Source of the DNA: Eubacteriales bacterium
GTDB taxonomy: Bacteria; Bacillota; Clostridia; Oscillospirales; CAG-272
Direction of reading: 5' to 3'
DNA length: 64,000 bases
NCBI GenBank assembly: GCA_045124505.1
Contig: JBGVLZ010000090.1
Coordinates: 24,507-88,506, forward strand
In this document: piece by piece, positions 1 to 64,000 of the stretch
Numbering within the stretch: the first letter of the stretch is position 1
Layout of the letters: each line of letters begins with the position of its first letter
The notes under the pieces: model-generated
What the model was told of the DNA's origin: nothing
The model's input: the letters and a program-made list of their open reading frames with translations, nothing else
Database searches by the model: none
Translations under genes and position numbers: made by a program

Positions 1-561
1 AGTGTCGGTAATGTTCTTGATATGGATGAAGTCAAAATTCTTGATCCGAATGAAGACGGCGAAGGCGAGATCTGCGTAAAAGGTCCTAATGTTATGCTTG
101 GTTATTACAAAAACGAAGCAGCAACAAAAGAAGCAATCGACAAGGACGGATATTTTAAAACAGGCGATTACGGAAAACTTACAAAGGACGGAATTCTTTA
201 TATCACAGGAAGAAAGAAAAATCTTATTATTCTTTCAAACGGAAAGAATGTATATCCTGAAGAAATTGAAAATGAGCTTATATCCGTTCCCGGTGTTCAG
301 GACATTGTTGTATATGAAGGAAAAAGCCGCAGAGGCAGGGAGCATGACGCCATTGTTGCGGAGATATTCCCGGATAAGGAATATATCGAAAAGAACGGCA
401 TTACCGATGTAAAGGCATATCTTTATGAGTATGTTACAGCATATAACAAGACCGCAGTGCCGTATAAAAAGATTGCAGTTCTGAAAGTACGTAATGAAGA
501 TTTTCCAAAGAACACACTCAGGAAGATCATGAGATTTAAGATCAATACGAGTATTGATTAA
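1..561 (+). CDS. AMP-dependent (long-chain) fatty-acid--CoA ligase, C-terminal fragment; N-terminus upstream of window
   Basis: The frame-1 ORF is open to the window edge. The tail carries AMP-binding-enzyme C-terminal blocks (YFKTGDYG, ITGRKKNLIILSNGKNVYPEEIE, ...NTLRKIMR). Confidence 0.85.
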   Translation, partial: SVGNVLDMDEVKILDPNEDGEGEICVKGPNVMLGYYKNEAATKEAIDKDGYFKTGDYGKLTKDGILYITGRKKNLIILSNGKNVYPEEIENELISVPGVQDIVVYEGKSRRGREHDAIVAEIFPDKEYIEKNGITDVKAYLYEYVTAYNKTAVPYKKIAVLKVRNEDFPKNTLRKIMRFKINTSID

Positions 562-594
562 AATAATTAACACACCCTGTTAAAGGAGCAAAAA

Positions 595-1038
595 ATGAAG
601 GAACGATTTGAAACATTCACTGTTTTGATTAATAAGATAAGCCGTAATATAAGAAAGATAAAAAATCAGGAGATGGCGGAATACGGTCTTCGAAGCACCC
701 ATGTTACTTGTTTATATTATTTATATTCAGCTGAATCTTTGACTGCGACCGAACTGTGTGAACGGTGTGAGGAAGACAAGGCAACTATTTCACGTTCACT
801 TGATTTTCTTGAAAACAAGGGATTTATTGAATGTCAGTCCAAATCGGCAAAGAGATACAAAAGTCCTTTGTTCCTGACAGATAAAGGCAAGGAAGCGGGA
901 AAAAAGGTTTTTGATGCAGTTGCCCGTGTGCTTGATGAGGTTGGTATAGGACTTACCGACGGTCAAAGAGAAGAATTTTACAGTTATCTTACGACCATCA
1001 GCAATAATCTTGAAAAGATAACAGATAAAATGAATTGA
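595..1038 (+). CDS. MarR-family transcriptional regulator
   Basis: 147-aa ORF with an AAAGGAG RBS 6 nt upstream. Winged-HTH segment LTATELCERCEEDKATISRSLDFLENKGFI is typical of MarR. Confidence 0.85.
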   Translation: MKERFETFTVLINKISRNIRKIKNQEMAEYGLRSTHVTCLYYLYSAESLTATELCERCEEDKATISRSLDFLENKGFIECQSKSAKRYKSPLFLTDKGKEAGKKVFDAVARVLDEVGIGLTDGQREEFYSYLTTISNNLEKITDKMN

Positions 1039-1119
1039 CATAAAATAAAATACGAGTATAATTGTAATAAAAAACACAGTTCATTCAGTATTTTAAAAGA
1101 ATAGGAACTTAAATGATTT

Positions 1120-2421
1120 ATGAAAATTAAGACACGAAAGCTTTCTTATGATGAGGTTTTGAAAAAGCCTCGTTTAAAGCATAAAAAGCCGCTTAAGCCC
1201 AGCCGCTTTCTTGCGGCGGTGGTACGCATTGTTTCAGCGCCAACACTAAAAAAAATAAAATTTTCTTATACAACGGAGCGAATGGAGCTTGTCGGGAAAG
1301 AGCCTTGCCTTATTCTCATGAATCACTCAAGCTTTACCGATATGAAGCTCGCCTTCGGCATATTCTATCCGAGAAGAATGGGAATAGTTACATCCGTTGA
1401 TGCTATGTCCGGTATTTTAGGTAAGCTTATGAGGTTTCTCGGCTGTACACCGACGCATAAGTATGTTTCGGATATGTCGCTTATCAAGGATATAAAATAT
1501 ATGCTTAAGAAAAATAAGACAAGCGTGCTTATGTATCCCGAAGCAGGCTATTCCTTTGACGGAAGAACAACAACTTTGCCAAGAGGCTTTGGAGTGATAA
1601 TGAAACGCTTGGGTGTTCCCGTTGTAACGGTCATAACTCAAGGCGCATTTCACCGTGACCCGCTTTACAATATGCTTCAGATACGTGATGTCAAGGTAAG
1701 TGCACATGTGAAATGTATTGCAACAGCGGAAGAGCTTGAAGAAAAATCGGTCGAGGAGCTTGATGCGCTTCTTGATGAATCGTTTTCTTTTGATAATTTT
1801 GCATGGCAGAGGGATAATAAAATATCTGTCGATGAGCCTTTCCGTGCAGACGGCTTACACAGAATACTTTATAAATGCCCACACTGTAATGCGGAAGATC
1901 AAATGGATGGCAAGGGAATACATCTTACATGCCATGCCTGCGGTAAACGGTGGGAGATGGATGAATACGGTCAGCTTTCCGCCGATGACGGCGAAACAGA
2001 GTATCCGCATATCCCCGATTGGTACACTTGGCAAAGGGAGTGCGTCCGTGAAGAGCTTGAAAACGGCACATATCTGCTTGACGAGGATGTTGATATTCTC
2101 GTTCAGGTCGATCTTGACTGTGTTTATGATATCGGTTCGGGACATCTTACGCACAGCCTTGACGGCTTCCGACTTACAGGCGGTGACGGTGCGCTCGATT
2201 ATAAGCAGTCGCCCGTGTTTTCCCATACTCTTTATGCAGACTATTATTGGTACGAAATAGGAGATATGATAGGAATAGGTGATAACGAGTTTTCATATTT
2301 CTGTTTTCCGAAAAGAAATGTGTCCGTCACAAAAGCCCGACTTGCAACAGAGGAGCTTTACAAAATAAAAAAAGCCCCCCGCCGCCACCGCAAAACAGAA
2401 GATGATAATACACAAGCGTGA
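1120..2421 (+). CDS. PlsC-family (lysophospholipid/glycerol-phosphate) acyltransferase with internal four-Cys zinc ribbon
   Basis: HX4D motif NHSSFTDM and YPEAGYS block. CPHC...CHAC ribbon mid-protein. Confidence 0.75.
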   Translation: MKIKTRKLSYDEVLKKPRLKHKKPLKPSRFLAAVVRIVSAPTLKKIKFSYTTERMELVGKEPCLILMNHSSFTDMKLAFGIFYPRRMGIVTSVDAMSGILGKLMRFLGCTPTHKYVSDMSLIKDIKYMLKKNKTSVLMYPEAGYSFDGRTTTLPRGFGVIMKRLGVPVVTVITQGAFHRDPLYNMLQIRDVKVSAHVKCIATAEELEEKSVEELDALLDESFSFDNFAWQRDNKISVDEPFRADGLHRILYKCPHCNAEDQMDGKGIHLTCHACGKRWEMDEYGQLSADDGETEYPHIPDWYTWQRECVREELENGTYLLDEDVDILVQVDLDCVYDIGSGHLTHSLDGFRLTGGDGALDYKQSPVFSHTLYADYYWYEIGDMIGIGDNEFSYFCFPKRNVSVTKARLATEELYKIKKAPRRHRKTEDDNTQA

Positions 2422-2464
2422 GAATACCGCATTTTATGAAATCATTTAAAATATGATCAGACAA

Positions 2465-2510
2465 AATCTCCCCGATTCAGCATTTTGCCGAATTCGGGGA
2501 GATTTTTTTC
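2465..2510 (+). terminator. Rho-independent terminator after acyltransferase gene
   Basis: AATCTCCCCGATTC ... GAATTCGGGGAGATT hairpin followed by a T-run. Confidence 0.7.
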
Positions 2511-2585
2511 TTCATGACTTATTACATCTAAAACAACAAACATTTTCTTTTGTAATTATATCAACAAAACTGTCAATCTCAACCG

Positions 2586-2614
2586 TTGCAATTTACCGAA
2601 AGTTATGATATAAT
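2586..2614 (+). promoter_or_regulatory. sigmaA-like promoter
   Basis: TTGCAA - 17 nt - TATAAT, about 75 nt upstream of the 2690 ORF. Confidence 0.5.
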
Positions 2615-2689
2615 GGCATATGCATACAACTGTCGAAAAGAGTATTCGTATGATAAAAAATAAAAGGATATTTCATACAGGGATCATTT

Positions 2690-3469
2690 ATGAATTTTAA
2701 CAATGTGATAAGCCATTTGATGGTATGGTGCGAAAATAAAGCAAAGACTTATGAAACGACGTACAAAAACTGCGGTGGGGTTATGTATGTTGGATATCTG
2801 TTTGCATATGAGTTATCATTCAAACTTTCGGCACTGACGGATCGGTTGTTTGAAAATGTTGATAAAATGCAAAGGGAAATTTCAAATCTTCTTGATGTTC
2901 ATTATGAGCCTTGCATTTTAAATCCGCCCAACAATACCGCTGTGTACATAATTAGTAAATTGAATAAAGAATTTTGCGAATATTCAGCACAGATCATTTC
3001 AAATAAAGACAGTCTTGAGACGGTGAAAATTCCGTATTTTCGTGCTGTGTTAGGCGATGAAGCAAAAATACTTAAAGATAAGTTTTATAGTATCTGGAAA
3101 TATGAAAATACATCGTATTGGTTTCCTCTTATGGGGGATGAACCGAAAGAAATATCGGATAAGTTTTTCATTATGTATGATTATCTTGAAGTGTATATGG
3201 AGCAGCTTAAAGGGATTATCGGACTTCCTGAAACACATATCTACAGTTACGGCGAAACAGCATTCCGTCCCGAACATTGTATGGAAGTTGCGGAAATGAA
3301 TGCGTATGGCGGCTGTGAAACGATTTATACGGATAAGGATTTTACGTGGGCGGTCTATTTTTCTCATGAAAATACTGTCGCATTTGTCGGTTCAATAGTC
3401 AATGCTGTGAAAAAGATGTTGGAAAACGAAAAAGAGCATTGGAATAAATTTGAGTGGGATTTGGGATAA
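2690..3469 (+). CDS. hypothetical protein (259 aa)
   Basis: Long ORF in a co-directional gene string. I recognise no motif. Confidence 0.55.
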   Translation: MNFNNVISHLMVWCENKAKTYETTYKNCGGVMYVGYLFAYELSFKLSALTDRLFENVDKMQREISNLLDVHYEPCILNPPNNTAVYIISKLNKEFCEYSAQIISNKDSLETVKIPYFRAVLGDEAKILKDKFYSIWKYENTSYWFPLMGDEPKEISDKFFIMYDYLEVYMEQLKGIIGLPETHIYSYGETAFRPEHCMEVAEMNAYGGCETIYTDKDFTWAVYFSHENTVAFVGSIVNAVKKMLENEKEHWNKFEWDLG

Positions 3470-3476
3470 AAGTAAA

Positions 3477-3902
3477 ATGACAAAAGAATTAATACACGAT
3501 CCGATATTTCTTGCAATAAAGTCGGAGTTTGCCACGAAAGAAGATTTACATATTGCCGAGGATTTACTTGAAACGCTGACGGCACACAAAGACAGCTGTG
3601 TCGGCATGTCGGCAAATATGATAGGTGCGGGAAAACGCATTATTGCATTTCTCGATGAAAGCGGAAAAGAACCTGTATATACAGTTATGCTCAATCCCGA
3701 AATTATCAAAAAGGACGGTGCATATAATACAGAGGAGGGATGCCTTTCTCTCCTCGGCGGTCCCCGACCTTGCAAACGGTATAAATCTATCAAGGCAAGA
3801 TATCAGACAAAGGAACTTCAAACACGTATAAAAACATATACAGGCTTTACAGCACAGATCATCCAGCACGAAATTGATCACTGCGACGGCGTATTGATAT
3901 AA
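3477..3902 (+). CDS. def: peptide deformylase
   Basis: The three PDF motifs are present: GMSANMIG (GxGxAAxQ-like), EGCLS, QHEIDH. Start is set at the internal Met (MTKELIH) just after the upstream stop; the ORF-track start at 3450 is also possible. Confidence 0.9.
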   Translation: MTKELIHDPIFLAIKSEFATKEDLHIAEDLLETLTAHKDSCVGMSANMIGAGKRIIAFLDESGKEPVYTVMLNPEIIKKDGAYNTEEGCLSLLGGPRPCKRYKSIKARYQTKELQTRIKTYTGFTAQIIQHEIDHCDGVLI

Positions 3903-3998
3903 ATGAAGTACTGCATATCATATTGAGGTGTTTGAAATAACCGACTGATATGATGACAATGGTATGTAAGAAATTAAGAAAATAAAGGGAATGCTCTT

Positions 3999-5297
3999 AT
4001 GGCAAAGAAAACAACAAAAAGCCTGCGTTGGGTTCGTCTTGATAATGCGGCTAAAATATATCCTGCGGCAAGGCGTAAAAATTGGAGCAATGTTTTCAGG
4101 CAATCGGTAACACTTGTAGATGATGTAGATATAAGTGTACTGAAGTCTGCTTTAGATATTACTGTTGAGCGATTTCCGTCAATTGCGGCACGGCTGTGCA
4201 AAGGTCTGTTCTGGTATTATTTACAGCAGGTAGAGTCTGCCCCCGAGATCAGGGATGAATACAGTTATCCGCTTACTTATATGAGCAACAGCGAAATGAA
4301 AAAATGTGCATTTCGTGTAATTGTTTTTAAAAACCGTATTGCCTTAGAGCTGTTTCATTCGCTGACAGACGGTACGGGAGCATTGATCTTTTTGAAAAGT
4401 CTTACAGCGGAGTATCTTGAGCAGAAATATAAAATAAAAATTCCTTGCGAATACGGGATAGTAGACCGCAGGGAAGCACCCACGGAAGAAGAGCTTGAGG
4501 ATTGCTTTCCTAAAAATGCCGGAAAAGTTCCGTTAAGCCGTAAAGATACCGATGCGTGGCATATGTACGGCGACAGACACAAAGACGGTTTTCTTGATCT
4601 GACTTGCTTTAAGATATCTGTTAAAGAAGCGTTGAATATGGCTCATAAATATAATTCAACCTTGACTGTATTTATGAGTGCCGTTATGATGAAGGCTTTG
4701 CTTGATCTGCAAAATGAAAAAAATCCCGATACAAAACGTCAAAAACGGATCAAATTGCTTATACCGATAAATCTTCGCCAAATTTTTCCGAGCAATACCA
4801 TAAGAAATTTTGCGATGTATACAATCCCTGAATTGGACCCGCGCCTCGGAGAATATACACTTGATGAAATTTGCAAGGTCATTCAGCACAAAATGGGAAT
4901 GGAATTTACGGCAAAGCATATGAGCTGTGTTATTGCTACCAACGTAAACGATGAGAAAAATCCGCTTGTGCGTCTTATTCCTCTGCCGATAAAGAATGCT
5001 GTTATGAAAGCTGTTTTTGACAGTGTCGGTGAGAAGAAATCATGCTTATCTTTTTCTAATCTCGGAGCGGTAAAAGTTCCTGATGAAATGGCAAAATATA
5101 TTGAGCGATTTGACTTCATTCTCGGTGTACAGGCAGATGCTCCGTACAACTGCGGAATGTTGTCCTTTGGTGATACTGTATATATTAATTTTATACGTAA
5201 CATCAAGGATGCTGAGCTGGAACGGCACTTTTTTGCCGTTTTAAATGAATTGGGACTTTCTGCTACGGTGGAAAGCAATCAAAAGAGAGGTGAATGA
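3999..5297 (+). CDS. HxxxD(G) acyltransferase of the condensation / alcohol-acetyltransferase-like superfamily
   Basis: HSLTDGTGA active-site-type motif. The 432-aa size fits the family. Family-level call only. Confidence 0.65.
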   Translation: MAKKTTKSLRWVRLDNAAKIYPAARRKNWSNVFRQSVTLVDDVDISVLKSALDITVERFPSIAARLCKGLFWYYLQQVESAPEIRDEYSYPLTYMSNSEMKKCAFRVIVFKNRIALELFHSLTDGTGALIFLKSLTAEYLEQKYKIKIPCEYGIVDRREAPTEEELEDCFPKNAGKVPLSRKDTDAWHMYGDRHKDGFLDLTCFKISVKEALNMAHKYNSTLTVFMSAVMMKALLDLQNEKNPDTKRQKRIKLLIPINLRQIFPSNTIRNFAMYTIPELDPRLGEYTLDEICKVIQHKMGMEFTAKHMSCVIATNVNDEKNPLVRLIPLPIKNAVMKAVFDSVGEKKSCLSFSNLGAVKVPDEMAKYIERFDFILGVQADAPYNCGMLSFGDTVYINFIRNIKDAELERHFFAVLNELGLSATVESNQKRGE

Positions 5298-5298
5298 T

Positions 5299-5991
5299 AT
5301 GTACTGTATAAAATGCGGTGTTAAACTTGCAGATACTGAAAAGAAATGTCCTCTATGCAATACCGTTGTTTATCATCCTGAGCTTTCACAAACAACAGCA
5401 CAACCGCTTTATCCAAGTAATAAGATGCCGAAAAATGAGTCAGGATCAAAGATCCTGCACGGTGCGGTTATTATTTTGTTTTTGATTCCTTTGTTTATCT
5501 GCTTGTTTGCCGATCTGTCGCTTGACGGTAAAATTGAGTGGTTTGGATATGTTGCCGGTGCACTTGTAATTGCATATGTCGCCTTTGCATTACCGTTGTG
5601 GTTTAAAAAGCCGAATCCTGTTATATTTGTTCCGTGTGATTTTGCCGTGACAGCATTGTATTTACTGTATATCAATTCAGAAACAGGCGGTAAATGGTTT
5701 TTAAGCTTTGCGTTACCTGTAGTCGGCGGTATAGGTATTATTACCTGTACTGTAGTTACGCTTATGTACTATTTGAAAAAAGGCAAATTATATATATTGG
5801 GCGGTGCGTTCATGGCTTTGGGCGCATTTATGCTGCTTGTTGAATTTTTGCTTGATATAACATTTGGTTTGCAGTTTATAGGCTGGTCGGTATACCCGCT
5901 TGTTGTTATGTTCATGTTTGGCGGCTTACTGATCTATATTGCTATAAACAGTTCAGTCCGTGAAATGATAGAAAGAAAACTGTTTTTTTGA
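5299..5991 (+). CDS. zinc-ribbon membrane protein
   Basis: The N-terminus MYCIKCGVKLADTEKKCPLCNT (CxxC...CxxC) is followed by about 5 hydrophobic spans. GAGAGG RBS. The start is 2 nt after the upstream stop. Confidence 0.7.
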   Translation: MYCIKCGVKLADTEKKCPLCNTVVYHPELSQTTAQPLYPSNKMPKNESGSKILHGAVIILFLIPLFICLFADLSLDGKIEWFGYVAGALVIAYVAFALPLWFKKPNPVIFVPCDFAVTALYLLYINSETGGKWFLSFALPVVGGIGIITCTVVTLMYYLKKGKLYILGGAFMALGAFMLLVEFLLDITFGLQFIGWSVYPLVVMFMFGGLLIYIAINSSVREMIERKLFF

Positions 5992-6134
5992 TAATAAAAA
6001 CAAATCGTTATTCAGTGTAAAAAAACGCATATAAAACGAGAAAAAACAAAAACCGCTGAGGCATTTGCAATGCAAAAGCGCAATCAATGATAAAAATATA
6101 ACGATGAATAAGAATTTGTAGGCAAGTGTGAATT

Positions 6135-6737
6135 ATGGAATTTAACGAAAAACTTCAAGCATTAAGAAAACAAAAGGGACTTACGCAAGAGGAACTTGCC
6201 GAAAAACTGTACGTATCACGAACTGCTGTTTCAAAATGGGAGTCTGGCAGAGGATATCCCAATATAGATTCTTTGAAAGCAATTTCAAAGTTTTTCGGGA
6301 TAACAATTGATGAACTTATGTCCGGTGATGAATTGCTGAATATAGCAGAGGAAGATACCAAATTTAAAGAAAGAGCACTTCGGGATCTGATTCTTGGGTT
6401 ACTTGACTGCAGTATATCATTGTTGCTGTTTTTACCTTTCTTCGGTCAAAAAGCGGATGGCGTTATCAAAGCGGTATCACTCCTTGCTTTGAGTGATATT
6501 CAATCGTACTTGAAAACTGTGTATATAGCTTTTGTTGGCGTGATGGTAGTGTTTGGTATTATGACTCTTGCCATGCAAAACTTTCACAAAAGACCGTGGC
6601 AACAAAGAAAGAGTCTTTTGTCGCTGGTTTTAAGTACCGTTGGTGTATTCCTTTTCATTATAAGTCAGCAACCATATGCGGCAGTGTTTGTATTTGCATT
6701 TTTGATTATTAAGGCTTTAATGCTTATAAAACATTAA
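6135..6737 (+). CDS. XRE-family HTH protein with C-terminal membrane domain
   Basis: The N-terminus LRKQKGLTQEELAEKLYVSRTAVSKWESG is a canonical HTH_3. The C-terminal half is hydrophobic. Confidence 0.8.
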   Translation: MEFNEKLQALRKQKGLTQEELAEKLYVSRTAVSKWESGRGYPNIDSLKAISKFFGITIDELMSGDELLNIAEEDTKFKERALRDLILGLLDCSISLLLFLPFFGQKADGVIKAVSLLALSDIQSYLKTVYIAFVGVMVVFGIMTLAMQNFHKRPWQQRKSLLSLVLSTVGVFLFIISQQPYAAVFVFAFLIIKALMLIKH

Positions 6738-6850
6738 TGATACGAAGCGTATCATTGATGTGACGGCTAAATTCTTTCATTTTTTATTGCTTTTCCGTAA
6801 AATTATATTTGGATGAAATACAAAATACAAACCAAAAGGATGGTAGAAAA

Positions 6851-7501
6851 ATGAAAAGAATCAGAAAAAACTTTATAACCTCAGTGTGTTTACTTGCGGC
6901 TTTTGTGATGTGGACGGCGGCAATTTGCTTTGTGGATGTGCGTGCGATCGGTCCAAAAGGTTCATATGTGGGTTTTGCCGTTATCAATGGTTTTGTACAC
7001 ACTTTGACAGGCGTGCATTTCAGCCTGTATAATATAACGGATTGGCTCGGACTTGTTCCGATTTTCGTGTGTATGGGATTCGGTATACTTGGACTTGTGC
7101 AGTGGGTCAAGCGAAAAAGCATAGGTAAGGTGGATTACGATATTCTTGTTTTGGGCGGTTTTTATATAGTCACGATTGCTGTTTATCTATTTTTCGAGAG
7201 CGTGGTAATCAATTACAGACCTGTATTGATAAATGGATTTTTGGAAGCATCTTATCCGTCTTCAACGACAATATTGGTGATGTGCGTTATGCCTACGGCA
7301 ATGATGCAGTTGGAAAGCCGCATAAAGAACAAGGTTCTTGGGAATGTCATTGATGTTACAATTATCGCATTTACTGCTTTTATGGTAATTGGCAGACTTA
7401 TATCCGGTGTTCATTGGTTCACAGATATTGTCGGCGGTGCATTACTTAGTGCAGGACTTGTAATGCTGTATCGTGCTATTATAGATTTAAAAGCTCGGTA
7501 A
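6851..7501 (+). CDS. PAP2-family membrane phosphatase
   Basis: C-terminal GRLISGVHWFTDIVGG matches the PAP2 SRxxxxxHxxxD block. Multi-TM protein. Start is set at MKRIRKNF behind an AAGGATGG RBS. Confidence 0.7.
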   Translation: MKRIRKNFITSVCLLAAFVMWTAAICFVDVRAIGPKGSYVGFAVINGFVHTLTGVHFSLYNITDWLGLVPIFVCMGFGILGLVQWVKRKSIGKVDYDILVLGGFYIVTIAVYLFFESVVINYRPVLINGFLEASYPSSTTILVMCVMPTAMMQLESRIKNKVLGNVIDVTIIAFTAFMVIGRLISGVHWFTDIVGGALLSAGLVMLYRAIIDLKAR

Positions 7502-7528
7502 ATTCAGGTTTATCAAACGTAAAAATAA

Positions 7529-7592
7529 ATCCCCTTAAGTAGTCTTGAAAACTTTTTGTTTTTTCAAGTGTCTACTCTAAGGGGATTATATT
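7529..7592. terminator. bidirectional intrinsic terminator between convergent genes
   Basis: ATCCCCTTAAGTAG...CTACTCTAAGGGGAT long hairpin flanked by A-run and T-run. Confidence 0.7.
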
Positions 7593-7740
7593 ATTTTGTA
7601 AAATCTGTTGGGATTTATTATTTACTTACCGCGGGACAAGTTTGAGGCGAGCGAGCATGGGCTTGTGATTTTTCTGATAAAAATATCACACGTTGAGCTT
7701 CAGCAGCTTTTTGCGTTAACTTGTATGAGATAAAAGGGAA

Positions 7741-9504
7741 TCAATTGAATTTAATATCAGCGAAAATGGGCTGATGGTCGGTAAGATTTTCGGATTTATT
7801 TCTTGTGGGGGAGTGAAGAAGCACGTCAAAGCTTCCTGCTTTTCCTATTATGTGGTCAATAAGCTGGCCTTGATGCTTGAAGCTGTTTTTGAATACACCT
7901 TTTGCTATGGCGATATCGCTTGCGATCTCACCGTCTATATCTTCGATAAGCTGGTTGAGATATTTTCTTTCAAAACGGTGGCTGTTGAAATCTCCCGTGC
8001 AGAATACATGTGCATTCGGATATGTGCTTCTTAAATATTCGACAGTCTCGGCCATTTCCTTCGCGTCGTAATATTGCTTCGGTATTTCAGATACACCCTC
8101 TTTTTCCCAATGCCAATGCGCTGTTACAAGTGCAACTTCAAGTGTCGGGTTTTCGATAGATGTGAATTTTGCAGAGGAAATACCTACAGAATATTCATTT
8201 TCATAAGGATCGGGCAAATATGACATAGGGGAAAAATTCTGATAATCAAGCTTCCATTTATCAGAACGGTATATGATCGGGCTTTGTTGCGGTGCACCGT
8301 TGTGAGTTGTCTCAGCCATTGCATATTCAATTCCGTATGTGTCCTTGATTATTTTGAGATATTTTTTCAACGGCTCGTGGTAATTCACGTCCATTTCCTG
8401 TGTTCCGATAATATCGGGTGTGTAGTTGACGAGTATCTTTGCGAAAATTTCCGCACGCTGTGCTGAAATCGGGTATTTGCTGAAATCTTTTATTGCGCCT
8501 TCTGCAAGCACATTTGCAGACATTATACGGACATCTGCATTTTCGTTTAATGAGATGCTTTCTGTCGCAAGGTCGCCTGTCATGTGCGTGCCGGATTCAA
8601 GCGAGGCATTTGTATCCCTTAGAACGGTGTTGGAAAACATATAGCCTGCCATTTTTGCAGAGTAAGGACCGCCGCAAACTATCTGAACCTGACCCTTTTC
8701 TATTACAAGCTTATATTCCATAAGCCTGATACCGTCTTTGTAACACTTGGATGAAAGATATCTGTTGGTTTTTCCAATCAGTATTTCACGGGATGTTTCG
8801 GTACTTTCCGTGTCCTTAACAATGGGGAGCGTTATTTCGGTGTCACGCTTGATGCGCTCCTGAATTGACTGTGCAGCATCTAAAAATCCCTCTGTTTTAT
8901 CGCTGTAAACTATTGTGTAGCTTGCAAGATCCTTTGAAGAAAATGAAGCGGGAAGAGGAGATGAGCCGTCGTTTTTGTATTCTTCAAAAAGAAGAGTTCC
9001 TGTTGATTTATCATAATTTTCTGACATAAGAGATTCCGTAAAATAAGTTACAGCCGATGCGGTTGCATGATCAAAATTACCTGCAAATACAATGTGTTCA
9101 TCAGCCTTTTTTATCGTATATGCGTCTTCATTTGCTTTCAGTGCATCAACAGTCGAAGCAGACTGCTCAAAACAAGTAGCACCGAGAAGAATGTATTTAC
9201 CGTTTTCGTTTATTGCTTGAGAATCCGGGATGGAGTCAATGCTGACACCCGTTGCCGTTTGTATTGCCGATATAAGGCTTTGCTGTGCAGACATTAAAAC
9301 CTCCGAGCAATTTTCGGGATAAACAACGGTATACAACGCCGTGCTATCTTTGATTATTTCAACAGGGGTTGTATCGCTGACATGCTCAGTATCGCTTGCG
9401 GCCTTTGCCGTGTCTGTATTTTCGGTTTTTGTACAAGACGGTATTGCCAATACACATCCTGAAATAAATACAAGGGTAAGCATAAGAGAGAGAAATCTTT
9501 TCAT
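7741..9504 (-). CDS. lipoprotein with C-terminal endonuclease/exonuclease/phosphatase (EEP) domain
   Basis: Signal peptide plus lipobox (MKRFLSLMLTLVFISGC). The C-terminal third has EEP blocks (RIMSANVL..., GTQEM, TGDFNS, LTDHQPIFADIKF). AGGAAGG RBS before the internal Met. Confidence 0.8.
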   Translation of the reverse strand: MKRFLSLMLTLVFISGCVLAIPSCTKTENTDTAKAASDTEHVSDTTPVEIIKDSTALYTVVYPENCSEVLMSAQQSLISAIQTATGVSIDSIPDSQAINENGKYILLGATCFEQSASTVDALKANEDAYTIKKADEHIVFAGNFDHATASAVTYFTESLMSENYDKSTGTLLFEEYKNDGSSPLPASFSSKDLASYTIVYSDKTEGFLDAAQSIQERIKRDTEITLPIVKDTESTETSREILIGKTNRYLSSKCYKDGIRLMEYKLVIEKGQVQIVCGGPYSAKMAGYMFSNTVLRDTNASLESGTHMTGDLATESISLNENADVRIMSANVLAEGAIKDFSKYPISAQRAEIFAKILVNYTPDIIGTQEMDVNYHEPLKKYLKIIKDTYGIEYAMAETTHNGAPQQSPIIYRSDKWKLDYQNFSPMSYLPDPYENEYSVGISSAKFTSIENPTLEVALVTAHWHWEKEGVSEIPKQYYDAKEMAETVEYLRSTYPNAHVFCTGDFNSHRFERKYLNQLIEDIDGEIASDIAIAKGVFKNSFKHQGQLIDHIIGKAGSFDVLLHSPTRNKSENLTDHQPIFADIKFN

Positions 9505-9672
9505 TTTTAACCTTCCTTTATCATTAAACGGAGTGATGTTTCCGTTTGTGGAAATTATACCACGGCTCTTAACATTTTTCAAGATGTAATATTACATAAA
9601 TCAATTTTGTTGTTGTATTATCAATGCATTATCCGATATGTTTAAGGTATAAAAAAGCACACGGTAATCAGA

Positions 9673-9701
9673 TTGAAAAATTCATAAAAATATGATATAA
9701 T
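9673..9701 (+). promoter_or_regulatory. sigmaA-like promoter
   Basis: TTGAAA - 17 nt - TATAAT. Confidence 0.5.
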
Positions 9702-9736
9702 CAACTCACTGATAAGAATCTGCAGAGGTGATTAAG

Positions 9737-10396
9737 ATGATAGATATTTCCGCTTGGATAGATGCTTTTTTGAAGCAGTTGGATTACACATTTAAAAATC
9801 GTGTGTGGTTTGTTGGTATTCAGGGAAGTTATGGCCGTGAAGAAGCAACACCGTCGAGCGATATTGATATTGTTGTAATACTTGATAAACTATCTTCAAT
9901 GGATATTCAGATTTATGCTTCAATGCTGGATACCTTACCGCACAGAGAACTGATCTGCGGTTTTCTTTCGGGAAAAGATGATATTATGAATTGGGAGCCA
10001 TCTGACCTGTTTCAGTTTTGCCACGATACAACACCGATCAAAGGAACGCTTGATGAGGTTATGTCATTTGTCGATGAAAGCGCCGTGAACAGGGCAATTA
10101 AAATCGGTGCCTGCAACATATTTCACGGATGTGTTCATAATATGCTCCATGAAAAAAGCGAAGATGTTTTAAAAGGGCTGTATAAATCTGCATCTTTTGT
10201 TGTTCAGGCGATTGTATTTAAGCAGACCGGAAATTATATTAAACGTCAAGAAGAATTGATATGCGCCGCAAATCCCGCTGAACAAGCTGTTATAAATACA
10301 TTTTTAAGCTTAAAAAATGGCGGTGAGGTTAATTTTATTCCGATGTCTGACGCATTATTTCTTTGGGCGAAGCATTGGATCAGTGAAACCGTTTAA
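9737..10396 (+). CDS. nucleotidyltransferase-domain protein (KNTase/ANT-like fold)
   Basis: GSYGREEATPSSDIDIVV is the Pol-beta-type NTase motif (G-S-x9-13-D-x-D). Start is taken at the ATG behind GAGG; the ORF track starts at 9728. Confidence 0.7.
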   Translation: MIDISAWIDAFLKQLDYTFKNRVWFVGIQGSYGREEATPSSDIDIVVILDKLSSMDIQIYASMLDTLPHRELICGFLSGKDDIMNWEPSDLFQFCHDTTPIKGTLDEVMSFVDESAVNRAIKIGACNIFHGCVHNMLHEKSEDVLKGLYKSASFVVQAIVFKQTGNYIKRQEELICAANPAEQAVINTFLSLKNGGEVNFIPMSDALFLWAKHWISETV

Positions 10397-10422
10397 ACAA
10401 ACTTAAATTTACAGGTAAGCAA

Positions 10423-10941
10423 ATGAATATATCGATCAGAAAATGTACTGCCCAAGATCTTGATATGCTTCGAGATTATGCAATAGAAACCTTTTATCAA
10501 ACCTTTGCGCATCTGAATACTGCCGAAGATATGAAGAAATATATTGAAGATTCATTTAGTGAGGATAAACTCCGATGTGAGCTTGAAAATCCCGACAGCT
10601 CGTTCTTCTTTTTGTTTGCAAACGGGTGCTTGGCAGGATATCTGAAGTTGAATGAAGCTCCTTTTCAGACCGATATAAACGACAGCGAATCATTGGAAAT
10701 TGAGCGTATTTATATATCAAGAGATTTCCAAAGCAGAGGACTTGGCGGGTATTTGATGCAGCAGGCGGTCTTTGTTGCTTCAAAGCGCAGAAAAAAATAT
10801 GTTTGGCTCGGCGTTTGGGAGAAAAACGAAAAAGCGATCTGTTTTTATAAAAAGAACGGATTTTCGATAGTCGGCACTCATTCGTTCTTTGTAGGCGATG
10901 ATGAGCAAACTGACTATATCATGCGCAAGAATTTAAAATAG
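10423..10941 (+). CDS. GNAT-family N-acetyltransferase
   Basis: Acetyl-CoA-binding block IERIYISRDFQSRGLGGYLM (Q/RxxGxG/A) and YKKNGF tail. Confidence 0.85.
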   Translation: MNISIRKCTAQDLDMLRDYAIETFYQTFAHLNTAEDMKKYIEDSFSEDKLRCELENPDSSFFFLFANGCLAGYLKLNEAPFQTDINDSESLEIERIYISRDFQSRGLGGYLMQQAVFVASKRRKKYVWLGVWEKNEKAICFYKKNGFSIVGTHSFFVGDDEQTDYIMRKNLK

Positions 10942-11074
10942 TCAAACTCCGATATATTGAAGAAAAAACGAGATGTTTTTGTTCACCCATCAAATACACT
11001 TGATTGGTTTTAGTGTATTTAACAGTAAACGGTTAATGGACGTTTTCGATGATCATGTGAAAGGTAGTTAATTT

Positions 11075-11890
11075 ATGATTTTAACAAAAAGCGAAATTCC
11101 TTATATAATTTCCTCGGGAAAGGCAGAGTATTCACCCGTGGCAAAACAGTTTATTGCCGAGGCGAAAAAACAGTACGGTGTTGATATTGTTGCATGCTAT
11201 CTTAACACATTTCAGATGATGAATGTCGAGGACAAATCTGTTTGGAGATACACAGGATTTAAAAAACGTGAAATGATAAAAAAAACATCACATCTTACCA
11301 ATTATTTTCAATTAGAGGTATATTACCGTAATTTTGAATCATCTTCAGACGATTTCAAAGAGAGGTACGGTGATGATCTGTCAAGGTTGTTGAAAAACAT
11401 ATTTGCGGAAAATAGTTGCAGTGTAGAATACAACAGAGTGTTATCAAATGAGGAATTACATTATTACGGATTTTTTGATAAAAAGCCAGACAAAAGGGAT
11501 AAATCGAAAATTATATATCCTGATACACCCGCACTGTGCGAAGATTCAATACATGTTGAATCGTTTGATAAACTTGCGCTTTGGCATATTACAAGCTACG
11601 CTGCGCCTGTTCTTAATCGTAGTATAATTGTAAAGAATATAGGTGTTAAGGTGTATTCAGGTTGGGATGATGAAGGGGCAACATCTACTTTATATGTTGT
11701 GCTTCCTGAAAACCGTTCTGTCGGAGAACTTACGAAAAAGATGTTGAAGCGTGAAATGTTATTGTGCTTACATCATTTTGATAAGTTCGGTGTTGTGAAA
11801 GATGGTGATTTTCAACCTGTATTTGCCACGTGGTCGGAATTATCTGAAGGCGTGAGATTCGGTCTGTTACGGGAAGAAAAATCATTTTAA
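11075..11890 (+). CDS. hypothetical protein (271 aa)
   Basis: Long ORF with no recognisable motif. Confidence 0.5.
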   Translation: MILTKSEIPYIISSGKAEYSPVAKQFIAEAKKQYGVDIVACYLNTFQMMNVEDKSVWRYTGFKKREMIKKTSHLTNYFQLEVYYRNFESSSDDFKERYGDDLSRLLKNIFAENSCSVEYNRVLSNEELHYYGFFDKKPDKRDKSKIIYPDTPALCEDSIHVESFDKLALWHITSYAAPVLNRSIIVKNIGVKVYSGWDDEGATSTLYVVLPENRSVGELTKKMLKREMLLCLHHFDKFGVVKDGDFQPVFATWSELSEGVRFGLLREEKSF

Positions 11891-11941
11891 TTATGATAAT
11901 ATATGATATATTGAATCAGAAATTGTAATGGAGAATGATCA

Positions 11942-12541
11942 ATGAAAATATACGATATTTCCCAAGAAGTTTTTAAATGCAGGGTATATCCGGGTGATCC
12001 GTCACCCATAAAAAAGACACTCGCTTCAATGGAAAAAGGTGATTTATATAATCTTACGGAATTCAGCATGTGCGCACATAACGGAACACATGTAGATGCA
12101 CCGTTTCATTTTATCAAAGACGGAAAAACCGTGGATACCGTGGATTTGAGCGCATTTGTCGGTATGGCTTACGTTATAGAGCATCACGGTGTTGTACTTC
12201 GCGGTGATGCATTGAAAATAATTGAAAAAGCGAAAAAAGAGAATAGCGAATCAGCAAAGAGAATTCTTATAAAGGGAAATGCGGAAGTTTCCGAAGAAGC
12301 CGCTGAAGTGTTTGCAAAAGCGGAAATTCTGCTTTTTGGAAACGAATCACAAACTGTAGGACCTGAAAATGCACCGATGAAAGTGCATCAGATACTTTTA
12401 GGTGCTGATGTTGTTCTGCTTGAAGGAATACGCTTGTCAGAGGTATCACAGGGCGTTTATTTTTTAAATGCCGCACCGCTGAATTTATCAGGGGCAGACG
12501 GTGCACCGTGCAGAGCTATATTGATAGATAGCGAAAAATAA
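11942..12541 (+). CDS. cyclase-family protein (kynurenine/aryl-formamidase-like)
   Basis: HNGTHVDAPFHF matches the HxGTHxDxPxH cyclase signature. GGAGA RBS. Confidence 0.8.
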   Translation: MKIYDISQEVFKCRVYPGDPSPIKKTLASMEKGDLYNLTEFSMCAHNGTHVDAPFHFIKDGKTVDTVDLSAFVGMAYVIEHHGVVLRGDALKIIEKAKKENSESAKRILIKGNAEVSEEAAEVFAKAEILLFGNESQTVGPENAPMKVHQILLGADVVLLEGIRLSEVSQGVYFLNAAPLNLSGADGAPCRAILIDSEK

Positions 12542-12559
12542 AAAAAGGAGATTGGATAT

Positions 12560-13036
12560 ATGCTTTTGTTGATTGAAGGAACTGTGATGTGCTTTGTTCT
12601 TTTGATAGTTTGTGTGGTGGGAATTGCAAACGGTCCTGTCGGGCTTGTGCTTTTGTATGAAAAAGATGTTCAAAAAAGGGTAGTTGAGCTTGGACTGACA
12701 ACAAAAGAAAAAATACGCCGCAATTTCATAATCAGCAGTATTGTTATGTTTGTACCGCTTTTTGTTCTGCCGCCGCTTATGGTATACGGCATCAACGGTG
12801 CTGACGGTTTCTGGGATTCCTTTTGGCAGATGTCCATAATTCTGTGGATACAAGGACTTTTTGACCGCTTCTTCATTGACTGGTATTGGGTGGGAAAAAC
12901 AAAAGCGTGGGAAATTCCCGGTACAGAGGATCTCAAACCGTATATCCCGACAAAACCAATGATCGTAAAATGGATCAGTACAATATTTATGAATCCGCTT
13001 ATTGCGGCAATTGTTGCAGGTGTAATGCTGTTATAA
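12560..13036 (+). CDS. small integral membrane protein
   Basis: AAGGAG RBS. 4-5 hydrophobic spans. No family assigned. Confidence 0.6.
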   Translation: MLLLIEGTVMCFVLLIVCVVGIANGPVGLVLLYEKDVQKRVVELGLTTKEKIRRNFIISSIVMFVPLFVLPPLMVYGINGADGFWDSFWQMSIILWIQGLFDRFFIDWYWVGKTKAWEIPGTEDLKPYIPTKPMIVKWISTIFMNPLIAAIVAGVMLL

Positions 13037-13200
13037 TGAATTTGATGAGCATACATCAGTAAAACGCAACAAAAGACTTGATTTTCAGATGGTATGACAG
13101 AAATGCAACCGTTGGTTGACAATATTCCATGTCAGAATGGTAGACTTTATGCTCATTTTATTTTAAAATATCTAATAGCAATTCGAAAGGAAGATTTATT

Positions 13201-13773
13201 ATGAGTATTTCTGTAAAAATTCAACAGTTGCGTAAAAGTAACGGATTATCTCAGGAACAGCTTGCGGAAAAATTAGAAGTGTCAAGACAGGCAGTATCAA
13301 AGTGGGAAAACGGAACTGCTTTCCCTGATACCGAAAAGCTTGTGATGATAAGTGCTCTGTTTGGTGTTTCCACCGATTATCTTATCAAAGATGAAGAAAT
13401 ATCAAAACCAAATCAAGAAGTTCCGCCAAGCATTAACATTCCGAGAAAAATGTATATTATAGATATCAATAAGAGAAAGTTATCATCATTTGAAGAATTT
13501 TTAATTGAAATTGTCAATGCAGAGGGTGAAGCTGCTTTGATTTCGGGATTGTGCAAATACGCTGAAAAGGTAAAAGTCCCGATGTGTGCGCTTTACGGAA
13601 TTTCAAAAGGTATTCTTGGCATGAACAAGCAAACCTTACTCGGATTTTACGCATCTGTAGAGGAAGCAAAAAAAGAGCTGATAAGTATATCTAAAGCCAG
13701 TGAAACGGATACGGTGTACGAATTGAAATATGCTGCGAAAATGCAAGGGCTTCGTATTGCTGACAGCGATTAA
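13201..13773 (+). CDS. XRE-family HTH transcriptional regulator with uncharacterised C-terminal domain
   Basis: LRKSNGLSQEQLAEKLEVSRQAVSKWENG is an HTH_3. Confidence 0.8.
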   Translation: MSISVKIQQLRKSNGLSQEQLAEKLEVSRQAVSKWENGTAFPDTEKLVMISALFGVSTDYLIKDEEISKPNQEVPPSINIPRKMYIIDINKRKLSSFEEFLIEIVNAEGEAALISGLCKYAEKVKVPMCALYGISKGILGMNKQTLLGFYASVEEAKKELISISKASETDTVYELKYAAKMQGLRIADSD

Positions 13774-13810
13774 TTTTAGTTCTGATTTTAGTTTATAAAA
13801 ACATGAAAAA

Positions 13811-13847
13811 AGTGACGGCTCATTTTGGAAATGTGCCGTCACTTTTG
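13811..13847. terminator. bidirectional terminator hairpin
   Basis: AGTGACGGC...GCCGTCACT stem flanked by A-run and T-run, between convergent genes. Confidence 0.65.
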
Positions 13848-13871
13848 TATTGTTGATTTCGATTATTTAAA

Positions 13872-16331
13872 TTATTTTTTTAATCCTAATTTTTCGGCGG
13901 ATTCATCACGCATTTTGTATTTGAGTATTTTACCTGCGGCATTCATCGGGAATTCGTCAACGAACATGAAGTATCTCGGAACTTTATGTCTTGCGATGGA
14001 TGCATTACCGAATTCTTTCATTTCGTTTTCGTCTGCGGTTTCACCCTTGTGAAGAATTATCCATGCACAGCATTCTTCGCCGTATTTTTCATCCGGCACT
14101 CCGACTACCTGTACGTCACGCACTTTGGGGTTTGTGAGATAAAATTCTTCAATTTCACGGGGATAGAGGTTTTCTCCCCCTCGGATTATCATATCCTTGA
14201 GTCTTCCTGTAACCTTGTAATATCCGTCAGGAGTTCTCATGCATATGTCGCCCGAATGAAGCCATCCTTCGGCATCGATAGCCTGTGCAGTTGCTTCGGG
14301 CATCTTGTAGTAACCCTTCATGATGTTAAATCCACGTGCAACAAATTCACCGCTTTCACCGTCGGGAAGCTCATTACCCGTTTCGGGATCGATTATCTTA
14401 CATTCAACACCGGGGAAAGCACTTCCGACAGTTTCCACACGGTGGTCGAGATCTTCATTTACTTCACCCATTGTACAGCCGGGAGATGCTTCTGTCTGTC
14501 CGTAAACGGAGATTATTTCACGCATATTCATCTCAACCGATGCACGGCGCATAAGATCCGCAGGACAGTTTGCACCTGCCATAATACCTGTTCTCATATA
14601 TGAGAAATCGGTTTTTGCAAAATCGGGATGATTGAACATTGCAATAAACATTGTGGGAACACCGTTGAAACACGTAATGCGCTCATCGTTTACGCAGGCA
14701 AGCGATGATTTGGGAGAGAAGTAGGGAATAGGGCAAAGCGTACCGCCGTGAGTCATCATAGATGTCATGGAAAGAACCATTCCGAAGCAGTGGAACATAG
14801 GCACTTGGATCATCATTCGGTCAGCCGTTGAAAGATCCATTCTGTCACCGATAGTTTTACCGTTGTTTACGATATTGCGGTGTGTAAGCATAACACCCTT
14901 AGGAAAACCTGTTGTGCCTGATGTGTACTGCATATTACATACATCGTCGGGGCGTACAAGAGATGCACGTCGGCGTACCTCTTCATGCGGTATAAGAGTT
15001 GAACGGGAAAGCATCTGCTCCCATGTCAGACATCCATCCATATCGAATCCGACTGTTACGACGTTGCGAAGGAAGGGAAGATTTTTGGAGTACAAGGGAT
15101 TGCCCGGCTTAAGCTCCTTGAGCTCAGGACACAGTTCCTCAATGATCTCTTTATAATTGATATCCTTGCAGAATTCGACCATAACAAGCGTGTGCGTGTC
15201 GGACTGCTTAAGCAAATATTCAATTTCGTGAATTTTATATGCGGTGTTTACAGTAACCAGAACAGCGCCTATCTTTGTGGTCGCCCAGAATGTGATAAAC
15301 CACTGAGGTACGTTTGTTGCCCATATTGCAACATGATCCCCCGCTTTTACACCGAGTGAAATGAGGGCGGCGGCACATTCGTCAACGTCACGTCTGAACT
15401 GCTCATATGTCCTTGTATAATCGAGTGTAGGATATTTAAACGCATACTGGTCGGGATATTTTTCCGCCATTGTGTCAAGAACGTCGGAAAATGTTGCATC
15501 TATAACGTCATATTTTTTCCACACAAAGGTTCCTGTTTTTGCACGGTTGTAATAAGTGTGCTCAAAACTCTTTTTTTCACGTCCCAAAGCGGAAATATAG
15601 TTTGTAAAGTGCGTAAGCACGATATCCGCATCGCTTATTTCGTCATTCCATGCGGCACATATAAAACCGTCATAGTTAAGTGAAGAAAGTGCATTTAAAA
15701 GCTTTTTAACTTCAAGGTCACCTTCGCCGATAAGAACTGTCTTTCCGTCTTTCATATCACCGAGGCGGACATATTTTATGTACGCACCAAGGTTTTTTAT
15801 AGTTGTTTCAGCGGATTCGCCTGCGGAAAAGTATGTTCCTCTTACATTCCATGAAACACCTACACAAGATGAAGCAAAGTGATTGATAATATCAATAACA
15901 TTTTCGGTTTCCGCAAGATATCCTATTGTTTCAAAAAGGATATTGACGTCATTGTTCTGCGCACGCTTGATAGCGGCGGACAGCTTCTGATCCAGAATGT
16001 CAAACGAAACATTTTCTTCTGCCATTACAATGACATTGTCAACACCTGAAGCTGCCGCCATATCAACATATTTTTCTACAAGCTCAGATGTTGTTTCTTC
16101 GCTTTCAAGTGGGCAGGGCATTCGGAGGGCTGATACGGAAAGATTACGGTTTACGAGCTTTCTTTTGGCATCCGCCACACGGTCACGTCTTAAAATGCTG
16201 TCATGATGTCTGTTTCTTTCCTTTACCGCATCATATATTTCAAAGCCTTCAAAGCCGTAGTCGTAGGCATAGCGGCAGATATCAAGGAAGGAAGACCGTT
16301 TTACATTTTTTGTCGAAAATACGATCTTCAT
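13872..16331 (-). CDS. fusion protein: N-terminal xylose-isomerase-like TIM-barrel domain + C-terminal AMP-forming acyl-CoA synthetase
   Basis: Residues ~1-250 look like a sugar-phosphate isomerase/epimerase-type TIM barrel. The rest carries AMP-binding motifs (YTSGTTGFPKGVMLTH, GQTE, GEFVARGFNIMKGYY, GWLHSGD, GRLKDMIIRGGENLYPREIE, GKILK). The start is 1 nt downstream of the upstream gene's stop codon. Confidence 0.85.
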   Translation of the reverse strand: MKIVFSTKNVKRSSFLDICRYAYDYGFEGFEIYDAVKERNRHHDSILRRDRVADAKRKLVNRNLSVSALRMPCPLESEETTSELVEKYVDMAAASGVDNVIVMAEENVSFDILDQKLSAAIKRAQNNDVNILFETIGYLAETENVIDIINHFASSCVGVSWNVRGTYFSAGESAETTIKNLGAYIKYVRLGDMKDGKTVLIGEGDLEVKKLLNALSSLNYDGFICAAWNDEISDADIVLTHFTNYISALGREKKSFEHTYYNRAKTGTFVWKKYDVIDATFSDVLDTMAEKYPDQYAFKYPTLDYTRTYEQFRRDVDECAAALISLGVKAGDHVAIWATNVPQWFITFWATTKIGAVLVTVNTAYKIHEIEYLLKQSDTHTLVMVEFCKDINYKEIIEELCPELKELKPGNPLYSKNLPFLRNVVTVGFDMDGCLTWEQMLSRSTLIPHEEVRRRASLVRPDDVCNMQYTSGTTGFPKGVMLTHRNIVNNGKTIGDRMDLSTADRMMIQVPMFHCFGMVLSMTSMMTHGGTLCPIPYFSPKSSLACVNDERITCFNGVPTMFIAMFNHPDFAKTDFSYMRTGIMAGANCPADLMRRASVEMNMREIISVYGQTEASPGCTMGEVNEDLDHRVETVGSAFPGVECKIIDPETGNELPDGESGEFVARGFNIMKGYYKMPEATAQAIDAEGWLHSGDICMRTPDGYYKVTGRLKDMIIRGGENLYPREIEEFYLTNPKVRDVQVVGVPDEKYGEECCAWIILHKGETADENEMKEFGNASIARHKVPRYFMFVDEFPMNAAGKILKYKMRDESAEKLGLKK

Positions 16332-16332
16332 T

Positions 16333-17721
16333 TTATGCCTCCTCGGAAACGATCTTGTTGAGTGCGTTTATATATGCTCTTATACTTGCCGCAACGATAT
16401 CAGTTGATGTTCCGTTGCCCGAATAGAGCTTTCCGTTATTGCGGAGTCTGACAAGGGCGGAGCCAAGCGCTTCTTTTCCTTCCGTTACAGACTGAACCTG
16501 ATAATCATCAAGCTCATAATGGTGTCCGATGCACTGTTCGATTGCACGGAAAGCAGAGTCAATGGGACCGTCGCCGTTGCTTACGCCGCAGATTATTTCA
16601 TCGTTGTACTTCAAAGTGATCTGTGACATGGAGTTTGAAACATTACTGCTTGTTGTTGTGTATGTTTCAAAGTGGTATGTTGACGGCGCCTGCATTGCGG
16701 AGCTTGCAATAAGTGCTTCAAATTCCTTGGCACCCACAGAGCTTTTTTTCTCGCATATCTGTCGCAGAGCCTTGTGAACATTACCGACATCTGAATCCGA
16801 AAGCTCATAACCGAGGACAGATGCCGCCTGTGCCACCTGTGCTACAGAAGAATCTGCATCAAGTAATATCTTTGTTTTTTCGCTTATTTCGCTTTCTGAT
16901 TCATATGCTGTATGATTGATGCTTGATGTCATATCATCAATGCTTGCGTGTATTTTAGTATTATTGAGCTTGATTTCAGCGCCTATCTGCGCACCGCAAG
17001 CGTTGATCGCATCGGAAATGTATCCTGTCAAAAGAGCATTCTTTCCGATCATAGCGCACTTTATTCCGTCAGCACCGCTTTTGATTGCGGAAAATGCGCA
17101 TGCAACAGCCATATTTATACGGTCTGATACCTGAACGTAAACGGGTATATTTACCGCCTCTTTTACTTTTGAAACCAACGAAGCAATATCATCAGGTGTA
17201 CAAACACCTGCATCGTCGCACAAAGTAACGATCGCCGCACCGTTTGCTTCTGCTTCTTTTACTGCTGATATGAGATAGTCCTCATCTGCTCTTGTAGCGT
17301 CAAGGGCTGAAAATTCAACATCGTCACAAACAGCTTTTGACGCTTTGATAAGCTCTGTTATCTTTTCAAGCATTTTTGTCTGCTTGACGTGATATGTGTA
17401 TTCCATCTGAATCGTTGATACAGGTAATTCAACCTGCAAACGAGGGTTCTTGGCAGCTTTTATACATTCCCATGCAACTGCAATATTTTCACAGCTGAAG
17501 CCTACGGGAACAGCAAGTGTTGCATTCTGCACATTCTGTGCAATAGTTTTATAGATTATCGTGTCTTCACGAGCCGATCTTACAGCAGGAAGCTCAATTG
17601 CATCGACGCCGATATTAGCGGCACAGTTGGCAATAGCTGATTTTTCACGGAAGAGAAGAGATACTTCACGCTCCTGTGAAAGCTTCTTGAGAGTAATGTC
17701 AGTAACATTGATTTTTTTCAT
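16333..17721 (-). CDS. LeuA/HMGL-like paralog lacking catalytic residues but retaining the LeuA C-terminal regulatory (dimer) domain
   Basis: Collinear with 2-isopropylmalate synthase. However LRDGEQ is TLKKLSQ, HxH is VSD (YVQVSDRINMAV) and GERAGN is GKNALLTG. The C-terminus (GDGPIDSAFRAIE...GNGTSTDIVAASIRAYINALNKI) matches the Leu-binding regulatory domain. Start is set at MKKINVTD behind AAAGGAG; the longer ORF-track N-terminus overlaps the T-box terminator. Confidence 0.8.
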   Translation of the reverse strand: MKKINVTDITLKKLSQEREVSLLFREKSAIANCAANIGVDAIELPAVRSAREDTIIYKTIAQNVQNATLAVPVGFSCENIAVAWECIKAAKNPRLQVELPVSTIQMEYTYHVKQTKMLEKITELIKASKAVCDDVEFSALDATRADEDYLISAVKEAEANGAAIVTLCDDAGVCTPDDIASLVSKVKEAVNIPVYVQVSDRINMAVACAFSAIKSGADGIKCAMIGKNALLTGYISDAINACGAQIGAEIKLNNTKIHASIDDMTSSINHTAYESESEISEKTKILLDADSSVAQVAQAASVLGYELSDSDVGNVHKALRQICEKKSSVGAKEFEALIASSAMQAPSTYHFETYTTTSSNVSNSMSQITLKYNDEIICGVSNGDGPIDSAFRAIEQCIGHHYELDDYQVQSVTEGKEALGSALVRLRNNGKLYSGNGTSTDIVAASIRAYINALNKIVSEEA

Positions 17722-17766
17722 TTTTGAAACTCCTTTCAAATGTAAATGTAAAAGTGATCTTACCAA

Positions 17767-18000
17767 CAAAAAAACGCTTCCGTCTCCTTGTTGAACCAAA
17801 GAGACGAAAACGAAAATAATCACAGTTTCCGCGGTACCACTCTTCTTCATCCCGCACGGGATGCACTTTAGATGCTATCACATCTTAACTCTGTCACGGG
17901 AGTTTCCCGTCTGCCACTACTTGATATTTTCATGCCAGCCGCTCCGCGGTGAGTTCAGCAAAATTTTCTCAGTGTCTTGCACCGCCCGACACCTCTCTGT
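17767..18000 (-). promoter_or_regulatory. T-box riboswitch, specifier CUC (Leu)
   Basis: Read on the minus strand: AGAGAG...GGTGCAAG stem I, then the specifier-loop context GAA-CTC-A (plus 17950-17956). The T-box sequence is AGAGTGGTACCGCGG (plus 17829-17840). The terminator is CGTCTC..GAGACG plus a U-run (17767-17806). Confidence 0.85.
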
Positions 18001-18050
18001 ATGAAAAAAGCTTTGCGTACTATTCCGCATCCTTGCGTTTATTGCAAGCT

Positions 18051-18079
18051 ATTATATCATAATATTTTTAATTTGTCAA
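18051..18079 (-). promoter_or_regulatory. sigmaA-like promoter of the Leu T-box operon
   Basis: TTGACA - 17 nt - TATAAT on the minus strand. Confidence 0.6.
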
Positions 18080-18153
18080 CCCCTGTGTTTTTTAAAAAAT
18101 AATGAACTGTTACCGTTATAATATCAACCGACAGTATAGTATTTTGGGGTCTG

Positions 18154-18618
18154 TTACAATACTAATTCCATTCCTATTTTTTGGGGCACGAGTCCCAGTG
18201 CCTGATAAAATTTTAAAGCGGACTGATTACAGCTCCATACATTCAGCGTCAGATTATAACAATCATTTTCACGTGCAAGTCTTACTGCCGCTTCATAAAG
18301 CTCTTTGCCTATGTGCTTTCCCCGTAATTTTTCATCAACGCAAAGATCGTCAATATACAATGTTTTAATTTCGGTAAGTATGGAATTTTCTATGTGATGC
18401 TGAAAAATACAGAAGCAGTAACCCATAACCTCGTCATTTTCATCTGTATATACAAGAATGGGACGGTTCTCATCTTTAAGCAATTCTTCAAGTTCTTCTT
18501 CTGAATATTTTGTGCCTGCTTTGAAAATGTCCGGTCTGCCGTTGTGATGCACAAGACATACCTGTAACAACAGCTCTTTTATTTTCGGTATATCCTTTTT
18601 TTCTGCCATTCGTATCAT
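18154..18618 (-). CDS. GNAT-family acetyltransferase
   Basis: LCVDEKLRGKHIGKELY acetyl-CoA block. Start is at MIRMAEKK behind GGGAG, 14 nt after the DAHP synthase stop. Confidence 0.8.
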   Translation of the reverse strand: MIRMAEKKDIPKIKELLLQVCLVHHNGRPDIFKAGTKYSEEELEELLKDENRPILVYTDENDEVMGYCFCIFQHHIENSILTEIKTLYIDDLCVDEKLRGKHIGKELYEAAVRLARENDCYNLTLNVWSCNQSALKFYQALGLVPQKIGMELVL

Positions 18619-18631
18619 TTGTTTTCTCCCG

Positions 18632-19660
18632 TCAAAGCTTATCTGCAATATCAAGCACAAGGCGTTCCGTCTTTTCCCAGCCAAGGCAGGGATCGGTTAT
18701 TGATTTTCCGAAAATATGCTCCCCTGTGCTTTGCGCTCCGTCCTCTATGTAGCTTTCGATCATCAGCCCTTTTACAAGACGTCTGATGGTGGGATTTTGA
18801 TTTCGGCTGTGAACGATATCCTTTGCAATACGTATCTGCTCAATATATTGCTTTCCCGAATTGTTGTGGTTTGTATCTACAATGACCGAGGGATTTGCCA
18901 GATTTGACTTTTCATATAATTCTTCCACACGCAGAAGGTCTTCGTAGTGGTAATTTGAAGTGCTTCTTCCGGCATAGTCCACATACCCTCTCAGAATAGC
19001 GTGGGTATAGGGATTTCCGTCACTTGTGACCTCCCAGCCCTGATAAATAAATGTATGGCTTGACTGTGCGGCAACGATGGCATTCATCATAACACCGAGG
19101 TCACCGCCTGTCGGATTTTTCATTCCTACAGGTGCACCGACACCGCTTGCAGTCAGTCTGTGCTGTTGGTTTTCAACGGAACGTGCACCGACTGCGACGT
19201 ATGACAGCAGATCTGAAAGATAACGGTAATTTTCAGGATAAAGCATTTCATCAGCACAAGAAAAGTTATGATCTCTTAACGCTGCCAAATGAAGCTCACG
19301 TATGGCAACCAATCCCTTGTACATGTCGGGCTTTGCTTCCGGATCAGGCTGGTGAAGCATTCCTTTATAGCCTGCTCCCGTTGTTCTCGGTTTGTTTGTA
19401 TATATTCTCGGGATCATAACTATTTTATCCGCTACTTGCTCCTGAAGCCTGCGAAGCCTTGAAATATATTCAAGCACAGGCTCACTGTGGTCGGCAGAGC
19501 AGGGACCGATGATGAGAATAAATTTATCACAGCTTCCGTCAAATACAGCACGGATCATCTCGTCACGTTCTGATTTCACACGCTTCATTTTTTCTGTCAG
19601 GGGATATTCCTGTTTTACTTCTTCAGAAGAAGGCAGTCTTCTGTGAAATTGCATTTGCAT
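18632..19660 (-). CDS. 3-deoxy-7-phosphoheptulonate (DAHP) synthase, class I
   Basis: IIGPCS, RIYTNKPRTTGAGYKGM (KPRT block) and GMKNPTGG motifs. 342 aa. Confidence 0.9.
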   Translation of the reverse strand: MQMQFHRRLPSSEEVKQEYPLTEKMKRVKSERDEMIRAVFDGSCDKFILIIGPCSADHSEPVLEYISRLRRLQEQVADKIVMIPRIYTNKPRTTGAGYKGMLHQPDPEAKPDMYKGLVAIRELHLAALRDHNFSCADEMLYPENYRYLSDLLSYVAVGARSVENQQHRLTASGVGAPVGMKNPTGGDLGVMMNAIVAAQSSHTFIYQGWEVTSDGNPYTHAILRGYVDYAGRSTSNYHYEDLLRVEELYEKSNLANPSVIVDTNHNNSGKQYIEQIRIAKDIVHSRNQNPTIRRLVKGLMIESYIEDGAQSTGEHIFGKSITDPCLGWEKTERLVLDIADKL

Positions 19661-19773
19661 TGTATATTACCTCATAGTTTGCAACTGTTTGATACAACAA
19701 TAAAAATAATAAACAAACGTGTTTTATTACTTTTGTTGCAGTACCAAGTGTCAATAATAGATGGTAAGAGATA

Positions 19774-19900
19774 GCTCGTTTAAGGAAATAACTCACAAAG
19801 TGAGTCACCCCATGTGTTTTTTTGAATATTTATATATTTTGAGGCGGACGACCAATGGTCGTCCCCTATAATGTGACCTGTATTTTCCTTAAATGAGCCG
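19774..19900. repeat. intergenic repeat element (palindromic core GGACGACCAATGGTCGTCC plus TATTTCCTTAAAYGAGC boxes); second copy at ~45022-45100
   Basis: The ~80-nt stretch 19824-19900 matches the reverse complement of 45022-45100 at most positions (ATATTTATAYATTTTGARGCGGACGACCAATGGTCGYCCCTA..TTAAATGAGCC). An inverted box copy lies at 19774-19793. Confidence 0.65.
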
Positions 19901-19925
19901 GCTCTTACACTGAAATTTTAACGTA

Positions 19926-20357
19926 TTATAATTTATCCACATCGGCTTCGGTTATGATCTTGAAGCCTGCATCGCAAAGCGCTTTTTCAGCCGCATCGTT
20001 ATTTTCAACACGGATAACAACGTAAGCGTGCTTTTCTGTGCGTGCCATAAATGCATAAAGATATTCAATGTTGATCTTGTTTTCATCAAGCACTTTCAGA
20101 GCTGATGAAAGCTTACCCGGTGCATCGCCGATCTTTACACCGACAACGTCGGTGATCTTTATAAGATATCCTTCGTCTTTCAAGATTTTTTCTGCTGTTT
20201 CTTCATCGTTGACGATAAGGCGCAGTATGCCGAAATCCTGTGTTTCAGCAATAGAAAGTGCACGGATGTTTATATTATGAGCAGAAAGTGTTTCGGTGAT
20301 GGAAACGACTGCGCCCTGTTTGTTTTCAACAAATACCGTTAATTGTCTGATAGCCAT
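19926..20357 (-). CDS. ACT-domain protein (two ACT-like halves)
   Basis: 143 aa. The pattern LTVFVENKQGAVVSITETLSAHNINIRALS is repeated as GVKIGDAPGKLSSALKVLDENKINIEYLY. It lies immediately downstream of the PaaK-like ligase. Confidence 0.85.
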   Translation of the reverse strand: MAIRQLTVFVENKQGAVVSITETLSAHNINIRALSIAETQDFGILRLIVNDEETAEKILKDEGYLIKITDVVGVKIGDAPGKLSSALKVLDENKINIEYLYAFMARTEKHAYVVIRVENNDAAEKALCDAGFKIITEADVDKL

Positions 20358-20374
20358 AATTTTATCCCCCTATA

Positions 20375-21682
20375 TTATACAAGCTTTCTCTTGTCGATTA
20401 CACGGACGGCTTTGCCTTCGCTTCTTGCGATGCTCTTGGGTGCGACAAGATGAACGGCAGGATTTATGCCGAGCATTGTCTTCATTGCACCTGCAAGAGA
20501 TTTTTCCATGCTGAGAATTTCACTTACCTTGTCGGTGAACTTTTCGGGTGTCATTTCTACATTCACCTCAAATGTATCCGTGTTCTTTACACGGTCAACG
20601 ATGATCTGATAGTTTGGTTCATATCCTTCGTTAAGAAGTACTGTTTCTATCTGGCTGGGGAATACGTTTACACCCCTGATTATGAGCATATCGTCTGTTC
20701 TTCCCATCGGCTTTGCCATTTTGACGAGAGTTCTTCCGCAGGAGCATTTTTTGCGTGAAAGAACACAGATATCACGTGTGCGGTAACGCAAAAGCGGGAA
20801 TGCTTCCTTGTCAAGGGAAGTGAACACAAGCTCACCCTTCGAGCCTTCGGGAAGGACCTCACCTGTTTCAGGATCGATTATCTCGGCATAGAAGTGGTCC
20901 TCATTGATGTGCATACCTGCCTGCTCCTCACATTCAAATGCAACCCCGGGGCCGCTTGTTTCTGTAAGACCGTATATGTCATATGCCTTGATTCCAAGCG
21001 TTTTTTCAATACCCTGACGCATTTCCTCCGTCCACGGCTCAGCACCGAAAATGCCTGCTTTAAGCGGAATGTCTTCGGGCTTGTATCCCTGTTCCTTCAG
21101 AGTTTCACCGATATATGCCGCATAAGATGGGGTACAGCAGATGATCGAAGCGTTCAGATCCATCATGAACTGTATCTGACGGTCGGTGTTTCCTGACGAC
21201 ATGGGAAGCGTAAGACAGCCTACTTTGTGAGAACCGCCGTTAAGTCCGGGACCGCCTGTGAAAAGACCGTAGCCGTATGCGACCTGACAAACGTCTTTTT
21301 TCGTTCCGCCTGCGGCAGTTATTGCACGTGCACAGCAGTCTTCCCAAAGATCAATGTCGTGCTGTGTATAGAACGCCACAACACGCCTGCCTGTTGTGCC
21401 CGATGTTGACTGAATACGCACACAGTCCTCAAGCGGCTTTGCCAAAAGTCCGTAAGGATATGCATCTCTTAAATCTGCTTTTGTTAAAAACGGGAGCTTG
21501 TGAAGATCGTCAATTCCTTTGATATCTTCGGGCTTTACGCCCTTTTCATCCATAAGCTTTTTGTAGTAAGGGACGTTATCGTAAACGTGCTTTACCTGCT
21601 TGACGAGCTTTTCCGACTGAAGCTTTTTCATATCTTCGATCGGCATTGTTTCGATTTCCTTCTGATAGTAGTTTTGTGCCAT
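20375..21682 (-). CDS. phenylacetate--CoA ligase family (PaaK / F390-synthetase-like) adenylate-forming enzyme
   Basis: STSGTTGRRV P-loop, YGLTE, and ~435 aa architecture typical of PaaK. Start is at MAQNYYQKE behind AAGGATGG. Confidence 0.85.
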   Translation of the reverse strand: MAQNYYQKEIETMPIEDMKKLQSEKLVKQVKHVYDNVPYYKKLMDEKGVKPEDIKGIDDLHKLPFLTKADLRDAYPYGLLAKPLEDCVRIQSTSGTTGRRVVAFYTQHDIDLWEDCCARAITAAGGTKKDVCQVAYGYGLFTGGPGLNGGSHKVGCLTLPMSSGNTDRQIQFMMDLNASIICCTPSYAAYIGETLKEQGYKPEDIPLKAGIFGAEPWTEEMRQGIEKTLGIKAYDIYGLTETSGPGVAFECEEQAGMHINEDHFYAEIIDPETGEVLPEGSKGELVFTSLDKEAFPLLRYRTRDICVLSRKKCSCGRTLVKMAKPMGRTDDMLIIRGVNVFPSQIETVLLNEGYEPNYQIIVDRVKNTDTFEVNVEMTPEKFTDKVSEILSMEKSLAGAMKTMLGINPAVHLVAPKSIARSEGKAVRVIDKRKLV

Positions 21683-21752
21683 TTTGGACCATCCTTTCTT
21701 TTGCTCACTTTTGAGCTGTGTTTTGATAAGTTCGGAAGAGGATATGGCAAAC

Positions 21753-21995
21753 AAAAACGCCCTCCGCATTCCGATAAGAATACAGAGGACGAGAAAATCA
21801 ATAATCCCGTGGTACCACCTCAGTTCGCCGATACCTCACGGCAACGACCTTTTCAGGTACTGACATACCTTAGTTCTGTGACGGGAACTCCCGTTGCATC
21901 CTACTAAAGATTTCTCTTATTCAGCGCACTGCTAACAGAATGAATTCGAGAAGGACATCCGCTTTGCCTCGCACCACCCGGCAACTCTCTCCAGC
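21753..21995 (-). promoter_or_regulatory. T-box riboswitch, specifier UUC (Phe)
   Basis: Read on the minus strand: K-turn/AGTA region, then AGAGAG..GGTGCGAG, then the specifier context GAA-TTC-A followed by lower stem TTCTG (plus 21941-21947). The T-box sequence is GAGGTGGTACCACGG (plus 21803-21822). A terminator hairpin plus U-run lies at 21753-21791. Confidence 0.85.
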
Positions 21996-22060
21996 TTCTT
22001 TCCAACCTACTGGTTTCTGATCTTCGCATTTAGTGTTACAACTTATTCAATTGTGTCGTC

Positions 22061-22089
22061 ATTGTAGCACTTTAATTCGCAAAAGTCAA
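22061..22089 (-). promoter_or_regulatory. sigmaA-like promoter of the Phe T-box operon
   Basis: TTGACT - 17 nt - TACAAT on the minus strand. Confidence 0.6.
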
Positions 22090-22184
22090 GAGGTTTAAAG
22101 AATTTTTTTAATTTTTTTATTTCACGGCAAAATGACCGCTTCTGATTTCCGAAACGGTCATGTTTGCTCATTTAATATAGGCTT

Positions 22185-23393
22185 TTATTCAGATGCTTTG
22201 AAATTATATACAGGCTTCAATTTGCAGATGATGTCCGCTGTCGGCGCAATATTTCCAATTATTTCAGCAATACTTTTGTATGCCATGGGTGACTCATCAA
22301 GTGTGTCGGGAACAACACAGGTTGAATATATACCTGCCATTTCAGTTTCGTATTCAGCCATTGTAAGACGCTCAAACGCGGCAGAGCGTGACATAAGACG
22401 TCCTGCTCCGTGAGGCGCTGAAAAGTTCCAATCCTCATTTCCTTTACCTATACAGATGAGTGAGCCGTCACGCATATTAATGGGAATAAGGAGCTTTTCG
22501 CCCGCTTTGGCAGACACCGCACCTTTGCGGAGAATCATCTCATTTACATCGATATAGTTGTGTATGGTCTGAAATGTTTCAATGGGTGTGAAATTGCAAT
22601 ATTCAATGATCTTCTCCGCTATTTTTGCACGGTTTCTTTCAGCAAATTTCTGACAAATATCCACGTCGTGAAGATAATCATCCATAAACGAACCGTAGAG
22701 AAAGCAAAGATCACGGGGAAGTGTGGGCTCTTTTGCATGAAATTCATTTTCAAGCGCTTTCAGCGCACCCTGTATTTCGCACCGTCTGCCCTGTTCTTTG
22801 TATGTTCGTATAATTTCATCACGCTGTTTGAAATATTCCTCTTTTCCCGAATTAAGGTCAATGGCAATATCTTGATAAAATTCTGCTACCTGTGTGCCGA
22901 GGTTACGGCTTCCCGAATGTATCACGAGATATTTTCCGCCGTTTTCATCCTCGTCGATTTCAATGAAGTGATTTCCGCCTCCGAGCGTTCCAATCGATCT
23001 TTCAAGACGCTTTGTGTCCTTGAGATTTCTGTAACAGCAAAGAGTTGTAAGGTCAAATCTTTCCTGTCTGCCTTCCCATACGTTTCGCCCCGAGGGAATT
23101 GAATGTGATATCGTATCGACCTTTTCAAAATCGATATCGATGTTTCCGAGGTACACTGTATACATTCCGCATCCGATGTCAACACCGACCATTGAAGGAA
23201 CGATCTTATCCGTTACGGTCATCGTTGTGCCGATCGTACAGCCCTTGCCTGCGTGAACGTCGGGCATTATTCTTATTTTAGAGGATGCAAATGCTTCTGT
23301 ATCGCATACAGCCTTTATTTGCTCAAATGCGCCGTCCTCAACAGTTGTTGCAAAGCACTTGGCTGTGTTGAAATTTCCTTTTATCTCTAACAT
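22185..23393 (-). CDS. rtcB: RNA-splicing/repair ligase RtcB (3'-phosphate/5'-OH ligase)
   Basis: RtcB motifs MPDVHAGKGCTIG, GGGNHFIE, HSGSRNLG, APHGAGR. 402 aa. Confidence 0.92.
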   Translation of the reverse strand: MLEIKGNFNTAKCFATTVEDGAFEQIKAVCDTEAFASSKIRIMPDVHAGKGCTIGTTMTVTDKIVPSMVGVDIGCGMYTVYLGNIDIDFEKVDTISHSIPSGRNVWEGRQERFDLTTLCCYRNLKDTKRLERSIGTLGGGNHFIEIDEDENGGKYLVIHSGSRNLGTQVAEFYQDIAIDLNSGKEEYFKQRDEIIRTYKEQGRRCEIQGALKALENEFHAKEPTLPRDLCFLYGSFMDDYLHDVDICQKFAERNRAKIAEKIIEYCNFTPIETFQTIHNYIDVNEMILRKGAVSAKAGEKLLIPINMRDGSLICIGKGNEDWNFSAPHGAGRLMSRSAAFERLTMAEYETEMAGIYSTCVVPDTLDESPMAYKSIAEIIGNIAPTADIICKLKPVYNFKASE

Positions 23394-23415
23394 ATAATTT
23401 TCCTTTCATACTGTA

Positions 23416-23458
23416 CAGCCGGGCGGTGTAAGTGTATACAAAACAATGCGCCCGGCTG
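23416..23458 (-). other. 10-bp GC-rich hairpin in the SPFH-rtcB spacer (no U-run)
   Basis: CAGCCGGGCG (23416-23425) pairs with CGCCCGGCTG (23449-23458). Confidence 0.4.
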
Positions 23459-23464
23459 ATACAT

Positions 23465-24568
23465 TCAGGCATTGTTTGTGCTTAAAATAGCCGTAAGGCT
23501 GCTCAGAATATTTCCGTTGCTGTCTACGGAAATATTTCCGACATTTTCGCAAATTTTCTCTATATATTCCAGCTCCTTGAGCTTGTAAAGTGTTTTGTTT
23601 TCGTCCATCAGCTTTGCTGTATTTAATAATGAACGTGTGGAAGCGACCTCCTCACGGCGTGTAATTACATTCGCCTGCGCACGTTTTTCGGCAACAAGCA
23701 CGGTGTTCATTATTTCACGTATTTCACCGGGGAGGATAATGTCCTTTACATCGGCACTTTTGATCTCAACAAACAGCTCTTTTTCCTTTGCTTTCAATTT
23801 TTTATATACAAACTCGGATATCTGCTCCTTATTTTCAAGGATTTCATCGAGCTTATATTTACCAACGTATTCACGCAGGAAAAGCTGGGATGAAACGTGT
23901 ATTTGTTCTGCAAAATCGTCTATTTCCGTCGCTATTTTCACATAGTCGGTAATACGGTAGTTACAGACAAAATTTATGCGCAGAGATACTTTATCCGATG
24001 TCAATATTTCCTGCCCCTGAATATTCATCTGTAAAAGACGTGTGTCTATAAGCTCAGCATCAACCTTCACGGGTGTGTTCCAGAAGTAATATGTACCCAC
24101 ATCTAAAATTCGCTGTAGCTTTTTGTTGAAGTAAAGCCTTGCTTTCTGGTATTCGGCAACCTCTACTTTTGTATAGTAAATTTCGGGTATATTTGAAAAT
24201 ATGTATTCGGGTACAGATTCATCGACTGTCGGATCTGAAATGTCAATGATTTTGAATTCGTGACTGTCAAAGACCTTCCAGAAGGCATACTTCCCACTTG
24301 TAAGCACGGAATGAAACTTGCCGTTTACATAGTGAAGTGCAAGCTCTTCATCTTTCGCCTCCGTCACTGTCACACATTTTGCTATGTTTTTATCCGACAA
24401 CAGTGTTTCAAGGGAACATTTATCTGAAACAATAGGATATTTTAAATCCGAAATTTCAATTTCACTGCCGCCGAAAACGGTATATTTACCCGCACCGAGC
24501 AATTTTATATATTTTCCGTTTTTAAAAAGAAAGCCTCTTTGATTTTCGTTTATTATAATTCTTTTCAT
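23465..24568 (-). CDS. SPFH/band-7 domain protein (cytoplasmic-type, three N-terminal GKY..FW repeats)
   Basis: The C-terminal half has an SPFH-like pattern (TSDKVSLRINFVCNYRITD...EIREIMNTVLVAEKRAQANVITRREEVASTRSLLNTAKL). No N-terminal TM segment is seen. Confidence 0.8.
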   Translation of the reverse strand: MKRIIINENQRGFLFKNGKYIKLLGAGKYTVFGGSEIEISDLKYPIVSDKCSLETLLSDKNIAKCVTVTEAKDEELALHYVNGKFHSVLTSGKYAFWKVFDSHEFKIIDISDPTVDESVPEYIFSNIPEIYYTKVEVAEYQKARLYFNKKLQRILDVGTYYFWNTPVKVDAELIDTRLLQMNIQGQEILTSDKVSLRINFVCNYRITDYVKIATEIDDFAEQIHVSSQLFLREYVGKYKLDEILENKEQISEFVYKKLKAKEKELFVEIKSADVKDIILPGEIREIMNTVLVAEKRAQANVITRREEVASTRSLLNTAKLMDENKTLYKLKELEYIEKICENVGNISVDSNGNILSSLTAILSTNNA

Positions 24569-24807
24569 ATATTTAATTCCTTTCTAAAACTTAATGGATT
24601 TCTGACCTGTTTTGCTGTATCCGAAGCATTCGGAATATAGTCTTGCAAACAGCTTTGACATCGTCTTTAAGCTCACGGGGAAAACCTTTTGCAAGCTCTT
24701 CTGTAAGCATGTTCTTTTTTGATCTGAATAAAAAACGCATACCGTTACCTCAAGATTTGTTTGCGTTACCATTTTTGCAAAAGCGGCGGCTGAAATCTTG
24801 AGTGATG

Positions 24808-25085
24808 CCGCAGTACCACGGAAAATTCGGTGATGCTTTGGAAAACACGGTATCTGTTTTCAGACAAGGCACGCTTTTGCTCGATGATAACCAATCTTTA
24901 ATTAAATATTCTCTTACACAAAAGCGGACCTTTGTGTAATATCTGCGTCCCGAAGGACAAAATCCAAACCGCTGGCATATACCTTTTGAGTATACGGCGG
25001 GATTCGAACCCGCGAAATGAGAGCTTAAAAGGCTCAATGCAAAATTACATCAGCATACACTTCGGAATATCCCCGTGCACTGCGG
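24808..25085 (-). ncRNA. candidate structured RNA (Y-RNA-like / tRNA-like-module RNA, or structured 5' leader of the SPFH-rtcB transcript)
   Basis: A 13-bp long-range helix (plus 25073-25085 with 24808-24821) has one G-U that is valid only on the minus strand. A second helix pairs 25052-25060 with 24830-24837. It encloses a tRNA-shaped module, a UUCG-capped hairpin (24947-24958) and an 8-bp hairpin (24915-24938). There is no convincing ORF or RBS in the 610-bp gap. Confidence 0.35.
24989..25058 (-). other. tRNA-like module inside the candidate RNA (perfect T-arm, aberrant D-arm)
   Basis: Minus strand: acceptor-like GTATGCT/CGTATAC; anticodon-like arm with loop CTTTTAA; T-arm GCGGG-TTCGAAT-CCCGC (plus 24997-25013). 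The D-arm lacks GG, position 8 is not U, and there is no CCA. Confidence 0.4.
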
Positions 25086-25158
25086 TGAAGAATTGCTCAA
25101 ACACACGCTTTGTAACCTTGCAAGCATATTTTACCACCGCATTTCATGTTTTTCACGG

Positions 25159-25191
25159 AAAAAAAGCTGCGAACTTAATTAAAGTCCGCAG
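25159..25191 (-). terminator. intrinsic terminator of the WYL gene pair
   Basis: Minus strand CTGCGGA...TTCGCAG 7-bp stem overlapping the stop codon, followed by CTTTTTTT. Confidence 0.5.
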
Positions 25192-26087
25192 TTTAACTGT
25201 TTTTTGAGTTTTTCAATAACTGATTTTCTGAATGATTCAGGGGCAGTAACCTCAACCATCGGCCCGAAAGAAAGTATCCTGATTACCATTTCGGGTTCAT
25301 CATCGTGAACGTATTTTATCCTGACAAGATAATTTTTCTTGTCAAGCTTCTCAGCTTGCTTTTCAAAATGGGCAAAGTGAAGCATAAAGCGTTCAAGTGT
25401 ATTTCTTTCATCGTGTATCTTCACTGTAACGGTATTATATGCAGCATCACGTTCTTTTCCGACTGAAATTCTTTCACCTGTGTAATGGTTACAAGACATT
25501 ATTTTTGCAAGATTTACAGTAGGCACGTGGCGGCGTCCTGCTGTTATAACTCTGAATTTGTCGTCCTTTTCGGAATATTCAAGTCTTACAGGTCTGCATC
25601 TGACAAACATTGTGTTGCCTTGGCGGTTAATCATTTCAAATTTTATTTGTGACTTTTTCCGTATAGCCTCAAGAATTACCCTGAACTGTCTTATGTATTC
25701 TTCATTTTCAAACGGATCGCCGTCACCGTATTTATCGTAGATGTAATAATCCTCGGAAGTAAAAAGAGGTTCAACTCCGTCAAGGTCGGGAAAATCAATA
25801 TCAAATAATTTTATTCTCGGATCAAGTGAAATTGCTTTAAGCCATCTTTTCTGAAGAGTTGTCAGGGGCATTGTGGGCTTGTGCTCAAGCGGTGTTGTCA
25901 CGTCACTGTGTACAAGTTGCCATTTTTCGTTTTTGAATGAAGGAATAATAGTCAGCACGCTTTCACCGAAAGCACGGTCATAAACTACTTTTTGTAATTC
26001 CTTTTCGGAGCATTCGCCTTCAATGATCTTGGATATGATATCGGCAACTGTGTTATAATATGCAGAATAAAGCTCGCTGAATATCAT
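25179..26087 (-). CDS. WYL-domain regulator-like protein (PafC-like partner)
   Basis: 302 aa. The segment NTMFVRCRPVRLEYSEKDDKFRVITAG...VNLAKIMS fits the WYL Sm-like barrel pattern. It overlaps the upstream WYL gene by 4 nt. Confidence 0.65.
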   Translation of the reverse strand: MIFSELYSAYYNTVADIISKIIEGECSEKELQKVVYDRAFGESVLTIIPSFKNEKWQLVHSDVTTPLEHKPTMPLTTLQKRWLKAISLDPRIKLFDIDFPDLDGVEPLFTSEDYYIYDKYGDGDPFENEEYIRQFRVILEAIRKKSQIKFEMINRQGNTMFVRCRPVRLEYSEKDDKFRVITAGRRHVPTVNLAKIMSCNHYTGERISVGKERDAAYNTVTVKIHDERNTLERFMLHFAHFEKQAEKLDKKNYLVRIKYVHDDEPEMVIRILSFGPMVEVTAPESFRKSVIEKLKKQLNCGL

Positions 26088-27343
26088 GCTTCATCCTCCT
26101 TTGTGATGCCGTAAATACGGTACATTTCTTCAAGATCCTTTTTAAATTCGTTTTCGACTGTGCGGTTTGAAAAATTAAGCTGTACTATACGGCAGATAAA
26201 TGTTCTTATCCACGGCTTCATTTCGCTCGTGTCATATACGTCGGCAGAAAAACGGTATGTGTTTTCATCAAGCTTTTCAACGGTGCCTATGCGTTTTTCA
26301 CGTTCAAGACGCCTTATTATGTAGTCTTCTCCGTCTTCGATTTTCACGGTAAATTCCACGTGCTCAAGCTGTTCGTTACCCCATTTGTTGCGTTTTACGC
26401 TGACACCCCACATTTTGCTTTGCATTCTGTCAAGCTCACGCCTGAGCTCGTCAAATCTCGGTGTCGGTTCTTCAAGCTTTACATTTGATAAATAGTCAAT
26501 ACGGTAACTGTTAAATGAATTATAATCGGGTAAATACGCAAAAAGGTGCTGTCTGCCGCTTTGCACGCTGATAAATATACGTAATGGCACTATTCGGTTT
26601 TTCTTCGGAAGGTCTTTACGTCTGCTCATATTGGATACTGTCACGGCACGTTTTTCTCTCATAGCTGTGAAAAGCGTTGCAAGCACACCGCTGTCAATTG
26701 CACTCGTTATATAATGGTGCTTGAATGTGAAAGTATCTGTGTCAGATTCCTGCTTGTCAAGTATGAACGAACCTATGACACCGCAGGGTGCAACCTCGGA
26801 AAAGTAATGAAGAGCATCGTTGATCTTCGAAATATCGGTGCTTTCCGTTCTGCTGTAATATACATTTCTTCCTTCTTTTTCTGCGGTTATGATACCTGCT
26901 TCACAGTATTCCTTCAGTTTCTTGCGGACGGTGGATTCATCAAATACCATTGGATGACTGAATCCCGAAAGATATTTTTTATCAATTTCTTTCAGAATTT
27001 CGGAAACGGTGCGCTTTACAGAAGGTTCATACAAAATATCAAAAATTATAAAATGGAGTGTTATATCCCCATCGGTAAAGCTTTTCGCTTTCCAGGCATT
27101 GTATAAAGGGTTATGTCTGATCGTGCGGCTGTCAATTGAGATGAAAACGTTTTTTCCCTCCTGTGTGCGGACGAATCCCATGTGATCGCCGAGCCAGCTT
27201 TCAATACGTCTTCGCTCATCATCATATGAGCGTGCGCTTTTCGTCTGATATTCCTCACGGCTTTTAAAACCGTAAACGTAAAAATCACGCATGTAAGCCC
27301 TTATCTTTTCAAAATTCTTAATAAGCTCGCTGTATGATGACAT
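26084..27343 (-). CDS. wHTH + WYL + WCX-type transcriptional regulator
   Basis: wHTH (TVSEILKEIDK...STVRKKLKEYCEAGIITAEKEGRNVYYS). WYL block (NRIVPLRIFISVQSGRQHLFAYLPDYNSFNSYRIDYLSNVKL). Start is at MSSYSELIK behind GGGGTGA. Confidence 0.7.
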   Translation of the reverse strand: MSSYSELIKNFEKIRAYMRDFYVYGFKSREEYQTKSARSYDDERRRIESWLGDHMGFVRTQEGKNVFISIDSRTIRHNPLYNAWKAKSFTDGDITLHFIIFDILYEPSVKRTVSEILKEIDKKYLSGFSHPMVFDESTVRKKLKEYCEAGIITAEKEGRNVYYSRTESTDISKINDALHYFSEVAPCGVIGSFILDKQESDTDTFTFKHHYITSAIDSGVLATLFTAMREKRAVTVSNMSRRKDLPKKNRIVPLRIFISVQSGRQHLFAYLPDYNSFNSYRIDYLSNVKLEEPTPRFDELRRELDRMQSKMWGVSVKRNKWGNEQLEHVEFTVKIEDGEDYIIRRLEREKRIGTVEKLDENTYRFSADVYDTSEMKPWIRTFICRIVQLNFSNRTVENEFKKDLEEMYRIYGITKEDEA

Positions 27344-27371
27344 TTTTTCACCCCATATATATAATACATAT

Positions 27372-27400
27372 ATTATAACGTCACCGTCGGATAATGTCAA
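27372..27400 (-). promoter_or_regulatory. sigmaA-like promoter of WYL pair
   Basis: TTGACA - 17 nt - TATAAT on the minus strand. Confidence 0.6.
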
Positions 27401-27422
27401 TATCGTTTGTAAAACAATGCTG

Positions 27423-27451
27423 TTGACATTACAATGAAAAGTATGTATAAT
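27423..27451 (+). promoter_or_regulatory. sigmaA-like promoter of PHP gene (back-to-back with WYL promoter)
   Basis: TTGACA - 17 nt - TATAAT. Confidence 0.6.
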
Positions 27452-27482
27452 AAAACAGCAAAAATATTAAAGGCGGGGAATT

Positions 27483-28334
27483 ATGGATAAATTTTGTGAT
27501 CTTCATATACATTCAGTCTTTTCCGACGGAACTTGTAAACCCGAAGAAATAATAGACGAGGCTTTGAAAATGGGGCTTTCAGCCGTAGCACTCACTGACC
27601 ATAATACGGTTGACGGTCTTTACGATTTTACATCTTATGCTTCCGATAAGAATATCGATATTGCACCCGGTGTGGAATTTTCTACAGACTATAACGGGGT
27701 TGAGCTTCATATACTCGGACTTTTCATGAAACAGAAGTATTTTTCCCAAGTAACAGAGCTTATGGAGAAGCTTCACCTTGAAAAGGAAAAAAGCAATATC
27801 CGACTTATAGAGTCTTTGAGGCGTGAAGGTATCATACTCGACTATGATGAAATGAAAAAGTTGACACCCAAAGGAATGATAAACCGTGCTCACGTTGCAG
27901 AGCAGATGATGAAAAAGGGTTATACCTCATCCATCAAGGAAGGGTTTGAAAAATATCTCGGTGTGTCGTGCGGACATTATAAAATTCCCAAAAGACTTAC
28001 CGCTTCGTATACTATTGATTTCATACATTCCGTGGGTGCGGTATCGGTTCTTGCACATCCGTTTTTAAGTCTTAACGAAGACGGCGTTTTACGTTTCTTA
28101 AACTCACCCGACAGCAAAGGACTGAGCGGTATGGAGTGTTATTATTCAACAAATGACGATGAAACGACCGCAAAATCCCTGTGTATAGCCGAAAGATTCA
28201 GTCTTATACCAAGCGGCGGAAGCGATTTTCACGGGGAAAGAAAGCCCGATATAACTCTTGGCACAGGAAAAGGAAATCTTCAAATACCTTATGAATGTTA
28301 TATCAAATTGAAAGAAAAAGCAGATAACTATTGA
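27483..28334 (+). CDS. PHP-domain metal-dependent phosphoesterase (TrpH/YciV family)
   Basis: DLHIHSVFSDG, ALTDHNTVDG, ELHILG, LAHP and GGSDFHG motifs. 283 aa, as in TrpH/YciV. Confidence 0.85.
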   Translation: MDKFCDLHIHSVFSDGTCKPEEIIDEALKMGLSAVALTDHNTVDGLYDFTSYASDKNIDIAPGVEFSTDYNGVELHILGLFMKQKYFSQVTELMEKLHLEKEKSNIRLIESLRREGIILDYDEMKKLTPKGMINRAHVAEQMMKKGYTSSIKEGFEKYLGVSCGHYKIPKRLTASYTIDFIHSVGAVSVLAHPFLSLNEDGVLRFLNSPDSKGLSGMECYYSTNDDETTAKSLCIAERFSLIPSGGSDFHGERKPDITLGTGKGNLQIPYECYIKLKEKADNY

Positions 28335-28603
28335 TATCAGACAAAATGCATAGAACAATGCGGTGTGAAACCGGATGCTAAGATAAATATACCGTTTTTT
28401 TTGAGTGAATAAGAAAGTATACAATATATGCATATTTATTCTACTGTAATGTGTGCGGTATGTTGAATTTTGCCATTTTTATGCTATTAAAACCGCACGT
28501 TTTACAAATTTTGCGTGAATAAATACTCGTAATATGGTAATTTCATAGTTTATTAACACTTTGTAACTTTTGCAAAATTTCATGATAAAAAAGCAAAAAT
28601 CTC

Positions 28604-28632
28604 TTGTAAATTTTTCATAAGTGTGATAATAT
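28604..28632 (+). promoter_or_regulatory. possible extended -10 promoter of the pilus island
   Basis: TTGTAA - 17 nt - (TGa)TAATAT in the 400-bp AT-rich gap. Confidence 0.4.
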
Positions 28633-28729
28633 CACCATTGTGTGGATTTTAAATAAAATTTATTTTTACTGTAAATTAAATCCGCATCTATTTTAAAAAA
28701 CGTTGATTTTCATATATTTCGGGGGAATT

Positions 28730-29161
28730 ATGACAGATAAGCAGCTAAAAAAGCTCACTCGTGGAGAACTATTACAGATGCTTATTGCCCAGACAGAGAA
28801 AAATGATATTTTGACCGAGCAGCTTGAAGAGGCAAGGCGCCAGCTGAAAAACAGAAAAATAATATGCGAAAATGCAGGTTCGCTTGCGGAAGCATCATTA
28901 CAGGTGAGCGGTATTTTCGAATCGGCACAGGAAGCTATCAAAATTTATTACGAGAATATTGAGCGCATGAGTGCGGAATGTGACAGAGAAAAAGCACGCA
29001 TAATCAGCAAGGCGGAAAAAGAAGCGGACGACATAATAAAAGAAGCTGAAAAATACAGCAGTGATGTGCGAAAAGAAGCAGATGATTATTGGAACTATGT
29101 TTACGGAAAAGCACAGGCTGTATTGCAAGATGCATCAAAGTTGAAAGGAAACGATTCATGA
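28730..29161 (+). CDS. coiled-coil protein (uncharacterised), first gene of pilus island
   Basis: Charged heptad-rich 143-aa protein with a GGGGG RBS. Its stop overlaps the next start (ATGA). Confidence 0.6.
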   Translation: MTDKQLKKLTRGELLQMLIAQTEKNDILTEQLEEARRQLKNRKIICENAGSLAEASLQVSGIFESAQEAIKIYYENIERMSAECDREKARIISKAEKEADDIIKEAEKYSSDVRKEADDYWNYVYGKAQAVLQDASKLKGNDS

Positions 29162-29784
29162 ACTTCAACGGACTTCAGATGATGGCTCAGGATTCTGCGA
29201 ACGAAGAGTATGATGAAGATGATTTTCCGAGTGTCGAGCAGCTGCAGACTGAGTTTGAAAGGGTAAGATATAAAAGACGTTATAAGCGTGTTTTGCGCAG
29301 TACCGTGTACATACTTATAGTTGTTGCGGCTGTGGCGGTCCTTGTAGCGACACTGTGGATGCCTGTTCTTCAGATATACGGCTCATCTATGGATCCTACA
29401 CTTGCTGAAGGTGATATAGTAGTATCTGTGAACAGCTCAGCCTTTGAAGCAGGCGATCTTATGGTATTTTATGTCGGAAACAAGATCCTTGTAAAACGGT
29501 ATATAGCAGGTCCCGGACAATGGGTCAATATCGACGATGACGGTAATGTTTACGTTGACGGAAAACTGTTGGATGAGCCATACATTCAGGAAAAGGCACT
29601 TGGCGACTGCAATATAGAATTGCCGTATCAGGTTCCCGAAAATAAAATATTCTGTATGGGTGACCAGCGTGATACTTCGGTAGACTCAAGAAATACCGCC
29701 GTTGGCTGTGTTTCGGAAGAGCAGCTTGTCGGACGTATAATTTTTAGGATCTGGCCGCTTAACAAAATAAGCAGTGTAAAGTAA
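29158..29784 (+). CDS. lepB: signal peptidase I (S26), pilus-island associated
   Basis: YGSSMDPTL (Ser), VKRYIAGPG (Lys) and GDQRDTSVDSR boxes. One TM segment. Confidence 0.9.
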   Translation: MNFNGLQMMAQDSANEEYDEDDFPSVEQLQTEFERVRYKRRYKRVLRSTVYILIVVAAVAVLVATLWMPVLQIYGSSMDPTLAEGDIVVSVNSSAFEAGDLMVFYVGNKILVKRYIAGPGQWVNIDDDGNVYVDGKLLDEPYIQEKALGDCNIELPYQVPENKIFCMGDQRDTSVDSRNTAVGCVSEEQLVGRIIFRIWPLNKISSVK

Positions 29785-29842
29785 TTTTTTCCGCACCGTG
29801 CGGAAGCATCACTTAATAAATAATTCGGAAGGAGGGTATGTG

Positions 29843-32800
29843 ATGAATAATGATATGACATTACAGCAAGTATCGGAATATTCAAAAAGACATAGGCGCA
29901 GAAAACGTTGGCAGAGCGTTGTTACTGTGATGGCGGCTGTTGTCGTGTTCGTCACAACGTATGCCCTTATACTTCCTGCCATAACATTGGTTAATGATCC
30001 CACATGCGGATTTTCAGAGCATGTACATACAGACGAATGCTTTACTGTCGCCGATGACGGCGAAAAGACACTTTTGTGTGAAGTTAAAGAGCATACACAT
30101 CACGAAATTGCATGTTATGCAGATTTTTCAGCCGATGTTGAAACGAAAGAGGATTGGGAAGCAACACTTGAAGATTTGAATCTTATCGGTGAATGGCACA
30201 GAGATGTCCTCGCAATTGCAAAATCACAGCTTGATTATGAAGAAAGCCGTGATAATCTCATTCTTAACGATGAAGGAAAGCTTTCAGGATATACAAGATA
30301 CGGTGAATGGTACGGCAATCCTTACGGTGATTGGTCTGCGATGTTCGCATCGTTCTGCTTGAATTATGCGGGTGTTACAAATATGCCGCTTGACAGCGAC
30401 GTAAACGCTTGGATATCAACACTTTCTGAAGAAAAATATGACTTTTACCGTACAGCGGGCGACCATGTACCGACATGCGGTGAGGTAGTATTCCTTGATA
30501 AGGATAAAGACGGAACACCCGATGAAGCGGGAATAGTTGCACAGATCATCCCCGACATTGACGGTAAAGGTGCAAAGATAAAGGTAATTGAAGGCGATTC
30601 CTCGAATAAAGTTCAGTATGTAATATATGAATATAATTCCGAAATGATAATCGGATATTCGATCTTACCCGACGGTCTGTATAAGGATAAGACGGTTACA
30701 GCGGAAATATTCACCGATTCATCATACGGAAGCATATTAAATGAAAATAATGCAGTAATCACTGTAAGCGGTGTAATGCCGAAGGACGGATATGTGTATG
30801 CATATCCCGTTGAAGATGAAGACGAAAGCACATTGTGCGCTTACGATATAACTGTGTTTGACGGTGACGGTAATGTCTTCCAGCCCCTTGGCGGCGACAG
30901 CCTTAAGGTTTCAATACAGTCCGATGTACTGAAAGAGGAGGCGATCGGTGAAGGGTACCATGCCGAGGCGTTCCACATTCCTGAAGATGGCGAGCCGCAG
31001 AGAATGTTGGCAAAATACATAGAAAGCGGAATAGAGTTTTCAGCAGAGCATTTCTCAACATACGCTGTGCGCGCTGCCAATAAAACATCTGTGAAAAGCA
31101 AAGAAGAGCTTGCCAATGCGATAAACAACGGCAGACAATACATTGAGATAACATCCTCATTTGAAGTCGCAAACAGTTTTACAATAACAAATGGTAAAAA
31201 TATTAAAATAGATCTCAACGGTAACACGCTGAAATATACCGGCGGAAGTGCCATGTTCAGTGTAGGAGATTGGAATTCAAGCGGCACTTTGACGATATGT
31301 GACTCCAAACAGCCCGACGAGACGGTTACAATGGTTAATTCAGAAAAACCGTTATACGGAAATCTTGCAACGCTCTCTGTGTCAGGCAATAATGCCACAT
31401 TGACTTACTATGTTACCGAAACAGCAATAACGAATGCACAGACAGGTGCAACGGTTGAAACGCTGTACAAACACACAATTACGACGACAGGTGCCATTGT
31501 CGGTAACGGACAGCCGATCGTCAGTGTCGGTAAAGGTGAGTTCACGCTTGAAAGCGGTATGCTCAGAAGCGGAACTAACAGAGCCGTATATCACGACTAC
31601 GCTGGCGGTACGACGAATTTGAAGGGCGGATATATCTGCGGTTTTACAAAAGCATTTGACAGTGGATGGTCTAATCAAAATGAGTTCGGCGGTGCTGTTT
31701 TTACTGAATCAGGAACGCTGAATATCTCGGACAATGCAGTTCTTGCAGCAAATAAAGCAGGGAACGGCGGCGCTATCGGTGTAATAAATCAATCTACGCT
31801 GAAAATGAGCGGCGGTATCATAAGCGGAAACATTGCTCAGTCAAACAACGGTGACGGAAGCGGCGGTGGAGGAATTTGCACACAAGGCGCAACAGTGAAC
31901 ATAACAGGCGGTTACATAACGAATAATGTTGCAACCGGAAGTGAATATCTTACAGGCGGCGGCGGTATCTTTCTAAGGGGCTCGGAATGTAAGTTCGAGA
32001 TCTCGGGCGGTTATGTAACGGCAAATAAAGCCAATGGTGGCGGCGGATTGAAAACAAAATCCGGTGATTATGCAAGTTTCACAATGACAGGCGGCTTTTT
32101 CTCCGGTAACATGGCTACAGCTTGCGAGGGCGGCGGTGTTGCTATTGAATATAACGGAAGAGGCAATCTTTCGGGCGGTTACATAACGAACAATATTATC
32201 GAAAAAACAGAACACTGGGGCGGCGGAGGCTTCTTCTGCGCCGACCAAGCGGTTATCTATATGACCAACCTCCTTGTCACAGAAAATACAGCAGGAGGCT
32301 TTGGCGGCGGTATTTCAGGCTGTCCTACAGGTAAATTGACACTTTATATTGACAGTGGATGTGCCGTATTCGATAACGATGATATTGTATACGACGGTGA
32401 GGTAAACTGGGTTTCCGGCGGTACAAAGGACGGTAAGGACTTTGAAAAATGTAAAGAAGTTTTCCAAAGCCACGGACATGCGGACTATTTCTGTGCGAAC
32501 CAGAGTACGATTTTCGGAACGATGCTCGGTAAAGGCTCAGCCGAATGGGAGGGAAGCGCCGACGGTGTTCCCGTAACTGCAGGCAAGGGAGACATAGTCA
32601 CCGCAAACAATGTAATGGGACTTCAGTCGCATGCGAGCGAAGAGGATAAACAAAACGCCATGGCTCTGTCGAAGCTGTATATAAACGGCAACCACTCCGA
32701 CACGCACGGCGGCGGAATAATGTGTAATGGATCGCTCGTCATTGGTGAAGCGGTAGACTTTGAAGTTTCCACCCAAGCACAGATCCAAGCACAAAAGGTT

Positions 32801-34204
32801 CTTTATAAAGGCGGAACCAATGTGGAACTCCCCCTTGATAATTATGACTTCAAATTCCAGCTTATACAGGGATATCTCAATGGAGAGGTTATTGAGATTT
32901 CAAAGGCTGATAAGGACGGTGTGATATCGTTCATCAACGGAATGAAGTTCTCCGAAAAGGGCACTTACGTGTATTATATAAAGGAAGTTCCGGACGATAA
33001 AACGAACACGATACTGTTTGATAATTCGATATACGAAGTGAAGTTTACCGTAAACCGTGACAACGGTACGGAATTCAACGGCAAGATTAAGTATGTATAT
33101 CAGATCACAAGCATGTCGATCAATAAAAGTACTGACGGCGGCAATACATGGTCAAATGTTAGTCAGACTTCAACTCCGCAGGGTGAATCTGTCATAATTC
33201 CTCTTGCAAAGGGAAATGCTTTTGTAAACCGCACAATGGAATTTACAAAGCTGACTGTTAAAAAGGAATGGGACGGCGGTGTTGTTGGTGCAAATTCAGT
33301 CACGGTTTTGCTCAAGCAAAACGGTGTTGAATATAACAGAGTGACACTTAATGCTTCGAATGGCTGGTCATATACGTGGAATAATCTCCCGGCTGGATAC
33401 AGCTACACTGTTGAAGAGCTTCCCGTTGCAGGCTACAAGCCAAGCTATAATGTAGTGCCGGGCAAAACTTCAATTGTACAAAAGCAGCTGGAGAAAGGAA
33501 CGTATTGGGTTCCTGCAACGTCTATCAAAGCAAATACAAAATATATTATCGTAAGTCCTGACGGTAAAAAGGCACTGTGCGTTACAAGTGATCATGTGGA
33601 TTCGGCGTTTACATCGGATGATACAGCAAATATTAGCGCACAGCTCAGTCAGATATCACTCAATGGTACTAAATATGATGTTTGGATGAACAATATAACT
33701 ATTCCAAAAGGAGCCATATTTACACCTCAAAGCAGACCTAATAACGGCGGTTTTGCTTTAAAGAGTGACATCGGAGATTCATGGCTGCTTGCACAGACAG
33801 CGGGCGGAAATGATCTTAAAGGTACAACCGGTATTGACTGGTCCTCGCTTGTTTCTTATAAAAACGGAATTTTGAGGCTGAATTACGAGTTTGCTAATAC
33901 AGAAACTGATTTGCGTACCGTCGTATTTGAAAGCGGAAAATTCAATACGGTCAAAGCGGATTCGCCGGTAAATGCGGCATTCCTTTTAACACAAGTAAGC
34001 GGTAGCCCGACAGTATCCGAAACTATTCTTGAGGACGCAACGATAGTTATCACAAACACAGGTACCCCCGGATATAAGTTACCTGAAACGGGCGGGGCCG
34101 GTACATTTATGTATATTGCGGCAGGCATGGCGCTCATAACGCTTGGAGCCTACCTTGCATATAAGAAATTAAAAGGCGGGAAGGAGGACAGCGCATCCTT
34201 CTGA
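29843..34204 (+). CDS. LPXTG-anchored giant surface protein / putative pilus tip adhesin
   Basis: GGAAGGAGGG RBS and an N-terminal TM/signal segment. It has a CHAP-like region, a Gly-rich beta-helix with GGAI/GGGI (Pmp-like) repeats, and Cna-B/prealbumin-like domains (VTVKKEWDG...NGWSYTWNNLPAGYSYTVEELPVAGY). The C-terminus is LPETGG plus a TM segment plus KKLKGGK. Confidence 0.85.
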   Translation: MNNDMTLQQVSEYSKRHRRRKRWQSVVTVMAAVVVFVTTYALILPAITLVNDPTCGFSEHVHTDECFTVADDGEKTLLCEVKEHTHHEIACYADFSADVETKEDWEATLEDLNLIGEWHRDVLAIAKSQLDYEESRDNLILNDEGKLSGYTRYGEWYGNPYGDWSAMFASFCLNYAGVTNMPLDSDVNAWISTLSEEKYDFYRTAGDHVPTCGEVVFLDKDKDGTPDEAGIVAQIIPDIDGKGAKIKVIEGDSSNKVQYVIYEYNSEMIIGYSILPDGLYKDKTVTAEIFTDSSYGSILNENNAVITVSGVMPKDGYVYAYPVEDEDESTLCAYDITVFDGDGNVFQPLGGDSLKVSIQSDVLKEEAIGEGYHAEAFHIPEDGEPQRMLAKYIESGIEFSAEHFSTYAVRAANKTSVKSKEELANAINNGRQYIEITSSFEVANSFTITNGKNIKIDLNGNTLKYTGGSAMFSVGDWNSSGTLTICDSKQPDETVTMVNSEKPLYGNLATLSVSGNNATLTYYVTETAITNAQTGATVETLYKHTITTTGAIVGNGQPIVSVGKGEFTLESGMLRSGTNRAVYHDYAGGTTNLKGGYICGFTKAFDSGWSNQNEFGGAVFTESGTLNISDNAVLAANKAGNGGAIGVINQSTLKMSGGIISGNIAQSNNGDGSGGGGICTQGATVNITGGYITNNVATGSEYLTGGGGIFLRGSECKFEISGGYVTANKANGGGGLKTKSGDYASFTMTGGFFSGNMATACEGGGVAIEYNGRGNLSGGYITNNIIEKTEHWGGGGFFCADQAVIYMTNLLVTENTAGGFGGGISGCPTGKLTLYIDSGCAVFDNDDIVYDGEVNWVSGGTKDGKDFEKCKEVFQSHGHADYFCANQSTIFGTMLGKGSAEWEGSADGVPVTAGKGDIVTANNVMGLQSHASEEDKQNAMALSKLYINGNHSDTHGGGIMCNGSLVIGEAVDFEVSTQAQIQAQKVLYKGGTNVELPLDNYDFKFQLIQGYLNGEVIEISKADKDGVISFINGMKFSEKGTYVYYIKEVPDDKTNTILFDNSIYEVKFTVNRDNGTEFNGKIKYVYQITSMSINKSTDGGNTWSNVSQTSTPQGESVIIPLAKGNAFVNRTMEFTKLTVKKEWDGGVVGANSVTVLLKQNGVEYNRVTLNASNGWSYTWNNLPAGYSYTVEELPVAGYKPSYNVVPGKTSIVQKQLEKGTYWVPATSIKANTKYIIVSPDGKKALCVTSDHVDSAFTSDDTANISAQLSQISLNGTKYDVWMNNITIPKGAIFTPQSRPNNGGFALKSDIGDSWLLAQTAGGNDLKGTTGIDWSSLVSYKNGILRLNYEFANTETDLRTVVFESGKFNTVKADSPVNAAFLLTQVSGSPTVSETILEDATIVITNTGTPGYKLPETGGAGTFMYIAAGMALITLGAYLAYKKLKGGKEDSASF

Positions 34205-34257
34205 TGCCCAAACATTTTAAATCAATAAAGTACAAATTTTCGAAAGGAAAAAACAAA

Positions 34258-35925
34258 ATGAAAAACATGAAGAAACTCAGCGCAATCGTTCTTTCGGTTG
34301 TAATGATCCTTACAATGTCGCTCTCGACATTTGCATTTGACATTACTCTTGAAAGTGCCACACAGACTCCCACAAAAGATCACACATACGATATCTATCA
34401 GATATTCACAGGTGATCTCGAAGCAGGTGTTCTTGCAAACATCAAGTACGGTGCAAACTACGGTGCAACAGGCACAGCTGTTCCCAAGAGCGAACTTGAT
34501 GCTATCACAGATGCACGTGCATTCGCAAAGAAGCTTGTAAACGAAGAATTGCTTAATGGCGATGCTGTTGCAACTCTTAACGAAGCAAACAACTGGGCTG
34601 CAAAGGATCTTGCAGCAGGTTATTACCTCATCGTTGAAAAGACAACACAGGAAAACCTTCCCGAAGGCGAAACACTTTCCGCTTACATAGTTCAGGTAAA
34701 AGACGATGTTGTTATGAGCCCTAAGTCCGGTATAACATCCATCGATAAGATCATCTCTGACGATGACAACCAGATTCCCAACATTCTTGATATCACAGCT
34801 GACGGTAAATTCGACAACGTAAGTATCGGTTCAAATGTTGAATTTACACTTACAGCTCCCATCGTATCTAACGCTGATGATTTCGATTTCTGCTACTTCA
34901 TCATCAACGATACTATCTGCGAAGGCTTTACATTCAACAATGATATCACAGTAACTATCGGCGGACATCCTGTTACAGAAGGCGTTGATTACACAGTATT
35001 CACAGGCGCAGAAGCTGACGGCTGCACATTCCGCGTTGCACTTCTCAACGCAAAGGATTATCCCGGCGAAGAAGTTGTTGTTAAGTACACAGCACTTCTT
35101 AACGATAAGGCAGTTATAGGCGAACTTAAGGGTAACCCCAACAAGGCAAACCTTACATATTCCAACAATCCCGAATTTGATTACGAAGGCACACATGAAG
35201 ACGGTAAGCCCAAGGAAGAATTCGAAGGCGGCAACAAGAAGCTTCCTCTCGGTGTAACAGTTGATATCTGGACACGTACATATACAACAGGTATCAAGGT
35301 AGTTAAGGTTGACGAAAACGGCAACGCACTTCCCGGCGCATCCTTCAAACTCGAAGGTAAAAACGTTGTAGGCGTTCTTGTTAAGCGCGAAGTATTTACA
35401 GAAGCTGAAAACGGTGAATACTGGCTTTTGAAAAACGGCTTCTATACAAAAGATGATCCTGCTACAGAAGGAATGGATACATCATTGTATGCAGACGTAA
35501 ACAAGAAGTACACTAAGACAATCGAAATAGTTCAGGATACAAACGTAACTGACATGCTTGTTGAAGGTCAGGTTGGCGCAAACGGCGTTATCATCTTTGA
35601 CGGTCTTGGTGAAGGCACATTCACTATCACGGAAACAGTTACACCTGCAGGTTATAACACTATCGCTCCTTTCGACGTTGTTATCGAATGGGATGCACCT
35701 GTTGCAGGCTCCATCGACTGTGATTGGACAGTAACAGTAGCTGATAAGGCGATCGACGTTAACGAAGAAGGCGTATTTGAATTTGAAGTAGTAAACCACT
35801 CCGGTATTGAACTTCCTGACACAGGTGGTATCGGTACAACTATATTCTATGTTGTAGGTGCTGCTTTGGTAGTATTTGCTGTAGTAATTCTCGTTACGAG
35901 AAAGCGCATGAGCAAGGATAACTGA
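34258..35925 (+). CDS. major pilin (backbone) subunit, LPXTG
   Basis: Signal peptide; pilin-motif-like VVMSPKS; E-box FTITETVTPAGYN; LPDTGG plus a TM segment plus RKRM. Confidence 0.85.
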   Translation: MKNMKKLSAIVLSVVMILTMSLSTFAFDITLESATQTPTKDHTYDIYQIFTGDLEAGVLANIKYGANYGATGTAVPKSELDAITDARAFAKKLVNEELLNGDAVATLNEANNWAAKDLAAGYYLIVEKTTQENLPEGETLSAYIVQVKDDVVMSPKSGITSIDKIISDDDNQIPNILDITADGKFDNVSIGSNVEFTLTAPIVSNADDFDFCYFIINDTICEGFTFNNDITVTIGGHPVTEGVDYTVFTGAEADGCTFRVALLNAKDYPGEEVVVKYTALLNDKAVIGELKGNPNKANLTYSNNPEFDYEGTHEDGKPKEEFEGGNKKLPLGVTVDIWTRTYTTGIKVVKVDENGNALPGASFKLEGKNVVGVLVKREVFTEAENGEYWLLKNGFYTKDDPATEGMDTSLYADVNKKYTKTIEIVQDTNVTDMLVEGQVGANGVIIFDGLGEGTFTITETVTPAGYNTIAPFDVVIEWDAPVAGSIDCDWTVTVADKAIDVNEEGVFEFEVVNHSGIELPDTGGIGTTIFYVVGAALVVFAVVILVTRKRMSKDN

Positions 35926-35998
35926 TCGTAATTTATACAAACCGTTTGTATCCGTCTTGGAAAAACCGAGGCGGATACAGCGGTAAGGAGAACCCTTC

Positions 35999-36853
35999 AT
36001 GAAGAAAAAAAATAATCGATTGACAACAATTCTCTTGATAATTATCTTTATTGCAGGGCTGTCCTTACTGCTGTATCCGAGCATAAGCGACTATTGGAAT
36101 TCGTTTACGCAATCTAAGGCTATTGCAAGTTATGTGCAGAACGTATCTGACTTGAATAAGGAAAATTATGATGCTATCATAAATGATGCTTTGAAATATA
36201 ATGCTTCTTTGAAAAGCCGATATAACAGTTATGTACTCAGCGAACAGCAGCAAAAGGAATACACAAGCCTTTTGAATGTATCGGGCGACGGTGTTATGGC
36301 GTATGTCGATATACCTACTATAAAAGTAACTCTCCCGATTTATCACGGCACATCAGAGGAAGTGCTCCAGACAACTGTGGGACACCTTGAATGGACGAGT
36401 CTTCCTGTGGGCGGTATAGATTCACACTGTGTTATTTCAGGGCACAGAGGACTTCCGAGTGCAAAGCTTTTTACAGACCTCGATAAGCTTATTGAGGGTG
36501 ATATATTTATGATACGTGTGCTCGACGAAGTGCTTACTTATGAAATTGATAAAATACGTATCGTTGAACCTACAGAAACGAATGATTTGAAAATAGTAGC
36601 AGGGGAAGACCTTTGCACACTTGTCACCTGTACACCGTACGGTGTAAATTCACACCGTCTGCTTGTAAGAGGACATAGGATCGAAAATATTGAAGAATCC
36701 GAGGTAGCACGTGTTGTGGCTGATGCCATGCAGATCAAACCGCTTGTTGTGGCACCTGTTTTGGCAATGCCGGTGTTGCTTGTGCTTCTTATAATACTCA
36801 TGGTGCCGAAGAAAAATAAAAATGGAAACGGAGATGATACCGATGATGAATAA
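35999..36853 (+). CDS. srtC: class C (pilin-polymerising) sortase
   Basis: VISGHRG (His), TLVTCTPYGVNSHRLLVRG (TLxTC plus Arg), and N- and C-terminal TM segments. Confidence 0.9.
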   Translation: MKKKNNRLTTILLIIIFIAGLSLLLYPSISDYWNSFTQSKAIASYVQNVSDLNKENYDAIINDALKYNASLKSRYNSYVLSEQQQKEYTSLLNVSGDGVMAYVDIPTIKVTLPIYHGTSEEVLQTTVGHLEWTSLPVGGIDSHCVISGHRGLPSAKLFTDLDKLIEGDIFMIRVLDEVLTYEIDKIRIVEPTETNDLKIVAGEDLCTLVTCTPYGVNSHRLLVRGHRIENIEESEVARVVADAMQIKPLVVAPVLAMPVLLVLLIILMVPKKNKNGNGDDTDDE

Positions 36854-37736
36854 AAAAACGGTCGGCGTTTTGCTTGCTGTGATAATGCTTACAGCGTCGC
36901 TTTTTACTGTTTTTACGTCGGCATTCACTGTTGATCTTAACCGCGGAGTCAGCCTTGAAGTAACTGATCTGCCGTTTGCGGGAATGACATTCAACGCATA
37001 TCTCGTGGCAGAGTTTAACGAATACGGCGGATTGACTCCGAGCAGTAGTTTTCCGTCATTTAATTCAAAACTGAATAGCAGTACAGATTATCCTGCGCTT
37101 TACGATACACTTCTGAAGGAAATATTTGCAAGATCAATTACGCCCGATGCGATAGCATCAAGTGATGAATACGGTAATGCATTGTTTAATTCGTTGGATC
37201 TTAAGCACGGCTTGTATTTTGTCACAGGTGATAAATTTGTAAGGGACGGAAATGTATACAGCATGGCTCCGTTTTTGACAACGCTTCCGTTTGAATATGA
37301 TGACGGCATCAGTTACGAAGTCGTCGCAAGTGCAAAATTTGATATTTTACCCTTGGTTGATAATTATACAGTATGTAAAGTCTGGGATGACGAAGGTGCC
37401 GAGGAAAAACGACCGTCTAAAATAGATGTTGTTCTGTATTGCGACGGCAGTGTGTACGACGAAATTTCTCTTCCGCACGACGGAAGCTGGGAATATGAAT
37501 GGAAAGAACTTCCGTCCGACCATACATGGTGGATAGAAGAAAAAGAGATCAAAGATTATAAAAGCGTTATAACACATAACGGAACAGCATTTGTGATCAA
37601 AAACACATTTACAGGTACCGTACCGCCTGTGGTGGACATACCTTCAACAGGACAGCTTTGGTGGCCTGTTCCGATTTTGCTTTGCATCGGTTCTTTCTTT
37701 GTTATTCTCGGTCTTATAAGACGTAAAAAAGCATAA
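36843..37736 (+). CDS. minor/basal pilin with Cna-B domain, IPSTG sorting signal
   Basis: Signal peptide; Cna-B block (VCKVWDDEGAEEKRPSKIDVVLYCDG...WEYEWKELP); IPSTGQ plus a TM segment plus RRKKA. The start is ambiguous among clustered Met codons 36822-36846. Confidence 0.75.
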   Translation: MMNKKTVGVLLAVIMLTASLFTVFTSAFTVDLNRGVSLEVTDLPFAGMTFNAYLVAEFNEYGGLTPSSSFPSFNSKLNSSTDYPALYDTLLKEIFARSITPDAIASSDEYGNALFNSLDLKHGLYFVTGDKFVRDGNVYSMAPFLTTLPFEYDDGISYEVVASAKFDILPLVDNYTVCKVWDDEGAEEKRPSKIDVVLYCDGSVYDEISLPHDGSWEYEWKELPSDHTWWIEEKEIKDYKSVITHNGTAFVIKNTFTGTVPPVVDIPSTGQLWWPVPILLCIGSFFVILGLIRRKKA

Positions 37737-38476
37737 TGAAAAAGGGAACTGTATTAATTATTGCAGGACTTTTGATAATTCTTTCGGCGGTATGCCTTAC
37801 CGGGTATAATCTCTACACGGCTGATGCGGCTTACAAGGATGCATCTGACGTGCTTGATCAGCTGCAGGATCTTATTCCTGATGTGCAGACAGTGCCATCT
37901 GAGGATAAAAACGACGGCACAGACACATCAAATACGCATGAGGGTGAAACTGATTCGGATGGAGTGACTGTCGAGGACGGAAGCTCCGATGTGCAGATAA
38001 AACCGATAGCACCGCAAACACCGTCATACGTTCTTAATCCCGATATCGAAATGCCTGTAAAGACATTAAACGATCAGGAATACATAGGTGTTCTTGAGAT
38101 CCCGGATATTTCTTTAAGGCTTCCCGTTATATCAAAAATGTCATATCCGAAGCTGAAAAAAGCACCGTGCCGTTACAGCGGTTCGGTTTATAAGGATAAT
38201 TTGGTAATAGGTGCACACTGCTATGAGCATTTTTTTGCAAAGCTTAAAACGCTTACAATGGGGGCTCAGGTCAAGTTTATTGATGTTGACGGAAACCTTT
38301 TTGTGTATGAGGTTATAGCAAAGGAAACTATCAGTAAAAAAAGTCCGTATGATTTAAAAACGGGAGATTGGGAGCTTACGCTTTTCACCTGCCCGATCTT
38401 GGCAAATACCGACACACGTATTGCCATGCGCTGTGAACGTACATATCCCGACAAATCCGTTTTTAATAATAAATGA
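37736..38476 (+). CDS. second sortase (class uncertain)
   Basis: N-terminal TM segment, VIGAHCY (His) and LTLFTCP (Cys) motifs. The start overlaps the pilin stop (TAATG). Confidence 0.8.
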   Translation: MKKGTVLIIAGLLIILSAVCLTGYNLYTADAAYKDASDVLDQLQDLIPDVQTVPSEDKNDGTDTSNTHEGETDSDGVTVEDGSSDVQIKPIAPQTPSYVLNPDIEMPVKTLNDQEYIGVLEIPDISLRLPVISKMSYPKLKKAPCRYSGSVYKDNLVIGAHCYEHFFAKLKTLTMGAQVKFIDVDGNLFVYEVIAKETISKKSPYDLKTGDWELTLFTCPILANTDTRIAMRCERTYPDKSVFNNK

Positions 38477-38489
38477 AAATGAGTATAGT

Positions 38490-38525
38490 AAAAGCAGACT
38501 TACAACAAGCCTGCTTTTTCTTGTT
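38490..38525 (+). terminator. terminator after pilus island
   Basis: AAAAGCAG...CTGCTTTT hairpin plus a T-run. Confidence 0.55.
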
Positions 38526-38607
38526 TTAAAATATATGTGTATCCTTGACAAAACGGTGTATTGTGTGCAATAATATATATGCAGTCGATTAAAAGGAAGC
38601 GTGATGG

Positions 38608-39660
38608 ATGAAAAAGGGAAAATTTAATATTTTGCTTGTTCTGACGGGTGGGACGATATGCTCATTTGCCGATTCGAAAGGTGAGAGAGCATCAAAAACC
38701 AAAGAAGCGCAAGCGCTGATAGTGGAAAATTTCAGAAACAGTAATTCTGTTTATAAAAGCGAGGATCGCGCGACATTTACACCGAGCTTTTTGCTTGATA
38801 TTTTGAGCGAAAATATGACACTTACGCATTGGAACACTTTGATTAGTGGGCTCAAAAAACAAGATTTTTCTTTATATGACGGTGTGATAATACTTCACGG
38901 AACTGATACGCTTGCGTATACAGCATCGCTTTTGTCGCTTTTGCTTGCAGGAATAAAAATACCTGTGTTTCTTGTTTCGAGTCAGTTGCCTATATACGAG
39001 AAAGAAGCGAATGGAAACGATAATTTTAAAACCGCTGTTGAACTTATAATAAACGGAATAAAACCGAATGTTTATGCTGTATATAAAAACAGCGACGGCA
39101 AAATGTATGTACACTACGGCTGCCATTTACTGCAGTGTGCCAATCATTCAAATGATTTTTACAGCTGTGATATGACTGAAATTGATGAAAATACGGCTGT
39201 ATTTGAAGGTGAAAAAACAAAAGCCGAAACGATGCTCCTTGAAAAAATCGATTCACTTTCATCACGTGTTATAAAAATTGAGCCGTATGTGGGAATTGAT
39301 TACAGCACATTCAACCTTGACGGTGTAAAAGCAGTTTTGCATGGCACATATCATTCAAGCACCCTTTCCGTCAATCCGTATAAAGAGGAACGTGAGTCAC
39401 CGGATTCTGTTATGTATCTCAAAAAACTGTGCGATGATGTAACACCTGAAATACCGATATTTATACACCCTTGCGATGAAAATGCTTATTCATACGAAAC
39501 AACAGGCATCGCCTTGCGTTCAGGCATCATACCGATAGATGGTATGACTGCAGAAACAGCATACACAAAGCTCCTCATTGGCACATCTTTTGGATATCAA
39601 GGCTGCGAGCTTATAAACTTTATAAATACAGATATAAACAGGGAAATTGTTTATAATTAG
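38608..39660 (+). CDS. asparaginase/glutaminase-family amidohydrolase (type I-like)
   Basis: LTGGTICS (TGGT nucleophile box) and ILHGTDTLAYTAS (HGTDT box). Confidence 0.85.
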   Translation: MKKGKFNILLVLTGGTICSFADSKGERASKTKEAQALIVENFRNSNSVYKSEDRATFTPSFLLDILSENMTLTHWNTLISGLKKQDFSLYDGVIILHGTDTLAYTASLLSLLLAGIKIPVFLVSSQLPIYEKEANGNDNFKTAVELIINGIKPNVYAVYKNSDGKMYVHYGCHLLQCANHSNDFYSCDMTEIDENTAVFEGEKTKAETMLLEKIDSLSSRVIKIEPYVGIDYSTFNLDGVKAVLHGTYHSSTLSVNPYKEERESPDSVMYLKKLCDDVTPEIPIFIHPCDENAYSYETTGIALRSGIIPIDGMTAETAYTKLLIGTSFGYQGCELINFINTDINREIVYN

Positions 39661-39693
39661 TAATATGTTGTAATCTGTAAAAGGAATAAAGAT

Positions 39694-39912
39694 ATGTACA
39701 GGAGAATAAGGGATTTAAGAGAGGATGCGGGGCTTAATCAAACAAAGGTAGCTCAACATTTGGGTATGTCGCAAACGGGATATTCAAAATATGAAACGGG
39801 CGAAAATGATGTGCCGACGGCAATTTTGATAAAGCTTGCAAGATTTTATGATACAAGCATAGATTATCTTCTCGGTGAAACAGATGAGAGGAAAAGATAT
39901 CCCAAAAAGTAA
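39694..39912 (+). CDS. small XRE-family HTH protein
   Basis: 72-aa HTH_3 (LREDAGLNQTKVAQHLGMSQTGYSKYETG). Confidence 0.8.
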   Translation: MYRRIRDLREDAGLNQTKVAQHLGMSQTGYSKYETGENDVPTAILIKLARFYDTSIDYLLGETDERKRYPKK

Positions 39913-39944
39913 GGCAGATATAATGATTTTTTTCTTACTTTCTA

Positions 39945-39973
39945 TTGACTTTTTTACTGTGTTGTGATATACT
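39945..39973 (+). promoter_or_regulatory. sigmaA-like promoter of aspS-gatCAB leader
   Basis: TTGACT - 17 nt - TATACT. Confidence 0.6.
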
Positions 39974-39979
39974 TCACCA

Positions 39980-40235
39980 TAGATTAATAGGTTATGATGA
40001 AGGCAGTACGGTAGGATCAATGTTTACAGAGAGCCGCATAATGGTGCAAGTGCGGTAACAAATTTTACCTGAAGAACACTTCGGAGCCTGCGGAAGAACG
40101 CCTTTTGGTTATTAGAACCGCACGTTGATCGCGAAAAGATTTAATGAAGAGGGCCGTTTTACGGTCAATTTGGGTGGTATCGCGGAAGAGGAGCCTTTCG
40201 TCCCATATTATGGGGCGGAAGGCATTTTGTTTTTC
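39980..40235 (+). promoter_or_regulatory. T-box riboswitch, probable specifier AAC (Asn)
   Basis: AGAGAG (40028-40033)...GGTGCAAG. The specifier context is CTGAAG-AAC-A-CTTCGG (AAC at 40075-40077). The T-box sequence is AATTTGGGTGGTATCGCGG (~40168-40186). The terminator GCCTTTCGTCCC/GGGGCGGAAGGC is followed by a T-run. Confidence 0.85.
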
Positions 40236-40291
40236 TTCCGTATAAAATGATTAAAAAAGAAAATATTTTACTAAAAGGAGTACAATATATT

Positions 40292-42067
40292 ATGCTTAGA
40301 ACACACACTTGTAATGAACTCGGTATAAATAATATCGGGGAAAAAGTAACCCTTACAGGCTGGATGGATACTGTGCGTGACCACGGAGGCGTGCTCTTTG
40401 TTGACCTTCGTGACCATTACGGAGTAACACAGATCGTTCTTTCCGATGATTCGCTTATCGCAGGCATCGCAAAGGAAACAGTTATTCTTGTTGAGGGTGT
40501 TGTTTCCAAGAGAGATGAAGAAACAGTAAACCCCAAGATCGCAACAGGTCTTATCGAAGTGAAGGCTGAAAAGGTTGAGGTGCTTGGTCCCTGCCAGCTC
40601 GGACTTCCTTTCGAAATCGATACATCAACACAGACAAGAGAAGAGGTAAGACTTAAGTACAGATATCTTGACCTTCGTAACCGCAAGATACACGATAACA
40701 TCGTGCTTCGTTCAAAGATACTCAGCTATCTCCGTTCCCAGATGGAAGATCTCGGATTTTTGGAAATACAGACACCTATTCTTACAGCTTCATCCCCTGA
40801 AGGCGCAAGAGACTATCTTGTTCCCAGCCGTAAGCACAAGGGCAAGTTCTACGCTCTGCCTCAGGCTCCTCAGCAGTTCAAGCAGCTTCTTATGGCATCG
40901 GGCTTTGACCGTTACTTCCAGATAGCACCTTGCTTCCGTGATGAGGATGCACGTCAGGACAGATCACCCGGTGAATTCTACCAGCTCGACTTTGAAATGT
41001 CCTTTGCAACACAGGAGGACGTATTTGCAGTTGCTGAAACTGTTGTATATAACACATTTACAAAGTTCTCTGACAAGAAGGTATCAAAGCCTCCGTTTAG
41101 AAGGATCACATTTGCTGATGCAATGCTGAAGTACGGTACGGATAAGCCCGACCTTCGCAACCCCCTGGAAATAAAGGATCTTACAGACTTCTTTGCAAGA
41201 CATGAATTCCTTGATATCAACGGCAGAACAGTTCCGTTCAAGAATAAGCTTGTACGCGGTATCGTTGCAAACTACCTTGTGAAGAAGGACGGTGAGGGCG
41301 ACGGTAAAAAGGCGTTTGAAAAGGCTATCGACACATATTCAAGAAGCATCGGAATGAAGTTCGGATGCGGATATATAACACTTGAAGGCGATGATTTCAA
41401 AGGTCCTATTGCAAAATTCCTTACAGACGAACAGAAAAAAGAGCTTTGCGAGATATGCGGCGTAAAAGAAGGCGACTCCATCTTCTTCATCAGCGACAGC
41501 GCTTCTGTTATCGACCGTCTTTCCGGCGAAATGAGAACATGGATCGGTAACGAGCTTGGACTTATCAAGGACGATTCCTTTGAATTCTGCTTCATTGTTG
41601 ACTTCCCGATGTATGAACTCAACGCTGAAACAGGCAGAATTGACTTCACACACAACCCCTTCTCAATGCCCCAGGGCGGTATGGATGCACTTCTTAATAA
41701 AGATCCGCTTGAAATATTTGCTTATCAGTACGATATCGTATGTAACGGTGTTGAGCTTTCTTCAGGTGCTGTACGTAACCACAACCCCGAAATAATGAGA
41801 AAAGCGTTTGAAATTGCAGGTTACGGTGAGGAAGACCTCAAGGCTAAGTTCGGCGCGCTTTACACGGCGTTTGCATACGGTGCTCCCCCTCATGCAGGTA
41901 TGGCGCCCGGCGTTGACAGAATGATAATGCTTATTGCAGGCGAAGAAACAATAAGAGATGTTATCGCATTCCCGCTTAACGGAAATGCACAGGATCTCAT
42001 GATGGGCGCACCGGGCGAGGTTACGGAGCAGCAGCTTCGTGAGGTTCACATAAAAGTTAGAGATTGA
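40292..42067 (+). CDS. aspS: aspartate--tRNA ligase (probably non-discriminating)
   Basis: Class IIb motifs (FYQLDFEMSF, GVELSSGAVRNH, GAPPHAGMAPGVDR). Start is at MLRTHTCNELG. It lies in an operon with gatCAB. Confidence 0.93.
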   Translation: MLRTHTCNELGINNIGEKVTLTGWMDTVRDHGGVLFVDLRDHYGVTQIVLSDDSLIAGIAKETVILVEGVVSKRDEETVNPKIATGLIEVKAEKVEVLGPCQLGLPFEIDTSTQTREEVRLKYRYLDLRNRKIHDNIVLRSKILSYLRSQMEDLGFLEIQTPILTASSPEGARDYLVPSRKHKGKFYALPQAPQQFKQLLMASGFDRYFQIAPCFRDEDARQDRSPGEFYQLDFEMSFATQEDVFAVAETVVYNTFTKFSDKKVSKPPFRRITFADAMLKYGTDKPDLRNPLEIKDLTDFFARHEFLDINGRTVPFKNKLVRGIVANYLVKKDGEGDGKKAFEKAIDTYSRSIGMKFGCGYITLEGDDFKGPIAKFLTDEQKKELCEICGVKEGDSIFFISDSASVIDRLSGEMRTWIGNELGLIKDDSFEFCFIVDFPMYELNAETGRIDFTHNPFSMPQGGMDALLNKDPLEIFAYQYDIVCNGVELSSGAVRNHNPEIMRKAFEIAGYGEEDLKAKFGALYTAFAYGAPPHAGMAPGVDRMIMLIAGEETIRDVIAFPLNGNAQDLMMGAPGEVTEQQLREVHIKVRD

Positions 42068-42084
42068 TTTTAAGGAGTGGAAAT

Positions 42085-42366
42085 ATGGATAGAAACACAC
42101 TCAGAAGACTTGAGCTTCTCAATCAGCTCAGTTTGACAGAAACGCAGAAAGATGAAGTTATATCGTTTTTTCAGGACAGAGAAAAAGACGCTGAAGTTCT
42201 TGAAAATATAGACACCGCCAACGTGGAACGTATGGTACACGTAATGCCTATTATGACGGTAGTGCGTGAGGATATCCCCTCACAGCCGTTTTCACGTGAC
42301 GACCTTCAAAAGGGTGCACCCGAAACCGACGAGGGATATTGGTGCGTTCCCCGTGTTGTAGAATAA
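42085..42366 (+). CDS. gatC: Asp/Glu-tRNA amidotransferase subunit C
   Basis: 93-aa protein between aspS and gatA. AAGGAG RBS. The typical GatC tail is present (...APETDEGYWCVPRVVE). Confidence 0.85.
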   Translation: MDRNTLRRLELLNQLSLTETQKDEVISFFQDREKDAEVLENIDTANVERMVHVMPIMTVVREDIPSQPFSRDDLQKGAPETDEGYWCVPRVVE

Positions 42367-42379
42367 GGAGGGTATTCAG

Positions 42380-43546
42380 ATGATATATACAGCGAAAAAA
42401 GATGTTAATTCCGCTTGCAAAATAGTGGCGGAGGATATGCTCCTTACAACTGATATGCCTACAGCAGCAGGCTCAAAGATGCTTGACGGTTATATGAGCC
42501 TTCTTGAAGCAGAAGTGCTGACAAGACTTAAAAATAAAGGTTATGGTGTATGCGGAAAAGCTGACGTAGGTGAATTTGCCATTGACCTTTTAGGTGAGAC
42601 TTCATATAACGGTGCAAATACAGCGGACGGAAAAATTGTAAATTCATCTGCTGAAATACTGAAGAAAAATGAAGCCGATGCGGTCATCGCACTTGATGTT
42701 AACGGTGCAGTACGCCGTGCCGCAGCGCAGAACGGTCTTGTAAGTGTCAAGCCCACATACGGAACTGTTTCACGTTACGGAACAATTCCCGTTGCTTGCT
42801 CAGGCGAAACAGTGAGCGTTATGGCAAAGAATGCCGATATGTGCCGCAAAATTCTTGATGATATTGCAGGACACGATAACAAGGACGGCACAAGCCTTCC
42901 CGAATGTGAAATAGCTAAAAAGGCTGATGTGAAGTCTATAAAACGCATAGCAATTATAAATGATATGATGGCTGATGTTTCCGATGACATCAAAGCAAAC
43001 ATTGATGATGCTTGTGCAAAGCTCGGAGTTGAAACGGTGAAGATCGACAGTTCTGTAATTGCCGCATCACGTGCTGCCTGGAACATTCTTATGAGTGCGG
43101 AGCTTTGCAACAATGTTTCAAGATATGACGGTGTAAAGTACGGACACAGAGCCGAGAAGTTCTTAGGAATTGATGAGCTTTATACAAACAGCCGTACAGA
43201 GGCTTTCGGCGAACTGCTTAAAACTGCAATAATTTTCGGTTCGGAAACACTTTCGACAGAAAATTATATGAAGGTATATGATAAAGCACTTCGTACACGC
43301 CGTGTAATTGCAGAGGAATTTGCAAAGATATTTGCAGAATTTGACGCTGTGATGATCCCCGCTTGTTCAAAGGCTTTCTATACGGAAGATGATGTAAAGG
43401 CGGATAAATACATTTCTTACAAAGAAAACTTCTATACAGCACCCGCATCGATCACGGGACTTCCTGCGGTCGTCGCACACGGTGTACAGCTTATAGGCAA
43501 GGCTTTTTCCGAAAATGCATTGCTTGAGCTTGTATCAAAGCTTTAA
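42380..43546 (+). CDS. gatA: GatA-like amidase-signature protein, N-terminally short and lacking the Lys/Ser(nucleophile) catalytic residues
   Basis: Collinear with GatA (TAAGSKML, VKPTYGTVSRYG, SRYDGVKYG, FGSETLS, ASITGLPAV). It is only 388 aa. IKDN is AEDM, GGSSGGS is VNSSAEI and DTGGSIRQPAA is DVNGAVRRAAA. Confidence 0.8.
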   Translation: MIYTAKKDVNSACKIVAEDMLLTTDMPTAAGSKMLDGYMSLLEAEVLTRLKNKGYGVCGKADVGEFAIDLLGETSYNGANTADGKIVNSSAEILKKNEADAVIALDVNGAVRRAAAQNGLVSVKPTYGTVSRYGTIPVACSGETVSVMAKNADMCRKILDDIAGHDNKDGTSLPECEIAKKADVKSIKRIAIINDMMADVSDDIKANIDDACAKLGVETVKIDSSVIAASRAAWNILMSAELCNNVSRYDGVKYGHRAEKFLGIDELYTNSRTEAFGELLKTAIIFGSETLSTENYMKVYDKALRTRRVIAEEFAKIFAEFDAVMIPACSKAFYTEDDVKADKYISYKENFYTAPASITGLPAVVAHGVQLIGKAFSENALLELVSKL

Positions 43547-43563
43547 AGGGAGGTATAACGGCT

Positions 43564-45006
43564 ATGAAATACGAAACAGTCATAGGACTTGAAGTACATG
43601 TTGAGCTTGCAACACAGTCCAAAATTTTCTGCTCATGTTCGGCACATTCATACGGTGCAGAGCCTAATGAGCATGTATGCCCCGCTTGCTGCGGTATGCC
43701 GGGTATGCTTCCCGTTGTAAACAAAAGAGTTGTTGATTACGGTATGAAGGCAGGGCTTATGCTCGGATGCGATATTAACCGTGTAACGACATTTGACAAA
43801 AAAAGCTATTACTATCCCGACCTTCCCGCCGCTTATCAGACAACGCAGTGGTTTGCGCCGGTTGCCATAAACGGTCTTGTTGAAATTGAAACTTCAAAGG
43901 GCAAAAAGGGAATACGCATAAAGCAGATCCATATGGAGGAAGATGCAGGTAAGCTTGTACACGATATAAGAGAAGACACAACACATGTTGACTTCAACCG
44001 TACAAGTGTTCCGCTTATTGAAATAGTAAGCCAGCCTGACCTTTCCTGTGCGGAAGAGGTTGAAGCTTATCTTGAAAGACTGAAAAATCTGCTCCGTTAT
44101 GCAAGAGTTGCAGAGTGCGAAATGGCACACGGAACGATGAGATGTGACGTTAACCTTTCCGTCCGTCCGGAAGGAAGCGATAAGCTCGGTGTGCGTACCG
44201 AAATGAAAAATATGAACTCAATTGAAGCTATCAAGAGAGCTATTGAGTATGAAACGGCAAGACACATAGATGCGCTTGAAAACAACACAGAGGTGCTTGT
44301 TCAGGAAACAAGACGCTGGGATGATATCAAGGGCAAGAGCTTTGCTATGAGAACAAAGGAAACAGCAGGCGACTACCGTTATTTCCCCGACCCCAACGTA
44401 ATGCCCGTTGTTATCGATGATGCGTGGTTTGATGAAATCAAGTCATCGCTTCCCGAATTCCCTGAAGTAAAGCGTGCACGCTATACAGAAGAATACGGAC
44501 TCGGCGAATACGATACAGAACAGATCACAAAGAGTATTGCGCTTTGTGAATGCTTTGAAGAAGCCGCAAAGGTGTGCGGCGACGCCAAGAATGCCGCAAA
44601 CTGGATAATTTCCGAGGTTATGAGCATTCTCAACCTTCGCCAGATGACGTATGATATGCTTACTGTAAGCGGAAAGTCACTCGGTGAGCTTATTGTGCTT
44701 GTAGCGGGCGGAAAAGTCGGACGTGCAAATGCAAAGAAGATACTTGCCGCTATGTTTGACGATGCAAGCATCAACCCTGAAGAGTATGCAAACGCAAACG
44801 GATTTATCATATCAAATGATACAGGACTTATCGATAAGGTCGTAAAGACGGTTGTTGAGTCTGATCCCAAGTCCGTTGCAGACTATAAGTGCGGTAAGGA
44901 AAAAGCACTTATGGCACTGTTCGGCAGATGCATGAAAGAGCTTAAAGGAAACTGTGATCCGCAGGTCCTCAGAAAAATACTGATCGACTATATCGATAAA
45001 ATATAA
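43564..45006 (+). CDS. gatB: Asp/Glu-tRNA amidotransferase subunit B
   Basis: YETVIGLEVHVEL, CPACCGMPG and HMEEDAGK motifs plus a C-terminal YqeY-like tail. 480 aa. Confidence 0.93.
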   Translation: MKYETVIGLEVHVELATQSKIFCSCSAHSYGAEPNEHVCPACCGMPGMLPVVNKRVVDYGMKAGLMLGCDINRVTTFDKKSYYYPDLPAAYQTTQWFAPVAINGLVEIETSKGKKGIRIKQIHMEEDAGKLVHDIREDTTHVDFNRTSVPLIEIVSQPDLSCAEEVEAYLERLKNLLRYARVAECEMAHGTMRCDVNLSVRPEGSDKLGVRTEMKNMNSIEAIKRAIEYETARHIDALENNTEVLVQETRRWDDIKGKSFAMRTKETAGDYRYFPDPNVMPVVIDDAWFDEIKSSLPEFPEVKRARYTEEYGLGEYDTEQITKSIALCECFEEAAKVCGDAKNAANWIISEVMSILNLRQMTYDMLTVSGKSLGELIVLVAGGKVGRANAKKILAAMFDDASINPEEYANANGFIISNDTGLIDKVVKTVVESDPKSVADYKCGKEKALMALFGRCMKELKGNCDPQVLRKILIDYIDKI

Positions 45007-45021
45007 ATTAGATGCAAAAGG

Positions 45022-45220
45022 GGTTGGCTCATTTAAGTAAAATATATATTACATTTGTAGGGGCGACCATTGGTCGTCCGCTTCAAAATGTATAAATATA
45101 CTAAAAGCGGGAGTGCGCAGTTCGCATACGAACTGCTTGCACCCCCCCTACAGAATAAATATTCAAAAAGTACACGGGGCGACTTATTTTGGAAGTTATT
45201 TCCATAAATGAGCCACCCCC
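45022..45220. repeat. two copies/partials of the GGGGCGACC..palindrome + TTAAATGAGCC-box repeat (same family as 19774-19900)
   Basis: 45022-45100 is the reverse-complement match of 19824-19900. A second partial (GGGGCGACTTATTTTGGAAGTTATTTCCATAAATGAGCCACCCCC) lies at ~45176-45220. An 8-bp hairpin GCAGTTCG/CGAACTGC sits between them. Confidence 0.65.
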
Positions 45221-45280
45221 TTTTATATTTGTGCAACACTGTATTACTCATATGATCAACGGTCTGTTTGCTTATCTTGT

Positions 45281-45405
45281 GGGGCGTCACAATTCACATT
45301 CGTGAATTTGACGGATGCGCATAGATAGTCTTCAGGGCTTACGTGTGCATTTGTGCGCACCGTCAGTTTCGCTTATGCGAAACGTGACGCCCCCGAAATA
45401 TCAAT
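45281..45405. repeat. nested palindromes (GGGGCGTCAC...GTGACGCCCC enclosing AATTCAC-n4-GTGAATT and GTTTCGC-n4-GCGAAAC hairpins)
   Basis: Direct reading. The AATTCACnnnnGTGAATT hairpin recurs at ~52762-52778. Confidence 0.5.
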
Positions 45406-45439
45406 CCCGCAAAAGCATACTGTATTTTCACAATTTCTA

Positions 45440-45468
45440 TTGACAAATAAGTGATATTATGATAAAAT
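45440..45468 (+). promoter_or_regulatory. sigmaA-like promoter of TetR-ABC operon
   Basis: TTGACA - 17 nt - TAAAAT. Confidence 0.55.
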
Positions 45469-45508
45469 AACATATGATATATAACATCAACTATATTACG
45501 AGGAAATT

Positions 45509-46066
45509 ATGCCGCCTAAAATTAAAATAACAAAAGAGAATATTATAAATACGGCAGTTGAGCTTGTGCGAAAAGAAGGTGCCACGGCGATAAATGCACG
45601 TTCCGTTGCGTCTTTTCTCGGCTGTTCAACACAACCTGTATTTTCTAATTTTAATACTATGGATGAGTTGCATCTGGCTGTCACAAATAAGGCGATGTCC
45701 ATATGCAGAGAATATATGGAAAAAGAAGTGCAAAAGGGCGAATATCCCGTTTACAAAGCATACGGAATGGCTTATATCGGATTTGCCAAAGAAGAAAGGG
45801 AGCTTTTTAAGCTTTTGTTTATGCATGACCGCAAGGGATCATATGACGACAGTACAGGCCTTTTTGATCGGATGACCGGACTTGCACAGGAAAATGCGGA
45901 TGTGGATGAAAGCAAAGCACAGCTTTTTCACCTTGAAATATGGGCGTGTGTTCACGGTATAGCTTCGATGTGCGCAACGGGATATCTTGAACTCGATAAA
46001 GAATTTGCCTCGAAAATAGTTACAGATGTTTACCAAGGACTTAAAAAACGTCATAAAATGGGGTAA
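45509..46066 (+). CDS. TetR/AcrR-family transcriptional regulator
   Basis: N-terminal HTH (IINTAVELVRKEGATAINARSVASFLGCSTQPVFSNF). Confidence 0.88.
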   Translation: MPPKIKITKENIINTAVELVRKEGATAINARSVASFLGCSTQPVFSNFNTMDELHLAVTNKAMSICREYMEKEVQKGEYPVYKAYGMAYIGFAKEERELFKLLFMHDRKGSYDDSTGLFDRMTGLAQENADVDESKAQLFHLEIWACVHGIASMCATGYLELDKEFASKIVTDVYQGLKKRHKMG

Positions 46067-46070
46067 TAAT

Positions 46071-46793
46071 ATGATTGCTATAAAAACAGAAAACTTAACC
46101 AAAAAGTACAAAGATACCGTGGCGGTCGATAACTTGAATCTTTCCGTGTTCAAGGGGGAGCTGCTGTCTTTGCTCGGCGTAAACGGAGCAGGGAAAACAA
46201 CGACTGTAAAAATGCTGTCATGTCTTGCAAAGCCGACAAGCGGTGATGCTTTTTTGAACGGTAAAAGTATTTTAAATGACAGTGACTGTGTGAAATCGTT
46301 TATTGCTGTGTCACCGCAGGAAACGGCAATCGCCGAAGGGCTTTCCGTATATGAAAATCTGGAATTTATGTGCGGTGTACACGGTTTTACAAAGGATAAA
46401 AAAAGTGAAAAAACAGCGGAGCTTTTGAAGCTTTTGTCACTCGAAGATATAAAGAATAAAAAAGCAGGGAAGCTGTCCGGAGGTCTTAAACGCAGATTAA
46501 GTATTGCCATGGCGCTTATAAGCGAACCTGAGATACTTTTCCTTGATGAACCCACACTCGGTCTTGATGTTATTATAAGAAGCGATCTGTGGGATATTAT
46601 CAGACTTTTGAAAGGCAAGGTCACTATAATTCTTACAACACATTATATGGAAGAAGCTGAAGCACTTTCGGATCGTGTTGCAATTATGAAAAACGGAAAG
46701 CTGATCGTTTGCGATACAGTAAGTAATATTAAGAAAACTGCTGAAACTGACAGCTTCGAACAAGCCTTTATCAAATTCGTAAAGGAGGCATGA
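46071..46793 (+). CDS. ABC transporter ATP-binding protein (ABC-2/DrrA-like)
   Basis: Walker A GVNGAGKTT, signature LSGGLKRRL, Walker B ILFLDEPT. Start is at MIAIKTENL. Confidence 0.9.
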   Translation: MIAIKTENLTKKYKDTVAVDNLNLSVFKGELLSLLGVNGAGKTTTVKMLSCLAKPTSGDAFLNGKSILNDSDCVKSFIAVSPQETAIAEGLSVYENLEFMCGVHGFTKDKKSEKTAELLKLLSLEDIKNKKAGKLSGGLKRRLSIAMALISEPEILFLDEPTLGLDVIIRSDLWDIIRLLKGKVTIILTTHYMEEAEALSDRVAIMKNGKLIVCDTVSNIKKTAETDSFEQAFIKFVKEA

Positions 46794-47527
46794 AAATGAA
46801 AATGCTGACTTTTGCACAAAGAAATACAAAGGAAATATTGCGTGATCCTTTAAATCTTGCATTTGGACTCGGTTTTCCGCTTGTTGTTATTTTGCTTTTG
46901 AGCGCAATACAGGCAAATATTCCCGTGCCTCTTTTTGAAATACAGCACTTGACACCTGGTATTACGGTTTTCGGTCTTTCTTTTATGACTCTGTTTTCGG
47001 CAACTCTTATTGCAAAGGACAGAAAAAGCTCATTTTTGCAGCGCCTTTACACAACACCGCTTACACCGTTTGATTTTATTTCAGGCTATACACTTCCGAT
47101 AATACCTATTTCTGCCGTGCAGTGTGTTATATGTTATGTTGCCGCTGTATTTCTCGGACTTGATATTACAGTAAACATTTTATATGCTGTCCTTTTCATA
47201 ATCCCCGTATCACTGATGTACATTTCGCTGGGGCTTCTGTGCGGAAGTGTGTTTAATGACAAGCAGGTCGGCGGTATATGCGGAGCTTTGCTTACAAATC
47301 TTTCGGCGTGGATGTCAGGTGTGTGGTTTGATCTTGAGCTTGTTGGAGGAACATTCAAAAAAATCGCTTATGCGCTTCCGTTTGTTCACGCAGTTGAGGT
47401 TGAGCGTGCGGTCCTTGACGGAAATTTCAGTAATATTTTCCCGCATTTATTCTGGGTGCTCGGTTATACTGCGGTACTTATTTTGCTGTCGGTATTCTTT
47501 TTCTTAAAGCAAATGAAAAATCAGTGA
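46790..47527 (+). CDS. ABC-2 type transporter permease
   Basis: 6-TM protein. Its start overlaps the ATPase stop (ATGA). Confidence 0.8.
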   Translation: MKMKMLTFAQRNTKEILRDPLNLAFGLGFPLVVILLLSAIQANIPVPLFEIQHLTPGITVFGLSFMTLFSATLIAKDRKSSFLQRLYTTPLTPFDFISGYTLPIIPISAVQCVICYVAAVFLGLDITVNILYAVLFIIPVSLMYISLGLLCGSVFNDKQVGGICGALLTNLSAWMSGVWFDLELVGGTFKKIAYALPFVHAVEVERAVLDGNFSNIFPHLFWVLGYTAVLILLSVFFFLKQMKNQ

Positions 47528-47534
47528 GGTATGT

Positions 47535-48200
47535 ATGAAGCTTTTGATAAGTGCACTTACAAAATTTATTTTCGGACTTATTCTTGTTGGTGTATTGCTG
47601 TTTTTGCCCGCAGGGACGTTTGATTATTCAAACGGTTGGCTTTTTATATCGCTTCTGTTCGTTCCGATATTTATACTCGGTGTTGTTCTTTTTATAAAAG
47701 CCCCTGAACTTCTTGAAAAAAGACTTAATTCAAAAGAAAAAGAAAATGCACAAAAAGGTGTTGTAGCCGTGTCGGGGGTGCTGTTTATCTTCGGATTTGT
47801 TATCGCAGGACTTGACTATCGTTTTTCGTGGTCAAGCGTTCCTGTACCTGTTGTAATTACCGCGTCTGTCATACTTCTTGTTTCTTATGCACTGTATGCC
47901 GAGGTGATGCGTGAAAACGCATATCTGTCAAGAACTGTTGAGGTTCAAAAAGGTCAAAAGGTAATTGATACAGGACTTTACGGCATCATCCGACACCCCA
48001 TGTATGCTGTGACACTGTGGCTGTTTATATCAATCCCGATAGTGCTCGGTTCTTTTTGGTCGCTTATTTGTTTTTTACCGTACATACCGTTGTTTGTCAT
48101 AAGAATAAAGAACGAGGAGAAGGTTTTAGAAAACGGTCTTGAAGGATATACCGAATATAAGAAACGTGTAAGATACAGACTTATACCTTTTGTATGGTGA
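47535..48200 (+). CDS. isoprenylcysteine carboxyl methyltransferase (ICMT)/phospholipid methyltransferase-family membrane protein
   Basis: GLYGIIRHPMY motif and E-rich C-terminal block (IKNEEKVLENGLEGYTEYKKRV). Confidence 0.8.
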   Translation: MKLLISALTKFIFGLILVGVLLFLPAGTFDYSNGWLFISLLFVPIFILGVVLFIKAPELLEKRLNSKEKENAQKGVVAVSGVLFIFGFVIAGLDYRFSWSSVPVPVVITASVILLVSYALYAEVMRENAYLSRTVEVQKGQKVIDTGLYGIIRHPMYAVTLWLFISIPIVLGSFWSLICFLPYIPLFVIRIKNEEKVLENGLEGYTEYKKRVRYRLIPFVW

Positions 48201-48254
48201 CGTTGTGTTAATTATCTTTTTACAAAATCATACAACAAAAAACAGGAAAAACTA

Positions 48255-48283
48255 TTGACAAATTTGTTTTCGTGGTGTATAAT
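48255..48283 (+). promoter_or_regulatory. sigmaA-like promoter of T-box leader
   Basis: TTGACA - 17 nt - TATAAT. Confidence 0.6.
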
Positions 48284-48289
48284 TCGCAC

Positions 48290-48551
48290 ATGTAAACACT
48301 GTGAAGAAAACGGCAGAAAAAGGTTTTCGCAGAGAGTCGGCGGCAGGTGTAAGCCGATAAAACTGATTTCGGTAAGCCACATCATTTCTGAGTGGGAGAG
48401 GTGAAGACAGTAGCTTCTCACGTTAAGCCGCGTTAAGGCAAAGGGCTTTGTGATGAGTCCGAAGTGGCATTTTTATGCAAATTGAGTGGTACCGCGGATC
48501 ATTCCGTCTCAAGGTTGTTAAAGGACTTTGAGACGTTTTTTGTTTTCACGC
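48290..48551 (+). promoter_or_regulatory. T-box riboswitch, tentative specifier AUC (Ile)
   Basis: AGAGAG..GGTGTAAG. The lower stem CAGAAA/TTTCTG is the same geometry as the Phe leader, with AC-ATC-A immediately 5' of TTTCTG (ATC at 48381-48383). The T-box sequence is AAATTGAGTGGTACCGCGG (48479-48497). The terminator is CGTCTCAA..TTGAGACG plus a T-run (48505-48551). Confidence 0.8.
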
Positions 48552-48604
48552 CGCTTTGAACGCAGAAAGCGATCATCAAATCTTTATGAAAGGTAGATTG
48601 AAAA

Positions 48605-50893
48605 ATGGAAAAAACAGATTTGAAAACACAGCTCTCAGAGGTTGCACAGCGAATTAGAACACTTCGCGAGATCATGGGCATTTCTGCTGAGGACATGGCG
48701 GTTAAAACAGGAGTTTCAATAGAAAACTATCTTAAATACGAATCAGGTGAGCAGGACTTCAGCTTTACCTTTATTTATAAATGCGCAAAGCATCTCCGTG
48801 TTGACCCAACGGATCTTATAAAAGGTGAAAGTCCGACTCTTTCAAATTACACACTTACAAGAAGCGGTGAGGGACTTCCCATCACACGCCGTGAGGGTTT
48901 TAAATATCTGAATATGGCACCGCTTTTCAAACAGAAGACGGCAGAGCCGTTCTTTGTTGAAATGCCGTACTGTGCGGAAGACGCCGAAAAGCCTATCAAA
49001 ACGTCTACACATGAAGGACAGGAGCTGGATATTGTTATATCAGGCAAAATGAAAGTTCAGATAGGCAACCATACGGAAATACTCGGCGAAGGGGACTCAA
49101 TATACTACAATTCTTCAGCACCTCATGGCATGGTATCTCTTGATCCCGAAGGCACAAAATTCTATGCAATAGTACTCAAAAGTACCGAAGAAAAAGCAGA
49201 AAAGGATAAGTTTGAGCAGATCGTTTCACAGCGCAAAGCAAGACGTGATGCGCACAGAACAAGCGTTGCGGCGAACTTCATTGATACTGTATGCGACGAA
49301 AACGGTGTTTTGCAGTCTATATCCTTTAAAAATGAAGATAAATACAATTTTGCTTTTGATACTGTCGATGCAATTGCCGATAAATCCCCCGACAAGCTTG
49401 CGATGCTTCACATTTCAAACGATAAAACGGAAAGAAGATTTACGTTTGCTGACATGAAAAAGTATTCTGCAATGACAGCAAATTACTTCGAATCGCTCGG
49501 AATAAAGAAGGGCGACCGCGTAATGCTCGTTTTGAAGCGTCATTATCAGTTCTGGTTCTCAATTCTTGCGCTTCATAAGATAGGTGCTATTGCAATTCCC
49601 GCAACAAACCAGCTTATGCAGCACGATTTTGAATATAGATATAAAGCAGCGAATGTAAATGCTATTGTTTGTACATCTGACGGTGATGTTGCAAATCAGG
49701 CTGAAATAGCATCAAAAACAACGTCCCCTGACCTTATCAAGATCATTGTAGGCGAGAAAAAAGAAGGCTGGCTTGATTTCAACGAAGGCTTTGCAAAAAT
49801 GTCTGACGTTTACGAAAGAACTGCAGATTCTGCCTGCGGCTTTGATCCGATGCTTATGTACTTCACATCAGGTACAACAGGATATCCGAAGATAGCAACT
49901 CACGACTACAGATATGCAATCGGTCACTATATCACAGCAAGATATTGGCACAATGTCAATCCCGAAGGGCTTCACTTTACCATTTCAGACACGGGCTGGG
50001 GAAAAGCTGTCTGGGGCAAGCTGTACGGTCAGTGGCTGTGTGAAGCGGCAGTATTCACATATGATTTCGACAGATTTGATGCAAATGAAATACTTCCGAT
50101 GTTCGCTAAGTACAATATAACAACATTCTGTGCTCCCCCCACGATGTACCGCTTCTTTATAAAAGAGGATCTTTCAAAATTCGATCTTTCAAGTATTGAA
50201 TATTCTACAACTGCAGGCGAAGCACTTAACGCGGAAGTATTTGAACAGTGGCATAAGGCAACAGGTCTTACAATAATGGAAGGCTTCGGACAGACGGAAA
50301 CAACGCTCAGTGTTTGCAATCTTGTCGGTACAATGCCGAAACCGGGTGCTATGGGAAGACCGAGCCCTCTATACGACGTTGATATTGTAGATGAAAACGG
50401 AAAATCGCTTCCAGACGGTGAAACGGGTGAGATCGTTATCCATACAGATAAGCACATACCTTGCGGACTTTTCAAGGGCTATTATCTGAATGAAGAAAAG
50501 ACAAACGAGGTATGGCATGACGGACTTTACCACACGGGCGACACCGCTTGGCGCGATGAAGACGGATATTTCTGGTATGTCGGAAGAACGGATGACGTTA
50601 TCAAGTCATCTGGTTACCGTATAGGTCCGTTTGAAATTGAAAGCGTTATTATGGAGCTTCCTTACGTTCTTGAATGTGCCGTAACCGCAGTCCCCGACCC
50701 GATAAGAGGTCAGGCTATAAAAGCATCTATCGTGCTTGTAAAGGGCAAAGAGGGAACGGACGAACTCAAAAAAGAGATACAGACATATGTTAAGGAGCAT
50801 ACAGCACCCTATAAGTATCCCAGAGTTGTTCAGTTTATGGATTCACTTCCCAAGACTATAAGCGGAAAAATAAAGAGAAATGAGCTCAGATAA
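48605..50893 (+). CDS. fusion protein: XRE HTH + cupin + AMP-forming (medium/short-chain) acyl-CoA synthetase
   Basis: The N-terminal HTH_3 (IRTLREIMGISAEDMAVKTGVSIENYLKYESG) is followed by a cupin (HEGQELDIVISGKMKVQIGN...APHGM). Then comes the ACS core (FTSGTTGYPK, GFGQTET, YHTGD, GRTDDVIKSSGYRIGPFEIE, SGKIKR). Confidence 0.85.
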   Translation: MEKTDLKTQLSEVAQRIRTLREIMGISAEDMAVKTGVSIENYLKYESGEQDFSFTFIYKCAKHLRVDPTDLIKGESPTLSNYTLTRSGEGLPITRREGFKYLNMAPLFKQKTAEPFFVEMPYCAEDAEKPIKTSTHEGQELDIVISGKMKVQIGNHTEILGEGDSIYYNSSAPHGMVSLDPEGTKFYAIVLKSTEEKAEKDKFEQIVSQRKARRDAHRTSVAANFIDTVCDENGVLQSISFKNEDKYNFAFDTVDAIADKSPDKLAMLHISNDKTERRFTFADMKKYSAMTANYFESLGIKKGDRVMLVLKRHYQFWFSILALHKIGAIAIPATNQLMQHDFEYRYKAANVNAIVCTSDGDVANQAEIASKTTSPDLIKIIVGEKKEGWLDFNEGFAKMSDVYERTADSACGFDPMLMYFTSGTTGYPKIATHDYRYAIGHYITARYWHNVNPEGLHFTISDTGWGKAVWGKLYGQWLCEAAVFTYDFDRFDANEILPMFAKYNITTFCAPPTMYRFFIKEDLSKFDLSSIEYSTTAGEALNAEVFEQWHKATGLTIMEGFGQTETTLSVCNLVGTMPKPGAMGRPSPLYDVDIVDENGKSLPDGETGEIVIHTDKHIPCGLFKGYYLNEEKTNEVWHDGLYHTGDTAWRDEDGYFWYVGRTDDVIKSSGYRIGPFEIESVIMELPYVLECAVTAVPDPIRGQAIKASIVLVKGKEGTDELKKEIQTYVKEHTAPYKYPRVVQFMDSLPKTISGKIKRNELR

Positions 50894-50920
50894 GCTTATA
50901 AAATAAATAGAATCACCTGT

Positions 50921-50952
50921 GATGTGCTTTACACATTGCAGGTGATTTTTTG
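50921..50952 (+). terminator. intrinsic terminator
   Basis: AATCACCTG...CAGGTGATT hairpin plus TTTTT. Confidence 0.7.
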
Positions 50953-51101
50953 CGGATCTTTTTATTTAAAGAGAGTAGACCCACAGCATAAATAACTCAC
51001 AGTATTGTTCTTTTAGAGCTATTTATAGTCCGAATTGTATCATATATAGCCTATGTTGTCAAGTATCAAAGGGTATAATAATAAAAAAACTCGGAGAAAT
51101 T

Positions 51102-51344
51102 ATGGATACTTGTACGGCTGTAAAGAACAGAATACTGCATTTGTGCGGAGAAAAGCAGATGTCAATTTATAAACTTGCAATTGAATCTGCTGTACCTGCA
51201 TCTACAATAAAAAATATTTTGTACGGAAAAAGCACAAATCCCGGTATCGTTACGATAAAGATGCTTTGCGACGGCTTTGGAATATCGCTTATTGATTTTT
51301 TCAATACAGATGATTTTCTTTCTCTTGAGCAGGAGATAAAATGA
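51102..51344 (+). CDS. small XRE-family HTH protein
   Basis: 80-aa HTH_3-like protein (GEKQMSIYKLAIESAVPASTIKNILYG). Confidence 0.7.
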   Translation: MDTCTAVKNRILHLCGEKQMSIYKLAIESAVPASTIKNILYGKSTNPGIVTIKMLCDGFGISLIDFFNTDDFLSLEQEIK

Positions 51345-51365
51345 AATATCATGCCATATTTAAAG

Positions 51366-51399
51366 ATCAACCGACGGGAATATTGTCGGTTGATTTTTC
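51366..51399 (+). terminator. intrinsic terminator
   Basis: ATCAACCGAC...GTCGGTTGAT hairpin plus TTTTT. Confidence 0.65.
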
Positions 51400-51449
51400 A
51401 TAGAAATGGAAAAATCATTTTCTGACTTGCTTTATAAGTCTGTTTAGGG

Positions 51450-51478
51450 TTGACATTTTTATGTTTGGGTGATATAAT
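51450..51478 (+). promoter_or_regulatory. sigmaA-like promoter of ychF
   Basis: TTGACA - 17 nt - TATAAT. Confidence 0.6.
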
Positions 51479-51516
51479 TGTAATGTTAAAATATTGATAT
51501 TATGAGGATATAAAAT

Positions 51517-52614
51517 ATGAAACTTGGTATAGTAGGACTTCCGAATGTAGGTAAAAGTACTTTGTTTAATGCAATAACAAAGGCAGGGGCTGAATGTGCA
51601 AATTATCCTTTTTGTACGATTGAGCCTAATGTGGGTGTTGTTCCCGTTCCCGATTACCGCCTTGACGTACTTGCTGAAATGTACAATCCGCAGAAGTACA
51701 CACCTGCAGTTATTGAATTTGTTGATATCGCAGGACTTGTAAAGGGCGCATCACACGGCGAAGGTCTCGGAAATAAATTTTTGTCGCACATAAGAGAGGT
51801 TGACGCCATCGTTCACGTTGTCAGATGCTTTGAAAATGAAAATATTATACACGTTGAAGGCGATGTTGACTCTATCCGTGACGTTGAAACTATAAATACA
51901 GAGCTTATTTTGTCTGACATGGAAATTGTACAAAAGAGAATTGACAAGGACGAAAAGCTTCTTAAAGCGGACAAGTCGATACTTCCCGAAATAGAATTTC
52001 TCAAAAAGCTTGCAGTACACCTTGATGTGGGCAAAACAGCACGCTGTATTGAAATGACGGATGATGAAAAAGAAATAATGGCAACGCTTCCGCTTCTTTC
52101 CGCAAAGCCCGTTATATATGCGGCGAATGTTTCCGAAGATGAGGTGTCGGGTGAGCCGCTTGATAACAAGAATTACATTGCACTCAAGGAATATGCAGAA
52201 AGCGAAAACTCGGAGATAATTCCTGTTTGTGCTTCTCTTGAATTTGAAATTGCAGCCCTTGACGAAGAGGAAGCAAAAGCATTTTTGGAAGAGCTCGGAA
52301 TGGGACAAAGCGGTCTTGACAGACTTATCAAGGCAAGCTATAAGCTTTTAGGACTCATCAGCTTCTTAACGGCCGGTCCCCAGGAAGTACGTGCGTGGAC
52401 GATCAAAAACGGCACAAAAGCGCCGGGCGCTGCGGGAAAGATACATTCCGACTTTGAACGTGGATTTATAAGAGCTGAAATTGTCGGCTTCGACGATCTT
52501 GTTGCTTGCGGAAAAAATATGGCAACAGCAAGAGAAAAAGGACTTATCAGAAGCGAAGGTAAGGAATATGTAATGAAAGACGGCGACGTAACGCTGTTCA
52601 GATTTAATGTTTAA
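51517..52614 (+). CDS. ychF: redox-regulated ribosome-binding ATPase YchF
   Basis: GLPNVGKSTLFNA P-loop, DIAGLVKGAS, and the C-terminal TGS-like tail (RSEGKEYVMKDGDV). 365 aa. Confidence 0.93.
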   Translation: MKLGIVGLPNVGKSTLFNAITKAGAECANYPFCTIEPNVGVVPVPDYRLDVLAEMYNPQKYTPAVIEFVDIAGLVKGASHGEGLGNKFLSHIREVDAIVHVVRCFENENIIHVEGDVDSIRDVETINTELILSDMEIVQKRIDKDEKLLKADKSILPEIEFLKKLAVHLDVGKTARCIEMTDDEKEIMATLPLLSAKPVIYAANVSEDEVSGEPLDNKNYIALKEYAESENSEIIPVCASLEFEIAALDEEEAKAFLEELGMGQSGLDRLIKASYKLLGLISFLTAGPQEVRAWTIKNGTKAPGAAGKIHSDFERGFIRAEIVGFDDLVACGKNMATAREKGLIRSEGKEYVMKDGDVTLFRFNV

Positions 52615-52626
52615 TATACAAAATAA

Positions 52627-52651
52627 AAACCCGTCGGAAACGACGGGTTTT
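52627..52651 (+). terminator. intrinsic terminator of ychF
   Basis: AAACCCGTCG-GAAA-CGACGGGTTT plus T. Confidence 0.75.
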
Positions 52652-52689
52652 ACGACTATTGACTATAAAAAATTCTGATGTTTTGTGTA

Positions 52690-52892
52690 TAAATTCGAAC
52701 CTTTGGGAATTCAGTGAAATCGTTCACTTTCACTCACGGCGAAATAATTCACTTGGTGAATTGTGAATTTGATGCTGCCGCATCAAGTGAAATTAAATCC
52801 ACCAACTCGCCGTCGAGGCGAATTTCACACGCCGCAGGCGTATTTCATATTGCAAAGCAATATTTCATCCACCCGTAAGGGTGGATTTAATT
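52690..52892. repeat. array of ~7 different short hairpins separated by (A)TTTCA(C/T)/GAAAT spacers
   Basis: Hairpins read directly: AGTGAA..TTCACT, AATTCAC-TTGG-GTGAATT, TGATGC..GCATCA, CGCC..GGCG, ACGCC-GCA-GGCGT, ATTGC-AAA-GCAAT, ATCCACCC-GTAA-GGGTGGAT. Confidence 0.55.
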
Positions 52893-52928
52893 GAAAATGA
52901 CAGATTCCTGTCGGAATCTGTCATTTTC
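52893..52928. terminator. 16-bp perfect hairpin directly 3' of tRNA-Thr (terminator for the minus-strand tRNA)
   Basis: GAAAATGACAGATTCC-TGTC-GGAATCTGTCATTTTC. Confidence 0.6.
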
Positions 52929-53004
52929 TGGAGCTGCTAGACAGAGTCGAACTGTCGACCTCATCCTTACCAAGGATGTGCTCTGCCAGCTGAGCCATAG
53001 CAGC
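52929..53004 (-). tRNA. tRNA-Thr: tRNA-Thr (anticodon GGU), CCA-encoded
   Basis: The minus strand GCTGCTATGGCTCAGCTGGCAGAGCACATCCTTGGTAAGGATGAGGTCGACAGTTCGACTCTGTCTAGCAGCTCCA folds as a cloverleaf. It has a 7-bp acceptor, a D-arm GCTC/GAGC with GG, anticodon loop TTGGTAA, and T-arm GACAG-TTCGACT-CTGTC. Confidence 0.9.
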
Positions 53005-53015
53005 ACAACACTTGT

Positions 53016-53044
53016 ATAATACCAAAAACTTTTAGTTTTGTCAA
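53016..53044 (-). promoter_or_regulatory. sigmaA-like promoter of tRNA-Thr
   Basis: TTGACA - 17 nt - TATTAT on the minus strand, ~12 nt upstream of the tRNA 5' end. Confidence 0.6.
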
Positions 53045-53080
53045 GTGTTTTTTGCTAAATTATTATTTTAGGAGAAAAAA

Positions 53081-54037
53081 ATGAAAAAAGAATTTGTGTG
53101 GGCGTTTGTCGGCTGCGGCTGGGCATCATCTGATATGGCAGATGCATTTATAAAAACGGGAAGAAAAATACACGGTGTATATTGCCGCAACACAGAGAAC
53201 TGCGAAAAATTTGCGGAAAAATATGGGATTTTGCATGCTTATAAAACTCCCGACGAGTTGTTTGCAGATAAATCGATAAATGCTTTGTATATCGCAACGC
53301 CTCACCATATACATTATGATTATATCAAAAAGGCTGTTGAATGCGGTATACACGTGCTTTGCGAAAAGGCGATAACCGTAAATGAAAAGCAGTATGACGA
53401 TGTGTGGAGCGCTAACAGCAAAGATGTCAAGCTTGCCGAAGCCATGACGGTTTATCATATGCCCCTGCACAGAATGCTTTCACGCCGTGTTATATCGGGT
53501 GAATTCGGAAAAACCAATCTGATACAGGTGAATTTCGGAAGTACAAAGCCATACGATATGGAAAACAGATTTTTTTCCAAAAAAACTGCCGGCGGTGCAC
53601 TTCTTGATATCGGTGTTTACGCTTTAGCGTGTGCGGAGATGTATACGAATAAAAGTATAGAGTCGGTAATTTCAGATGTTGAATTTGCCGAAAGCGGTGT
53701 GGACAAATCTTTTGGTGCACTTATAAAGAGGGAAAATGGGCAAATCGTGACCGTTACATGCTCGCTGTGCTCAAAGCTCCCTAAAAAAATAGTCATTTCA
53801 TGCGATAAAGCGTATATTGAAATTGAAAATTATCCGAGGGCTGACAGCGCTATAATAGTATATAATGACGGACGTACAGAGCAAGTACACGAGGGAAAAA
53901 GTGATAATGCTTTGATGTACGAAATTGAAAATTTCGAAAATGATATTTATTTATATCAGGTGCATACTAAAAATGTTATGCATACTGTAAGTGTTTTAAA
54001 GGATTCATGGGGACTTTATTATGACTGCGAAGGCTAA
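53081..54037 (+). CDS. Gfo/Idh/MocA-family NAD(P)-dependent oxidoreductase
   Basis: N-terminal Rossmann WAFVGCGWAS and the EKA block (HVLCEKAIT). Confidence 0.85.
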   Translation: MKKEFVWAFVGCGWASSDMADAFIKTGRKIHGVYCRNTENCEKFAEKYGILHAYKTPDELFADKSINALYIATPHHIHYDYIKKAVECGIHVLCEKAITVNEKQYDDVWSANSKDVKLAEAMTVYHMPLHRMLSRRVISGEFGKTNLIQVNFGSTKPYDMENRFFSKKTAGGALLDIGVYALACAEMYTNKSIESVISDVEFAESGVDKSFGALIKRENGQIVTVTCSLCSKLPKKIVISCDKAYIEIENYPRADSAIIVYNDGRTEQVHEGKSDNALMYEIENFENDIYLYQVHTKNVMHTVSVLKDSWGLYYDCEG

Positions 54038-54732
54038 AGCGTGCTTTCAATTTCTTCTTTAAGCTGTTTTATAATTTTCTTTTCAAGCCGTGAGATGTAC
54101 GATTGGGATATCCCAAGTGCATCCGCGGTTTCTTTTTGTGTCAGCTCCTTTGTACCGTTGAGTCCGAAACGAAGCTCTATTATCGTGCGTTCACGCTCAT
54201 TAAGTGATGAAACGACACGCTTTATCATTGCACGTTCTTCATCCTGTTCGATGTTTTGCGATACTGTATCACCGTCGCTTCCCACGATGTCGGAGATAAG
54301 AAGCTCGTTGCCGTCATAATCGACATTCAGCGGTTCATCAAGTGACATTTCAGATTTTATGTGGTTGTTTTTTCTTATATACATAAGTATCTCATTTTCA
54401 ATACATCGCGAGGAATATGTGGCAAGCTTTATGTTTTTGTCGGGTTTATACGTGTTTATTGATTTGATAAGCCCTATTGTGCCTATAGATATAAGATCTT
54501 CTATACCGACCCCCGTGTTTTCAAACTTTTTTGCAATATAAACAACAAGACGCAGATTTCTTTCAACAAGTGTACGTTTGGCATCCGCATCATCCGGAAG
54601 ACGAAGCACTATTTCCGCTTCCTCTTCGGGGGAAAGGGGCGGCGGCAGAGTCTGCGCACCGTTTATGTAAAACACGGAATTTCCGTTTGAATGTATTGAA
54701 AAAATTTTTTTGATGAACTGTGTAAGCTTCAT
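54034..54732 (-). CDS. sigE: sporulation sigma factor pro-sigma-E
   Basis: The N-terminal pro-sequence is followed by YINGAQTLPPPLSPEEE. Region 2 is ERNLRLVVYIAKKFENTGVGIEDLISIGTIGLIKSINTY...KLATYSSRCIENEILMY. It lies directly downstream of spoIIGA. Confidence 0.9.
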   Translation of the reverse strand: MKLTQFIKKIFSIHSNGNSVFYINGAQTLPPPLSPEEEAEIVLRLPDDADAKRTLVERNLRLVVYIAKKFENTGVGIEDLISIGTIGLIKSINTYKPDKNIKLATYSSRCIENEILMYIRKNNHIKSEMSLDEPLNVDYDGNELLISDIVGSDGDTVSQNIEQDEERAMIKRVVSSLNERERTIIELRFGLNGTKELTQKETADALGISQSYISRLEKKIIKQLKEEIESTL

Positions 54733-54757
54733 AATATTTCCTTTCTTTGTTTTAAAA

Positions 54758-55666
54758 TCAGTTTTTTATCTCGTACAGACAAAGCGGAACAACTCCGTCA
54801 AACTGTGCAAAATCCGTGTTGTCGCACACGGCAATAACGGCTTTCATCGGAATCTTTTCCTTTTTAGTGCCGATATACACCTGTTCGGGTACGATACCGT
54901 AAAACATTGCATCGCCCCCTGCTGAATGTGCGGGTATGAACCGTGTTTTTGAAAGCAGCCTTTCATTTTCAAGAAGAGTTTTTGACGTGCATCCGGTAAG
55001 CTTTCTGAATTTTTCATTTTTAATTAATATCACGGGCGCACCGCTTAAAGGCTCGTGCAAAAGATTTCCGCTGTCGATAAGTACATGCATGTCAACCTTT
55101 TTTTCTTCAAATATGACGGTTAAATAAGCATCCTTGATATCTGCGCTTTTTGCAAATATTCTGCCTGTTATATATGCTGTAACAGCGCACAGGATAACAA
55201 CTGCAGCAAATACATAAAACGGTATTTTTTTCGCTTGTGCAACAGTTCCGCTTACCCACATATTTCCCATTATGCTGTCAATGAAAGAATACGATGCTGT
55301 CACAGCACCGCCCATTAAAAGGGAAACGGAATAAAAAAGCAAGCACAGCTTTATATACTGTGACAGAACTATGTTCTTGTATGCGGTAAAACACATAAGA
55401 AGATATACGGCAATATTGAAAACTGCCGACGGCAAAGCGCCTTGTATGAACAAAGAGGCAACGCCGTATACACCTCCCATGGCAGATGATAAGAGCAATC
55501 TTCTTTTCTTCATATCAAGATGAAGAATTTTTCCGCTTATGTATAGTGACAGAAAATCCATTGAAAAATTAATTATAAACAGTATGTCACCGAAAACAGT
55601 AGTTTTAATTTGTATCACATCCTTTGGCTTAATTGTATACCTAAGGATGTGTTTTTTTTGTCGCAC
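54758..55666 (-). CDS. spoIIGA: sigma-E processing aspartic protease SpoIIGA
   Basis: 5-TM N-terminal half plus LIDSGNLL (DSG aspartic protease motif). Conserved gene order with sigE. The true start is uncertain because the ORF-track GTG lacks an RBS. Confidence 0.85.
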   Translation of the reverse strand: MRQKKHILRYTIKPKDVIQIKTTVFGDILFIINFSMDFLSLYISGKILHLDMKKRRLLLSSAMGGVYGVASLFIQGALPSAVFNIAVYLLMCFTAYKNIVLSQYIKLCLLFYSVSLLMGGAVTASYSFIDSIMGNMWVSGTVAQAKKIPFYVFAAVVILCAVTAYITGRIFAKSADIKDAYLTVIFEEKKVDMHVLIDSGNLLHEPLSGAPVILIKNEKFRKLTGCTSKTLLENERLLSKTRFIPAHSAGGDAMFYGIVPEQVYIGTKKEKIPMKAVIAVCDNTDFAQFDGVVPLCLYEIKN

Positions 55667-55737
55667 TTTGGTATCTGTATAAAAAATATCATATGGGAAA
55701 TAATTCTTATATTGAAATGAAAGAAGGACCGCGCGAT

Positions 55738-58700
55738 ATGAAAAAAGCTCTTCATATAAAACTTAAAAAACGTGATGGATTTATAAGGGAAAACTGTTCG
55801 TTCAGCGAAGAAATATCAAATAATTACTATTTTATAAATGAAAAAATAAGGTATGCGGAAAAAGAAACAAAAAGTGCGTTTTTTCCTCCTGTTTACCATA
55901 TGAAGAATATTTCATCGCTTCTTAAAAGATACGAATATTCAATATCGGAAGGCGAGTTTTATGCGGAAATAAAGCACATGAACTTATCTGACGGCGAGCT
56001 GAAAAATCTTTACACCCTCATAATATGTGCATGCGTGCGAGAGCTTTTTGAAATATGCCGAAAAAAGAACACCACTTCGCTTGACGGCAAGGTAATATCA
56101 TTTATGCGAAGGAGTGAGTTTTTCGACTACAAGCGTTTTTTTATTTCATTAAGCGAAACCGAAAAACTGCTTTTAAAGTACCGAGATTACGATATAAGCG
56201 ACGAAAAGACAAAAGCGCAGTACCGCTATTATCTTGAAAAATATGCAAACAAAAAGAAAATGTCACCGTGTGATGCACTTAAAAGTCTGTCAGGCTGTGA
56301 TATTACAGAACTGCTTTTAAAGGATCAGCATCCGATAGCAAAAGGAATATATTTTCCTGTAATATTAACCGTCTTTTTCTTTTTTGCGTTGGCTTTGTAC
56401 TGCCTTGTTTTAATTCCGTTTTCGTTTTTTGCGCTCATTCCATACGCTTTATGTCTTTTTCCGCTTTACGAATGCAGTGTTTATCTTGTAAATTATTCGT
56501 ATTCAAAGCTGTTTGTTCCGTTTTCAAAGCCGAGCATAAAAAGACAGGAAATTCCCGAAAATGTCAGATGTACGGTCGTTATAACCTCGCTTTTGGGATG
56601 TGAGGACAAAGAGCTTTTTTCCAAGCTTGAAAAATATTATCTTTCAAACAGACGTGAAAATCTCACATTCGGTATACTTGCCGACTTGCCCGACTGTGAT
56701 TCACCCACATGTGAAAACGATGAAAGGATATTGAATTTTGCTGAAAAAGAAACAAAACGGCTGAACGAAAAATACGGTAATGTTTTCTATTTTTTCTACC
56801 GTGAGCGTGAATATTCCGCAAGCGAAGGAAGATTTACAGCGCCCGAAAGAAAGAGGGGAGCTGTTGTTGAGCTTTGTAAGCTGTTAAACGGAGAAAAAAA
56901 TAAAATAATCACGCTTTCCCAGGCGGTGGAAAATAAGCTTCACGGCACAAAATATCTTATAACACTTGACAGTGATACACAGCTTCCACCGTATGAGGCT
57001 GAACGAATGATATGCACAGCGGAGCATCCTGCAAATCTTCCCGTCTATGATGAGGAAAAACACAGAGTTATAAGCGGCCACGGAATATTACAGCCGGGTG
57101 TGGAAACTTCACTGGAGTCATCGCTTAAAAACGCTTTTTCGCTTCTCAGCTGCGGCGGTGTCGGAGTTCAGATATACAGATACGCAAGGTTTGATATATA
57201 TGAGGAAATATTCAAGCAAGGCATATTTTGCGGCAAGGGAATAATAAATACATCTGTTTTTTGTAAAGCTGTCGAAGGAATGTTTCCCGATGAAAAAATA
57301 CTGTCGCACGATGTACCCGAGGGGTGCTTACTTAATTCGGGAATGATTCCTGATATGACATTATACGACAGTACCCCATCTAATGCCGTATCATATTACA
57401 AACGTCAGAACAGATGGATAAGGGGAGATATACAGACTTTTCTTGCTTTTTGCGGGAAATATATAAAACACAAAAAGTTTAAGGTGAAAAATCCTCTGAC
57501 ACCGCTTGACAAATATAAACTGTTTGACAACGTAAGACATGATATGACACCTGTTTTTGCGCTTTTTGCAATGATATCGGGTGTGTTTTTTGACCGCCGT
57601 ATTTGTGTGGGCACCTCTGTATTTTCGCTTTTTTATATAACAGTGCCGTTTCTTGTGTCATCTTTTGAATGTGTCGTGTCAGGTGCTTTTGGGGTAAGAC
57701 GTAAGTTTTATTCTTTTACACTTTCATCGTTCTGGCATGGATTTCTCAGCTTTTTAACCCGCCTGTCATCACTTGCCAACGAAGCGTATACATCACTTTG
57801 CGCTGTCATCACTGCGGTGTGGAGATATAAAATAAGCGGTAAAAATCTGCTTGAATGGATAAGTGCCACGGGGGCGGAAAAAATATCCGCAGGCGGTATT
57901 TTAAAGTACTGCTTATGGGGAGCTTTTTCGATTTTGACAGGCATTCTGTTTTTGTTTGTTCCTTTCGGTATTTACAGATCGACGGGTATTTTATTTATTT
58001 TATACCCGTTTGTTATGTATGCACTTTCAAACAAAAGAAAAAATGCAAAAAAGACGGTGAGGGAAGATGACAAAAAGAAAATTTATTCATATGTCCACGA
58101 TATGTGGCGGTATTTTTCAGACAATTTAAACGAAAAAAGCGGATTTTTACCGCCTGATAATGTTTCGTTCTCCTCGGGTGTAAAGGTTGCGGAAAGAACA
58201 TCACCTACAAATATAGGGCTTTATCTCGTAACACTTCTTGCTGTATACGATTTCGGACTGATCGGAGTGGAAGAACTGTATGAAAAATGCGAAAAAACAT
58301 TAAAGACAGTCGAAAAACTTAAAAAATACCGTGGAAATTTATATAATTGGTATGACACGCAAACGCTTAACACACTTGACGGTTTTGTATCTTTCGTTGA
58401 CAGCGGAAATTTTTTATGCTGTCTTGTTTGCCTGAAAGAGGGGATAAAAGAGCTTCCCGAAATGCTTCCCTTATTACCTGCTGTCGAAAAGCTGATAGAA
58501 GAAACGGATCTTTCGTGTATGTTCGATGAAATCCGAAATATGTTTTATATCGGACTTGATGAAAACAGCGGTGTTACAAAGCAGAATCATTATGATATTT
58601 ATATGAGCGAGGCAAGAAGTGCCGACTACTATGCAACTGCAAAAGGAATGACAAGCCCCGGGGCTTTAAGCAGTACTTCAAGAACGCTGATAAATAAGTC

Positions 58701-61700
58701 GGGACACATCGGACTTGCATCGTGGGGCGGTACAGCGTTTGAATATTTTATGCCTCCGCTGTTTATGCCGACACCTGAAAATTCTCTGCTTTACGAAGCG
58801 CTTGAATTTGCATATCTTTCGCAGATTTCATACAAGGCTTCATCAAAAGGCGGGGAAGAGGTTTACGGCATATCCGAATCGTGTTATTTTGAATTTGACA
58901 CAGAGATGAATTATCAGTATAAAGCACACGGTGTACCGTCATTGGGACTGAAAACAGGACTTGCCGATGATCTTGTTGTAAGCCCGTATTCATCATTTTT
59001 GATGCTTTGTATGGGAAGGACACCGCTTGAAAATCTCGAAATGCTTAAAAAATATAATGCATACGGCGTATACGGATTTTACGAAGCCGTTGATTTCACC
59101 AAAAGCCGTGTCGGTGACGGCTATGCTGTAGTAAAGTGTTTTATGGCGCACCACATAGGTATGAGCATTATAGCGTGTGCAAACTTCATATTTGACAATA
59201 TATTTGTAAAAAGATTTACAAGCGACGGTTATGTAAGGTCTTCTTTGTGTCTTTTATCTGAAAAAATACCGACAGATACAGCGCCGTACAAATCACAGAA
59301 AATATATGAAAAGCCTGCACTTCCCACATACAGAAACACATGGGAGAATAAAACACCGCAGTCGGGCGTTATATCAAATTCTATTCTCCGATGTGACATA
59401 ACAAATGACGGTGATGTTTTTTTGCACTACGGCGATGTTATGCTGTTTGATGACGGCTTCGGTAAACTTAAAATAGATGCTTACAAAAACGGAAAATTCT
59501 ATAATCTTTTGGGTGAAAATAAAGGTGTATGTGACGGAACTGTAGGTGAGTTTTCAACGTTTGACACAGAAAAATATATTGCAAGTGCAAGAGTTACCGT
59601 ATCAGATGACGCAAATGTTTTTTGTGCCGAGTGTGCATTTGATGACGATACAAAGAGCCTTATTTCATTTTCTCCCGTGTGTACTTCCGAGCGTGAGTAT
59701 TATGCACATAAAAGCTACGCAAGGCTTTTTATAACGGCAAAAATGAGTGACGGTGTGCTTATTTTAAAAAGACAGGGAAAACGCCGTTTTTATACCGCTG
59801 TGACCGTGTGCACAGAAAAGGGCATATGTCCGTTTGAATATGAGATCTCAGGCGACAATGTTTTACCGTATGACGGTGAAAAATATATGCTTGACAGTCT
59901 TGAATCGTCTTTGATAAATACCGAATATGTATGTCCTGTAACGCCGTTTGTTATCATAAAATCACAGAAAGACCGTATAAGGCTGTTGTTTGCAGCAGGT
60001 AAAGACGAAGAAAGTGTGTTACAAAGTATTCGTAATGCGGTTTTTCAAAACACGCTGACACAAAAAAATAAAGACGGTATAAAGAAATTATATTCTTCCG
60101 TGTTTCACAGCACATATTACGATGAAAGTATCGTTTCCTCGCTTTTGTCACGTCATAGCTTTGAAAGTGTAAGAAAAACACGCTCACATCTTGATATAAG
60201 CACGCTTTGGAAATACGGAATATCGGGTGATCTTCCCATTTTAACGCTTGATATGACAGATGAGGTAATGCTCAAAACTCCGCCTGAAAAGCTTTTAAAA
60301 GCACTATATACGCACAGAGCTATGCTTATAAGGGGGCACAGATATGATACGGTAGTTCTATACAAAGAGGAAGATAAATATCATCGAAGTGTGGAAAAAA
60401 GGCTGTTTGAGATATTCAAGCTTGCAGGTGTCATGCCTCTTGTGGGGCGGTATGGCGGTATATTTGCATTAACGTGCAGTACTGAGGAAGAAAAAGCGCT
60501 GTTTTTAGATATGTCATTTTATCCGGAAAAGGAAACAAAAAATGTTTTACCGGGTGAGGAAGTGCCTGCGTTATTCAGCAACGAAAGATCATATAAAGTC
60601 AGCGATGGCGGTGTGGAGATAACAAACGGCAACGCAGTCTTACCCTGGAGCTTCATATATGCAAATGAAGGCTTCGGCATACTTCTGACACAGAATTCTT
60701 TAGGGTTTACGTGGTATGAAAATTCCCGAATGGGAAAATTGACACATTTCGAAAACGATATTCTGAATATGAACAGCGAAGAAGTATTTTTGGAAATAAA
60801 CGGCAAACTATACAGCCTCACAAAATGGGCTGAAAAAACGGTATTCGGTTTTTCACAGGCGCAGTACAAAGGATGTATATCGGGTATTTATTACTGTGTT
60901 TATGTCACGTGCGACAAAGAGGGGGCAAAAAAGCTTGTAAAGGTTACTCTTACAAATCACAGCGGAAGAAAAATACCGTGTGAAGTATCATACAAAGCAA
61001 ATTTTGTTCTTGGTGAGTCGGAAAAGAAAACAGGCAGACTTTTTGCAAGAAGGGAAGAAAAAACACTTAAGGTCATAAATGCTTACGGCGGCGAGATAAG
61101 AGAATGTGTCCTGCATTCTCCCGAAGGCAAAATATCGTCGTTTGACGGCACAAACGGCTGTGTAAGATGTCCCGTTAAGCTTTACCCCGATTCATCGGGA
61201 ATTGTACACTTTTCCCTCGGTACAGGTGATGCAACGGCGATTTTATACAACAAGGCACTTAAAAAATATAAATCAGCAGTTGAGGAATATCTTAATGTGT
61301 ATGAGTTGCATACAGATAATAAAAGCTTTGATGTTATATTCAATAAATTTGCGAAATATCAGGCACTTTACTGCCGTGTATATGCAAGATGCGGATTTTA
61401 TCAGAACGGCGGTGCATACGGCTTCCGTGACCAGCTTCAGGATATGATATCGGTGATGTACTCATCCCCCGAAACCGCACGTGAGCATATACTCAAATGT
61501 GCATCTCATCAGTATGAAGAGGGCGATGTCACGCACTGGTGGCACACAGGACAAGCGGAGAAGGGAATACGTACAAGATGCTCCGACGATATGCTGTGGC
61601 TTATTTATGTTTCTGCAAGATATGTACGCTTGACAGGTGATGACTCGGTGCTTTTTACACCCGTCACGTATTTAAGATCTCCTGCGCTTAAAGACGGAGA

Positions 61701-62691
61701 AGGCGATAGATATGAAATCCTCACACGTTCAGACATAAAAGAAAGTCTTTATATGCACTGTGTCCGTGCGCTTGAATGTGTACGGTACGGCAAAAACGGA
61801 CTGCCGCTTTTCGGTTCAGGTGACTGGAATGACGGAATGAATGAAAACGGCGGCGAAAGCGTATGGCTTGCGTGGTTTTTATACGGCGTGCTTCTTGATA
61901 TGGCGTATCTTGCAGAAATAAGCGGTGATAGCGAGGGGGAGAAAAAATACCGTGAAAAAGCAAGAGTTCTTTATGAAAACACAGAAAAATTCGCATTCAA
62001 CGGAAAATATTATATAAGAGGGACATACCGTGACGGTACTGTGATAGGCGACGGAGGCGGATGCGATATTGACGTTCTTCCGCAGGCATTTGCCGCAATA
62101 AACGGCGCGGACGGAAAAAGGGTACAAAGTGCGCTTAGTACCGTTTGGGAAAGACTGTATGATGAAAAAAACAAACAGCTTTTACTGTTTGCACCGCCTT
62201 TTAATGAGGACTCAAAGTATATAGGATATATTTGCGATTATCCCGAGGGTATACGTGAAAACGGCGGACAGTATACACACGGGGCTGTGTGGGGTGCTAT
62301 CGGTTTTTTCAGAGGGAATATGCCTGAACGTGGGTTTGAAATACTGCGCAGTATAAATCCGCTTGTCAGATGCGAGGATGATGAAATATTTAAAAAATAC
62401 AAGGGTGAGCCTTATGTATTTGCAGGAGATGTATACAAAAACGAATATACTCCGGCAAGATGCGGATGGAGCTGGTATACAGGAGCCGCAAGCTGGTATT
62501 TTACAGCCGTGCTTGAGGAGCTTTTGGGATATAAAGAAACAGAAAGCGGTTTTACTTTATCCCCGAATTTATGCCGTGGCGTTGAAGATTTCACCTTGAC
62601 GGTAAGAAAAAAGGGCACAGCATATACCGTGAGTGCAAAGAATTTGCAAAAAGGCAAGCTGTACCCGTTTGACGGATGTGATCATATTTAA
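55738..62691 (+). CDS. cyclic beta-1,2-glucan synthase-like giant protein (GT84-type glycosyltransferase + TM region + alpha-helical middle domain + GH94 phosphorylase-like domain)
   Basis: GT motifs ITLDSDTQLP and YYKRQNRWIRGD (QxxRW). C-terminal GH94 blocks (GGAYGFRDQLQD, THWWH, RTRCSDDMLWL, GSGDWNDGMN, ENGGQYTHGAVW). The ORF opens at 55693; the Met at 55738 has the better RBS (GAAGGA). Confidence 0.85.
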   Translation: MKKALHIKLKKRDGFIRENCSFSEEISNNYYFINEKIRYAEKETKSAFFPPVYHMKNISSLLKRYEYSISEGEFYAEIKHMNLSDGELKNLYTLIICACVRELFEICRKKNTTSLDGKVISFMRRSEFFDYKRFFISLSETEKLLLKYRDYDISDEKTKAQYRYYLEKYANKKKMSPCDALKSLSGCDITELLLKDQHPIAKGIYFPVILTVFFFFALALYCLVLIPFSFFALIPYALCLFPLYECSVYLVNYSYSKLFVPFSKPSIKRQEIPENVRCTVVITSLLGCEDKELFSKLEKYYLSNRRENLTFGILADLPDCDSPTCENDERILNFAEKETKRLNEKYGNVFYFFYREREYSASEGRFTAPERKRGAVVELCKLLNGEKNKIITLSQAVENKLHGTKYLITLDSDTQLPPYEAERMICTAEHPANLPVYDEEKHRVISGHGILQPGVETSLESSLKNAFSLLSCGGVGVQIYRYARFDIYEEIFKQGIFCGKGIINTSVFCKAVEGMFPDEKILSHDVPEGCLLNSGMIPDMTLYDSTPSNAVSYYKRQNRWIRGDIQTFLAFCGKYIKHKKFKVKNPLTPLDKYKLFDNVRHDMTPVFALFAMISGVFFDRRICVGTSVFSLFYITVPFLVSSFECVVSGAFGVRRKFYSFTLSSFWHGFLSFLTRLSSLANEAYTSLCAVITAVWRYKISGKNLLEWISATGAEKISAGGILKYCLWGAFSILTGILFLFVPFGIYRSTGILFILYPFVMYALSNKRKNAKKTVREDDKKKIYSYVHDMWRYFSDNLNEKSGFLPPDNVSFSSGVKVAERTSPTNIGLYLVTLLAVYDFGLIGVEELYEKCEKTLKTVEKLKKYRGNLYNWYDTQTLNTLDGFVSFVDSGNFLCCLVCLKEGIKELPEMLPLLPAVEKLIEETDLSCMFDEIRNMFYIGLDENSGVTKQNHYDIYMSEARSADYYATAKGMTSPGALSSTSRTLINKSGHIGLASWGGTAFEYFMPPLFMPTPENSLLYEALEFAYLSQISYKASSKGGEEVYGISESCYFEFDTEMNYQYKAHGVPSLGLKTGLADDLVVSPYSSFLMLCMGRTPLENLEMLKKYNAYGVYGFYEAVDFTKSRVGDGYAVVKCFMAHHIGMSIIACANFIFDNIFVKRFTSDGYVRSSLCLLSEKIPTDTAPYKSQKIYEKPALPTYRNTWENKTPQSGVISNSILRCDITNDGDVFLHYGDVMLFDDGFGKLKIDAYKNGKFYNLLGENKGVCDGTVGEFSTFDTEKYIASARVTVSDDANVFCAECAFDDDTKSLISFSPVCTSEREYYAHKSYARLFITAKMSDGVLILKRQGKRRFYTAVTVCTEKGICPFEYEISGDNVLPYDGEKYMLDSLESSLINTEYVCPVTPFVIIKSQKDRIRLLFAAGKDEESVLQSIRNAVFQNTLTQKNKDGIKKLYSSVFHSTYYDESIVSSLLSRHSFESVRKTRSHLDISTLWKYGISGDLPILTLDMTDEVMLKTPPEKLLKALYTHRAMLIRGHRYDTVVLYKEEDKYHRSVEKRLFEIFKLAGVMPLVGRYGGIFALTCSTEEEKALFLDMSFYPEKETKNVLPGEEVPALFSNERSYKVSDGGVEITNGNAVLPWSFIYANEGFGILLTQNSLGFTWYENSRMGKLTHFENDILNMNSEEVFLEINGKLYSLTKWAEKTVFGFSQAQYKGCISGIYYCVYVTCDKEGAKKLVKVTLTNHSGRKIPCEVSYKANFVLGESEKKTGRLFARREEKTLKVINAYGGEIRECVLHSPEGKISSFDGTNGCVRCPVKLYPDSSGIVHFSLGTGDATAILYNKALKKYKSAVEEYLNVYELHTDNKSFDVIFNKFAKYQALYCRVYARCGFYQNGGAYGFRDQLQDMISVMYSSPETAREHILKCASHQYEEGDVTHWWHTGQAEKGIRTRCSDDMLWLIYVSARYVRLTGDDSVLFTPVTYLRSPALKDGEGDRYEILTRSDIKESLYMHCVRALECVRYGKNGLPLFGSGDWNDGMNENGGESVWLAWFLYGVLLDMAYLAEISGDSEGEKKYREKARVLYENTEKFAFNGKYYIRGTYRDGTVIGDGGGCDIDVLPQAFAAINGADGKRVQSALSTVWERLYDEKNKQLLLFAPPFNEDSKYIGYICDYPEGIRENGGQYTHGAVWGAIGFFRGNMPERGFEILRSINPLVRCEDDEIFKKYKGEPYVFAGDVYKNEYTPARCGWSWYTGAASWYFTAVLEELLGYKETESGFTLSPNLCRGVEDFTLTVRKKGTAYTVSAKNLQKGKLYPFDGCDHI

Positions 62692-63366
62692 TTAAATTCC
62701 GTATTTTATCTTTATACGTTTCAGCCGTGAGGAAAACGACGGATAAAGCAAAAACAGAAAAACAACATTTGATACGGTATAAAGAAGTGTGTGCGGTGCG
62801 GAGGTTATAATGGCGGCTTTGTATAAAGTCAAATTAAATTCGCCGTTGTACCAAAGCACCGTCCATACGTCAAGTATCAGGGAATATAATATTCCGGAAA
62901 GACCGCCGTATACAAGCAAAAACACACGGCTTTTTTCAAGCGGTTTATATAAAAGCCCCGAAATAAAACCGATAACACCCCAAGCGAACATTTGATGAGG
63001 TGTCCACGGCCCTTGTCCGAAATAAAAGTTTGATATAAGGGCAGACAGTGCGCCGACTGTAAACCCCGACTCAGGACCGAGATAAAGGGATGAGATGACC
63101 GTCAGTGCGGCGGTAGGTTTTAAGAACGGAATAAATCTGCCTATAACGGATAAGCACGTCATAACAGCACACAGCACGAGTCTGCGTGTTGTTATTTTTT
63201 TCTTTTCAAAGCTTATAAAGAATAATAAAAGCGTTAAAATGCTTACTGCTGTTATTATATAAATATGGTGTTTTTCTTTGAAAAGAAATATTCCCGAAAC
63301 GATTACCGAGGGGATGAGGAGAAATACTATTACAAATTTCAAAGCCGACAACAATTTATTTTGCAC
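62692..63366 (-). CDS. polytopic membrane protein, probable ECF-transporter membrane (S-type) component
   Basis: ~6 TM segments and a GTG start overlapping the upstream ABC ATPase gene by 11 nt. The family call is tentative. Confidence 0.5.
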   Translation of the reverse strand: MQNKLLSALKFVIVFLLIPSVIVSGIFLFKEKHHIYIITAVSILTLLLFFISFEKKKITTRRLVLCAVMTCLSVIGRFIPFLKPTAALTVISSLYLGPESGFTVGALSALISNFYFGQGPWTPHQMFAWGVIGFISGLLYKPLEKSRVFLLVYGGLSGILYSLILDVWTVLWYNGEFNLTLYKAAIITSAPHTLLYTVSNVVFLFLLYPSFSSRLKRIKIKYGI

Positions 63367-64000
63367 GTTTGTTTTCCCCCATAAGCATTACGGCATCATC
63401 AAACGTCACGGCATTTTTGTATATTCCGCGTGTCAGCATATTGATCTTAGTTGAGTAAAAAGTGCTTTCCGAGAAAAATTTATTCGGATCTTCGGGCTCA
63501 CCTGCTGAGCCTGCAAACAAAAGTGTACATCTGTCGGCACATTCTGAAGCAAAGTCGAGGCTGTGGCTGACTATGATAAACGTAACACCTTGATTTTGTA
63601 ATGATTTTATTACATTTGTTACTTGCTGTGTCATATGTGCGTCGAGTGAGCTTGTAGGCTCATCAAGTAAAACAATGCGTTTTTTACCTGATACAGCCTT
63701 TGCAAGTGCCAAAAGCTGTGCCTGTCCGCCCGATATATCATACGGATGCATATTCATTATCGGTGTAAAATCATACGGAAAGTCCGATGGGGTAAAGTCA
63801 ACCTCATCAAGCTCTTTTTTTACGGTGTCATATGTAAAGATACAGCGCGGATTTTGCGGAAGATACGCAAGTGTATCGTAAAGACTGCTTTGACAGTCCT
63901 TTATTTTTTTACCGAATATCTTTATTTTTCCCGAATACGGCTTGTGTACACCCGAAAGAACACCGAGTGCGGTTGATTTTCCCGAAGCGTTTGCACCGAG
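63356..64000 (-). CDS. ABC/ECF-type transporter ATP-binding protein, partial (5' end beyond window)
   Basis: The frame is open to the window end. Walker A GANASGKST (near 63990), signature ISGGQAQLL, Walker B IVLLDEPT. Confidence 0.85.
   Translation of the reverse strand, partial: LGANASGKSTALGVLSGVHKPYSGKIKIFGKKIKDCQSSLYDTLAYLPQNPRCIFTYDTVKKELDEVDFTPSDFPYDFTPIMNMHPYDISGGQAQLLALAKAVSGKKRIVLLDEPTSSLDAHMTQQVTNVIKSLQNQGVTFIIVSHSLDFASECADRCTLLFAGSAGEPEDPNKFFSESTFYSTKINMLTRGIYKNAVTFDDAVMLMGENKRAK

Follow-up and report, generated by a model that had tools for sequence, protein, structure and literature searches.

A conserved neighbourhood of a WYL-domain gene pair, a structured RNA with a tRNA-like module, an SPFH protein and RtcB in a member of the Eubacteriales

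Introduction

Here, we describe a locus in a 64,000-nucleotide stretch of DNA from a member of the Eubacteriales (the window). Its minus strand carries, in this order, a pair of WYL-domain genes, a 610-bp gap (24569-25178) with a tRNA-like element, an SPFH/Band-7 gene, a hairpin and rtcB. Dozens of species-level genomes show the same succession of WYL pair, RNA, SPFH and RtcB, and the gap holds a structured RNA of 377 nt with extensive covariation. On balance, the locus as a whole is probably an RNA-repair cassette of the ‘Band-7/SPFH + tRNA-like RNA + RtcB’ class, self-contained and spread by horizontal transfer.

An earlier sequence-only reading of this DNA had suggested that the module might be undescribed. 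For the core this does not stand, as Burroughs and Aravind had already predicted it in 2016, to the extent that their work is reported in bioRxiv 10.1101/312249 and PMC9503650. [quoted passage not shown] The core is known as a genome-based prediction from 2016; the RNA is far larger than a tRNA mimic and is without an Rfam family.

Conservation of the locus

All five genes named in the sequence-only reading were recovered at the same positions by a Pfam and ORF check (Table 1). Its 610-bp gap, its strong hairpin between the SPFH gene and rtcB, and the terminator that it assigned to the WYL pair were likewise recovered.

Table 1. Features of the locus, with positions in the window
Feature	Coordinates	Strand	Evidence or remark
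RtcB RNA ligase, short clade, 402 aa	22185-23393	-	Pfam RtcB 2e-57
GC-rich hairpin, SPFH–rtcB spacer	23412-23463	-	-27.6 kcal/mol, z = -3.1
SPFH/Band-7 (‘slipin’)	23465-24568	-	Pfam Band_7 4e-28
Accessory gene remnant, internally deleted and frameshifted	24584-24740	-	intact gene 183-227 aa elsewhere
Structured non-coding RNA, 377 nt	24748-25124	-	nhmmer E = 4e-71; covariation
RNA 3' domain	24765-24891	-	42/51 pairs with compensatory changes
Circularly permuted tRNA-like module, ~70 nt	24964-25035	-	covariation; covariance model: single window match, 88.5 bits
RNA 5' domain (three-way)	25038-25124	-	hairpin GGUGCAC..GGA/UCC..GUGUAUGC covaries
Predicted promoter of RNA-SPFH-rtcB unit	25128-25156	-	scan match GTGAAA-17-TAAAAT with TG
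21-nt box GTTCGCAGCTTTTTTTCCGTG	25154-25174	-	almost identical in about 57 loci
Terminator-like hairpin of WYL operon and T-run	25158-25191	-	10-bp stem, then CTTTTTTT (consensus scan)
WCX2, 302 aa	25179-26087	-	Pfam WCX 2e-5; PADLOC WYL 2e-10, residues 128-296
WYL1, 419 aa	26084-27343	-	Pfam WYL 5e-7; PADLOC WYL 3e-12, residues 212-406
WYL-pair local sigma-70-type promoter TTGACA-17-TATAAT	27372-27400	-	12/12 in consensus scan
PHP	27483-28334	+	PHP domain 2e-17

An HMM of the gap RNA has a single match in the window and also matches upstream of an SPFH gene in 62 related loci. The conservation of the neighbourhood, which had been put forward as a check, is extensive: 38 of 42 informative loci have the WYL pair upstream, and RtcB comes downstream in 45 of 49. 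The flanks differ from locus to locus without any relation, and the WYL pair, RNA, SPFH gene and rtcB move jointly. Because three or four of the loci with RNA and SPFH gene have no adjoining RtcB, the tightest coupling is between the RNA and the SPFH protein and does not extend to the ligase. In several loci the RtcB or SPFH gene is followed by that of an RlaP nucleotidyltransferase (PF10127), which marks RNA-repair operons and suggests a link of the module to RNA repair. The reported absence of Ro60/Rsr, RtcA, RtcR and archease was borne out by profile searches, which found none within ~8 kb on each side.

The structured RNA

The tRNA-like element that had been read in the gap is present as a module; neither the canonical cloverleaf that this implied nor a tRNA-sized RNA was recovered. 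The gap does not hold a single element of that size, as a promoter, the 377-nt RNA and a gene remnant all lie inside it. In relatives the RNA measures about 380–550 nt, and an Rfam E-value scan gave a local T-arm match only. A perfect tRNA T-arm, CGCGGGTTCGAATCCCGC, stands at 24997-25014, where neither ARAGORN nor the Rfam tRNA model makes a tRNA call; the sole tRNA that ARAGORN reports in the window is a tRNA-Thr at 52929-53004. Because of its G-U pairs, the RNA can be assigned to the strand of the genes.

In the 5' domain, helix P1 pairs 5' UGCAAGG with UUUUGCA (25044-25038) and surrounds two hairpins (25108-25082 and 25081-25052); it is present in nearly all of the RNAs, and its extension covaries. 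Along the tRNA-like module come an anticodon-like arm (25035-25021, with CUUUUAA as its loop), then the T-arm (25013-24997), then a closed hairpin resembling an acceptor stem (24995-24977) and, last, the D-like arm CCAG/CGGU/UUGG (24975-24964). Within the module, 92.3% of cells are paired, against 21-46% with partners slid, and 5 of 7 acceptor pairs covary. A canonical cloverleaf was rejected for this element, as covariation did not support it. The anticodon-like arm is missing from many RNAs of the family or replaced by other hairpins; in most loci its loop of 7 nt is CUGUNAA, with GUC, GUA and GUU as the ‘anticodons’, and in the window the loop has UUU, these counts coming from related loci that are not independent.

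The 3' domain spans ~125 nt here and up to ~180 nt in relatives. It is closed by a long-range helix of GUUAUCAUC (24891-24883) with AAAUGGUAAC (24774-24765), with nested helices around the conserved strings GCCUUG..GAUACCGUG and CAGCCGC. Paired cells amount to 92.8%, compared with 33-50% when slid, and the observed values were reached by 0 of 500 shuffles.

Between the RNA and the SPFH gene, the window has the remnant of an accessory gene that keeps its N-terminal MRFLFRSKKNMLTEELAKGFPRELKDDVKAVC and C-terminal LYSECFGYSKTGQKSIKF. This gene is intact at 9 loci and has no family match in the profile databases searched, including NCBIfam and PADLOC. The form of the RNA is unchanged whether the accessory gene or the SPFH gene comes next.

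Control regions and the WYL pair

The predicted promoter in front of the RNA has a weak -35 (GTGAAA), a 17-nt spacer and an extended -10, TGGTAAAAT; across loci the -10 is kept, and of the -35 only GTG. About 36 to 56 bases 5' of the predicted RNA start lies the 21-nt box, which overlaps the 3' arm of the terminator and is a candidate regulator-binding or UP-like site. Since the box is kept in 4 of 42 informative loci where the upstream WYL pair is missing, it may serve RNA polymerase or another factor. The terminator-like hairpin itself occupies 25191-25167, with its 5' arm within the last WCX2 codons. Because a consensus scan found no terminator-like site between the RNA and the SPFH gene, and conservation downstream of the RNA extends to the ribosome-binding site, we infer that the predicted promoter would drive a single transcript, with the 377-nt RNA first and then the SPFH gene and rtcB.

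WYL1 combines a winged-helix region (about residues 100-185) with WYL and WCX domains, and Csa3-type HTH models match its residues 98-185. Its longest ORF starts at TTG 27400; the start at ATG 27343 agrees with all relatives (45 loci, 44-86% identity). The start of WCX2 overlaps the stop of WYL1 by 4 nt. The WCX domain is detected by Pfam in 21 of 23 WCX2 relatives, no HTH is detectable in WCX2, and its match to the WYL1 profile over the WYL and WCX region is weak (hhalign E = 0.002, 14% probability). Sequence similarity of the WYL proteins to the solved PafBC and BrxR structures is also weak (E = 0.25-0.8).

The TTGACA-17-TATAAT promoter ascribed to the pair is a perfect match. Because the loci show no relation in the sequence 5' of the first WYL gene, this promoter is not a module trait and is, as judged from the loci compared, particular to this genome.

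In Citrobacter, a homologous SPFH gene follows a 449-nt gap in which a T-arm and a closed hairpin lie together with a sigma-54-like promoter; on the opposite side of the gap, rtcR, encoding a CARF-type activator, stands divergently in the WYL pair's place. By analogy, the position of the pair fits a sensor-regulator role. In the part of PMC9503650 that concerns them, the 2016 Burroughs and Aravind paper is cited for WYL transcription factors, which are said there to regulate RNA repair pathways.

The SPFH protein and RtcB

The SPFH protein matches stomatin in the PDB (1e-15), and, with no transmembrane segment found, is predicted to be soluble. Its AlphaFold model, of medium confidence (pLDDT 75, pTM 0.56), has three β-repeats at the N-terminus, followed by the SPFH domain and then a long helix, and the repeats are significant. 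Foldseek relates the model to stomatin (2e-13) and the major vault protein (6e-10) over 414-467 columns, and a Pfam search found no Vault repeat; the likeness to the major vault protein would be one of fold, as seen in a medium-confidence model.

The hairpin before rtcB has no U-run, is kept in close relatives and is absent from loci with 19-25-nt spacers; it may stabilise or process the mRNA. The ligase aligns with P. horikoshii RtcB at the motifs MPDVHAG, DIGCG, GGGNHFIE, HSGSRNLG and PHGAGR, and its catalytic motifs are intact.

Alternative explanations

The 377-nt RNA might act chiefly in cis, as a riboswitch- or T-box-like leader of the SPFH-rtcB mRNA rather than as a free RNA cofactor, with a ligand, a protein or damaged tRNA binding to it and controlling elongation or translation. 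We regard this as unlikely. The RNA runs without a terminator into the next gene's ribosome-binding site, it shares with riboswitch aptamers a large domain with strong covariation, and GUAU(C)GCCAG flanks the tRNA-like module on either side, giving the post-T-arm strand an alternative partner (83% paired); Firmicutes also use tRNA-sensing T-box leaders, and an Rfam scan places three in the window. However, the alternative pairing is without covariation, neither a conserved terminator/antiterminator nor a sequestered Shine-Dalgarno was seen, the form of the RNA is the same whichever gene follows, and YrlA likewise sits in an operon, yet works as a free RNA. It is improbable that the mimic serves to bait anticodon nucleases. 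In that reading, a ribotoxin would cut the anticodon-like loop and the WYL pair would read the cut ends; in a variant, the mimic would only soak up the toxin. RtcB would then re-seal bait and real tRNAs. The loop ‘anticodons’ would suit this, being those of the queuosine-family tRNAs and tRNA-Lys, targets of colicin E5-type and PrrC-type nucleases; the closed acceptor stem excludes aminoacylation, and WYL factors are proposed sensors of cyclic-ended RNA. Against it stand the many RNAs lacking the arm, the relatedness of the loci counted, the analogous Salmonella YrlA, which is left uncut by a tRNA-cutting nuclease, and the fact that the module was not found in phage collections and no toxin genes were seen near it. 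Finally, an isolated T-arm with a short stem after it resembles a tRNA 3' fragment, and with no ARAGORN call and one real gene remnant inside the gap, the piece could be taken for a decayed tRNA gene or attachment-site scar amid junk, in a fortuitous gene neighbourhood. This is contradicted by covariation and synteny: the entire 377 nt is kept in 62 loci of distant genomes with dozens of compensatory base-pair changes, and no integrase or matching full tRNA lies near, making such an origin scarcely credible.

A fuller version of the sequence-only reading gave the PHP phosphoesterase a function within the module, as an exonuclease or in healing ends, and placed its gene under one control region with the WYL pair. 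The gene does lie divergently upstream of the pair, with perfect TTGACA-17-TATAAT matches back to back (27400-27372 on the minus and 27423-27451 on the plus strand), and its product resembles the RNase RNM and pAp phosphatase families most. Its scores, though, are far under the NCBIfam cut-offs (138 against 375 bits and 136 against 400 bits, respectively), which speaks against this version. Because a PHP gene adjoins in 0 of 80 related loci, it is a mere neighbour, and the WYL1 upstream sequence, different at every locus, points the same way. Membership is contradicted at the level of conservation, and we hold it to be very improbable; co-regulation with the WYL pair in this one strain is possible.

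Relation to known systems and proposed mechanism

As reported second-hand, the 2016 system shares with ours an RtcB whose neighbours are a Band-7/SPFH protein and a non-coding RNA predicted to be tRNA-like, with RlaP nucleotidyltransferases as optional partners, and it is a computational prediction throughout. Here, in contrast, the tRNA-like part is ~70 nt of a 377-nt RNA and tRNA finders make no call. The module order agrees with that of the YrlA Y RNA (10.1101/312249), T-arm, closed loop-capped acceptor stem and D-arm, with the free CCA end missing. YrlA is also encoded within an operon with RtcB and partnered by a ring- or cage-forming RNA-binding scaffold protein, a role that SPFH, as a predicted cage, would take here in place of Ro60/Rsr. 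Unlike in YrlA, the anticodon stem is not built from the two ends of the RNA, and the module instead has separate hairpins on its flanks; the RNA is three to four times longer, has a further 3' domain that covaries, and is without an Rfam match.

As in the proteobacterial RtcR-RtcA-RtcB system, RtcB would, by its position, be under a dedicated ligand-sensing regulator just upstream, but RtcR, the sigma-54 promoter and RtcA are missing and a WYL-domain protein pair putatively acts on a sigma-70-type promoter. The pair resembles the mycobacterial heterodimer PafBC in its two adjoining, translationally coupled WYL+WCX genes, and PafBC, BrxR, CapW and DriD in the HTH-WYL-WCX order of WYL1 and in a putative target promoter with a poor -35 and a conserved upstream element. 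It differs in its marginal similarity to solved members, in WCX2 having no detectable HTH, unlike PafC, and in a putative regulated unit that is an RNA-repair cassette rather than DNA-repair or defence genes. With eukaryotic vaults the locus shares, in the model, a soluble protein with β-repeats, an SPFH-like shoulder and a long helix in that order, beside a small RNA with a tRNA T-arm-like box. The repeats number three here and nine in the major vault protein, with no Vault repeat match at the sequence level; the RNA is much larger than vault RNA, and the cage is a predicted one.

In the RNA-repair cassette that we favour, the WYL pair, as a PafBC-like heterodimer, would detect a damage signal, most likely RNA fragments or 2',3'-cyclic-phosphate ends, and would switch on or de-repress the conserved promoter via the 21-nt box. 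The RNA would be excised from the transcript or stay as a stable 5' piece and would bind an SPFH oligomer, as Y RNA binds Ro60 or vault RNA lies within vaults. The SPFH-RNA particle may then present or shelter broken tRNA-like substrates, or the ligase itself, and RtcB would re-join the 2',3'-cyclic-phosphate/5'-OH breaks caused by ribotoxins.

Gene content of the module

Four genes lie in series on the minus strand between positions 22185 and 27400, each with profile support, and form the module together with a structured RNA encoded in the gap between the second and third of them (see table). This anatomy, a pair of WYL proteins, a gap, an SPFH gene, a hairpin, rtcB and a divergent PHP gene, had been proposed from the bare sequence, and our gene calls, profile searches and promoter and terminator scans bear it out. 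The sequence-only reading had also remarked that Ro60/Rsr, RtcA and RtcR are missing; we indeed found no Ro60-like gene, RtcR or RtcA among the ORFs within about 8 kb of the module, and neither RtcR nor RtcA recurred when the ORFs of related loci were clustered.

Coordinates of features in the window and of nucleotidyltransferase genes in related loci
Feature	Sequence	Positions	Strand	Details
T-box leader	window	17797-18042	-	above Rfam gathering score
Hairpin 3' of rtcB	window	22118-22177	-	-25.3 kcal/mol, z = -5.0
RtcB	window	22185-23393	-	402 aa; Pfam RtcB 2e-57
Hairpin between SPFH gene and rtcB	window	23412-23463	-	GC-rich, 10-bp core, no U-run
SPFH/Band_7 protein	window	23465-24568	-	367 aa; Pfam Band_7 4e-28
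Accessory-gene remnant	window	24584-24740	-	internally deleted, frameshifted; intact gene 183-227 aa
Structured RNA	window	24748-25124	-	377 nt; gap HMM match 25124-24748, E = 4e-71
Downstream GUAU(C)GCCAG copy	window	24972-24983	-	
7-nt loop CUUUUAA	window	25025-25031	-	
Upstream GUAU(C)GCCAG copy	window	25052-25062	-	
Extended -10 element	window	25136-25128	-	TGGTAAAAT
21-nt box	window	25174-25154	-	GTTCGCAGCTTTTTTTCCGTG
Terminator-like hairpin and T-run	window	25191-25158	-	3' of WCX2; consensus scan
WCX2	window	25179-26087	-	302 aa; Pfam WCX E = 2e-5
WYL1	window	26084-27343	-	419 aa; Pfam WYL E = 5e-7
PHP	window	27483-28334	+	PHP domain 2e-17; divergent, upstream of WYL1
T-box leader	window	39985-40208	+	above Rfam gathering score
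T-box leader	window	48292-48514	+	above Rfam gathering score
Gut-1 RNA	window	52817-52893	-	86 bits
tRNA-Thr(GGU)	window	52929-53004	-	sole tRNA gene of the window
RlaP-type nucleotidyltransferase	L026	6728-7495		3' of RtcB
Nucleotidyltransferase	L066	7119-7886		
Nucleotidyltransferase	L082	7131-7922		
Nucleotidyltransferase	L083	7128-7913		

The genes of WYL1 and WCX2 overlap by 4 nt. A single PADLOC model spanning the WYL and WCX domains matches residues 212-406 of WYL1 (3e-12) and residues 128-296 of WCX2 (2e-10), and both are therefore WYL+WCX proteins. Profile searches detected a winged-helix/HTH region, weakly, in WYL1 only and none in WCX2. Sequence similarity to PafB, PafC and BrxR is marginal (E = 0.25-0.8), and sequence comparison with solved structures gave no informative match for the WYL proteins. 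Between the PHP gene and WYL1 lie two perfect TTGACA-17-TATAAT matches, back to back.

rtcB starts 71 nt 3' of the SPFH gene. Aligned to the Pyrococcus enzyme (4dwr), its product keeps the metal-binding and GMP-histidine motifs (D/H, C, NHF, HxGSR and HGAGR); it scores 151 bits against an NCBIfam equivalog cut-off of 407 bits, which places it in a distinct clade of short enzymes. The hairpin between the SPFH gene and rtcB persists, with compensatory changes, in close relatives and is absent where the spacer is only 19-25 nt long. A strong hairpin 3' of rtcB, followed by only four U and not called by the terminator scan, is probably the end of the transcription unit.

In the window, the module is flanked by housekeeping genes, those for a DAHP synthase, an ACT protein, an AMP-forming ligase, a signal peptidase and a Cna_B adhesin. 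Three T-box leaders are also present, as is a Gut-1 RNA directly 3' of the tRNA-Thr gene.

Conservation across genomes

With the SPFH protein as query, a scan of a single genome for each bacterial species gave 80 loci, mostly from gut and rumen Clostridia (Oscillospiraceae, Acutalibacteraceae and others), with one from Anaerovoracaceae and a few from Spirochaetales. When these were searched with the window proteins using tblastn, the order WYL1–WCX2–gap–SPFH–RtcB recurred even where the WYL proteins are only 44-47% identical to those of the window. The neighborhood is thus conserved in relatives, the first thing that the earlier proposal had suggested checking: among loci with the RNA and sufficient flanking sequence, the WYL pair lies upstream in 38 of 42 and RtcB downstream in 45 of 49. 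The WYL pair is missing from the other 4 of 42 and RtcB from the other 4 of 49, which leaves the RNA and the SPFH protein as the obligatory couple. The recurring order within unrelated flanks indicates that the module is a compact cassette moving between genomes.

The PHP gene had been counted as a member of TrpH/YciV type. It adjoins the module in 0 of 80 loci, and the 170 nt 5' of WYL1 are unrelated between loci; we therefore regard it as an accidental neighbor and rule it out as a module component. The proposed identity fares no better: the protein reaches 138 bits where NCBIfam requires 375 for RNase RNM, and 136 bits where it requires 400 for pAp phosphatase, far too little in either case.

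ORF clustering over the loci yielded six recurring families: the four module genes, a protein of 183-227 aa (9 loci) and an RlaP nucleotidyltransferase, PF10127 (7 loci). The nucleotidyltransferase lies 3' of RtcB in L026 and six further loci; in L066, E. coli and Citrobacter, a nucleotidyltransferase directly follows the SPFH gene, with no RtcB. Other genes are inserted beside the RNA in some loci (L056, 264-1889; L068, between 2420 and 4729; L005, 2845-4481). They include a DUF2828+DUF7788 protein between the WYL pair and the RNA, for which sequence comparison with solved structures was likewise uninformative, and, in another locus, an ADP-ribosylglycohydrolase with a weak vWA protein.

Distant SPFH homologs (under 57% identity; L064, L066 and L069-L079) sit in other contexts, with no RtcB or WYL genes. 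The SPFH family is large, with >7,600 clusters at 90% identity that score E ≤ 1e-20 and are named 'slipin family protein' by their sources. Neither an SPFH homolog nor the conserved 25-nt motif of the RNA 3' domain was found in INPHARED phages or IMG/VR, and SPFH matches labeled as plasmids are mostly chromosomes or megaplasmids; carriage by phages or plasmids was accordingly dropped.

Organization of the gap

The gap between WCX2 and the SPFH gene always measures 440-670 nt, or about 1100-1180 nt where an extra gene is inserted, and is 610 bp long in the window. Conservation covers all of it rather than merely a tRNA-sized piece. A profile HMM trained on 43 gaps matches over its full length 5' of the SPFH gene in about 57 loci, and in 62 loci the RNA sits upstream of that gene; the window holds a single match. 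The same 21-nt box precedes the RNA in every locus, including the few without a WYL pair immediately upstream. An extended -10 element follows the box after 20 nt; of the -35 hexamer, only GTG is conserved across loci.

The window carries about 160 extra bases 3' of the RNA that most relatives lack. They contain the remnant of an accessory gene, with about 35 N-terminal codons (MRFLFRSKKNMLTEELAKGFPRELKDDVKAVC…) and C-terminal codons in another frame (…LYSECFGYSKTGQKSIKF), as judged against the intact copies in L013, L023 and other loci. Nine related loci have an intact copy, placed after the RNA and ahead of the SPFH gene or, in L043, after the SPFH gene and ahead of rtcB. The accessory protein has no match in Pfam, NCBIfam or PADLOC. 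In L081, an identical public contig, the gene caller reports a 49-aa stump.

Taken together, the HMM extent, promoter elements and remnant resolve the gap into a terminator, a promoter, the 377-nt RNA and a gene remnant. The tRNA-like element that had been noticed in the gap is real, as one part of this larger arrangement and not as a single tRNA-sized element. The terminator scan found nothing between the RNA and the SPFH gene.

Structure of the RNA

Abundant G-U pairs place the RNA on the same strand as the genes. A tRNA-like module sits between a 5' and a 3' domain. The start of the RNA, UGCAAGG, pairs with CUUGC some 85 nt further 3' in nearly all sequences, and the extension of this helix covaries; the helix encloses two hairpins, with clear covariation in one. 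For the 3' half, we aligned 44 loci from the T-arm to the RNA end, and RNAalifold predicted 51 pairs, 42 of them with compensatory double changes. Standard pairs make up 92.8% of this structure, compared with 33-50% when partners are slid by 1-3 columns, and the covariation score is 0.49 against 0.09-0.16; the observed values were reached in 0 of 500 shuffles. A long-range helix (24891-24883 with 24774-24765) closes the 3' domain and changes, for instance, from GUUAUCAU/AUGAUAAC to GCAAUUGC/GUAAUUGC and GCGGCCGC/GCGUCCGC. Rfam scans at gathering and E-value thresholds gave no family beyond a local T-arm match, here or in the corresponding Citrobacter gap.

The tRNA-like module opens with a 4-5-bp arm that bears a 7-nt loop, and with 5-7 unpaired nucleotides after it; a perfect T-arm follows, then a closed acceptor-like hairpin (6-7 bp with a GNRA or A-rich cap) and a D-like arm, CCAG/UGGN/UUGG, whose loop bears the GG of the D-loop. 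Pairing in the module is 92.3%, against 21-46% when slid, and five of the seven 'acceptor' pairs covary. A covariance model of it has one match in the window (88.5 bits) and also detects the module in distant loci without RtcB.

Two ways of folding this segment were compared. A canonical cloverleaf, implied by the sequence-only reading, would pair the strand after the T-arm with an upstream GUAUGC; the central pair of this helix is broken in 19 of 27 sequences, with only two compensatory cells, and neither ARAGORN nor the Rfam tRNA model calls a tRNA in the gap. The canonical pairing being unsupported and the closed-acceptor model supported, we conclude that the module mimics a tRNA in circularly permuted form, its acceptor stem being closed. 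As modeled from these sequences, with that stem closed, the mimic cannot be aminoacylated. We also rejected the idea that the tRNA fragment is the attachment site of an island bounded by tRNA-Thr, because conservation and covariation extend over the entire gap and because the intervening stretch contains housekeeping genes and T-boxes.

The string GUAU(C)GCCAG flanks the tRNA-like module on both sides. Either copy can pair with the post-T-arm strand, the upstream one at 83% but with no covariation; the doubling may be a duplication relic or an alternative conformation. In L026, L033, L035, L036, L050 and others, a second T-loop hairpin, GGGGUUCAACUCCCC, with extra stems occurs about 40 nt 5' of the main T-arm and looks like a partial second tRNA-like unit.

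The SPFH protein

The SPFH protein has no hydrophobic segment, its maximum 19-residue Kyte-Doolittle mean being 0.79. Residues 1-178 form three sequence repeats, with pairwise scores of 38-54 against a shuffle mean of about 20 (SD 4); no Pfam Vault repeat was detected in the protein. An AlphaFold model built with 20 close homologs (mean pLDDT 75, about 88 over the N-terminal 180 residues; pTM 0.56) divides into three β-units, then an α/β SPFH domain, then a long helix.

Stomatin structures in the PDB match the protein at 1e-15. With Foldseek against the PDB, the model aligns over about 230-265 columns to the cages of stomatin, HflK/C, prohibitin, erlin and flotillin, and to major vault protein (E = 6e-10) over 414-467 columns that include the N-terminal repeats, at a TM of about 0.4. 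Major vault protein runs from β-repeats through an SPFH-like shoulder to a cap helix; the SPFH protein, as modeled with a pTM of 0.56, may share this succession, a resemblance at the level of the fold. Three long relatives (P0002, P0004 and P0052), which at about 638 aa have almost double the usual length and are 44-59% identical over the whole query, may be fused or duplicated forms.

Relatives in Proteobacteria

E. coli, Citrobacter, Burkholderia and Photobacterium encode full-length SPFH homologs that are about 33% identical. In Citrobacter freundii, a divergent rtcR is followed by a 449-nt gap, the slipin gene and a nucleotidyltransferase; the Clostridia WYL pair thus occupies the place of the CARF-type RtcR in Enterobacteria. 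The Citrobacter gap carries a sigma-54-like TGGCAC-N5-TGGCA, then a T-arm, UGGGUUCGAUUCCCA, with a closed hairpin directly after it, and so shares the topology of T-arm plus closed hairpin with the window RNA. The covariance model scores weakly at the matching place of the E. coli gap (16 bits, E = 0.005 in 26 kb), and the RNA sequence HMM finds only the T-arm in enterobacterial gaps. RefSeq annotates no RNA in the E. coli gap.

Of 5426 complete E. coli genomes, 1625 (about 30%) carry at least 80% of the unit made up of gap, slipin and nucleotidyltransferase. It lies between yjbD (DUF3811) and lysC, with partial matches in most other genomes. An SPFH gene is also embedded in the rtc locus of Pseudomonas aeruginosa (2026 paper).

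Relation to known systems

The abstract of Burroughs and Aravind's 2016 paper is reported to propose SPFH/Band-7 modules with 'a novel tRNA-like molecule' as scaffolding cofactors. [quoted passage not shown] The same 2016 work is cited for WYL transcription factors in PMC9503650, according to which such factors regulate RNA repair pathways. The window has the Band-7 protein with RtcB and a tRNA-like RNA adjoining, b7a-tRNA being compared by description only. Since this combination was already predicted, the core of the module belongs to a class that was defined computationally and is in print; no experimental work on Band-7/tRNA-like-RNA/RtcB systems turned up in the searched literature. The claim of an undescribed module, made in the sequence-only reading, therefore falls, the link between WYL regulators and RNA repair also being in print. 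What stands of its interpretation is the conserved module and, probably and by position, WYL regulation; PHP membership does not.

The window RNA shares with YrlA-type mimics the order of T-arm, loop-closed acceptor and D-arm and the lack of a free CCA (YrlA order: 10.1101/312249). Those mimics have a Ro60/Rsr neighbor and a Ro-binding stem formed from the RNA ends, whereas here no Ro60 is found within ~8 kb and the flanks are separate hairpins. Unlike the RtcR-RtcA-RtcB operon, the window has no RtcR or RtcA among ORFs in that range. WYL1 and WCX2 are a candidate PafBC-type pair: the genes adjoin with a 4-nt overlap, both proteins carry WYL and WCX, an HTH is seen weakly in WYL1 only, and the putative target promoter has a -35 that is poor. 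Neither Rfam nor RefSeq annotation nor the searched literature contains the size of the RNA, its division into three domains or its permuted topology in this family, the promoter box, the accessory gene or the vault-like build of the protein, and several of these structural details may be new.

Proposed mechanism and significance

Judging by gene position, the WYL pair is probably the regulator of the module. We propose that the pair, probably a PafBC-like heterodimer, would read a damage signal and control the conserved promoter through the 21-nt box; one transcript would then supply the RNA, the SPFH protein and RtcB. Processed or not, the RNA would bind the SPFH oligomer, and the resulting particle would organize the sealing, by RtcB, of RNA breaks with 2',3'-cyclic phosphate ends.

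The RNA might instead act in cis as a leader. It is also attractive to see it as a bait or decoy, a reading prompted by the 7-nt loop, which is CUGUNAA in most arm-bearing loci (GUC in 10, GUA in five and GUU in four) and CUUUUAA in the window. The GUC, GUA, GUU and UUU loops match tRNAs that anticodon nucleases of the colicin E5 and PrrC types attack; the argument draws on related sequences and on the targets of these nucleases.

Going further, the RNA (about 380-550 nt) could represent an unrecognized class of large structured RNA, a permuted tRNA mimic with a conserved 3' domain, serving as the dedicated partner of a soluble, vault-like SPFH cage: a 'mini-vault' that encloses or organizes RtcB-dependent repair of broken tRNAs and is induced by an RNA-damage-reading WYL heterodimer. 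We think this full picture rather unlikely; if true, it would offer an experimentally reachable bacterial counterpart of eukaryotic vaults. The modeled resemblance would connect a soluble bacterial SPFH protein structurally with the shell of the vault.

A gap of this kind is easily mistaken for junk or a broken tRNA, and the RNA stands without annotation in RefSeq. The locus and its 60-odd relatives supply a parts list with coordinates, a covariation-backed structure for a non-Rfam RNA and a candidate operator, and the regulator swap, with a WYL pair here and RtcR in Proteobacteria, points to the input signal. What vaults, vault RNAs and bacterial Y-like RNAs do has been asked for a long time, and a compact bacterial module with a homolog in many E. 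coli strains would make them testable.

Follow-up and report, generated by a model that had tools for sequence, protein, structure and literature searches.

A conserved structured RNA with a permuted tRNA-like module precedes SPFH and RtcB genes in gut Clostridia and resembles the Y-RNA-like RNAs of bacterial RNA-repair operons

The RNA ligase RtcB is well understood, but which substrates it has in nature and what the RNAs encoded beside it (Y RNAs, YrlA, and the predicted b7a-tRNA) do is a long-standing puzzle. [quoted passage not shown] In bioRxiv 10.1101/312249, YrlA is described as sometimes adjoining band-7 genes, and a band-7-associated tRNA-like RNA (b7a-tRNA) in Band-7/RtcB operons, said to "strongly resemble an authentic tRNA," is cited as an unvalidated 2016 prediction by Burroughs and Aravind.

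Here we describe a relative of these RNAs in a 64,000-nt stretch of DNA from a Eubacteriales bacterium, called the window below. A preliminary description had proposed a minus-strand structured RNA with a tRNA-like part and Y-RNA-like kinship upstream of the SPFH and rtcB genes, and homologous loci and covariation support this proposal. The RNA is a real, conserved, strand-specific structured RNA, and it looks like the gut-Clostridia counterpart of the Y-RNA-like RNAs in bacterial RNA-repair operons. The further suggestion that it may represent a new class is overstated, because both a band-7-associated tRNA-like RNA and YrlA beside band-7 genes were predicted in 2016.

The RNA is part of a cassette that reads, on the minus strand, WYL regulator pair, RNA, an optional 206-aa gene, SPFH/slipin gene, and usually the RtcB gene (Table 1), a gene order that is kept across relatives. 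Within ~110 genome and metagenome loci, the structured RNA is confined to this single cassette type. Searches with nhmmer located it in 60 of 80 SPFH loci, on the SPFH strand and directly upstream, and the RNA motif alone recovered 51 further metagenome loci, in which SPFH follows ~400 nt downstream wherever the downstream sequence suffices. The carriers are gut and rumen Clostridia, among them the cultured Subdoligranulum variabile, identified through a match in a plasmid collection; the motif has no matches in viral contigs, and a phage origin was rejected. The family is absent from Rfam and therefore unannotated in the carrier genomes. WYL_A is present 5' of the RNA in most loci, and the distance from the end of WYL_B to the RNA is ~100 nt in relatives. 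Some relatives encode the full 206-aa accessory gene between the RNA and SPFH, and the 49-aa ORF of the window is also found in loci L138 to L140. RtcB is absent in some loci, where the RNA still accompanies SPFH. The SPFH protein has no predicted membrane helix, its maximum hydropathy over 19 residues being 0.79, and among the stomatin chains in the PDB several entries contain 16 chains. No TROVE/Ro gene occurs in the cassette, and PADLOC matched it to no listed defence system, only to generic WYL models.

Table 1. Positions of the cassette genes, the promoter region, and the structural elements of the RNA in the window.
Feature	Position	Strand	Description	Basis
WYL_A	26084-27400	-	HTH + WYL domain regulator, 438 aa, first cassette gene	Pfam WYL; PADLOC WYL signalling model
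WYL_B	25179-26087	-	WYL/WCX regulator, 302 aa, paired with WYL_A	Pfam WCX; PADLOC WYL
Intrinsic-terminator-like hairpin	25167-25191	-	With T run, after WYL_B	
Promoter/operator block	25128-25173	-	TTCGCAGCTTTTTTTCCGTGAAAA (25173-25150), ~13 nt, extended -10 TGGTAAAAT (25136-25128)	Promoter scan
Whole structured RNA	24765-25121	-	~357 nt here; 380-470 nt in relatives	
5' hairpin	25055-25080	-	GUGCAC/GUGUAU stem, 25080-25075 with 25060-25055; apical GGA-UAU-UCC, 25072-25070 with 25066-25064	
Anticodon-arm-like hairpin	25020-25036	-	7-nt loop, CUUUUAA in the window and mostly CUGUCAA in close relatives	
T arm	24997-25013	-	GCGGG-UUCGAAU-CCCGC	
Capped acceptor-like hairpin	24976-24996	-	7 bp CGUAUAC/GUAUAUG, abuts T stem directly	
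D-loop-like hairpin	24964-24975	-	CCAGCGGUUUGG; conserved GG in loop	
Hairpin GUCC-UUCG-GGAC	24947-24958	-	Covaries; GCCG-GAAA-CGGC in other clade	
Hairpin UUACAC.../...GUGUAA	24914-24939	-	Previously described as an 8-bp stem; 5/6 pairs compensatory	
3' rod domain	24765-24891	-	~130 nt, nested helices	
Rod helix Ha	24891-24884 with 24772-24765	-		
Rod helix Hb	24880-24872 with 24785-24777	-		
Rod helix Hc	24863-24858 with 24795-24790	-		
Rod helix He	24848-24846 with 24804-24802	-		
Rod hairpin Hd	24835-24830 with 24819-24814	-		
49-aa ORF	24591-24740	-	Deletion remnant of the 206-aa accessory gene	
SPFH/Band-7 gene	23465-24568	-	Slipin, stomatin-like	Pfam Band_7
RtcB RNA ligase gene	22185-23393	-		Pfam RtcB; NCBIfam

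The terminator after the WYL pair and the extended -10 motif noted previously are both present; the 3' half and T run of the terminator-like hairpin belong to a conserved promoter block that is found once in the 64-kb window and is near-invariant in 24 relatives, including those with a different upstream gene. The transcription start is estimated at ~25121, and the transcript ends given here are putative. Conservation and covarying helices span from ~25121 to ~24765, so that the element, previously delimited to ~280 nt at 24808 to 25085, measures ~360 nt here. A candidate 5'-terminal hairpin (25125-25107) was set aside as weak (81.9% paired) and partly 5' of the likely start. The 3' end of the RNA is unmarked in the sequence: between the RNA and the first ORF, we found no terminator and, across loci, no conserved helix sequestering the Shine-Dalgarno sequence. 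The Shine-Dalgarno region 24756-24749 could pair over 8 bp with 24802-24795 in the window's lineage. This pairing is missing in relative L002 and in others; it occurs only in the window's lineage and is therefore not conserved, and Shine-Dalgarno sequestration was dropped.

To assess the structure, helices were scored in MAFFT/RNAalifold alignments of 55 homologues. In the comparative model as a whole, 89.9% of cells are paired versus 77.8% in shuffles, and 545 cells carry double changes versus 190 in shuffles, none of 500 shuffles attaining the observed value; slid controls gave 31 to 45% pairing. The conserved structure is strand-specific, many of its conserved G-U pairs being A-C mismatches if read on the opposite strand, in agreement with the minus-strand transcript proposed earlier.

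The RNA begins with a 5' hairpin that is its most conserved stretch, with helices 98.8% and 99.4% paired. Its compensatory changes convert A-U to G-C in 7 sequences and to C-G in 1, the pair closing its apical loop is split between A-U (30 sequences) and C-G (24 sequences), and RNAalifold predicts the hairpin as well. Downstream lies the tRNA-like module. The T arm described earlier is confirmed (99.3% paired, compensatory changes in 4 of 5 pairs), with a loop that is invariably UUCRANU in a loop census; its 13-mer GGGTTCGAATCCC occurs once in the window versus 0.01 expected. Also present is the 7-nt loop noted before, on a 4-bp stem (25035-25021) in which each of the 4 pairs has changed on both sides; a 6-nt linker separates this anticodon-like arm from the T arm, and the arm is missing in some clades. 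The rest of the proposed cloverleaf fared differently. Its 7-bp acceptor-like helix (25060-25054 with 24996-24990) can form and is compatible with 92.7% of the alignment but shows no covariation, and it competes with two covarying hairpins. In place of a cloverleaf with a degenerate D arm, the data favor a permuted order of T arm, capped acceptor, and D-like hairpin. The capped acceptor-like hairpin is 96.1% paired, with compensatory changes in 5 of 7 pairs, and is again predicted by RNAalifold; the D-loop-like hairpin is short, 94.8% paired, and carries a near-universal CCAG(U)GGNUUGG. These two hairpins and the T arm are contiguous without linkers, and each covaries. When the module is folded in isolation, the minimum-energy structure consists of exactly four hairpins: anticodon-like, T, capped acceptor, and D-like. 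The best-supported tRNA-like unit is thus a 73-nt circularly permuted mimic comprising the anticodon-like arm, the T arm, the capped 7-bp acceptor-like hairpin, and the D-loop-like hairpin with its GG. The mimic may adopt a tertiary L-shape, in which the D-like GG would dock onto the T loop.

The two extra hairpins of the earlier account, at 24958-24947 and 24939-24914, exist and covary, the latter with compensatory changes even among near-identical strains. They are followed by a rod of 45 pairs that is 94.6% paired across the alignment versus 80.8% in shuffles (34 to 45% in slid controls), with changes on both sides in 34 of the 45 pairs; it contains an invariant GAUACCG at 24852-24846. No helix joining the 5' and 3' domains was established. 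The candidates UUUGAG/CUCAAA, GCGG/CCGC, GCGGU/GCCGC, and a pairing of the 5' end with CGCCAG are invariant or clash with better-supported helices.

The preliminary description had instead closed a ~280-nt Y-RNA-like structure, with a standard cloverleaf inside, by two long-range helices, 25085-25073/24821-24808 and 25060-25052/24837-24830, regarded as the kind of long, bulged stem that typically closes Y RNAs. The strands are indeed complementary (13 bp that include a G-U pair and a bulged G, and 8 bp that include a bulged U), and the helices appear in and dominate the minimum-energy fold of the single window sequence (z = -5.5), which at -112.6 kcal/mol differs from the comparative model at -105.9 kcal/mol. 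They are also invariant among six near-identical strains of the window's lineage and hence yield no covariation signal there. Across the 55 homologues, however, they are not conserved: 49.6% of cells are paired versus 49.4% in shuffles, with no excess covariation. Covariation instead supports local hairpins that use the same strands; the 5' strands of both helices overlap the 5' hairpin, their 3' strands sit in or beside Hd, and L002, the closest relative with sequence at these positions, forms a perfect local hairpin in place of the closing helices. Covarying helices also reach beyond the proposed ends, and we consider this fold very improbable.

Comparison with known families places the RNA closest to YrlA and the predicted b7a-tRNA. 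Rfam 15, searched with the window, the isolated module, and 20 relatives at gathering thresholds and at E values up to 10, returned nothing beyond fragments of the T arm, which is matched locally by the tmRNA and YrlA models. The YrlA match covers 17 nt at 12.1 bits versus a gathering score of 69, and the 20 relatives had no YrlA match. Yet the module order of YrlA is met here in the contiguous hairpins 25013-24997, 24996-24976, and 24975-24964, and the Rfam YrlA consensus shares both this order and the T stem GCGGG/CCCGC. Both RNAs are circularly permuted mimics with a UUCGA-type loop, and both are encoded in RtcB RNA-repair operons and co-transcribed with protein genes, in the present case presumably. 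In contrast to YrlA, the present RNA has no Ro60/TROVE gene beside it and no Ro-binding stem joining its 5' and 3' ends, is 3 to 4 times longer, with an extra 5' hairpin and a ~130-nt 3' rod, and is accompanied by WYL regulators rather than RtcR; where the anticodon stem of YrlA leads into a long stem, the present RNA has a hairpin closed by a 7-nt loop. With b7a-tRNA, as described in the preprint cited above, it shares its tRNA-like character and its place immediately 5' of a Band-7/SPFH gene within an RtcB repair operon, while differing in being permuted, not called as a tRNA, and embedded in a much larger conserved structure. A Burkholderia locus with the order RtcR, tRNA-like RNAs, SPFH, and RtcB is arranged in the same way, its tRNA-like elements preceding a long hairpin; its tRNA-like RNA has normal topology with a genuine D arm, and ARAGORN does call it. 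We read the RNA as an enlarged variant of the YrlA/b7a-tRNA kind.

Other families are more distant. Like tRNA and tmRNA, the RNA has a canonical T arm and a 7-bp acceptor-like stem beside the T stem, but it has no free acceptor ends, CCA, or cloverleaf, and those models match the T arm only. The Rfam tRNA model (RF00005) gave no match at the gathering threshold or at E values up to 10, and ARAGORN called no tRNA at the RNA locus; its calls within two relatives (L050 and L064) are forced fits. T-box leaders are likewise long structured RNAs with T-loop motifs between promoter and genes in Firmicutes, but there is no T-box model match or terminator/antiterminator here, whereas three true T-boxes elsewhere in the window score 98 to 125 bits (RF00230). 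Ornate RNAs (ROOL, GOLLD, raiA, OLE, and HEARO) resemble it in size (360 to 470 nt) and in their many covarying helices; unlike them, it has a fixed operon context, and it matches none of them in Rfam at E values up to 10.

What might such an RNA do? A perfect T arm, together with overlapping ORFs of 95 and 91 aa, could be taken for a tRNA gene remnant, an integration scar, or a short protein-coding region, an origin we regard as practically dismissed. A tRNA-Lys remnant left by an integration event, raised in the preliminary description, is ruled out because the element occupies the same cassette site in ~110 loci and the window's sole tRNA gene is a tRNA-Thr, which has a different T arm. As for coding, helix substitutions are compensatory and no reading frame is kept among relatives. 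A more serious contender is a purely cis-acting leader of the SPFH-rtcB mRNA that senses a ligand, a protein (SPFH, RtcB, or WYL), or (damaged) tRNA and controls the downstream genes through alternative pairings. The RNA sits between the promoter and the first ORF without a terminator, the same genome uses T-box leaders, and mutually exclusive pairings exist: 24996-24990 can pair with 25060-25054 or with 24982-24976, in the window sequence the 5' end offers an alternative partner for the 3' strands of Ha and Hb, and the lineage-specific Shine-Dalgarno complementarity would fit as well. However, only one pairing of each alternative set covaries, neither a terminator/antiterminator pair nor a helix that sequesters the Shine-Dalgarno sequence is conserved across loci, known riboswitches are far smaller than this RNA, and YrlA-type tRNA mimics are known from trans-acting RNAs. 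A purely cis-acting leader is possible, if on the unlikely side.

It is also conceivable, though doubtful, that the RNA is a sentinel or decoy substrate whose anticodon-like or other mimic loop is cut by anticodon nucleases or toxins. In the common loop CUGUCAA, position 2 is U and positions 6 and 7 are AA, as in anticodon loops, and the WYL pair takes the place that RtcR holds in Proteobacteria. On the other hand, the loop keeps its sequence instead of varying with the tRNAs, the arm is not universal, YrlA itself is uncleaved in Salmonella according to the literature, and any ligand of these WYL proteins is conjecture.

We favor a trans-acting RNA as the RNA member of a five-part RNA-repair cassette, with a Y RNA/YrlA-like role toward SPFH and RtcB (probability roughly 0.5); it is most likely the RNA partner of these proteins. 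The WYL pair presumably controls the conserved extended -10 promoter, from which transcription would begin at ~25121. The first ~357 nt would fold into two domains, one with the near-invariant stem-loop and the 73-nt permuted mimic and the other the ~130-nt rod, and the RNA could then work in trans, whether it is processed out of the operon transcript or stays in it as a structured 5' part. Its relation to SPFH and RtcB would mirror that of Y RNA/YrlA to Ro60 and RtcB: the SPFH oligomer may be bound by the rod together with conserved single-stranded motifs, and the mimic may offer a tRNA-shaped elbow to RtcB, nucleases, or modification enzymes, as an adaptor or decoy. What we observe is that the RNA is conserved, lies on one strand, has covarying helices in a defined module order, is linked exclusively to the cassette, and follows a conserved promoter; the transcript ends, the tertiary L-shape, protein binding, and the repair role are inferred. 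The retention of the RNA with SPFH where RtcB is missing and the lack of a terminator before the first ORF speak for the trans-acting proposal. Speaking against it are its position at the site expected of a cis-acting 5' leader, the unmarked 3' end, the shortness of the D-like hairpin, the lack of an established helix between the two domains, the restriction of the YrlA match to the T arm together with the absence of a TROVE/Ro gene, the incomplete distribution of the anticodon-like arm, and the departure of the minimum-energy fold from the comparative model.

The well-populated family of ~110 loci has a defined promoter, an architecture backed by covariation, and fixed protein partners. It reveals that a YrlA-type permuted tRNA mimic occurs without Ro60, joined to a second large domain, a soluble stomatin-like protein, and WYL regulators. 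Two ideas are now directly testable: that SPFH proteins serve as RNA-binding scaffolds, as proposed in 2016, and that what RtcB-linked RNAs have in common is tRNA mimicry.

A more elaborate and unlikely scenario is that the RNA and soluble SPFH form a cage-type ribonucleoprotein for tRNA-damage surveillance and repair, in which the mimic would act as bait, cut by anticodon nucleases and resealed by RtcB, and fragments or displaced tRNAs would switch on the WYL pair. If true, no earlier SPFH assembly would be known to contain RNA, and no earlier WYL transcription switch for RNA repair would be known to sense RNA fragments.

The element is well supported as an unannotated RNA family. Eighty loci whose SPFH proteins are related to that of the window were searched by blastn and then with an nhmmer profile; the non-coding region was found in 60, always directly upstream of SPFH and on the same strand. 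Independently, scanning metagenome contigs for a 32-nt degenerate motif taken from the RNA added 51 loci, with SPFH about 400 nt 3' of the motif wherever downstream sequence sufficed and WYL_B about 100 nt 5' of it in most loci with sufficient upstream sequence; the same motif had no match in viral contigs. The cassette reads WYL_A, WYL_B, RNA, an optional 206-aa gene, SPFH, and usually RtcB, and is conserved in Oscillospiraceae, Lachnospiraceae, Acutalibacteraceae, Christensenellaceae, and Anaerovoracaceae, its hallmark motifs being present also in a metagenome-assembled Spirochaetales genome. Screening the region and 20 relatives against Rfam 15 families yielded no match beyond the T arm, and ARAGORN called no tRNA at the RNA region.

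Within the window, the promoter and the 49-aa open reading frame (ORF) are separated by about 360 nt with no credible gene inside. The promoter block, TTCGCAGCTTTTTTTCCGTGAAAA-N13-TGGTAAAAT, is nearly invariant in relatives, even with a different upstream gene, and downstream conservation reaches about 24765. The preliminary description had drawn the element too narrowly, at 24808-25085; because conservation exceeds these limits on both sides, we place the RNA on the minus strand between an inferred start near 25121 and about 24765. TTCGCAGCTTTTTTTCCGTGAAAA itself (25150-25173, minus), which lies shortly before the -10, has a single copy in the window and stays nearly unchanged in relatives that have a gene other than WYL_B upstream; it likely serves the WYL pair as an operator or UP-like element.

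Features of the cassette, its RNA, and the Gut-1 RNA with tRNA-Thr in the window
Feature	Position	Strand	Remark
WYL_A, WYL-type regulator gene	26084-27400	minus	
WYL_B, WYL-type regulator gene	25179-26087	minus	
Terminator-like hairpin	25191-25167	minus	
Extended -10 promoter TGGTAAAAT	25136-25128	minus	
Anticodon-arm-like hairpin, 7-nt loop, then 6-nt linker	25036-25020	minus	covaries
T arm	25013-24997	minus	covaries
7-bp hairpin, directly after T stem	24996-24976	minus	covaries
Short hairpin CCAG(U)GGNUUGG, GG always in loop	24975-24964	minus	covaries
Helix Ha	24891-24884 with 24772-24765	minus	
Helix Hb	24880-24872 with 24785-24777	minus	
Helix Hc	24863-24858 with 24795-24790	minus	
Helix He	24848-24846 with 24804-24802	minus	
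Hairpin Hd	24835-24830 with 24819-24814	minus	
49-aa ORF	24591-24740	minus	
SPFH/Band-7 gene	23465-24568	minus	
rtcB	22185-23393	minus	
Gut-1 RNA and tRNA-Thr GGU	52817-52893 and 52929-53004	minus	

All sequence features listed earlier were found at the positions given, including the T arm GCGGG-UUCGAAU-CCCGC, the 7-nt loop CUUUUAA, two hairpins, and the long-range complementarities proposed as a closing stem (25073-25085 with 24808-24821 and 25052-25060 with 24830-24837), which hold as base-pairing potential. The window has a single copy of the 13-mer GGGTTCGAATCCC where 0.01 are expected, and the single-sequence fold, far more stable than shuffles (z of -5.5), contains both closing helices. 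Three candidate structures were scored for pairing on an alignment of 55 sequences with shuffle controls. The closing helices were paired in 49.6% of cells versus 49.4% in shuffles, with no excess of covariation, so that this stem, unlike the T arm and hairpins, does not stand as conserved structure. A comparative model of local hairpins and nested 3' helices was paired in 89.9% of cells versus 77.8% in shuffles (31 to 45% in slid controls), with 545 versus 190 double-change cells, a value reached by 0 of 500 shuffles. For the acceptor-like helix 25060-25054/24996-24990, pairing was 92.7% versus 92.3%, with no more than one double change, because its 5' strand is invariant. Two covarying hairpins compete with it: 25080-25075/25060-25055, where A-U becomes G-C in 7 sequences and C-G in 1, and 24996-24990/24982-24976, compensatory at 5 of 7 pairs.

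The 3' strands of the closing helices fall in Hd, where single positions show all four Watson-Crick pair types and which forms a perfect 7-bp stem in the nearest relative whose sequence covers this site. When the 3' domain was aligned separately (44 sequences), RNAalifold gave 45 pairs, 34 of them with compensatory changes, and 94.6% pairing versus 80.8% in shuffles and 34 to 45% in slid controls; the domain is a rod of nested helices Ha, Hb, Hc, He, and Hd. Many G-U pairs are conserved, indicating that the structure is minus-strand specific. For the window RNA, the comparative model (-105.9 kcal/mol) lies 6.7 kcal/mol above the minimum-energy fold (-112.6 kcal/mol), a gap inside prediction error for 360 nt. 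The closing helices show zero variation among six near-identical strains carrying the same RNA, and in this lineage they may still form an alternative fold. The window and these strains lack a ~40-nt hairpin that branches between Ha and Hb (about 24883/24882; alignment columns 417-464) in most other aligned homologues, and are 2 nt shorter in the 5'-terminal hairpin. In relative locus L012 (about 4780-4880), the 3'-domain loop beside the invariant GGAUACCG carries ~100 inserted nt that make up a long hairpin of their own.

Downstream of the 5' stem-loop, the four covarying hairpins make up a 73-nt module that folds into exactly the same four hairpins in isolation. The module corresponds to a permuted tRNA that starts at position 27 and ends at position 26, with the anticodon arm first, then the variable region, the T arm, the 3' acceptor strand, a cap loop, the 5' acceptor strand, and the D arm. 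The same T/closed-acceptor/D order was described by the Wolin laboratory for YrlA (Y RNA-like A, RF02553), whose Rfam consensus has this order and the identical T stem GCGGG/CCCGC. A Y-RNA-like tRNA mimic adjoining rtcB had therefore been recognized correctly in kind and misread in register: the supposed degenerate D arm is not one, its place being taken by the GG-loop hairpin, and the covarying acceptor stem is a capped hairpin rather than a pairing with an upstream strand. Other clades have a longer stretch between the 5' stem-loop and the T arm, with a second T-arm-like hairpin, GGGGUUCAACUCCCC.

[quoted passage not shown] Distant SPFH homologues (33 to 35% identity) led to comparable loci. 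Burkholderia cenocepacia has, in this order, RtcR, two tandem tRNA-like elements, a small hairpin, a predicted rod of ~200 nt, SPFH, and RtcB. The two elements (L133 5617-5738) are a mascRNA-like mini-tRNA and a cloverleaf with a GAAA-capped anticodon stem; ARAGORN calls one of the two, a cloverleaf of standard topology. In E. coli and Citrobacter, slipin and RlaP nucleotidyltransferase, a pair present in 1,632 of 5,426 complete E. coli genomes (about 30%), follow a sigma-54-type promoter and a ~300-nt leader that has a T-loop hairpin and is unannotated. This leader, in which T-loop hairpin GGGUUCGAUUCCC precedes a capped hairpin (E. coli EC974, L141 3302-3829; Citrobacter freundii, L132 5547-5994), is possibly a YrlA/b7a-type RNA missed by genome annotation. 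These loci therefore suggest that SPFH genes in RNA-repair operons are generally preceded by a long tRNA-like leader. The clostridial RNA is a large, permuted, presumably WYL-regulated version, an enlarged YrlA/b7a-tRNA variant rather than a categorically new class.

In our best reading, to which we assign a probability of about 0.5, the RNA would be a trans-acting partner of SPFH and RtcB, by analogy with Y RNA and Ro60; architecture and genomic context suggest that the rod would serve as the protein-binding part and the tRNA mimic as a tRNA-shaped handle or decoy. We found neither a terminator nor a Shine-Dalgarno-sequestering helix conserved across relatives in the interval from the RNA to the first ORF, and the RNA stays linked to SPFH in some loci without RtcB. 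A leader acting purely in cis is less likely, and less probable still is a cleavable sentinel feeding the WYL switch. The WYL proteins match WYL signaling models of CRISPR-associated regulators and occupy the position held in Proteobacteria by the CARF regulator RtcR, which tRNA fragments activate (PMC7790460). This family offers a practical entry point to what RNAs do in RtcB repair systems.

The SPFH protein is stomatin-like and has no predicted membrane helix, and its nearest solved structures include several stomatin entries of 16 chains each. Homologues P0002, P0004, and P0052 (~638 aa, nearly double length) cover the whole 367-aa query at 44 to 59% identity and are possibly fused to a further component of the cassette. 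RtcB-less loci include L106 (7752-9606), where a 135-aa ORF and then FeoB follow SPFH, and L095 (8345-9932), with no upstream WYL pair and a HIRAN-domain ORF downstream. The 49-aa ORF joins the start of the 206-aa gene to its end. That gene is intact at the same position in L002, L013, L023, L024, L041, L044, L050, L055, and several metagenome loci; three further samples (L138-L140) have the same 49-aa remnant among their called ORFs, indicating that the deletion is a stable lineage variant. The Shine-Dalgarno sequence of the 49-aa ORF is covered by AUCUUGAG (24749-24756), with perfect 8-bp minus-strand complementarity to CUCAAGAU (24795-24802) of the 3' domain, only in the window's lineage and absent from L002 and other relatives. 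On a short contig (L099), a copy of the RNA is accompanied by a c-di-GMP-I-GGC riboswitch-like match (1179-1261, plus; 52.5 bits, just under the gathering score of 59). Elsewhere in the window, Gut-1 RNA (RF01706, 86 bits) lies ~36 nt downstream of the sole tRNA gene, and three T-box leaders score above gathering: 39985-40208 (plus), 48292-48514 (plus), and 17797-18042 (minus), the last preceding DAHP synthase, ACT, and AMP-ligase genes downstream of rtcB.

Follow-up and report, generated by a model that had tools for sequence, protein, structure and literature searches.

Organization of the locus

In the window, i.e., the whole 64-kb stretch of DNA that was analysed, a T-box leader RNA is followed by a gene encoding a 762-residue protein, in which an HTH-cupin module is joined to an acyl-CoA synthetase. 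The gene and its downstream hairpin comprise the following features.

48605 to 50893, forward strand: open reading frame of 762 aa, PuuR-like HTH-cupin module plus short branched-chain acyl-CoA synthetase (one uninterrupted frame, Pfam, homologues)
48653 to 48817, forward strand: XRE-type HTH domain, residues 17-71 (Pfam HTH_3, HTH_19 and HTH_31 above cut-offs)
48941 to 49177, forward strand: cupin barrel, residues 113-191 (Pfam Cupin_2; AF2 pLDDT 94.5)
49247 to 50890, forward strand: ANL acyl-CoA synthetase domain, residues 215-762, including the catalytic K755 (PDB 3ETC match)
50000 to 50002, forward strand: codon of G466, the pocket position that splits Ile-type (Gly, 60 of 60) from Val-type (Ala, 29 of 29) proteins
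50914 to 50951, forward strand: hairpin CACCTG...CAGGTG followed by a T run, likely the terminator of a monocistronic unit (identified by eye)

Pfam recognizes four domains in the protein, in the order HTH_3 (17-71), Cupin_2 (133-189), AMP-binding (257-627) and AMP-binding_C (677-755), each of which passes its cut-off, and homologues with the same four domains align with it end to end, with up to 88% identity. A hidden frameshift, with the HTH-cupin region encoded by a separate gene, is ruled out by the single frame and by these homologues, so that the single fusion gene of the preliminary description stands. The same description had regarded such a fusion as unusual, a view that has to be abandoned: the four-domain architecture is kept in thousands of protein clusters and the fusion is matched in more than 595 stretches in species-representative genomes. 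Split pairs of HTH-cupin and ligase genes occur in other lineages. Database names for the fusion protein are generic, either "AMP-binding protein" or "cupin domain-containing protein". The hairpin downstream of the gene was not reported by the terminator scan; we propose that the transcription unit in the window is a monocistronic operon.

The leader RNA and its specifier codon

Upstream of the gene, the leader comprises the following elements.

48255 to 48283, forward strand: sigma-70 promoter TTGACA-17-TATAAT (12 of 12 consensus matches)
48292 to 48514, forward strand: T-box leader RNA, from Stem I through the antiterminator (Rfam RF00230)
48299 to 48394, forward strand: Stem I with K-turn, compact specifier loop, AG bulge and distal loop (alignment A3, 56 leaders)
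48381 to 48383, forward strand: specifier codon AUC (Ile); A48384 and the lower helix strand TTTC (48385-48388) come next (Rfam alignment and orthologous leaders)
48479 to 48497, forward strand: T-box sequence AAATTGAGTGGTACCGCGG (sequence and Rfam alignment)
48505 to 48545, forward strand: intrinsic terminator, stem 48505-48535 plus U run (terminator scan and RNA fold)

A covariance-model search with RF00230 matched the leader over the full model (1-219) with 97.7 bits and an E-value of 2.9e-20, the margin over the gathering score of 93 being only 4.7 bits. Stem I contains the AG bulge AGAGAG (48331-48336) and the distal loop GGTGTAAG (48346-48353), and the UGGN bulge is present in AGUGGUACCGCG at 48485-48496. 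Within it, UGGU at 48487-48490 would pair with a tRNA 3' end ACCA carrying the discriminator A73. The terminator consists of a 12-bp stem (48505-48535) followed by TTTTTTGTTT, with a minimum free energy of -22.1 kcal/mol and a z-score of -2.9. The 5' side of this stem shares bases with the 3' strand of the antiterminator (48483-48511), which makes the two structures mutually exclusive. Promoter, Stem I, T-box and terminator, which had been read earlier as a complete leader, were thus all recovered in place, and the leader is predicted with confidence to be a genuine transcription-attenuating T-box. In related genomes, when Rfam was applied at the gathering threshold to 14 loci, only some of the orthologous leaders were recovered; therefore, leaders were identified by motif and by structure-aware alignment instead. 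The T-box motif AGTGGTACCGCG is kept in 65 of 80 orthologous upstream regions, and strong promoters equivalent to that of the window sit upstream of orthologous leaders. The T-box is absent from 11 orthologues, which belong to rumen Ruminococcus.

The specifier codon lies in an internal loop of Stem I, with a single base between it and the lower helix on its 3' side. Two helices bracket it in alignment A3, in which 15 of 17 predicted Stem I pairs show compensatory changes; in the upper helix, two of three pairs carry 31 and 27 double compensatory changes. The lower helix had been proposed to be CAGAA/TTCTG and has to be redrawn: GAAA (48306-48309) pairs with TTTC (48385-48388), and its variants across leaders are GAAG/CUUC, GGAG/CUCC, GAGG/CCUC and GAAA/UUUC. 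The codon itself, ATC at 48381-48383, had been assigned correctly, since the alignment to RF00230, the check suggested at that stage, places ATC in the specifier position and the 56 aligned orthologous Stem I elements agree with it. The same column holds ATC in about 60 orthologous leaders and GTA or GTC in 29 paralogous leaders. A register shifted by +1 would read TCN (Ser) and was rejected, as the Val-type leaders would then read TAG and UGGU implies a discriminator A73; a register shifted by -1 would read YAT, which is not conserved. Hence, the predicted specifier is AUC, for isoleucine. The GAA that commonly precedes the codon had been noted as missing, and this holds across the 56 aligned leaders: the 5' side of the specifier loop is reduced to AC (AG in Val-type leaders), and the S-turn (loop E) AGUA...GAA is not present in any of the 56. 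On these alignments, the missing GAA and S-turn appear as a family trait, a variant compatible with T-box membership. The base 3' of the codon is A in the window and a pyrimidine, often C, in about one third of the orthologous leaders.

The ligase domain and its acyl pocket

The ligase domain matches PDB 3ETC with 50% identity over 548 residues (E 2e-189), and the Pfam scores for AMP-binding and AMP-binding_C are 201.5 and 79.8 bits, respectively. The ANL core motifs TSGTTGYPK, GFGQTE and YHTGD are conserved, and K755 aligns with K609 of Acs. The best NCBIfam family is MbcS (NF047394), with 432.5 bits against an equivalog cut-off of 850 bits, so that MbcS is the closest named family, to which the ligase does not belong. 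Position 466, which aligns with the acetate-pocket residue Val310 of Acs, is the sole ligase residue that separates the Ile and Val classes completely. Of the four positions matched to the acetate pocket of Acs, the other three (K467, A537 and G562) do not vary, and Gly takes the place of Acs Trp414, just as it does in PDB 3ETC. Indeed, the four residues aligned with the Acs pocket (G, K, A, G) are identical in the ligase and in PDB 3ETC. The presence of Gly466 in Ile-type and of Ala466 in Val-type proteins fits a C5 and a C4 acid, respectively. The enzyme of PDB 3ETC, MacsMa of M. acetivorans, reportedly prefers 2-methylbutyrate. From the 50% identity and the comparison of the pockets, the substrate of the ligase in the window is most likely 2-methylbutyrate. 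Among related activities, MbcS accepts 2-methylbutyrate and isobutyrate as substrates and rejects acetate (PMC10026030), and rumen methanogens use 2-methylbutyrate for isoleucine synthesis (PMC10658910).

Val-type paralogue and gene neighbourhood in relatives

The neighbourhood was surveyed in 80 fetched orthologous loci. About 30 of them show the order Ile T-box, fusion gene, Val T-box (GUA/GUC) and second fusion gene; in the loci with the Val-type paralogue, a P-loop gene and a VorB-type 2-oxoacid:ferredoxin oxidoreductase operon come next. The continuation on the same strand, found in 32 of the 80 loci, comprises a CbiA-like P-loop gene, a delta ferredoxin and the alpha, beta and gamma subunits of the oxidoreductase, whose alpha subunit passes the NCBIfam VorB model (546 bits, cut-off 399). 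In some loci the stop codon of the Val-type gene is overlapped by the start of the next gene. The proteins with a Val specifier fall into one exclusive clade (29 of 29), and the nearest labelled neighbour of a protein is of the same specifier class in all 89 cases. The module adjoins a Leu-T-box operon with a LeuA-like gene in 11-13 loci. Related gut and rumen Clostridia thus often have a Val-sensing twin, and the putative carboxylating enzyme, beside the Ile-type gene. Within the 64-kb window neither a VorB-type oxidoreductase nor a Val-type paralogue was found; the proposed downstream steps of the pathway are therefore based on relatives rather than on this genome.

Proposed function in isoleucine synthesis

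The Val-T-box paralogue, the linked VorB-type enzyme and the identity to PDB 3ETC, which all go beyond the preliminary description, together point to the salvage of branched-chain acids into branched-chain amino acids. We consider it probable that the gene encodes a 2-methylbutyrate-CoA ligase that is induced by isoleucine starvation and feeds reductive carboxylation to isoleucine. According to this scheme, transcription would start at a strong constitutive promoter and produce a leader of some 315 nt. As long as tRNA-Ile is charged, formation of the terminator (48505-48535) would bring transcription to a halt. With uncharged tRNA-Ile(GAU), the anticodon would pair with AUC in the compact specifier loop, and the free ACCA end would bind UGGU and stabilise the antiterminator, so that RNA polymerase would read into the open reading frame. 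The 550 C-terminal residues (Macs/MbcS-type) would then convert 2-methylbutyrate, ATP and CoA to 2-methylbutyryl-CoA, which a VorB-type oxidoreductase would carboxylate reductively to 3-methyl-2-oxopentanoate. Transamination of the latter would yield isoleucine, resulting in the salvage of a branched-chain volatile fatty acid of the gut or rumen.

Another use of the same product is the synthesis of lipids: the ligase would supply 2-methylbutyryl-CoA as the primer of anteiso fatty acids, as MbcS does in S. aureus. Isoleucine starvation removes the normal source of this primer, and an Ile T-box would then induce a salvage for the membrane. MbcS, the best-scoring NCBIfam family, has exactly that role (PMC10026030), and the linked oxidoreductase could also run oxidatively. 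However, the joint induction of ligase and VorB-type enzyme upon starvation for tRNA-Val or tRNA-Ile would be counterproductive if keto-acid precursors were consumed, and the adjoining Leu-T-box operon with its LeuA-like gene provides an amino-acid context. We therefore regard this role as unlikely; the use for lipid primers and the use for isoleucine are not mutually exclusive.

A propionate-CoA ligase, feeding reductive carboxylation or a formate-lyase condensation to 2-oxobutyrate at the entry of the canonical isoleucine pathway, is very improbable: some anaerobes do make isoleucine by way of propionyl-CoA (PMC7476758) and the NCBIfam propionate-CoA ligase model matches weakly (195 bits), but a Val-T-box paralogue would make no sense, the Ile-type pocket is larger than the Val-type one where C3 against the C4 of isobutyrate predicts the reverse, Gly occupies the position of Acs Trp414, as it does in PDB 3ETC, and the linked enzyme fits the VorB model.

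The N-terminal HTH-cupin module

In the AF2 model of the N-terminal domain, helices are found at residues 6-73. The cupin residues H136, E140, D164 and H174 are invariant in alignment A2 and in 100 fusion proteins, and R16 and R21 are invariant in 100 of the 100 fusion proteins checked. Over its full length, the N-terminal domain can be aligned with HTH-cupin proteins of about 185 aa that stand alone (alignment A2); the genes of some of these lie directly upstream of unfused orthologous ligases, and one is divergent from a P-loop and ferredoxin cluster. Of the 19 positions at which the Ile and Val classes can be told apart, 16 fall in this N-terminal region, the class-specific residues being clustered in the cupin. 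We propose that this domain is a conserved, class-specific putative small-molecule sensor.

Whether the sensor would act through DNA is the weakest step of the interpretation. A role as a DNA-binding second layer of control is slightly favoured, its chances being even or a little better, and autoregulation by the predicted HTH domain is plausible. The best fold match in Foldseek is the HTH_3 regulator 1Y9Q (E 4e-13), three Pfam HTH models score above their cut-offs, and the two arginines are invariant. The N-terminal domain of the window has no match at an E-value of 0.001 or better to the PuuR equivalog (NF007408, cut-off 211 bits), but its stand-alone relatives match this model over the full length with 29-38 bits. 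Moreover, the 11 loci that lack a T-box would still need some regulator.

The module may instead not bind DNA at all, a possibility to which we give a little less than an even chance. The HTH-like helices would then scaffold a metal-binding cupin, and all transcriptional control would be exerted by the T-box. The cupin would be an allosteric sensor of the end product or substrate of the ligase, or a second catalytic site as in HppE, HEPD and MPnS. The profile of the N-domain family matches HppE over its full length (E 6e-13), H136, E140 and H174 aligning with H, E and H of the HppE motifs HaGnEF and vPHaF, which are the iron ligands of HppE; PuuR, a true repressor, nevertheless shares the H..E..H pattern. 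HppE, Psf4, HEPD and MPnS rank just behind 1Y9Q in Foldseek, and HppE-type enzymes illustrate that the same fold need not bind DNA. In the split forms, the gene of the module overlaps that of the ligase or almost touches it, a hint that the two proteins are stoichiometric partners, and the clustering of class-specific residues in the cupin is consistent with this role. The search for a conserved palindrome or operator across 94 promoter regions, which found none, points in the same direction.

Two candidate operators were rejected. The perfect palindrome ACAAATTTGT over the -35 box, considered as an autoregulatory site, probably reflects the extended -35 element TTGACAAAT, an element that recurs, together with an A/T tract upstream of it, in the window's Leu T-box promoter; similar promoters precede most orthologous leaders. 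The second candidate, ATACG..CGTAT, occurs in two loci (L019 and L086) but was not found again at other promoters.

Significance

That isobutyrate, 2-methylbutyrate and isovalerate are required or used by cellulolytic rumen bacteria and by many gut Clostridia is a long-standing observation, and labelling demonstrated decades ago that branched-chain amino acids are made via reductive carboxylation. To our knowledge, the genes that activate branched-chain acids in these bacteria, and in Oscillospirales the T-box control of such ligase genes, have so far been without assignment. A literature search of limited reach, on which the claim of novelty is based, returned nothing relevant. The T-box codon serves here as a built-in label: the Ile and Val specifiers sort two paralogues whose acyl pockets differ by a single methyl group. 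Together with the linked, putative carboxylating enzyme, this label singles out genes that can be tested directly for a role in a pathway of nutritional and agricultural relevance. Besides, an unusual gene class is added to the T-box regulon, and the question is raised of the function of an HTH-cupin module fused to an enzyme already under riboswitch-type control. As a more tentative extension, the gene may belong to a widespread and so far unassigned regulon in gut and rumen Oscillospirales, in which Leu, Ile and Val T-boxes would each switch on a dedicated ligase fusion and a VorB-type carboxylating enzyme, rebuilding branched-chain amino acids from branched-chain volatile fatty acids. In that case the fused PuuR-like domain would bind DNA and sense a ligand as a second layer of control, and the whole protein would be a BirA-like enzyme-regulator behind a riboswitch. 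We hold this extended picture to be possible rather than probable.

Comparison with known systems

The leader resembles the class I transcriptional T-boxes of Firmicutes (ileS, valS, leuS; RF00230) in its K-turn, AG bulge, distal loop and UGGN bulge, in the codon placed one base above the lower helix, and in the competition between antiterminator and terminator. Usual T-box codons are AUC for Ile, GUA for Val and CUC for Leu. Unlike these T-boxes, the leader has a compact specifier loop without S-turn, the post-codon base is often C in its orthologues, and its target is an acyl-CoA synthetase fusion (and a VorB-type operon in relatives) instead of a gene for a tRNA synthetase or a transporter, or an ilv gene.

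Among the enzymes, MacsMa of Methanosarcina acetivorans (PDB 3ETC) is 50% identical to the ligase domain over 548 residues, with the same four pocket-aligned residues, but it is an archaeal enzyme without the HTH-cupin extension, and we know of no T-box that controls it. Staphylococcus aureus MbcS represents the top NCBIfam family for the ligase domain, whose score is about half the equivalog cut-off (432 versus 850); in contrast to the proposed role of the fusion protein, MbcS feeds fatty-acid primers, as a single enzyme for both acids and without a fused sensor. The regulators of the PuuR and 1Y9Q types, composed of HTH_3 and cupin, have the same two-domain layout and length as the N-terminal domain, whereas the similarity is weak, below the PuuR cut-off, and the module of the window is covalently joined to an enzyme. 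In BirA, PutA and NadR, a metabolic enzyme is likewise fused to a DNA-binding domain (predicted in the present case), and BirA is also an adenylate-forming ligase. Their N-terminal domains are, however, not homologous to that of the window, where riboswitch-type control is already present. Finally, the reductive carboxylation of branched-chain acyl-CoAs by VOR (2-oxoisovalerate:ferredoxin oxidoreductase) in rumen and gut anaerobes differs in that the window itself lacks vor genes, and it finds its counterpart in the VorB-type four-subunit enzyme encoded directly downstream in relatives.

The T-box leader and its specifier

All the leader parts listed in the preliminary description (promoter, T-box and terminator) were found ahead of the fusion gene, and the Rfam T-box model aligned over its entire length.

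Features of the T-box-controlled unit in the window
48255-48283 (+): perfect sigma-70 promoter (promoter scan)
48292-48514 (+): T-box leader (Rfam, 97.7 bits against a gathering score of 93)
48479-48497 (+): T-box sequence AAATTGAGTGGTACCGCGG, read in the sequence
48505-48545 (+): terminator, 12-bp stem and U run (terminator scan, RNA fold), its 5' strand being common to the antiterminator
48605-50893 (+): fusion ORF in an uninterrupted frame, with HTH_3 (residues 17-71), Cupin_2 (133-189), AMP-binding (257-627) and AMP-binding_C (677-755)

The Rfam alignment of the leader assigned the specifier to AUC (48381-48383), the next base being A, while the same model gave CUC (Leu) and AAC (Asn) for the two other T-boxes of the window. 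For comparison of the leaders, 80 orthologous loci were fetched. AGTGGTACCGCG lies directly upstream of the fusion gene in 65 of them, and the string YY-ATC-[A/C]-CTTC-YGAG is kept among the leaders carrying it; a minority of orthologous leaders have GTA or GTC in the specifier column. In the consensus structure of 56 Stem I sequences, compensatory changes were observed at 15 of 17 pairs overall, and the codon stands one base above the lower helix and two bases below the upper one, in which two-sided pair changes occur in 31 and 27 sequences. The lower helix is GAAG/CUUC, with the variants GGAG/CUCC, GAGG/CCUC and GAAA/UUUC, and not CAGAA/TTCTG as initially drawn. The ATC codon proposed from the sequence was nevertheless correct, the Rfam and Stem I alignments agreeing on it. 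Two other registers were ruled out: a +1 shift turns the codon of the common GTA-G leaders into TAG, and the -1 column is not conserved. The missing GAA before the codon, flagged in the preliminary description, is a trait of the whole leader subfamily, throughout which the AGUA/GAA S-turn is absent. On the 5' side of the specifier loop (48310-48311), the same alignment shows GAAG-AC-GG in leaders of the Ile type (ATC) and GAAG-AG-(G/T)G in those of the Val type (GTA/GTC), i.e., a class-specific base opposite the codon. Besides, from UGGU in the T-box bulge a discriminator A73 is expected, consistent with tRNA-Ile and tRNA-Val. We are highly confident that the window T-box carries an isoleucine specifier.

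The unit is monocistronic, with unrelated genes on both sides. Between the terminator hairpin of the fusion gene and a small HTH_26 gene (51102-51344), a strong promoter-like site (51034-51062, minus strand; TTGACA-17-TACAAT, extended TG, 11 of 12 matches) is oriented toward the 3' end of the former gene; an antisense transcript could start there, or the match could be fortuitous.

Two classes of fusion proteins

As read in the preliminary description, the HTH, cupin and ligase domains belong to a single gene. Indeed, homologues of at most 88% identity align end to end with an identical four-domain architecture, which excludes a hidden frameshift and makes the single-gene fusion virtually certain. 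Its presentation as unusual was not borne out, since this architecture was found in all of the best 120 of 8000 protein matches and species-representative genomes yielded at least 595 matching stretches. Carriers are mostly gut or rumen Oscillospiraceae, Ruminococcus, Acutalibacteraceae and Christensenellaceae. About 30 of the 80 loci contain a tandem pair, composed of an Ile T-box, a fusion gene, a Val T-box and a second full-length fusion gene, the Ile member being invariably first. A census of 108 fusion ORFs from the 80 loci plus the window protein gave 60 ATC leaders, 29 GTA/GTC leaders, 11 plain promoters only and nine truncated upstream sequences. The T-box-less loci (L012, L019, L022, L024, L026, L028, L031, L036, L037, L062 and L066) are mostly rumen Ruminococcus MAGs; in L019 (3877-4000), the region ahead of the gene holds just a consensus promoter with a 5' UTR of about 95 nt. 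The Val-labelled proteins form one exclusive clade (29 of 29), and in 89 of 89 cases the nearest labelled neighbor carries the same label. The window protein belongs to the Ile type, whose leader is also found in P0040, a very abundant cluster of 3113 member sequences.

The N-terminal HTH-cupin module

Residues 1-200 are highly conserved, with a predicted fold of five helices and a cupin barrel (pLDDT 94.5). A search of 1.84 billion representative proteins yielded 2537 relatives of this domain, many of them stand-alone proteins of 182-195 aa aligning end to end at 30-50% identity. R16, H136, E140, G147, G163, D164 and H174 are invariant in the alignment with stand-alone relatives, some of which give weak full-length matches to PuuR. 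Split versions occur in other lineages, with HTH-cupin genes of 184-190 aa and intergenic gaps too short for a T-box.

Fetched loci with split versions
L086, 1465-2342
L087, 363-2077
L088, 6001-8227
L089-L091

Two stand-alone HTH-cupin genes immediately precede an unfused ligase of 550 aa, overlapping it by 4 nt in one case and separated from it by 20 nt in the other; the fusion hence joined an older gene pair. The L087 ligase, a 382-aa fragment and the sole one compared, is 49% identical to the window ligase domain. In L086, the HTH-cupin gene is divergent, 87 nt from a P-loop and ferredoxin cluster.

We lean slightly toward a ligand-sensing, DNA-binding layer. Three HTH models above their cut-offs and the best fold match, the HTH_3 regulator 1Y9Q, count toward DNA binding, which is also favored because the 11 T-box-less loci still need a regulator. 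A near-equal reading is that of an allosteric or metal-cupin unit instead of a DNA-binding one: the family profile gives a full-length match to the Fe-cupin enzyme HppE, H136, E140 and H174 align to the H, E and H of the HppE cupin motifs, the iron ligands of that enzyme, and no conserved operator was found across 94 promoter regions. DNA binding by this domain is an even call. Of the 19 positions separating Ile-type from Val-type proteins, 16 fall in the N-terminal region, where identity between classes is 49%, against 68% in the ligase. This concentration and lower identity argue for a class-specific ligand.

Ligase substrate and pathway

The ligase domain matches the Methanosarcina acetivorans acyl-CoA synthetase of PDB 3ETC (E 2e-189, 50% identity over 548 residues), an enzyme reported to prefer 2-methylbutyrate. 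The best NCBIfam family is MbcS (432 bits, under the cut-off of 850), which activates 2-methylbutyrate and isobutyrate, is poor on butyrate and isovalerate, and leaves acetate unused (PMC10026030). In the comparison with E. coli Acs, W309, V310, T311, V386, W414 and K609 landed at their published numbers, which supports the Acs sequence used. The four acetate-pocket residues of Acs align with G466, K467, A537 and G562 of the window protein, and 3ETC has identical residues at all four positions. Across 100 fusion proteins, K467, A537 and G562 are invariant, whereas position 466 varies: Gly is found without exception in the 60 Ile-type proteins and the 11 without a T-box, and Ala without exception in the 29 Val-type ones. 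The one extra methyl of the predicted Val-type pocket mirrors the one-carbon gap between isobutyrate and 2-methylbutyrate; a pairing of propionate (Ile) with isobutyrate (Val) predicts the opposite pattern. The enzyme is probably an acyl-CoA ligase for short branched-chain acids, chiefly 2-methylbutyrate.

In 32 of the 80 loci, the fusion gene(s) are followed on the same strand by genes for a CbiA/ParA-like P-loop protein, a 67-aa two-cluster ferredoxin (delta) and the alpha, beta and gamma subunits of a 2-oxoacid:ferredoxin oxidoreductase, neighbor counts dropping only at the ends of the fetched DNA. For the alpha subunit, the NCBIfam VorB model scores 546 bits, above its cut-off of 399.

Examples of the full Ile-Val-P-loop-ferredoxin-VorB-type cluster
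L025, 829-9726
L072, 3915-10268
L064, 9-6366

In L064 and L072 the Val-type gene and the P-loop gene overlap at the stop of the former, so that the oxidoreductase is expressed from the Val T-box. The P-loop/oxidoreductase cluster begins 55-85 nt past a single Ile-type gene in L015 and L021, and lies about 1.1 kb further downstream in L048. Neither vor genes nor a Val paralogue were found in the 64-kb window. Uncharged tRNA would induce the ligase and the VorB-type enzyme together, a co-induction that is reasonable for a route leading from acid via acyl-CoA and 2-oxo acid to amino acid, i.e., for reductive carboxylation. Isoleucine synthesis from 2-methylbutyrate has been documented (PMC10658910). 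Isoleucine salvage by this route is a reasonably likely purpose of the system.

Other T-boxes and features of the window

Additional features
13872-18042 (-): region of a second T-box, specifier CUC (Leu), 124.5 bits (Rfam)
16333-17850 (-): LeuA-like gene behind it
13872-16331 (-): next, an 818-aa fusion of a xylose-isomerase-like TIM barrel (AP_endonuc_2) and an acyl-CoA ligase
39985-45006 (+): region of a third T-box, specifier AAC (Asn), 111.9 bits (Rfam)
40247-42067, 42380-43546 and 43564-45006 (+): aspS, GatA-like amidase and gatB behind it
52817-53004 (-): Gut-1 RNA (86 bits) adjoining a tRNA with anticodon GGU (Thr)
55693-62691 (+): very large ORF, 2332 aa

In 11-13 of the 80 related loci, the Ile-type fusion is directly preceded by a homologous LeuA-like/TIM-barrel-ligase pair. 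With its Leu T-box, the window pair may form an arm of the same module for leucine or isovalerate, and the third T-box appears to control the indirect Asn-tRNA pathway. The Gut-1 RNA beside the tRNA agrees with the window stemming from gut Clostridia.

Comparison with known systems

To our knowledge, based on a limited literature search, T-box control of a branched-chain acid ligase (and, in relatives, of a VorB-type operon), an Ile/Val paralogue pair told apart by one pocket residue, and a ligase fused to an HTH-cupin module have not been described before. A long-known nutritional phenomenon is thereby tied to named, testable genes. Compared with known systems, the RNA is a T-box family member with a compact specifier loop and no S-turn, the N-terminal domain resembles PuuR in architecture only, and the enzyme belongs with the Macs/MbcS-type ANL ligases without being an MbcS equivalog.
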